A stretch of DNA of 20,763 nt from Cyanobacteria bacterium CG_2015-22_32_23 (GCA_009993045.1 JAACUG010000044.1:1-20763), one strand, 5' to 3'. Positions 1 to 20,763 are shown, counted from the first letter of the stretch. Notes: generated by a model from the sequence alone, not told the origin. Numbers and translations are program-made.

Positions 1-100
1 TTCAGAAATAGATAATTTACTCATTACTAGAGTATAGCTTAATAAATGAGCAAGTTTAAGAAGATTTAAGTAACTTTTTGTTAACTGTTAAAAGCCTTTC

Positions 101-1231
101 TCAGTTTTTAACATCTTGAAGATTACGAATATCTCCTTGATAGCCAAATATACTTAAAATTCGAGCAGTTTCTTCATAAGTTACGGGTTTTTGCGGTTGA
201 AAAAGAGTTATATAACCAAACCCTCTTCTAATATTCGATTCTTCCCCATTTTGCCAATCAACATATAATTGTCTCCATGTTTGAGGTTTTATTTTTGCGG
301 CATCTTGAAAACCCCAAGTTTCTTTAATAGTATCTAAAGTAGCGTTAGGTAATTTTTGTCGAAAATCTAAAGGTAACTTCCACATAATTAAATCTTCTCT
401 GGTTAAAGGAGTATCAGGTTTAAAAGTAATTGCATTACTATCTTGAGTTAAAGTCGAAGGAATTAAACCAGCTTCTGCTAAACCTTGAATTATGGCAAAA
501 TCAGGATCATTTTGGGCAATATCGGTAAAAATTGGCTTACTTTGAGGATTAGCAAGACGAATTAATTTACTATTTACATCAGCATATAAAAGATTATTTA
601 CCTTAACTAACCAACGAGCATATTCTCGACGGGTAATCGGTTGATAAGGATTTAATTTTTCCGTAGAAGAAATAATATTTAATCTCACTAATTCATCAAG
701 ACTTGAAGAAGATTCATTCACCTTAGAGATGCTAGAAGGTAAAGTATTATTATTTTCAGGAATAACTGGATTTGCCATAATTCCCGCCGCCGATTCATAA
801 GAAAGAGTAAATTCTGTTTCACCATTACGAGGAGTTAAAGACAACTTCATTGATTCATTGCTGTCTGGTTTTGTGGCAATAATTAAATTATCTTCTTTTT
901 GAGATATTGTCCATTTTTGTGCAATTAATTCTTGTTGATAATACTCTGTAATTAAGTTTAGCGGATCTGAAGATGTCCAATTTGTTTGTTTTCCGTCAAC
1001 ACTCACTAATTTTGCTTGAGCATAAATAGGTATCTCTTTCGGAAAATTATCAGGTAATTTAACCTCTGAAGTATTTTTAGGGGTTTCTACTGTAGGAGAT
1101 ACTTCCGTCTTTATTTCGTCAGGGTTTTTAGTCTGAAGGGGAGCAAAACGAGATTCTAAAGCCTTATTTGTACTACAACCATTTACCAAAACTAGCAAAA
1201 CTGAAAGTAAAATATAACGTACTGAAATCAT
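101..1231 (-). CDS. SLH-domain lipoprotein (putative envelope tether)
   Basis: 376-aa ORF. The N-terminus MISVRYILLSVLLVLVNGC looks like a lipoprotein signal peptide with a lipobox-like VNGC. The C-terminal half has three SLH-like segments: PITRREYARWLV; FTDIAQNDPDFAIIQGLAEAGLI...FKPDTPLTREDL; FQDAAKIK...FQPQKPVTYEETARIL. Confidence 0.7.
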   Translation of the reverse strand: MISVRYILLSVLLVLVNGCSTNKALESRFAPLQTKNPDEIKTEVSPTVETPKNTSEVKLPDNFPKEIPIYAQAKLVSVDGKQTNWTSSDPLNLITEYYQQELIAQKWTISQKEDNLIIATKPDSNESMKLSLTPRNGETEFTLSYESAAGIMANPVIPENNNTLPSSISKVNESSSSLDELVRLNIISSTEKLNPYQPITRREYARWLVKVNNLLYADVNSKLIRLANPQSKPIFTDIAQNDPDFAIIQGLAEAGLIPSTLTQDSNAITFKPDTPLTREDLIMWKLPLDFRQKLPNATLDTIKETWGFQDAAKIKPQTWRQLYVDWQNGEESNIRRGFGYITLFQPQKPVTYEETARILSIFGYQGDIRNLQDVKN

Positions 1232-1442
1232 GAGTTAAATTTTCTTAAATTGTGATCAACTATTAACTATCGAAAACGAAATAACATTTATTACAAAAAT
1301 CTCTTTTTTTTCTTTTTTTTACTATTACCTACAGAAATGAAAGAAGTTTAATAATTTATTTTTAAAGTAGCATTTTTTCTGTATATTGTTGTTATGTTCA
1401 TAAGTCACAAAACAAATTTTTCTCTTATTCTCTCATAATTTC

Positions 1443-1886
1443 ATGACCCATAGTTTTCTTTTAGAATCAGGCAGTTGGATTATTAAAGGTGCATGGTTAG
1501 ATAAAAATCAAAAATCTAGCCTTTTTAAAGGTGCTATTATTATCACTTGGGATCAATCTAACTGGTTCATTATGAAAACTAAAATTGTTTTTCTTAGTGG
1601 CGATCGCCAAGATATAACCTTTGAATATAAAGGATTTTTACCTGCCAATAAAAATCAGTATGCTTATGTATTAAAAAGAAGTGATTTTGAGAAAATAGAA
1701 GGAGAAGGTTGGTTAACCAATGATTCAATTATCAAAAGATATTGGATATTAGGAGATAATCGGCGTTTAAATGGCTTTGAAACGTATTTTTGCCTAGACG
1801 AAAATACCTACCATCTCACCAGTGGGATGATGGCGGGAAATCACCTTTTAAATACCTTAGAAGGAATTTTAGAACGTCGTGGGTAA
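1443..1886 (+). CDS. hypothetical protein (147 aa, beta-rich, no recognisable motif)
   Basis: Clean ATG ORF in a divergent arrangement with the upstream gene, 57 bp ahead of the kinase gene. Contains a HIP1 site. I recognise no family signature. Confidence 0.55.
   Translation: MTHSFLLESGSWIIKGAWLDKNQKSSLFKGAIIITWDQSNWFIMKTKIVFLSGDRQDITFEYKGFLPANKNQYAYVLKRSDFEKIEGEGWLTNDSIIKRYWILGDNRRLNGFETYFCLDENTYHLTSGMMAGNHLLNTLEGILERRG
1610..1617. repeat. HIP1 octamer GCGATCGC
   Basis: Exact GCGATCGC palindrome, the highly iterated palindrome typical of cyanobacterial genomes. Confidence 0.9.
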
Positions 1887-1943
1887 AAAGTGAATATATA
1901 AGTCAAAATAATAATAGATAAGATTTGATATTGAAGTTAAATC

Positions 1944-3473
1944 ATGAGTTTAGGGAAAAAAGAAAATCGGATACTAGCAAATCGTTATCAACTGATTGAG
2001 TTAATTGGCTCTGGGGCAATGGGGCAGGTATATAGAGCTGAAGATCAAGTATTAGGTGGGGTAACGGTGGCCATTAAATTCCTCTCCCAAACCTTACTTA
2101 ACGATAAAATGCGTGGTCGCTTTGAAACTGAAGCAACTATAAGTGCATTGTTAGGAGAAAAAAGTATTCATATCATTCGAGTAAGAGATTATGGTATCGA
2201 TGAAAATGAAATCCCTTACTATGTGATGGAGTTTTTAGAAGGGCAAAGTTTAAGCGATATTATTAAATTTCAACCCATGGCACTAAAAAGGTTTCTCTAT
2301 GTTACTCGTCAGATTTGCGTAGGGATGGATGCCGCTCACAGTGGAATAATGTTACACAAAGAATTATGTCAAGTGGTACATCGAGACATTAAACCTAGTA
2401 ATGTTTTGGTAATGGAAGATCCCACATTAGGAGAATTAGTCAAAATATTAGACTTTGGGATTGCTAAATTAGTACAAGCAAATGCAACTCAAACTCATTC
2501 ATTTATGGGAACTTTAGCTTATTGCTCCCCCGAACAAATGGAAGGAAAAGAGTTAGATAATCGTTCAGATATTTATAGTTTAGGGGTAATGATGTACGAA
2601 ATGTTAACCCTAGAAATGCCCATCTTGCCAGAAACATCATCTTTTGGTGCATGGTATAAAGCCCATCATGATTTTGAGCCTCGCCCTTTTGAAGCACATC
2701 TAAAAATACCTTCAGAATTAAAAAATATCATCATGAAGTGTATGGCCAAATCCAGAGATAAACGCCCACAAACCGTAGCCGAAATCTTAAAAGTCATCGA
2801 AGGATTAGAAAAAGAATATAAACGCAATAATCAACAAAAAACCAGTTATTCAAGTCAAGAAACCATTGTTGCAGATAAAGATAAAACAGAAGTTTCTCAA
2901 GCCAAAGTTACTCCAACTCAAAAAAAATCTGAAGTAAAACCGACTAAAGACACAAAATTAACATGGCCTAAAAATAAACCTTTACAAAAAATTGTTTTTC
3001 CTCGTATTGTTAATACAGAAACAGAAAACTACCCTAGTTTATGGGTAATGTTAGATAAACAAGATATTTTAAATCGTATAGTTAGTATTCGTTATAATCA
3101 ATTTCTTTTTTTAAGTTCACCTCATCCCATGATTTTGTGGATTACAGTTATTTATAATCCCACCCATGGCCCCCGTTGGCTACCTTGTTACTTAGACTTA
3201 AAAACAGAAAGCGCAAGACAAGTAGTTTCTGCTTTATCTCAACTAGGTAGTTATAAAATTCTCTTTTTTGCTTTAGAAGAGCCTGAAAAATGTCAACATA
3301 GTATGATTTCTACCATCGCCTCTAATCAATGTACTATTATGAAAGAATGGATTAAAAACACTACTATTCCCACTCCTGAAGGGGATGCAAAAGTTAGTCG
3401 TAAAAGATTAAGAGATGAATTTGAACGATTAAAACCTCGTATTTTAGAAAAACTAGGACAAAGTTATCAATAA
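1944..3473 (+). CDS. Hanks-type serine/threonine protein kinase with uncharacterised C-terminal domain
   Basis: 509 aa. Kinase motifs are all present: IGSGAMGQVY (Gly loop), VAIKF (Lys), HRDIKPSNVL (catalytic loop), DFGIAK (DFG), GTLAYCSPEQ (APE-like). After aa ~290 comes a K/T/Q-rich linker, then a ~170-aa domain with no motif I recognise and no TM segment. Confidence 0.9.
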   Translation: MSLGKKENRILANRYQLIELIGSGAMGQVYRAEDQVLGGVTVAIKFLSQTLLNDKMRGRFETEATISALLGEKSIHIIRVRDYGIDENEIPYYVMEFLEGQSLSDIIKFQPMALKRFLYVTRQICVGMDAAHSGIMLHKELCQVVHRDIKPSNVLVMEDPTLGELVKILDFGIAKLVQANATQTHSFMGTLAYCSPEQMEGKELDNRSDIYSLGVMMYEMLTLEMPILPETSSFGAWYKAHHDFEPRPFEAHLKIPSELKNIIMKCMAKSRDKRPQTVAEILKVIEGLEKEYKRNNQQKTSYSSQETIVADKDKTEVSQAKVTPTQKKSEVKPTKDTKLTWPKNKPLQKIVFPRIVNTETENYPSLWVMLDKQDILNRIVSIRYNQFLFLSSPHPMILWITVIYNPTHGPRWLPCYLDLKTESARQVVSALSQLGSYKILFFALEEPEKCQHSMISTIASNQCTIMKEWIKNTTIPTPEGDAKVSRKRLRDEFERLKPRILEKLGQSYQ

Positions 3474-3518
3474 TTAAGGTTATAAATAATTGTCAATGAT
3501 CAATTACATAAATAAAGT

Positions 3519-6254
3519 ATGGATTTAATTTTATGTCATCAAACGGCGGATTTCGATGCTTTAGGGGCGGCAGTAGGTTTAACTAAATTACATTTAGGTG
3601 CGAAAATCATTTTAACGGGAGGCGCACATCCTTCGGTGAAAAATTTTTTAGCTTTACATCGAGATGAATTAGCTTTAATGGAGTTTCGTAGTGTTAATCC
3701 TCAAAAAATTAGAAATTTATTTATTGTGGATACTCAAAATTCTAGTCGTTTAGGAAAAGCTACAGAATGGTTAGATTTAGAGAATATAGAGTCCATAACT
3801 ATTTACGATCATCATCTTGAAAACGAAGCTAATATCACGGCTAGTTTTAAATATATCGAAAAAGTTGGTTCTAGTGCCACAATTATTTGCGAACTTTTAC
3901 AAGAAAAATCTTTAACCCTAAATACCATCGAAGCCACGGTAATGGCATTAGGAATCCATGTGGATACTGGTTCACTCACTTACGAACAGACTACTTCTCG
4001 GGATGCTTTAGCCTTGGCATGGTTGATGACTCAAGGAATAAATCTTCGCACCATAGGAGAATATGTTGAACCAAGTTTAGCACCATCGTTACAGCAGTTG
4101 TTACCCCAAGCCTTAAAGAATTTACAAACAGAAATTATTAACGGTTGTTGTGTGGGATGGATATTATTAGAAACTCCTAATTTTATGGCTGGATTGTCTA
4201 ATTTAGCAGGAAGAATTAGAGATTTAACGGAAGTTGATGTTTTTTTATTGGGACATTATTATGGTTATAGTGTCAAGTCTAAACAGATTTTTTCGGAAAC
4301 GGAAGAAAAGAAAAAAGGAAAATTAACGGTAATTGGGCGTAGTGGTATAGATTCGGTGAATTTAGCTTCTATTTTTACAGATTTTGGCGGAGGAGGTCAT
4401 AGTAGTGCAGCTTCTTTTAATTTACGTTGTGATAATCCTCAAGAAATAATTAATAATCTTTTGACTCAGATTAAAGATTTAATTCCTTTTCCTCTGGTGG
4501 CTAGAGATTTAATGTCATCTCCTGTGCGCACAATTCTTCCTCACCTTACCATCGAAAAAGCACAACGAATTTTACTCCGTTATGGGCATTCAGGGTTATT
4601 TGTGGTGACGGAAAAAGGGGAATTAGTGGGAGTAATTTCTCGCCGAGATATTGATTTAGCTTTACATCATGGCTTTTCTCATGCACCTGTAAAAGGTTAT
4701 ATGACGAAAAATGTCCAAAAAATTCACCCTCAAACTTCTTTCCGTGATATTCAAAGTTTAATGGTAAATAATGATATTGGTAGATTACCAGTAATGGAAA
4801 ACAATGAGTTATTAGGTATCGTGACGCGCACAGATATTTTACGACATCTTCATCAATTTAGTCTCAATGATTCTCCTTCTCAAGATACTTTACCTCTACT
4901 TTCTTGTCTTTTACCTTCTTTTGAAAAACATTTACATCCCCCTATCTGGAAGTTATTACAACAAGCGGCAACTTATGCACAAACTCAAGGTTGGCATCTT
5001 TATCTGGTGGGTGGTGGTGTAAGAGATTTATTATTAACCTCATCTTGCGATACTCTTTCTTTGCAGGATATTGATTTAGTGGTAGATGGTTTTCATAAAT
5101 CGGCAATTACTGAGGCTGGAGTAAAGTTAGCTAAATCCTTGCAAAATATTTATCCTCAAGCACGTTTAAGTATTCATGGGGAATTTCAAACTGCTGCATT
5201 ATTATGGCATAAAGACGAGAATTTAGGCTCATTATGGGTAGATATTGCCACCGCGCGCACGGAATTTTATCCTTATCCTGCGGCTAATCCTGTGGTAGAA
5301 TCGAGCTCAATTCGTCAAGATTTATACCGTAGAGACTTTACTATCAATGCTTTAGCTGTGCGTCTTACTCATCCTCGTGGAGGGGAATTATTAGATTTTT
5401 TTGGCGGTTTAAAAGATTTACGCTCAAATTTTATCAGAGTTTTACATCCTAATAGCTTTATAGAAGATCCTACCAGAATTTTTCGGGCGGTAAGGTTTGC
5501 TGTAAGACTAAATTTTATCATTGAATCAGAAACCAGAGAATATATTAACTATGCTATTTCTAGTGGGGTATATGAAAGAGTCTCCTCAGAAAAAACCTCT
5601 ATTCCAGCCTTAACTACTCGTCTCAAAGCGGAATTAAACTATATTCTCCAAGCGCAGTATTGGAAACCAGCTTTAAAATTATTGCAAGAAGTGGGCGCTT
5701 TAACTTGTTTGCACAAAAATTGTCAATTAACTCCCCAGTTATGGTGGCAAATTCGTTGTTTAGATCGTTGGTTAAGATATTATCATTTAGATGAACAAAA
5801 TCCTCCCGTTACTTGTTGGTTATTACGATTAGAAATTATTTTGGCTTCTTTTATGGAAGGGGTGAAAGTAGCGGAAAATTTACAATTACCTAAAGACAGT
5901 ATCCAAAGACTGAAATATTTGTCAATTAATGAGGAAAATATTAAAAATACTTTATCCACTTGTCAATCTATTAGTGAAAAGGTAAAATTCTTATCAACTT
6001 ACCAACCTTTGACTCTTTTACTTGTTGCGGTAAAAAATGATAAACACATTAGAAAAACTATTTGGTGTTATTTGATGACGTGGAATAAGATAAAATTCCC
6101 TTTTAATGGCGATGACTTGAGGGATTTAGGTTATAAACCTAGTAAAAAATATAAACAAATATTGACAACAGTACAGGCTTTATTTTTAGATGGTAAGATT
6201 AATAATACTCTTGAGGCAAAAGATTTTATCCTGAAAAATTATCCTCTTTGCTAA
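3519..6254 (+). CDS. DHH/DHHA1 phosphoesterase - CBS pair - tRNA nucleotidyltransferase/poly(A) polymerase family fusion protein (CCA-adding enzyme-like)
   Basis: 911 aa. N-terminal part: HQTADFDALGAA (DHH motif I), IYDHH (DHH), FGGGGHSSAASF (DHHA1 GGGH). Middle: two CBS-like repeats (ARDLMSSPVRTI...GVISRRDI; GYMTKNV...GIVTRTDIL). C-terminal part: GGGVRDLLL, DIDLVVDG, RRDFTINALA, EDPTRIFRAVRFAVRL (nucleotidyltransferase head/neck motifs). Confidence 0.9.
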   Translation: MDLILCHQTADFDALGAAVGLTKLHLGAKIILTGGAHPSVKNFLALHRDELALMEFRSVNPQKIRNLFIVDTQNSSRLGKATEWLDLENIESITIYDHHLENEANITASFKYIEKVGSSATIICELLQEKSLTLNTIEATVMALGIHVDTGSLTYEQTTSRDALALAWLMTQGINLRTIGEYVEPSLAPSLQQLLPQALKNLQTEIINGCCVGWILLETPNFMAGLSNLAGRIRDLTEVDVFLLGHYYGYSVKSKQIFSETEEKKKGKLTVIGRSGIDSVNLASIFTDFGGGGHSSAASFNLRCDNPQEIINNLLTQIKDLIPFPLVARDLMSSPVRTILPHLTIEKAQRILLRYGHSGLFVVTEKGELVGVISRRDIDLALHHGFSHAPVKGYMTKNVQKIHPQTSFRDIQSLMVNNDIGRLPVMENNELLGIVTRTDILRHLHQFSLNDSPSQDTLPLLSCLLPSFEKHLHPPIWKLLQQAATYAQTQGWHLYLVGGGVRDLLLTSSCDTLSLQDIDLVVDGFHKSAITEAGVKLAKSLQNIYPQARLSIHGEFQTAALLWHKDENLGSLWVDIATARTEFYPYPAANPVVESSSIRQDLYRRDFTINALAVRLTHPRGGELLDFFGGLKDLRSNFIRVLHPNSFIEDPTRIFRAVRFAVRLNFIIESETREYINYAISSGVYERVSSEKTSIPALTTRLKAELNYILQAQYWKPALKLLQEVGALTCLHKNCQLTPQLWWQIRCLDRWLRYYHLDEQNPPVTCWLLRLEIILASFMEGVKVAENLQLPKDSIQRLKYLSINEENIKNTLSTCQSISEKVKFLSTYQPLTLLLVAVKNDKHIRKTIWCYLMTWNKIKFPFNGDDLRDLGYKPSKKYKQILTTVQALFLDGKINNTLEAKDFILKNYPLC

Positions 6255-6373
6255 TTTGATTATGATAATCTCACTTTTGGCTAGATTTTAGTTATTATTA
6301 CTTGTTAGTAAAATTATTTACTTTTAAGAATTAACTAACCATTAAACACTAAAAAATTTTATTTATTATTTTT

Positions 6374-6679
6374 ATGAAGGGGAAAATATCAAATACAGTG
6401 ACTAAATCTACTCTTAAAATTAATTCTCCTAATTTAGAATTGTCTTCATCTCAGATGATAAAAAATGTTTCAATTAAGAAAAAAATAAACATGGATGACA
6501 TTCCCGAAAAACAAAAACAAAAATCCTTAACAATTTTTAAACAATTAATTATCATTACCAGTATAGTATTTAGTTTTGGTGGTTTCGGATTCGGTTTTGC
6601 CTTACGTTATGGGCATCATTTAGAAATTTCTCAGTCAAATAATTCTCCTCTCAATAATATTTCTGAAAACCAGCAGTAA
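6374..6679 (+). CDS. hypothetical small membrane protein (weak call)
   Basis: 101-aa ORF with one hydrophobic segment (LIIITSIVFSFGGFGFGFAL). The remainder is low-complexity. An alternative start at ATG 6491 (MDDIPEK...) would give 62 aa. No family signature. Confidence 0.35.
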   Translation: MKGKISNTVTKSTLKINSPNLELSSSQMIKNVSIKKKINMDDIPEKQKQKSLTIFKQLIIITSIVFSFGGFGFGFALRYGHHLEISQSNNSPLNNISENQQ

Positions 6680-6865
6680 ATAATTTTAACTACTAAAGTA
6701 AAATAGATTGTGGAGTTTAAAATTAATGAAAATAACTCATAATCTTTTTTGCCTCTTCCATTCTTCTATAAGTGCATGAGTGTTAAAGTAAACATACAAT
6801 TAATCTTGGCTATTTACTTATATAGTTTATTCTCAATTTATCACTCCTTAACCATTACTATTTAT

Positions 6866-7567
6866 CTATTGTACTCCCACTGAACGCCCTCCAGAGCCAA
6901 AAACTAAAATTTTATCTTGGGCGAAAGGTTCCCATCCTACTTCATAACCAATACTCCAAGCCTTTTCCCTCGCAACTCTAAAAGTTTCAAAACTATCAGG
7001 ACGTACAATAAAAGCGATATAATTAACATCAGGATTTAATTGTTTTAAAGTGTTAATAAAGCTAGAGTTAGTCATTTTTAATTGTTTAGAATCTTCTCCT
7101 TGAGATGAAGAATTAGCTTCATATTTTAATGCTCCATCTTCAGTAAAACTAACTAAATAATCACCGTTATCATAATAAAAATTATCGAGTTTAATATTTC
7201 TAGTCTTAATACATTGCTCATAATCTTGTATTTCTTGTAGATAAAAACTGTATAAATAAGAAGGAATATCTTTGGGAATATCAGGAGTTTTACAATTAGG
7301 TAAAGTTGCTAATACTTGATTAATTTCACTATCTAATTTAGGATCATTTAAGGAAAAAATTTTGTTATTTCTTACTTCAAAAAAAAGAGGTTGTTTGTTG
7401 GTTTGTGAGCGTAAAGGTGTCCTAATAATTGTACCAGCTTCTGCTGCTAATAAACTGACAAATAAACCAATAAACATCAATACTCCTACGGTATTTGTCA
7501 ATATATCTAAAAATGAATCTAAATTTTGTTCGGGATGATTTTTTTTTCTAATTCTTCTAGGTCTCAT
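6866..7567 (-). CDS. ExbD/TolR-like single-pass membrane protein, long form (233 aa)
   Basis: Basic N-terminus followed by a TM segment (NLDSFLDILTNTVGVLMFIGLFVSLL) that resembles the ExbD/TolR TM, with Asp21 at the position of the conserved protonatable Asp. The C-terminal motif NYIAFIVRPDSFETFRVAREKAWSIGYEVGWEP is shared with the adjacent 150-aa ORF. Lies 28 bp downstream of that ORF on the same strand. Confidence 0.6.
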   Translation of the reverse strand: MRPRRIRKKNHPEQNLDSFLDILTNTVGVLMFIGLFVSLLAAEAGTIIRTPLRSQTNKQPLFFEVRNNKIFSLNDPKLDSEINQVLATLPNCKTPDIPKDIPSYLYSFYLQEIQDYEQCIKTRNIKLDNFYYDNGDYLVSFTEDGALKYEANSSSQGEDSKQLKMTNSSFINTLKQLNPDVNYIAFIVRPDSFETFRVAREKAWSIGYEVGWEPFAQDKILVFGSGGRSVGVQ

Positions 7568-7595
7568 AATGTTATTAATGTTATCATATTTTTGA

Positions 7596-8048
7596 CTATT
7601 TAACTTTTAAAGTCCAACCTTCTTCTATGGGTTCATAACCTATATCAATTTTTTCTTTTTCAATCAAATCTCTTACTTGTTGAAAAACCTCAATTCCTTT
7701 TGGTCTAACTGCTACAATAACATATTCTTTATCTTTATTTGCTCTAATATTTGCAATAAAATTTAGTAATTTAGAATCATTGTTACTAAGTTTATTTTTG
7801 GGTATAAATTCTTGACTAGGATAGATAACAACTCCGTCTTCTTTACATTCAATATAACGAGGTTGTTTTTTTTGATTTATTCCTTTTCCGTCAGTTTTAG
7901 CAATAATTGTTACTTCTGGATTAGTATTTAATGTTTCTGTACTAATGACAATTATAAGTAAAATTAAACTCCCAATAGTACAAGCTAGAATAGATAAAAA
8001 AGGGAATAATTCCATTTCTATTTTATTAGATTTTAATTGTCTGCGCAT
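7596..8048 (-). CDS. ExbD/TolR-like single-pass membrane protein, short form (150 aa)
   Basis: Basic N-terminus plus TM segment (ELFPFLSILACTIGSLILLIIVIS). The periplasmic part ends in EYVIVAVRPKGIEVFQQVRDLIEKEKIDIGYEP, which fits the ExbD-like pattern (beta strand, helix, strand). Lies 42 bp downstream of the MotA/ExbB-like gene. Confidence 0.6.
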   Translation of the reverse strand: MRRQLKSNKIEMELFPFLSILACTIGSLILLIIVISTETLNTNPEVTIIAKTDGKGINQKKQPRYIECKEDGVVIYPSQEFIPKNKLSNNDSKLLNFIANIRANKDKEYVIVAVRPKGIEVFQQVRDLIEKEKIDIGYEPIEEGWTLKVK

Positions 8049-8090
8049 TTTTAAAAATTAGATAATAATAGTAGTTAATAATTAATAGTT

Positions 8091-9527
8091 TTATTGTTCA
8101 ATTTGTTCAACTAATCTAATAACTCTAGGCTTACTTAAGTCTTGTAAAGTAGGTTGTAAAAGAGTTATTTTATCTTGTACATTAACTAAAGTTTTTTGCA
8201 TTTCTCCTACGTTATTTAATACCGCAACAACTTTCTCTAAACTAGATTGTAACTGATTAAGTTCGGCGATTTTAGCACTAGATTTTTCTAAAGATATAAC
8301 TTTTTCTTCTAGGCTTAAAGCTGCTTTATTTAATTCATTACTAATAACTTGAGTTTTTTCATTTAAACTATTACTATTTACTTCATTATTTTCTCTCACT
8401 AAATCAACTAATTCTTTAATATTATTAATAATAGACTGGTTTAAATCATTCTGTTGTCCAAAAGTTTGTAAAAAATTATCTCTATCTTTTAAAATTACTT
8501 GATTAATGTCTTTAATACTATTTATTAATTCTAATTCTTGATGATTAATTTCCTTAAATTGTTTAATAATTTCTTCTACTAAATTTTTAGCTGCTTCTTT
8601 AGCATAAATTTCTGCAGGATTAATTAAGTCTTGAGGAGAAGGTAAAGCGTCTTTTATCGGTTGAATTAACTCTTCTTTTGTCGGTAATTTATTATCAATA
8701 GCATCTGTAACAGTTTTAATTAATATGTCACTATTTAAGATAGATTTTTCTGAGTCATTTTTCTCCTTTAATCGAGGTAAAATATAATCATTAATATAAA
8801 TATCAGTAGCTAGTAATAATTGTGATTCCATTTTTTCAATTAACACTAAAGGAATCATGACAATAACACTTAACAAAAGTGCCAATAAAGTGGTATCAAA
8901 AGCAATAGCTAAACCACTGGTAACAGTGCCAATTCCCTCTTTAATTTGCTCAATTTCTGCACTTTTATCTAAAAACCCTGAAAAACCATTAACGGCACTA
9001 CTAATACCTAAAACTGTGCCAATAAATCCTAATAAGGGAATTGCCCAGACTAAAATTCGTGGTAAGGTATAAGAAGACTCTGACGCAGTAAGGTAAAAAG
9101 AAGCATCATCTAAGGCTAATTCTGTGACACTTTTGCGACTTCCAGAGTTAATATAAGCGCTTAAAATTCTGGCTAATCTACTCGTTACCATACTATAATT
9201 TCTGGCAAAATCTTCTTGAAGATGAATTAATTGTGCGGATTTATAATTATCAAAAGAAATTTTTTCAGGTAATCCAATCTTTTTTAAAATTTTATCTTCT
9301 CTTTTAATTTTTAAATATTTATTAATCGTAATTATTACTACTAAAGAAGCAAAAAATACTGTTAAATATTGTGTAAATCCTCTTTGGTATAATAAAATAC
9401 CGACATAAGATTCTTTGAAGGGTAAAAATAAGAGATAAATAATAATAGTTAATAGTAATGCTCCTGTCAAAACGGTAGGAAAATTAATGTCTAATTCTTG
9501 ACGATTATTGTTGGGTTTTTGAGCCAT
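8091..9527 (-). CDS. MotA/TolQ/ExbB proton-channel family protein with long C-terminal coiled-coil-like tail
   Basis: 478 aa. Hydrophobic segments at aa ~17-36, 52-69, 156-178 and 204-230. The last two carry the family signature IPLLGFIGTVLGISSAVNGF ... GLAIAFDTTLLALLLSVIVMIPLV. Residues 231-478 are E/K/N/Q/L/I-rich, and residues 305-458 are proline-free. Confidence 0.8.
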   Translation of the reverse strand: MAQKPNNNRQELDINFPTVLTGALLLTIIIYLLFLPFKESYVGILLYQRGFTQYLTVFFASLVVIITINKYLKIKREDKILKKIGLPEKISFDNYKSAQLIHLQEDFARNYSMVTSRLARILSAYINSGSRKSVTELALDDASFYLTASESSYTLPRILVWAIPLLGFIGTVLGISSAVNGFSGFLDKSAEIEQIKEGIGTVTSGLAIAFDTTLLALLLSVIVMIPLVLIEKMESQLLLATDIYINDYILPRLKEKNDSEKSILNSDILIKTVTDAIDNKLPTKEELIQPIKDALPSPQDLINPAEIYAKEAAKNLVEEIIKQFKEINHQELELINSIKDINQVILKDRDNFLQTFGQQNDLNQSIINNIKELVDLVRENNEVNSNSLNEKTQVISNELNKAALSLEEKVISLEKSSAKIAELNQLQSSLEKVVAVLNNVGEMQKTLVNVQDKITLLQPTLQDLSKPRVIRLVEQIEQ

Positions 9528-9623
9528 AATAAAGTTTAATTTATTGAGTTAGTTTTTTAGATTATAAATTGTGATGATAATTTTTTTTATTATAATTAAA
9601 TTTTGAGCTAATTATAACTTTTT

Positions 9624-10238
9624 TTATTTTATTTTGATATTTTCTTGATTAAATTGAATCATAGTCATTAAATTATTAACTATTCTATCATTACTAATAG
9701 GTATCACTTTTTTTCCTTGTAATATTTCTTGAGTTAGAATATGATGAATTAAACTATTAACAAAAATATGAGCAATTGCTTCAGAATCTGTTAAGTTTAA
9801 ATCAGGACAATCATCGAGATATTTAGTAAGAATATTCATAGCTGGTTTAGCGACATTTTCTAAAAATAATTCTCCTAATTCAGGATAACTTTTTGCTTCA
9901 GTAACGATAATATGTATAAAAGCTAAATATTGTGGATCATTAACTTCATTAATAATTCTTTGAGCTAATTCTTTTAAAACAATTTCTGGTTTTCCCTCTA
10001 AAGGTTTTGCCCAAACTAATTGAAATTTTTGGGTAGCAACTTCATAAATTAAAGCCTTAAATAAAGTCTCTTTATCTCCAAAATGACTATATAAAGTTTG
10101 TTTAGAAACTCCAGCATGATAAGCAATTTTATCCATACTTGTACCTAAATAACCATACTCTAAAAATTGAGATAAAGCACCTTTTAAAATTTGTTTCGTT
10201 TTGGCTTCTGCTTTTTTTTGTTGATAGTTTAATATCAT
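9624..10238 (-). CDS. TetR/AcrR family transcriptional regulator
   Basis: 204 aa. The N-terminal HTH is typical of TetR: ILKGALSQFLEYGYLGTSMDKIAYHAGVSKQTLYSHFGDKETLF. Divergent from the devBC-like operon and co-directional with the MotA-like operon (96-bp gap). Confidence 0.9.
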   Translation of the reverse strand: MILNYQQKKAEAKTKQILKGALSQFLEYGYLGTSMDKIAYHAGVSKQTLYSHFGDKETLFKALIYEVATQKFQLVWAKPLEGKPEIVLKELAQRIINEVNDPQYLAFIHIIVTEAKSYPELGELFLENVAKPAMNILTKYLDDCPDLNLTDSEAIAHIFVNSLIHHILTQEILQGKKVIPISNDRIVNNLMTMIQFNQENIKIK

Positions 10239-10340
10239 TTTTTTTAATAATTAATATAGATAAATAATTTTGATTATTATAAATAATAGATAATTAGGGC
10301 ATAATTTTTGATTTTAAATAAATGAATTATAAAATAATAA

Positions 10341-10370
10341 TTGTCAATTATTAAAACTATAGTATATAAT
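10341..10370 (+). promoter_or_regulatory. candidate sigma70-type promoter of the devBC-like operon
   Basis: TTGTCA (10341-10346) and TATAAT (10365-10370) separated by 18 nt, about 35 nt upstream of ATG 10404. Confidence 0.4.
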
Positions 10371-10379
10371 CATACTATA
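10358..10379. promoter_or_regulatory. 22-bp palindrome, candidate TetR operator
   Basis: TATAGTAT-ATAATC-ATACTATA: perfect 8-bp inverted arms with a 6-bp spacer. It overlaps the -10 hexamer in the TetR/devB divergent intergenic region. Confidence 0.45.
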
Positions 10380-10403
10380 CAGTCTAGTCTAACTTTCGGG
10401 AAT

Positions 10404-11711
10404 ATGGGCGAATCAACATCCTTTGTGGCAAAAAACGGTAAACAAATCGCTGTGGTTACGGGAATTTTAGGAGCTGTTATTGTTATAGTGACAGGAATAT
10501 ATCTAAATCAAAAATTAGGTGTCACAAATAATACTTCTCCTTCTCCGATTACCTCTAAAGTGAGGGAAAAATCTGTCACCGCTTTAGGTAGAATTGAACC
10601 TTTAGGTGAAATCATAAAAGTAATTGCTTCACCGACAATGGCTGGTGCGAAGGTTAAAACCTTATTAGTGACACAAGGAGATAAGGTAAAAAAAGGTGAT
10701 ATTATCGCTATTACTACGGATTTTGATAGCAAAAAAGCTGAGTTAGAAACTGCCAAGCAAGAAGTAAAAGTTGCCCAAACTAATTTAGCAATTATACAAG
10801 CAGGAGCAAAGGAAGGTACAATCAAAGCTCAAGAATCAGCCATTGAGAGTTTAAAAGCGGAATTAAATGGGATAATTGCCACTAATAAAGCCAAAATTTC
10901 TCGATTAAATGCTCAATTATCTACGGAAAAAGCCGAAAAAGAAGCTACTATTCAAAGATTAAAGGCTGAAGTAAAAAATGCTCAATCAGAGTTACAACGT
11001 TACCAAGAATTGGCACAAGATGGAGTCATTTCTGAGTCAAATTTGGAGTCGAAACAACTAACTTTTGACACTGTGACTCAAAGTTATCAAGAAGCCTTGG
11101 CAAGTTATCAAAAAACTACTTCAACGGTAACAGAAGAAATCCGAGAAGCGGAAGCCTTGGCAACTCAACAGGTAAATACCCTCACCAAAAAAATTGCGGA
11201 AGCAGAGGCTAAATTAAGGGAAATTAGGGAAATTCGAGAGGTTGATGTTATCCAATCTCAAGCGCAAATAAATAAAGCCATGGCATTAGTCAAACAGGCA
11301 GACATTGAGTTAGATTTAACCCTCATTAAAGCACCTAGTGACGGCACAATTCTCGAAATTATGGCAAGGGAAGGGGAAAACGTTGATAACGCTACTGGAG
11401 TTGTGGAGATGGCGAATACCACACAAATGGTAGCAATAGCAGAAGTATATGAGAGTGATGTTAGTAAAATTAAGCTAGGACAAGAAACTACGATTAAAAG
11501 TGATAATAATAGCTTTAATGAGATGTTAAAAGGTAAAGTTATCGAAATTAGCTCAAAAATAGGTAAAAAAGACGTATTAGAAACAGATCCAGCCGCCAGT
11601 GTTGATGCTAGAGTGGTGGAAGTAAAAATTGCCATTAATCCTGAAAATAACGACATTATTAGTAATTTAATTTATGCTCAAATAATCGCTGAAATTTCTT
11701 TAAGTGATTAA
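10404..11711 (+). CDS. devB: DevB-family membrane fusion protein (HlyD-type periplasmic adaptor of an ABC exporter)
   Basis: N-terminal anchor (IAVVTGILGAVIVIVTGIYL), then GRIEPLGEIIKV, a lipoyl-like beta segment (VKKGDIIA), a long alpha-helical hairpin (aa ~130-310), LIKAPSDGTILEI, and ARVVEVKI near the C-terminus. The tracked ORF begins at TTG 10341, but that codon sits inside the predicted promoter, so ATG 10404 is preferred. Confidence 0.85.
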   Translation: MGESTSFVAKNGKQIAVVTGILGAVIVIVTGIYLNQKLGVTNNTSPSPITSKVREKSVTALGRIEPLGEIIKVIASPTMAGAKVKTLLVTQGDKVKKGDIIAITTDFDSKKAELETAKQEVKVAQTNLAIIQAGAKEGTIKAQESAIESLKAELNGIIATNKAKISRLNAQLSTEKAEKEATIQRLKAEVKNAQSELQRYQELAQDGVISESNLESKQLTFDTVTQSYQEALASYQKTTSTVTEEIREAEALATQQVNTLTKKIAEAEAKLREIREIREVDVIQSQAQINKAMALVKQADIELDLTLIKAPSDGTILEIMAREGENVDNATGVVEMANTTQMVAIAEVYESDVSKIKLGQETTIKSDNNSFNEMLKGKVIEISSKIGKKDVLETDPAASVDARVVEVKIAINPENNDIISNLIYAQIIAEISLSD

Positions 11712-11756
11712 ATATTTTCGACTTTTTATAAATATAAAAAACAATCCTTACTAATT

Positions 11757-12908
11757 ATGAAAATACCTTTAGCTTGGCTACAATTAAGTAGAGAAAAAAT
11801 CCGTTTATTAATCGCTTTAGCAGGGATTGGATTTGCCGATATTTTAATGTTTATGCAGTTAGGATTTAAGTCTGCTTTATTGAATAGTTCTGTTAGATTA
11901 CACGAAAAAATTGAAGGAGATGTTTTCTTAATTAGCCCTCAATCTGATGCTTTAATAGCTATGAAAAGTTTTTCTTCTCGTCGTTTATATGAGGCTTTAG
12001 GAGTCGATGGTGTAGAGTCCATTAATCCTATTTATATTGGTTTTAGTATTTGGAAAAACCCTGAGAATAAAAATACTAGACAAATTATGGTAGTGGGTTT
12101 TAATCCTAAACAAGGAGTATTTAATTTATCGGGAGTAACGGACAATTTAGATCAATTAAAATTACCTGACGTGGTATTATTTGATCAAGAATCTCGCCCA
12201 GAATTTGGCAATATTCCTCAACTTTATTTACAAGAAAAAGAAGTTAAAACAGAAATAGATAGCAGACAAGTAAAAGTAGGTGGATTATTTACTATTGGTG
12301 CAACTTTTGGTGCAGATGGTAATTTAATTACTAGCGATTTAAACTTTTTAAGGTTATTTCCTAATCGTAATAAAGGTTTAATTGATATTGGGGTAATTAA
12401 ACTTGATAAAAATGCTAATAATACCACTGTTATTAACAGTTTAAAAAATAAATTAAATGGCGGTGATGTTTTAATTTTGTCTAGGGAAGAATTTACGAAT
12501 TATGAAAAGAATTATTGGGAAAGTAGCACCGCTATTGGTTTTATTTTTACCCTTGGTGCTGGTATGGGTTTAGTTGTTGGTATTGTTATTGTTTATCAAA
12601 TTCTCTATACTGACGTTGCCGATCATTTACCTGAATATGCTACTTTAAAAGCTATGGGTTACGATAATTCTTATCTTTTAATTCTCGTTTTTCAAGAAGC
12701 AATTTTTCTCGCTTGTCTTGGTTTTATTCCCGGTTTTGGTGTCTCTAGTTTCCTTTATTATCAAGCAGCAAAAGCCACTGGTTTACCTATTATTATGACA
12801 AAAGATTTAGCTATATTAGTGTTTATTTTAACAGTTATTATGTGCTTTTTATCTGGTGCAATTGCCGTTAATAAATTAAAATCTGCTGATCCTGCTGACA
12901 TATTTTAA
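11757..12908 (+). CDS. devC: DevC-family ABC exporter permease (FtsX/MacB-like)
   Basis: 383 aa. One N-terminal TM, a large periplasmic domain, and three C-terminal TMs (FtsX-like: ...YATLKAMGYDNSYLLILVFQEAIFLACLGFIPG...). Starts 45 bp after devB. The opening MKIPLAWLQLSREKIRL is typical of the DevC family. Confidence 0.85.
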   Translation: MKIPLAWLQLSREKIRLLIALAGIGFADILMFMQLGFKSALLNSSVRLHEKIEGDVFLISPQSDALIAMKSFSSRRLYEALGVDGVESINPIYIGFSIWKNPENKNTRQIMVVGFNPKQGVFNLSGVTDNLDQLKLPDVVLFDQESRPEFGNIPQLYLQEKEVKTEIDSRQVKVGGLFTIGATFGADGNLITSDLNFLRLFPNRNKGLIDIGVIKLDKNANNTTVINSLKNKLNGGDVLILSREEFTNYEKNYWESSTAIGFIFTLGAGMGLVVGIVIVYQILYTDVADHLPEYATLKAMGYDNSYLLILVFQEAIFLACLGFIPGFGVSSFLYYQAAKATGLPIIMTKDLAILVFILTVIMCFLSGAIAVNKLKSADPADIF

Positions 12909-12933
12909 GCTATAAATAAATTATCAAAAAAAA

Positions 12934-12941
12934 GCGATCGC
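12934..12941. repeat. HIP1 octamer GCGATCGC
   Basis: Exact GCGATCGC within the 12-bp palindrome AAGCGATCGCTT, located between the convergent devC and prs genes. Confidence 0.9.
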
Positions 12942-12998
12942 TTAAAATCAATTGAATGATTGTGAGCAATCGACAAAAACAAGGTAAAATAATTATAA

Positions 12999-13994
12999 TT
13001 AACGAAACATAATACTAACAGAACTATCCTCATGAATCCGCCAGATAGTCTCCCCTAGAAGATTAGCTACGGATAAAACTTTTAATTGAGGAAAATGATT
13101 ATCAATGGGAATAGGAATAGTATTAGTAACTATCACTTCTTCAAAGACATCACTAGAAAGACGAGAAACTGCTGGACCTGAAAAGACTGCATGAGTAGCA
13201 CAGGCATAAATTTTATTTGCCCCTTCTTTCTTTAAAAGTCTAGCACCTTCTAATAAAGTACCCGCAGTATCAATCATATCATCAACTAAAACTGCGTTTT
13301 TGCCCTTGACATCACCAATAACATTCATTACCTCCGCCACGTTATGGGCTTGACGGCGTTTATCAATAATAGCTAAAGGTGCATCATTTAATTTTTTCGC
13401 AAAAGCTCTAGCTCTAGCTACACCGCCAACATCAGGGGATACAACTACCAAGTCTTCTAAGTTTTTGTGGTGAAGATAATTTAAAATTACGGGAGAACCA
13501 TAAACATGATCCAAAGGAATGTCAAAATAGCCTTGAATTTGTGCCGAGTGTAAATCCATTGCTAAAACTCGATGGGCTCCTGCTTTGGTGATGAGGTTAG
13601 CTACTAATTTGGCTGAAATCGACTCTCTACCTGCGGTTTTACGATCTGCTCTAGCATAAGAGTAATAAGGTATCACTGCGGTGATTTGCCGTGCTGACGC
13701 TCTACGACAAGCATCAATCATAATCAACAACTCCATCAGGTTATCATTGACAGGATTACAACAAGGTTGAATTAAATAAACATCACAACCTCTAATGGAT
13801 TCTTGAATTTGGACGTATAACTCTCCGTCTGCAAATCTTTTACGAATCATCGGACCTAAATCCATGCCTAGATACCGTGCTACTTCCGTAGCGAGTCCTA
13901 TATTGGCTGAACCGGAAAATAATCTTAAACGGTTGTGATCCGATACTTGTTGTTGCAACATCGGACTGAGTGTTAAAGTGGCAGAATTACTCAC
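12999..13994 (-). CDS. prs: ribose-phosphate pyrophosphokinase (PRPP synthetase)
   Basis: 331 aa, GTG start. Motifs: RLRLFSGSAN, RFADGELYVQIQESIRGCDVYLIQP, HSAQIQGYFDIPLDH, VVVSPDVGGVARARAF, VLVDDMIDTAGT (PRPP-binding loop). Confidence 0.93.
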   Translation of the reverse strand: MSNSATLTLSPMLQQQVSDHNRLRLFSGSANIGLATEVARYLGMDLGPMIRKRFADGELYVQIQESIRGCDVYLIQPCCNPVNDNLMELLIMIDACRRASARQITAVIPYYSYARADRKTAGRESISAKLVANLITKAGAHRVLAMDLHSAQIQGYFDIPLDHVYGSPVILNYLHHKNLEDLVVVSPDVGGVARARAFAKKLNDAPLAIIDKRRQAHNVAEVMNVIGDVKGKNAVLVDDMIDTAGTLLEGARLLKKEGANKIYACATHAVFSGPAVSRLSSDVFEEVIVTNTIPIPIDNHFPQLKVLSVANLLGETIWRIHEDSSVSIMFR

Positions 13995-14147
13995 GACAAG
14001 TTCTTTAACCTCTTAATATTAAGTACTAATTTATTGATTTTTTTACCCTTTTATTACATAGGATATATTAACATTATCATTATAATCTACAATATAAGTC
14101 AACTTTTTGTGCAATTTTTTTCTAGTTGATATTCAATCATTTCTTTT

Positions 14148-14825
14148 ATGAAAACTTTATTAATTTCTGCCACTGATACTGATGCGGGTAAAACCATTAT
14201 TACCACTGCATTAAGGGCTTATTATCAGCAATATTTTTCAGGGTTAAAAGTTGGTTTAATGAAGTTACTACAAACAGGAGTAGAGGGAGATGGTGAGTTT
14301 TATCAGCAATTTTTTGATGACGTGGTGATTCCTTTACGTTTTAATGCACCCCTAGCCCCTCCTGTGGCAGCAGATTTGGAAGGAAAATTCATTGATTTAA
14401 ACGTTATTTGGCAAAGTTTACTAAAGTTACAACAAAGCCATGATTTGCTTTTAGTGGAGGCTTTAGGGGGTTTAGGCTCACCTATTACCCATGATTTAAC
14501 TATTGCACAGTTAGCTAGTAATTGGCATTTAGAAACTATTTTAGTCGTTCCCGTGAAATTAGGGGCCATCGCCCATACAGTGGCCAATGTTGCTTTAGCG
14601 AAACATCACAAAGTGAAACTTAAAGGTATTGTTTTAAATTGTATTAATTCTTGTAGTGAAGAAGATATTAATAATTGGACATCAAAACAGCTTATAGAAT
14701 CTTTAACTCAAGTACCAATTTTAGGTTGTTTTCCTTATGTCGATAAAATTGATAATTTAGCAGATTTAGCACAAATTACCGCCCATAATTTAAACCTTAC
14801 CAAATTAAATATTAACAGGGAATAA
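14148..14825 (+). CDS. bioD: dethiobiotin synthase
   Basis: 225 aa. P-loop LLISATDTDAGKT, followed by LLVEALGGLGSPIT (the EGAGG-like motif) and the length typical of BioD. Confidence 0.85.
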   Translation: MKTLLISATDTDAGKTIITTALRAYYQQYFSGLKVGLMKLLQTGVEGDGEFYQQFFDDVVIPLRFNAPLAPPVAADLEGKFIDLNVIWQSLLKLQQSHDLLLVEALGGLGSPITHDLTIAQLASNWHLETILVVPVKLGAIAHTVANVALAKHHKVKLKGIVLNCINSCSEEDINNWTSKQLIESLTQVPILGCFPYVDKIDNLADLAQITAHNLNLTKLNINRE

Positions 14826-14897
14826 ATTAACAAAAATGAGATGTAATCACTTATAATTTTATTATCCAAAAATAGATTTAATATTGACTGAAAAATA

Positions 14898-15287
14898 ATG
14901 AAATCCTATAATATCAACAAAAATACAAATAGAAAATTTGCTTTAGTAACTGCTATTTTGACTTTTATATTACCATTAGATCCAGCTTTTGCACAGAAAG
15001 CCACTAGAATAAAGTTTGCAAGGGGGAGTTATTGTGGCTCATATTCAGGTAACTTTAGTCAAGGTAGAGAATTTGTTTTAAACTTAGGAAGTGGACAAAG
15101 ATTTACAAGTAGAAATATAGGTGGTGGGACTCAGTATGATATTTATGTTACTGGTCCAAAAGGAAGAATTAGTGGGGAAAAAGTAGCAAAGGATCAGATA
15201 GAGTATTATATTCCAGTCAAAGGTGATTACTATATATATATTGAATCTACAACTTCATTTAGCAATGTTGAATTTTGTGCTTATTAA
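14898..15287 (+). CDS. hypothetical secreted protein (129 aa)
   Basis: Signal-peptide-like N-terminus (FALVTAILTFILPLDPAFA/QK). The mature part is beta-rich with two Cys residues (near the N- and C-termini). No family signature recognised. Confidence 0.6.
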   Translation: MKSYNINKNTNRKFALVTAILTFILPLDPAFAQKATRIKFARGSYCGSYSGNFSQGREFVLNLGSGQRFTSRNIGGGTQYDIYVTGPKGRISGEKVAKDQIEYYIPVKGDYYIYIESTTSFSNVEFCAY

Positions 15288-15327
15288 TAGAAAATAACTA
15301 ATAAAAAAAAGGCAAATATTGACTAAA

Positions 15328-15540
15328 TTAATTAATTTTTAAAGATGGTTTTTCTGTTAAGCCAAATTCTGTTAAATCTTCATCTTCAAGATGTAAACTA
15401 ACCGCTTCTTGAATATTTTTAATCGTTTCATCTAATGTTAATCCTTGACTGACAACGGAAATTTCTAAACATTCTGCAACATAACCTTGTGTTTCACCTG
15501 CATCAATAATGACGTTAATTGTATTTTTTAAATTAGTCAT
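15328..15540 (-). CDS. HicB-family antitoxin-like protein (UPF0150-type), no adjacent toxin gene
   Basis: 70 aa. INVIIDAGETQGYVAECLEISVVSQGLTLDETIKNIQEAVSLHLEDE matches the short HicB pattern (beta-beta, xQGxTLDEa, helix, acidic end). Confidence 0.55.
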   Translation of the reverse strand: MTNLKNTINVIIDAGETQGYVAECLEISVVSQGLTLDETIKNIQEAVSLHLEDEDLTEFGLTEKPSLKIN

Positions 15541-15680
15541 AATAGTTAAAAATGAAAAAAGATTTTTTGATGTGTATTAATTACTCATAACATTAATTTT
15601 ATCTTATCTGCTGTTTACTCAAGACTGAAATTGATTGATAATAGGAGATTAGCTTATTTATAATCACTCGATATTTTAAA

Positions 15681-18224
15681 ATGCGTATCTCTTTCCATTG
15701 GTTAAAAGAATTAGTTAACATCACCATTACTCCCGAAGAATTAGCGAAAACTCTTACTATCGCTGGTTTTGAAGTGGAAGACATGGAAGATAGAAGAAGT
15801 TGGGCTGATGGTGTCGTTGTGGGTAAGGTTATAGAGTGCGATCGCCATCCCAATGCTGATAAACTAAGTGTATGTCAAGTAGATATTGGTAAAGAAACTT
15901 TATCACAGATAGTTTGTGGTGCATCTAACGTCAAAAAAGATATATTTGTACCCGTTGCCACTTTAGGGAGTTATTTACCAAAAGTGGACTTAAAACTCAA
16001 ACCGACGAAGTTAAGAGGAGTTGACAGTCAAGGCATGATATGCTCATTAGCAGAGTTAGGTTTGGCGAAGGAAAGCGAAGGAATTAAAATCTTAGAAGGA
16101 GATTTCCAAGTAGGTGAGGATATTCGCCCGATTTTAGGCTTAGATGACGTTATTTTAGATGTAACCGCTACCGCAAACCGTGCCGATGCTTTAAGTATGG
16201 TGGGAATTGCGAGGGAAGTGGCAGCTTTAACGGGAAAAAGTGCTTGTCTTCCCCATGTTGAAGGAGAATTAACGGGAATTGAAACTGTTTCCTCCATTGC
16301 TAAAGAAGAATTAAAAGGAGTTGAAACGGCTTCCCCTCTTGCTAAGGAGGGATTGAGGGGGGTTAATATTCAAGACACTTCGGCTTGTACGGCTTATATT
16401 GGTATAATCATTGAAAATGTGAAAATAGCACCATCTCCTCAATGGTTACAATGGCGTTTAGAATCAGCAGGAGTGCGCCCGATAAATAATGTTGTGGATA
16501 TAACTAACTATATTCTCTTAGAATGGGGACAACCTTTACACGCTTTTGATAGAGAAAAACTGCAAAACATTGCACAAAGTCAAGATTTAACTATCGGAGT
16601 GCGTTTTGCCACCGAAAATGAAACATTAACCACTTTAGATGGGCAAAAACGAGACTTAAAAACACAAAATTTACTTATTACTGTCAATAATCAACCTATA
16701 GCCTTAGCTGGAGTTATGGGAGGTGAAGATAGCGAAGTAGATAACAATACTCAAAATATTTTACTTGAAGGAGCGTTATTTGAGCCAGTGCCTATTCGTA
16801 GAAGTGCCAAAAGTCAAGGTATTCGCACGGAAGCCTCTACTCGTTATGAAAGAGGAGTTAATCAAGTAGAATTAGAAAAAGCCTTAAATCGTGCTATTTT
16901 TTTGATTCAAGATTTAGCCCAAGGTAACGTTACCAATCAAGTTATCGCCGATAATCGCCCCGAAAAATTAACCAATACTATCGAATTAAGACTTAATCGT
17001 ATTCATCAAGTATTAGGTAAAGTAACCCTCCCTAACCCCCCCTTAAAAAGTGGGCAAATATCCCCTTCCGAAAGTGGAAAAAAAGCATTAGGAGATATTC
17101 CAAAAGAAGATGTAGAAAGAATTTTAACGGATTTAGGTTGTCAATTAGAAGTAAAAACCCAATCTCCTTTAGTTTGGCTTGTCACCGTGCCAAATTATCG
17201 CTATCGTGATTTAGAAAGAGAAATTGACTTAATTGAAGAAGTAGCGAGACTTTACGGTTATGATCATTTTATCGATACTTTACCTTCTCAATCCCAAGTA
17301 GGTTATTTATCCTCACAGGTGCAAATTCAACGACAAATCAGCGCCAATTTAAGAGGTTTAGGCTTAACAGAATTAGTGCAATATTCCTTAGTTTCCCCTG
17401 AAAAAGCACAAATAAAAATTGCTAATCCCTTATTTAGTGAATATTCTGCCCTTCGCAGTAACTTAATTGATGGTTTAATTAATGCCTTTGAATATAACCA
17501 AGCCCAAGGAAATGGCTATTTAAAAGGTTTTGAAATGGGACGAGTTTTTTGGCTAGAAAATGGTGAAAAGCGTGAAGGTGACGCTCTAGGGGGCATTATA
17601 GGCGGTAATTTATATAGCGATGGTATCTGGACTGTCGGCGGTAAACCACAACCCATAACATGGTATCAAGCCAAAGGTATTTTAGAGAGTTTATTTAACA
17701 ATTTAAAAGCACCAATTACCTATCAAGCCGATTCTGAAGATAATCGTTTACATCCAGGGCGTACTGCTAGTTTATGGTTAAATAAGACTAAAATTGGCAT
17801 TTTTGGACAAATTCACCCTCAATTACGACAAGAGAAAGATTTGCCTGATAGTGTTTATGTATTTGAGTTAAAACTAGAGCCTTTAATTGCTTATTTAAGT
17901 CAAAAATACTTAAAAACCCCTACTTTTAAACCTTATTCTAGCTATCCCTCTGTTGCTCGTGATTTAGCTTTCTTTGCCTCAAGTAATCTCACTGTAGCTG
18001 AAATTACCAACGCTATGCGCAAAGCTGGAGGTAAAACTTTAGTGGATGTCACATTATTTGACGAATATAAAGGGCAAAATGTGGAAGAAAATAAACGTAG
18101 TTTAGCCTTTAATTTGGTATATAAATCCCCTGATGGTACTCTTAAAGATAGCGATGTTGATCCTATTCATAACAAAATTCGAGATACTTTAACTAAACAA
18201 TTTGCGGTAGAGTTACGCAGTTAA
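15681..18224 (+). CDS. pheT: phenylalanine--tRNA ligase beta subunit
   Basis: 847 aa. Opens with [12 protein letters not shown]. Has a tRNA-binding domain ([26 protein letters not shown]), a B3/4 domain ([25 protein letters not shown]), a B5 domain and a C-terminal anticodon-binding-like FDEYKG motif. Confidence 0.95.
15838..15845. repeat. HIP1 octamer GCGATCGC
   Basis: Exact GCGATCGC inside pheT, encoding the CDRH of the tRNA-binding domain. Confidence 0.9.
16275..16358 (+). repeat. in-frame 2 x 42-bp imperfect tandem repeat inside pheT
   Basis: Copy 1 spans 16275-16316 and copy 2 spans 16317-16358. A hand alignment gives 30/42 identical positions. The copies encode [14 protein letters not shown] and [14 protein letters not shown]. 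Confidence 0.7.
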
Positions 18225-18233
18225 TTTAGTGAA

Positions 18234-18759
18234 CTACCCAACACTAAAATCAAAGATTGATGGTGTAGGACTTTTTTCTTTGAGTTTGTAGTCTAAGTAA
18301 TTGACAAAAGTTCCCCAACCAATATCAAATATAGCTTTTGCTAAACAGTGGTGTCAGACAGGGTAAGTCATAATACTGCTCGGTTAAGCCCCCCAGCCCC
18401 CAACTTTGGGGGAGTTAAACTTGGTAGAAGTCCCCTCCCCATTATTGGAAAAGGCGAACAAAATAACTTAAGCTACTAACCAAACAGTATTGGTGTACAT
18501 TCAATAATTAAGTGTCGCTATTTTACACGGTAGTGTCTTGATAAAATACTCGCTACAATCTTTATTATACATAGCTTAGAGTCTTTTTTGACTTTCTTTT
18601 TTTTTGTAAGGTTACATAATTAAACAACGCTTTTCTTGTATCAGTTTTAGTAATCCTTTGAAATATGCGGAATGTGGGTTTAAACACTATCTTTGGTGGT
18701 TTCTGGGTATTACTCACTCTAAATTTAGATTCTGTGGGTAAATAAATCTGTGAAGTGTT
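18234..18759 (-). pseudogene. decayed TnpB (IS200/IS605-family accessory protein) fragment
   Basis: Minus-strand translation of 18234-18353 gives HHCLAKAIFDIGWGTFVNYLDYKLKEK...*. This matches the conserved TnpB block (LAKxIxDxGWGxFxxxLxYK). Upstream frames show only weak, stop-interrupted similarity (LQKKRKSKK..., HLIIE). No intact ORF is present. Confidence 0.4.
18388..18440. repeat. GC-rich palindromic mini-element
   Basis: GCCCCCCAGCCCCCAACTTTGGGGGAGTTAAACTTGGTAGAAGTCCCCTCCCC. It contains the near-perfect palindrome CCCCCAA-CT-TTGGGGG (18397-18412) and a GGGGA...TCCCC pairing. It stands out strongly against the AT-rich flanks. Confidence 0.5.
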
Positions 18760-19608
18760 TTAATAAGCCATCACTTGCCAATCATCGCTACGGGTTAGAC
18801 GAATTTGAGCTAAAGTAAAAATTACAGGTATAATTCTTGTATAATTAGTGGCGATCGCTCTCCAACCTAAATCTGCAAGAAAATATCCCCATAATACAGG
18901 ACCTAAAAAAGTAAAGATACTTCTTACAGCAGTATATCGAGCGGTACTTATAGCCATACCTCGTTTAGCCATTTGTAGAGTAAAATGATTTTGCAATTGA
19001 GTAGCCGTAGCGATACTACCGTTAATAATAGTTGTTTTAGCAACTTGATAGGTAGCGAAATGTAATGCAAATTGTTGGGCAATTTTTTGTAGTAACCAAG
19101 GTTTTAAAATGGAACTTACAGCTACAACACTGCTACCCTGCAATAAAATTTTAACAGGATCATGTTGCAAACTTAAGGGCAAGGGTTCAGGATTTGTGGA
19201 ATCGGCTAGAGAAGAAATAACCTTACTTTTAAGAGATTGTTGTTGGGATGGCGGTAATTTATGCCATGCTTTTTGTAATAAATTTAAGAAAATTTCCCCC
19301 TCAATATCAATAGTGGTCATTTGTTGAGAGTAGGGTATTTTAAGATAACGACACACCTGAATCAAAATATTTCGATAAGAAACTCCATCAGTTTGACGAC
19401 GCAACACAGTAACACCATCAGCACCTAAAAAACGAAAACGCTTTTCAATGGAATCTAGCCACCTTTGCAAATCTTGACTTTGGACATCTAAAGGGTTTGG
19501 TGTGTGTAAATAATCAATGGGATTGAATTTTCGACAAAACAGAATTTGAGTAACTTGTTGCAATTCTTCTTCTGTGGCTAATTCTAACACAGCTCTTAAT
19601 TCATTCAA
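18760..19608 (-). CDS. conserved hypothetical protein (possibly YaaW/UPF0174-like)
   Basis: 282-aa ORF containing a HIP1 site. The N-terminal acidic helix (LELATEEELQQVTQIL) and the block SYRNILIQVCRYLKIPY...EGEIFLNLLQKAW resemble YaaW-type proteins as I remember them. The family call is tentative. Confidence 0.7.
   Translation of the reverse strand: MNELRAVLELATEEELQQVTQILFCRKFNPIDYLHTPNPLDVQSQDLQRWLDSIEKRFRFLGADGVTVLRRQTDGVSYRNILIQVCRYLKIPYSQQMTTIDIEGEIFLNLLQKAWHKLPPSQQQSLKSKVISSLADSTNPEPLPLSLQHDPVKILLQGSSVVAVSSILKPWLLQKIAQQFALHFATYQVAKTTIINGSIATATQLQNHFTLQMAKRGMAISTARYTAVRSIFTFLGPVLWGYFLADLGWRAIATNYTRIIPVIFTLAQIRLTRSDDWQVMAY
18851..18858. repeat. HIP1 octamer GCGATCGC
   Basis: Exact GCGATCGC. 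Confidence 0.9.
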
Positions 19609-19706
19609 AATATTTATTCCTCATCACACACAAATTAATTAACTGTTATTATTATAAGAATTTTTACTAGAAAAAAAAGTTAATTCAGCCTTTTAGTCTA
19701 ATTTTT

Positions 19707-19742
19707 CGGGAGTTCAATTGAACTTACTCCCAAACTTGGGGA
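19707..19742. repeat. GC-rich palindromic mini-element (related to 18388-18440)
   Basis: CGGGAGTTCAATTGAACTTACTCCCAAACTTGGGGA. It contains a perfect 14-bp palindrome AGTTCAATTGAACT (19711-19724), a GGGAGT/ACTCCC pairing and CCCAA-AC-TTGGG. The GGGAGTT..AACTT and CCCAAnnTTGGG blocks are shared with the 18388-18440 element. Confidence 0.4.
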
Positions 19743-19878
19743 TAAAGGAGACAAGTGCGTAAGTTTTATAATTATTTAACTATCTTACTAGCTTTGAGGT
19801 TAACTGGATCAGATTCACCCTTGTCCTATTATAATCAAAGAAATTGAGATGGATATTATTAGTAACCATAAAAAAATT

Positions 19879-20358
19879 ATGCCATTATTAACTACAGGAA
19901 AAAGTTTTATTCGAGATTTAGAAAAATCAAGCATTTTAGCTGTATATGCACCTCTTGAAGGGGGTTTTGAAGGACGTTATCAAAGAAGATTACGCACATC
20001 AGGTTATCATACTATTAATTTTTCGGCTAGGGGATTAGGTGATTTAAGTTCTTATTTAACAGGTATTCATGGAGTACGCCCTGCCCATTTAGGTAAAAAA
20101 AATATTGATCAAGAAGGTGCAGTCGGCCCTACTTATTTTATTCCTCCTATCGCCCTTTCTCAACTAGAAAATTTACCAGTTTCTTCTAAAGGTTTAGTGT
20201 TATGGATTATTGAAGGTTTTGTCCTTTCTAATCAAGAAAAAGAGTATTTAATTAGTTTAACAAAACAACAACCTAAAATTAAAGTAGTTTTAGAACTTGG
20301 TGGAGAGCGTTATTTCCGTTGGCAAACCTTACAATCTATACTAGATATAGCTGCTTAG
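19879..20358 (+). CDS. ndhN: NAD(P)H-quinone oxidoreductase (NDH-1) subunit N
   Basis: FIRDLEKSSILAVYAPLEGGFEGRYQRRLRTSGY...GLGDLSSYLTGIHGVRPAHLGKK is the conserved NdhN core. The tracked ORF starts at 19849. ATG 19879 (MPLLTTG...) gives the usual ~159-aa length. Confidence 0.85.
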   Translation: MPLLTTGKSFIRDLEKSSILAVYAPLEGGFEGRYQRRLRTSGYHTINFSARGLGDLSSYLTGIHGVRPAHLGKKNIDQEGAVGPTYFIPPIALSQLENLPVSSKGLVLWIIEGFVLSNQEKEYLISLTKQQPKIKVVLELGGERYFRWQTLQSILDIAA

Positions 20359-20460
20359 GTTTTAGATGGGGTAGAATAAATACTTTTTTTTATTAACTAT
20401 CTACCCTAAAATTTGTCAAAAAAATGTTATAATTAAAATGTTATATACCTAATTTTAGCT

Positions 20461-20763
20461 ATGGGTAATATAGATGATATTTTTGCTCAAATTGAAAATA
20501 AGTATCAAGAAAAACAGCAAGATAAAAATACTGTTAACAACACTATTAATATTTATTGTCAGCCAGTGATGAATAAAGAAAATAAAGATAATATAGACTC
20601 TTTCTTATCGGAGATAGAAAATACTAAACAATCTAAGAAACAAGAAAAAAAACATCCTGATTTATTAACAGATATTGAAGCTAAATTTCAGCAACAAAAA
20701 TCTACCACTGCAAAAAAAAGCGATACTTCACAGGATTTATTAACAGATATTCAAGCTAAATTT
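20461..20763 (+). CDS. hypothetical protein, 5' partial (runs off the window), K/Q/N-rich with a repeated short motif
   Basis: ATG at 20461 followed by 101 sense codons with no stop to the window edge. The ORF track does not report it because no stop codon lies within the window. A repeated motif is present: DDIFAQIENKY, DSFLSEIENTK, DLLTDIEAKF, DLLTDIQAKF. Confidence 0.5.
   Translation, partial: MGNIDDIFAQIENKYQEKQQDKNTVNNTINIYCQPVMNKENKDNIDSFLSEIENTKQSKKQEKKHPDLLTDIEAKFQQQKSTTAKKSDTSQDLLTDIQAKF

What the first reader, a model, noticed from the sequence alone, without database searches (positions are those of the whole stretch)
6866..9527. Stator-like three-gene module: tailed MotA/ExbB-family channel plus two different ExbD/TolR-like subunits, with no Ton/Tol/Mot partner in sight
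Seen in the sequence: three co-directional minus-strand ORFs are separated by only 42 and 28 bp. The first carries the MotA/TolQ/ExbB signature across its last two TM segments (IPLLGFIGTVLGISSAV ... GLAIAFDTTLLALLLSVIVMIPLV). The next two each have a basic N-terminus plus a single ExbD/TolR-like TM segment. Established knowledge: MotA/MotB, ExbB/ExbD, TolQ/TolR, ZorA/ZorB and AglR/AglQ/AglS are ion-driven 5:2 motors, and each couples to a dedicated output (flagellar rotor, TonB, TolA, Zorya effectors, gliding machinery). Unusual here: no TonB-like, TolA-like, TonB-dependent receptor, OmpA/MotB-type peptidoglycan-binding domain or ZorC/ZorD-like gene lies in the window. The channel subunit also has a long tail, and there are two non-identical plug subunits. 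From memory only: Synechocystis PCC 6803 is reported to have a three-gene exbB/exbD-like cluster (sll0477-0479) in addition to canonical exbBD pairs. If this locus is its counterpart, the module is conserved but mechanistically uncharacterised, rather than absent from databases. Inference: this is an ion-driven motor whose output partner is unknown.
Basis: partly seen in the sequence, partly recalled or inferred. Interest (0 to 1): 0.7.

Follow-up and report, generated by a model that had tools for sequence, protein, structure and literature searches.

The report
Long-tailed proton-motor module, unknown output
Three adjacent genes in a Geminocystis-like cyanobacterium encode what looks like a membrane ion-driven motor with a long inward tail and two unlike "stator" partners; the set is conserved across cyanobacteria and beyond, but what it drives is still unknown.

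Summary
Three co-directional minus-strand ORFs (478, 150 and 233 aa) are separated by 42 and 28 bp.

- **ORF1:** it passes the Pfam MotA_ExbB threshold. Its AlphaFold model matches only TolQ, ZorA, MotA, ExbB and PomA chains. It has four TM segments and a coiled-coil tail of about 250 aa with a conserved tip.
- **ORF2 and ORF3:** they are paralogues of each other (hhalign E 1e-13). They resemble ExbD/TolR only remotely (single-comparison P about 1e-4) and fail every curated cut-off.
- **Asymmetry:** ORF3 keeps the invariant transmembrane Asp at the ExbD D25 position. ORF2 has Ser there in 75 of 77 cyanobacterial loci.
- **Conservation:** the A-B1-B2 order is kept in about 68 of 80 cyanobacterial loci and in 10 of 11 long non-cyanobacterial metagenome loci. 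No other neighbour is conserved, and no Ton or Tol gene lies nearby.
- **Literature:** Synechocystis sll0477-0479 (one ExbB-like gene plus two hypothetical genes, iron- and Fur-regulated, counted among three ExbB-ExbD sets needed for iron uptake) is the probable counterpart. I could not check this by sequence.

Verdict: a real, widespread variant of the 5:2-type motor with a two-protein B pair and a ZorA-like tail. Its output is unresolved.

The parts
8091..9527 (-). ORF1, 478 aa: A (channel) subunit. Four TM segments (about aa 19-37, 53-69, 157-180, 199-229) plus a cytoplasmic tail.
   Evidence: ORF. Pfam PF01618 gives 25.7 bits against a cut-off of 22.9. The AF2 model has mean pLDDT 72.7. 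All top 50 Foldseek PDB hits are TolQ, ZorA, MotA, ExbB or PomA. There are 755 homologues, which NCBI names 'MotA/TolQ/ExbB proton channel family protein'.
8847..9143 (-). MotA_ExbB core of ORF1 (aa 129-227). It contains TM3 (PRILVWAIPLLGFIGTV) and TM4 (GLAIAFDTTLLALLLSVIVMIPLV).
   Evidence: Pfam match to aa 129-227. These are the invariant columns of alignment A3: P164, G170, T171, D211, T212, T213, P226. hhalign aligns this stretch to canonical ExbB proteins: Picosynechococcus E 1e-5, E. coli E 1.9e-4.
8094..8846 (-). Cytoplasmic tail of ORF1 (aa 228-478). A linker is followed by one helix of about 167 residues (aa 298-464) with coiled-coil periodicity.
   Evidence: The AF2 model shows helix 298-464. 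Hydrophobic periodicity is 3.45-3.6 residues. Tail sequence and length vary between homologues (about 460-627 aa overall), with repeat insertions in P0073 and P0105.
8103..8135 (-). Conserved tail-tip motif SKPRVIRLVEQ (aa 465-475).
   Evidence: P467 and R468 are invariant and K466 nearly so in A3. Similar tips occur in relatives from metagenome loci L101 (cyanobacterium-like) and L130. The model has low confidence here (pLDDT below 50).
7596..8048 (-). ORF2, 150 aa: B-type subunit without the TM Asp. Basic N-terminus, TM segment ELFPFLSILACTIGSLILLIIV, then a periplasmic alpha/beta domain.
   Evidence: ORF; 322 homologues; invariant E13 and S19. The motif LFPFLS occurs in 75 of 77 loci. Weak ExbD/TolR signals: TIGR02801 E 0.012; Pfam ExbD in 6 of 20 homologues, best E 0.0036; hhalign against the ExbD alignment E 1.9e-4 and 5.8e-5.
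6866..7567 (-). ORF3, 233 aa: B-type subunit with the TM Asp. Basic N-terminus, TM segment NLDSFLDILTNTVGVLMF (D17, D21), then a periplasmic domain equal to the ORF2-like core plus an insertion.
   Evidence: ORF; 435 homologues. It is a paralogue of ORF2: hhalign probability 98.1%, E 1.2e-13. D21 is invariant in 32 diverse relatives. hhalign aligns D21 with ExbD D25, E 4.5e-4. In the AF2 model the periplasmic part has pLDDT of about 84-94 per 10-residue block. No Pfam, NCBIfam or PADLOC hit.
7073..7306 (-). ORF3-specific insertion (about aa 88-165) with invariant Cys92 and Cys119.
   Evidence: This region is a gap in the hhalign alignment to ORF2. C92 and C119 are invariant. The periplasmic part contains exactly two Cys in 68 of 68 loci. 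The model shows helix 103-128 plus three short strands.
8049..8090 (.). 42-bp spacer between ORF1 and ORF2.
   Evidence: Coordinates. No terminator-like site was found in 6300-10400.
7568..7595 (.). 28-bp spacer between ORF2 and ORF3.
   Evidence: Coordinates. In other species these genes abut or overlap.

Best explanation
The three genes encode one inner-membrane complex of the MotA/ExbB/TolQ/ZorA ('5:2') kind, driven by an ion gradient.

**Proposed assembly (inferred).** Five copies of ORF1 form the outer ring. ORF2 and ORF3 insert their single TM helices into the centre, most probably as a 1:1 heterodimer.

**Proposed ion path (inferred).** Protons pass by the single conserved carboxylate, ORF3 Asp21. 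This residue sits at the position of ExbD D25 and TolR D23. It faces the conserved Thr and Pro residues of ORF1 TM3 and TM4. ORF2 carries Ser at the Asp position, so the stator is intrinsically asymmetric.

**Two possible outputs (inferred).**
- Outward: the ExbD/TolR-like periplasmic domains. ORF3 carries an extra insertion that is probably held by a disulphide.
- Inward: a coiled-coil tail about 25 nm long, presumably a five-helix bundle as in ZorA, ending in a conserved KPRxIxLVE tip that could dock an unlinked partner.

**Likely physiological role (inferred, less certain).** It may act as an iron-limitation-induced energiser of envelope transport, working with partners encoded elsewhere such as TonB and TonB-dependent transporters. 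This rests on the presumed counterpart, Synechocystis sll0477-0479.

**Shown here:** family membership of ORF1; paralogy of ORF2 and ORF3; the Asp/Ser asymmetry; conservation of the trio; absence of a linked partner.

**Not shown here:** stoichiometry, ion flow, rotation, the iron role, and orthology to sll0477-0479.
For: **ORF1 is an A subunit.**
- Pfam MotA_ExbB above the gathering score.
- All top 50 Foldseek hits are TolQ, ZorA, MotA, ExbB or PomA.
- The conserved PLLGFIGTV and AFDTTLLAL helices align to canonical ExbB.

**ORF2 and ORF3 are ExbD/TolR-like paralogues.**
- They are paralogues of each other.
- hhalign to an alignment of 12 ExbD/TolR sequences gives P 5.8e-5, 1.9e-4 and 4.5e-4. 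The register is the same in each: ORF3 D21 and ORF2 S19 fall on ExbD D25.
- TolR and ExbD are the only recurrent weak hits.
- The ORF3 model core reads beta-beta-alpha-[insert]-beta-alpha-beta-beta. From memory of PDB 2PFU, this is the ExbD order.

**Asymmetry is family-wide.**
- D21 is invariant.
- ORF2 has Ser in 75 of 77 cyanobacterial loci.
- ORF2-like proteins in non-cyanobacterial relatives have S, T, A or C there.

**ORF2 and ORF3 probably act together.**
- They co-occur in about 68 of 80 loci.
- The trio is kept in 10 of 11 long metagenome loci.
- Natural fusion proteins carry an ORF2-like and an ORF3-like periplasmic domain in one chain.

**Topology and tail.**
- Two invariant Cys in the ORF3 ectodomain fit an oxidising compartment.

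**Iron link (literature).**
- sll0477-0479 is one transcription unit, induced 6.7-fold by iron stress, annotated 'ExbB-like | HP | HP'.
- exbD3/D4 (sll0478/sll0479) are iron-responsive in two strains, with a Fur box in strain 6803.
Against: - ORF2 and ORF3 fail every curated ExbD/TolR threshold.
- PDB profile searches with their alignments find nothing.
- Foldseek of the ORF3 model has TolR only at rank 17, E 0.34.
- No multimer model could be run, so the 5:1:1 assembly is untested.
- Canonical 5:2 motors use two Asp residues. A one-Asp stator has not, to my knowledge, been shown to turn.
- The Ton-type role is doubtful. No tonB or TBDT gene lies within about 8 kb in any of 81 loci.
- ORF1 has four TM segments and a tail, unlike the three-TM ExbB of about 215-245 aa. 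A canonical ExbB-ExbD next to a TBDT exists in the same cyanobacterial family.
- Orthology to sll0477-0479 rests only on the annotation pattern.
- No E. coli-type Fur box is present in the window.
- ORF3 is unlinked or missing in some Pleurocapsales loci.
Confidence: 0.55

Rival explanations
1. Zorya-like anti-phage or envelope-surveillance module. The complex senses envelope perturbation and uses the ZorA-like tail to pass a signal to cytoplasmic effectors encoded elsewhere or swapped between genomes.
For: - The best named matches of ORF1 outside Pfam are ZorA models: PADLOC ZorA1 E 1.9e-6 and NCBIfam ZorA_2 over aa 65-406.
- A subunits of distant relatives reach ZorA1 E 7.6e-13.
- ORF1 has a long coiled-coil tail whose length varies between homologues.
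- The two plasmid-borne copies lie in defence islands. In Anabaena cylindrica pANACY.03 the module sits between a type III-B CRISPR locus with a CARF-HEPN gene and a viperin gene. In Microcystis p1 it lies directly downstream of a 1094-aa PLD-SNF2 helicase, beside SLATT, a methylase and nucleases.
Against: - All ZorA scores are far below the family cut-off (22.5 bits against 100).
- The B subunits have no OmpA-type peptidoglycan-binding domain and no PADLOC hit.
- No ZorC-G-like gene is linked.
- Of the 136 nearest neighbours in 80 loci, most are housekeeping or signalling genes and few are defence genes.
- ORF1 identity falls with taxonomic distance as expected for vertical descent.
- The module is absent from viral contigs.
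- The presumed Synechocystis counterpart responds to iron.
Confidence: 0.15
2. Tol-like or secretion-coupled envelope motor. It energises outer-membrane maintenance, cell division or export of large surface proteins, in a phylum that (from memory) lacks canonical Tol-Pal.
For: - The ectodomains are TolR/ExbD-like and lack a peptidoglycan anchor.
- In the window and its closest relative (L001) the module lies beside the DevB/DevC exporter genes.
- In non-cyanobacterial relatives the trio is followed by giant beta-helix/Ig/lectin proteins (L111, L112), or lies near GspD secretins and LpxA (L130, L131).
- In one locus it lies beside TPR, Sel1 and PG_binding genes.
Against: - None of these neighbours is conserved across loci.
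- The DevBC adjacency is limited to close relatives.
- No TolA, TolB or Pal-like gene was found.
- The L111/L112 and L130/L131 pairs are probably close relatives of each other, so they count as few independent observations.
Confidence: 0.15
3. An ordinary, merely divergent Ton system. ORF1 is ExbB, and ORF2 and ORF3 are ExbD1 and ExbD2, as in bacteria with tandem exbD genes. The tail has no special role.
For: - The literature names sll0477, sll0478 and sll0479 as exbB, exbD3 and exbD4 and counts them as one of three ExbB-ExbD sets needed for iron uptake.
- Tandem ExbD genes occur in canonical systems, for example Sphingomonas and Aquabacterium.
Against: - Similarity of ORF1 to the canonical cyanobacterial ExbB is confined to 55 columns of TM3-TM4.
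- ORF1 has four TM segments plus a tail of about 250 aa with a conserved tip.
- ORF2 and ORF3 are not detected by the ExbD models.
- ORF2 lacks the Asp.
- The module is never linked to tonB or a TBDT.
- The trio forms its own widespread family: 2336 representative clusters for the ORF3 type.
Confidence: 0.15

Closest known systems
ZorA/ZorB of the Zorya anti-phage systems (PDB 8qyd, 8vvn)
   Same: The A subunit has a MotA-like membrane core followed by a long cytoplasmic helical tail whose length varies between homologues. ZorA chains are among the best structural matches. ZorA models are the best named HMM matches for ORF1 and its distant relatives.
   Different: - The tail is much shorter (about 250 aa).
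- Scores are far below the ZorA family cut-off.
- There are two different B subunits with ExbD/TolR-like ectodomains, not one ZorB with a peptidoglycan-binding domain.
- No ZorC, D, E, F or G gene is present.
- The module is mostly chromosomal, appears vertically inherited, and is not generally in defence islands.
ExbB-ExbD (Ton) and TolQ-TolR (Tol) motors
   Same: The TM3/TM4 signature of the A subunit is shared. The B subunits are single-pass with a basic N-terminus, a TM Asp (ORF3 only) and a small alpha/beta periplasmic domain without a peptidoglycan anchor. TolQ and ExbB are the top structural hits. The presumed Synechocystis counterpart is iron-regulated and is named ExbB/ExbD.
   Different: - ORF1 has four TM segments and a tail, against three TM segments and about 215-245 aa.
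- ORF2 and ORF3 fail the ExbD/TolR models.
- ORF2 has Ser in place of the Asp.
- ORF3 has a two-Cys insertion of about 80 aa.
- No TonB, TolA or TBDT gene is linked in 81 loci.
AglR-AglQ-AglS gliding motor of Myxococcus xanthus (from memory)
   Same: One MotA/TolQ-type A subunit is encoded together with two different TolR/ExbD-type B subunits in one operon.
   Different: AglR has no long tail. As far as I recall, both AglQ and AglS keep the TM Asp. That motor couples to the Glt gliding complex. The present module also occurs in unicellular cyanobacteria and has no Glt-like neighbours. No sequence comparison was made here.
Canonical ExbB-ExbD1-ExbD2 operons (for example Sphingomonas plasmid L092, Aquabacterium L098)
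   Same: Two tandem, non-identical ExbD-type genes follow or accompany an ExbB-type gene.
   Different: In those systems both ExbD copies are recognised as ExbD by annotation, and the ones I aligned keep the Asp. Other canonical ExbD genes I fetched lie beside TonB or a TBDT.

Membership tests
MotA/TolQ/ExbB proton-channel family (Pfam PF01618) | Profile match above the curated gathering score | tested here: met
   ORF1 scores 25.7 bits against a cut-off of 22.9, over aa 129-227. Most homologues carry precomputed PF01618.
MotA/TolQ/ExbB proton-channel family (Pfam PF01618) | Fold of a 5:2-motor A subunit | tested here: met
   In Foldseek against the PDB, all top 50 hits are TolQ, ZorA, MotA, ExbB or PomA. 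Best E is 4.9e-3, probability 1.00, TM-score up to 0.60 on the target. This is a monomer model with mean pLDDT 72.7.
MotA/TolQ/ExbB proton-channel family (Pfam PF01618) | Conserved Pro/Gly-Thr motif in the penultimate TM and Thr in the last TM (ion path) | tested here: met
   P164, G170, T171, T212, T213 and P226 are invariant in A3. This stretch aligns to ExbB PFVGLFGTV.
ExbD/TolR family (Pfam PF02472, TIGR02801) | Profile match above the curated cut-off | tested here: not met
   ORF2: TIGR02801 gives 16.2 bits against 127.3. Pfam ExbD appears only in 6 of 20 homologues, best E 0.0036. ORF3 and 20 homologues have no ExbD hit. Distant relatives have none either.
ExbD/TolR family (Pfam PF02472, TIGR02801) | Remote homology by profile-profile comparison | tested here: inconclusive
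   hhalign against 12 ExbD/TolR sequences (A5) gives: A4 E 5.8e-5 (probability 66%), A2 E 1.9e-4 (48%), ORF3 superfamily E 4.5e-4 (33%), A1 alone E 0.016. The aligned stretch covers only the TM and the first hairpin.
ExbD/TolR family (Pfam PF02472, TIGR02801) | Essential Asp in the single TM helix (ExbD D25, TolR D23) | tested here: inconclusive
   ORF3 meets this: D21 is invariant in 32 diverse relatives and aligns with D25. ORF2 does not: Ser19 in 75 of 77 loci. The result is split between the two proteins.
ExbD/TolR family (Pfam PF02472, TIGR02801) | Periplasmic alpha/beta domain with the ExbD/TolR fold | tested here: inconclusive
Ton system (ExbB-ExbD-TonB plus TBDT) | Genomic or functional coupling to TonB and TonB-dependent transporters | tested here: not met
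   This covers linkage only. No TonB, TolA or ExbBD homologue was found in 81 loci. No TonB or TBDT family is among the 25 most frequent families of the 136 nearest neighbours. Functional coupling cannot be tested with these tools. The literature reports an iron-uptake role for the presumed Synechocystis counterpart.
Zorya (ZorAB plus effectors) | ZorA family model above cut-off | tested here: not met
   NF033915 gives 22.5 bits against a cut-off of 100. PADLOC ZorA models reach at best E 1.9e-6, over TM3-TM4 only.
Zorya (ZorAB plus effectors) | ZorB with a C-terminal peptidoglycan-binding (OmpA-like) domain | tested here: not met
   ORF2 and ORF3 have no OmpA or PG-binding hit in Pfam, NCBIfam or PADLOC.
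Zorya (ZorAB plus effectors) | Linked effector genes (ZorC/D, ZorE, ZorF/G) | tested here: not met
   None in the window. No neighbour is conserved in 80 loci. One plasmid copy has a PLD-SNF2 helicase upstream with only a weak ZorD match, E 3e-14.
MotA/MotB flagellar stator | MotB-type OmpA peptidoglycan-binding domain and flagellar context | tested here: not met
   No OmpA domain. No flagellar genes in the window. From general knowledge, cyanobacteria lack flagella.
5:2 motor architecture in general | A5B2 stoichiometry with B helices inside the A ring | not testable with these tools
   Only monomer prediction was offered. This needs AlphaFold-Multimer or cryo-EM.

The most novel reading that the evidence does not exclude
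The trio defines a separate, ancient and widespread class of ion-driven motor, present in cyanobacteria and in several other, probably planctomycete-like, lineages. Its stator would be an obligate heterodimer with only one proton-carrying Asp. Its ZorA-like cytoplasmic tail would deliver the output inward. On this reading it is an envelope-to-cytoplasm transducer (for example a sensor of iron or envelope state) that is neither a Ton energiser nor a Zorya defence system.
Probability: 0.3. Interest if true: 0.8.

Novelty: new variant of a known kind. Interest (0 to 1): 0.6.

Why it matters
**A test of the motor model.** Motors of the 5:2 type power flagella, nutrient import, envelope maintenance, gliding and phage defence. 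Each known class has a defined output. This module pairs a ZorA-like tailed A subunit with two unlike ExbD/TolR-like partners, only one of which keeps the proton-binding Asp. If it works, it tests the accepted two-Asp alternating mechanism.

**An undescribed family.** It points to a large protein family with no Pfam model. The ORF3 type alone has 2336 representative clusters.

**Relevance to cyanobacterial iron uptake.** The probable Synechocystis counterpart is iron-regulated and has been grouped with ordinary ExbBD. Recognising that it is structurally different could change how iron-uptake genetics in this ecologically important phylum are read.

Tried and rejected
**Searches that found nothing useful**
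- PDB sequence-profile searches with the ORF3, ORF2 and enlarged ORF2 alignments gave no meaningful hit.
- Foldseek of the full ORF3 model was dominated by noise; TolR was at rank 17.
- hhalign against single E. coli ExbD and TolR sequences was too weak. I therefore built a 12-sequence ExbD/TolR alignment from plasmid records.
- The first genome scan with a single protein found nothing. The alignment-based scan worked.
A narrower alignment worked.
- No E. coli-type Fur box is in the window. The promoter and terminator scan was uninformative in this AT-rich DNA.
- There are no relatives in viral contigs.

**Hypotheses tested and set aside**
- A conserved fourth gene. The upstream genes of about 500 aa proved heterogeneous: CARF-HEPN in Nostocales, a histidine kinase, and others.
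- A general defence-island location. This is not supported by the neighbour survey.

**Orthology to sll0477-0479**
- Jiang et al. 2015 and Qiu et al. 2018 are not held.
- No supplements are held for the transcriptome papers.
- No Synechocystis sequence could be reached with the remaining quotas.
- Literature searches for a described tailed cyanobacterial ExbB found nothing.

Full report
**Observation**

The window carries three co-directional minus-strand ORFs: 8091-9527 (478 aa, ORF1), 7596-8048 (150 aa, ORF2) and 6866-7567 (233 aa, ORF3). They are separated by 42 and 28 bp.

The region is AT-rich, with 24-29% G+C, and has no terminator-like site between the genes. The closest database relatives are from Geminocystis (80% identity for ORF1), so the source is a Geminocystis-like cyanobacterium.

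**ORF1**

- Pfam MotA_ExbB matches aa 129-227 at 25.7 bits, just above the gathering score of 22.9.
- NCBIfam and PADLOC give only sub-threshold ZorA matches.
- An AlphaFold2 model built on 20 homologues (mean pLDDT 72.7) shows helices at the four hydrophobic segments and one uninterrupted helix from aa 298 to 464.
- In Foldseek against the PDB, every one of the top 50 hits is an A subunit of a 5:2 motor: TolQ, ZorA, MotA, ExbB or PomA. E-values are modest but probability is 1.00.
- In the family alignment the TM3-TM4 core is almost invariant (PRILVWAIPLLGFIGTV; GLAxAFDTTLLAL...MIPLV). The tail varies in sequence and in length. Some homologues carry repeat insertions that bring them to 525-627 aa. 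The tail ends in a conserved LQPxLxxLSKPRxIxLVE tip.
- Hydrophobic periodicity in the tail is 3.45-3.6 residues, as in coiled coils.
- Similarity to a canonical cyanobacterial ExbB is limited to 55 columns of TM3-TM4. That ExbB is 215 aa and lies next to a TonB-dependent receptor on a Picosynechococcus plasmid.

ORF1 is therefore a genuine member of the MotA/TolQ/ExbB superfamily. It has a four-TM, tailed architecture closest in style to ZorA, and it is not an ordinary ExbB.

**ORF2 and ORF3**

Neither protein reaches any curated threshold.
- ORF2 has a weak TolR hit (TIGR02801, E 0.012). Six of 20 homologues touch Pfam ExbD, best E 0.0036.
- ORF3 and its homologues hit nothing.

The two families are clear paralogues of each other: hhalign probability 98.1%, E 1.2e-13. 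ORF3 equals the ORF2 core plus an insertion of about 80 residues. That insertion holds two invariant cysteines, and the ectodomain has exactly two Cys in 68 of 68 loci. This fits an oxidising, periplasmic location.

The AlphaFold2 model of ORF3 is confident for the ectodomain (per-block pLDDT of about 84-94). Outside the insertion its order of elements is beta-beta-alpha...beta-alpha-beta-beta. From memory of PDB 2PFU, that is the ExbD arrangement.

To test the ExbD link properly I collected twelve annotated ExbD/TolR sequences from E. coli and diverse plasmids. I then ran profile-profile comparisons:
- ORF2 family: E 1.9e-4.
- Enlarged ORF2 alignment: E 5.8e-5.
- A 139-sequence ORF3-superfamily alignment: E 4.5e-4.

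Each is a single pre-specified comparison, so these values are P values. The three alignments agree on the register. They place ORF3 Asp21 and ORF2 Ser19 on the essential ExbD Asp25. I read this as real but remote kinship with ExbD/TolR, not as family membership.

**The asymmetry**

- ORF3 carries LDSFLD[IV] in 65 of 68 cyanobacterial loci. Asp21 is invariant in 32 highly diverse relatives.
- ORF2 carries LFPFLS in 75 of 77 loci.
- In non-cyanobacterial relatives the ORF2-type protein has Ser, Thr, Ala or Cys at this position. I saw a single Asp-bearing exception.

The family is therefore defined by one Asp-bearing and one Asp-less B subunit.

Natural fusion proteins carry a signal peptide, an ORF2-like domain and an ORF3-like domain in one chain. 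Together with near-obligate co-occurrence, this argues that the two ectodomains work as a pair.

**Distribution and context**

*Across cyanobacteria.* A pattern scan of one genome per GTDB species found 570 genomes encoding an ORF1 relative. The 80 best are all cyanobacteria apart from a few mis-binned MAGs. In about 68 of these 80 loci, ORF1, ORF2 and ORF3 follow each other on one strand.

*Neighbours.* All-against-all clustering of the flanks found no other conserved neighbour. There are two minor exceptions:
- a small membrane protein of about 75 aa lies downstream in 24 loci;
- CheA/MCP genes replace ORF3 in five Pleurocapsales loci.

A jackhmmer search with E. coli ExbB, ExbD, TolQ, TolR and TolA found nothing in any locus. 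Among the 136 nearest neighbours the commonest Pfam families are response regulators, histidine kinases, an ABC-class ATPase and Uma2. Defence families are few.

*Plasmid copies.* The only two copies in the plasmid collection sit in defence islands:
- next to a type III-B CRISPR locus with a CARF-HEPN gene, and near viperin, in Anabaena cylindrica;
- directly downstream of a PLD-SNF2 helicase, beside SLATT, a methylase and nucleases, in Microcystis.

The module is absent from viral contigs.

*Beyond cyanobacteria.* A profile of ORF3 finds 2336 representative clusters at 50% identity, 679 of them below E 1e-10. In metagenome contigs long enough to judge, the same trio recurs in 10 of 11 cases. 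Its components there are:
- a tailed A subunit of 511-718 aa that hits the ORF1 profile at E 1e-29 to 1e-151;
- an ORF2-type gene;
- an ORF3-type gene.

The neighbours of these relatives differ from locus to locus:
- a 2860-aa beta-helix/Ig/lectin protein;
- a 1095-aa ankyrin protein;
- GspD secretins with LpxA;
- kinase-FGE-sulfatase fusions;
- a phospholipase-like giant with TPR and PG_binding proteins.

The A subunits of these relatives match PADLOC ZorA models more strongly, up to E 7.6e-13.

**Literature**

- The genes are called exbB, exbD3 and exbD4. exbD3/D4 are iron-responsive in strains 6803 and 6714, with a Fur box in 6803 (PMC8634477).
- A review states that three ExbB-ExbD complexes, possibly with TonB and FhuA-type transporters, are required for iron uptake, citing Jiang et al. 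2015 (PMC7133116; also PMC7676907).
- The primary paper is not held, and I could not obtain the Synechocystis sequences.
- The annotation pattern (one ExbB-like gene plus two 'hypothetical' genes in one operon) is what ORF1-3 would receive. Orthology is therefore probable but unverified.
- Recent surveys of 5:2 motors and of periplasmic force transducers do not, in the passages I searched, describe this cyanobacterial trio.

**Interpretation**

The best-supported reading is a 5:2-type ion-driven complex. In it, an ORF1 pentamer would surround an ORF2:ORF3 heterodimer. ORF3 Asp21 would be the only proton-carrying carboxylate. There would be two candidate output ends: the paired ExbD/TolR-like ectodomains, and a cytoplasmic coiled-coil tail of about 25 nm with a conserved tip. 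The stoichiometry, ion flow and movement are all inferred.

What the complex drives is open. I rank the possibilities as follows:
1. An iron-limitation-induced energiser of envelope transport that uses unlinked partners. This comes first because of the Synechocystis data.
2. Three alternatives with lower and similar weight:
   - a Zorya-like surveillance or defence role;
   - a Tol-like or secretion-coupled envelope role;
   - simply a divergent Ton system.

The complete lack of linkage to tonB or TBDT genes and the ZorA-like architecture argue against a routine Ton system. The housekeeping neighbourhoods, the apparently vertical inheritance and the missing effectors argue against a routine defence system.

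**Novelty and score**

The genes are annotated, and their presumed Synechocystis counterpart has been named and studied genetically. The locus is therefore not unknown.

I found no description of the following, and none of them follows from membership of a known family:
- the tailed four-TM A subunit;
- the paralogous, Pfam-invisible B pair;
- the one-Asp asymmetry, conserved across a family that reaches well beyond cyanobacteria.

I rate it a new variant of a known kind, with interest 0.6.

Noticed in passing
window 9624-12908: A TetR-family regulator (9624-10238, minus strand, 96 bp upstream of ORF1 and co-directional with it) faces divergent DevB (10341-11711) and DevC (11757-12908) exporter genes. 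No devA ATPase gene follows; prs comes next. The closest relative (L001) has the DevB-like gene directly upstream of the module, with no TetR gene in between.
   Followed up: partly
L099 (Anabaena cylindrica pANACY.03) and L100 (Microcystis aeruginosa NIES-2481 p1): The only plasmid-borne copies of the trio lie in defence islands. In L099 a type III-B CRISPR locus and a CARF-HEPN gene lie upstream, and viperin lies downstream. In L100 a 1094-aa PLD-SNF2 helicase lies immediately upstream, with SLATT, a methylase, NUDIX, HNH and GIY-YIG genes nearby.
   Followed up: partly
P0398 (592 aa), P0425 (415 aa), P0459 (596 aa); loci L082-L084: These are secreted fusion proteins without the ExbD-type TM helix. 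Each carries an ORF2-like and an ORF3-like periplasmic domain in one chain. P0398 also has a weak DUF2092 match. L082 carries a further stand-alone ORF2-like gene downstream.
   Followed up: partly
L030, L067, L069, L073, L078 (Pleurocapsa/Waterburya); L002 (Geminocystis CENA526): ORF3 is missing next to ORF2. In the Pleurocapsales loci a convergent CheA-like kinase and MCP genes abut ORF2 instead. In Geminocystis CENA526 the ORF3 homologue (P0135) lies on another contig.
   Followed up: partly
24 related loci, for example L019:3582-3809 and L029:10585-10824: A small two-TM protein of about 75 aa follows ORF3 on the same strand in 24 of 80 loci but not in the window. By eye it looks like a LapA/DUF1049-type protein (IAIFSIQN...SLKFL). 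No profile search was run on it.
   Followed up: no
P0073 (Gloeothece citriformis PCC 7424, 627 aa), P0105 and P0120 (525 aa); alignment A3 columns 386-540: The ORF1 tail is lengthened in some species by tandem repeats of about 45-50 residues (QQSFTNSLERQQENNQDVVTQVKGLV...). Tail length is therefore evolutionarily adjustable.
   Followed up: no
window 3519-6254: A 911-aa fusion protein combines DHH/DHHA1, two CBS domains and a poly(A) polymerase/CCA-adding head domain. It lies downstream of a Ser/Thr kinase-like ORF (1944-3473).
   Followed up: no
window 6374-6679: A 101-aa plus-strand ORF lies just downstream of ORF3 and converges on it. It has one hydrophobic segment and no Pfam match. It may not be a real gene.
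   Followed up: no
window 15328-15540: A 70-aa minus-strand ORF that by eye resembles a HicB/UPF0150-type antitoxin. No partner toxin ORF was seen. It lies just before pheT (15681-18224).
   Followed up: no
L112:9729-18311 and L111:3295-5532: In two non-cyanobacterial relatives the trio is followed directly by a giant secreted protein with beta-helix/NosD, Ig, cadherin and lectin domains (2860 aa in L112). In L130 and L131 a GspD secretin lies 1-2 genes away.
   Followed up: partly
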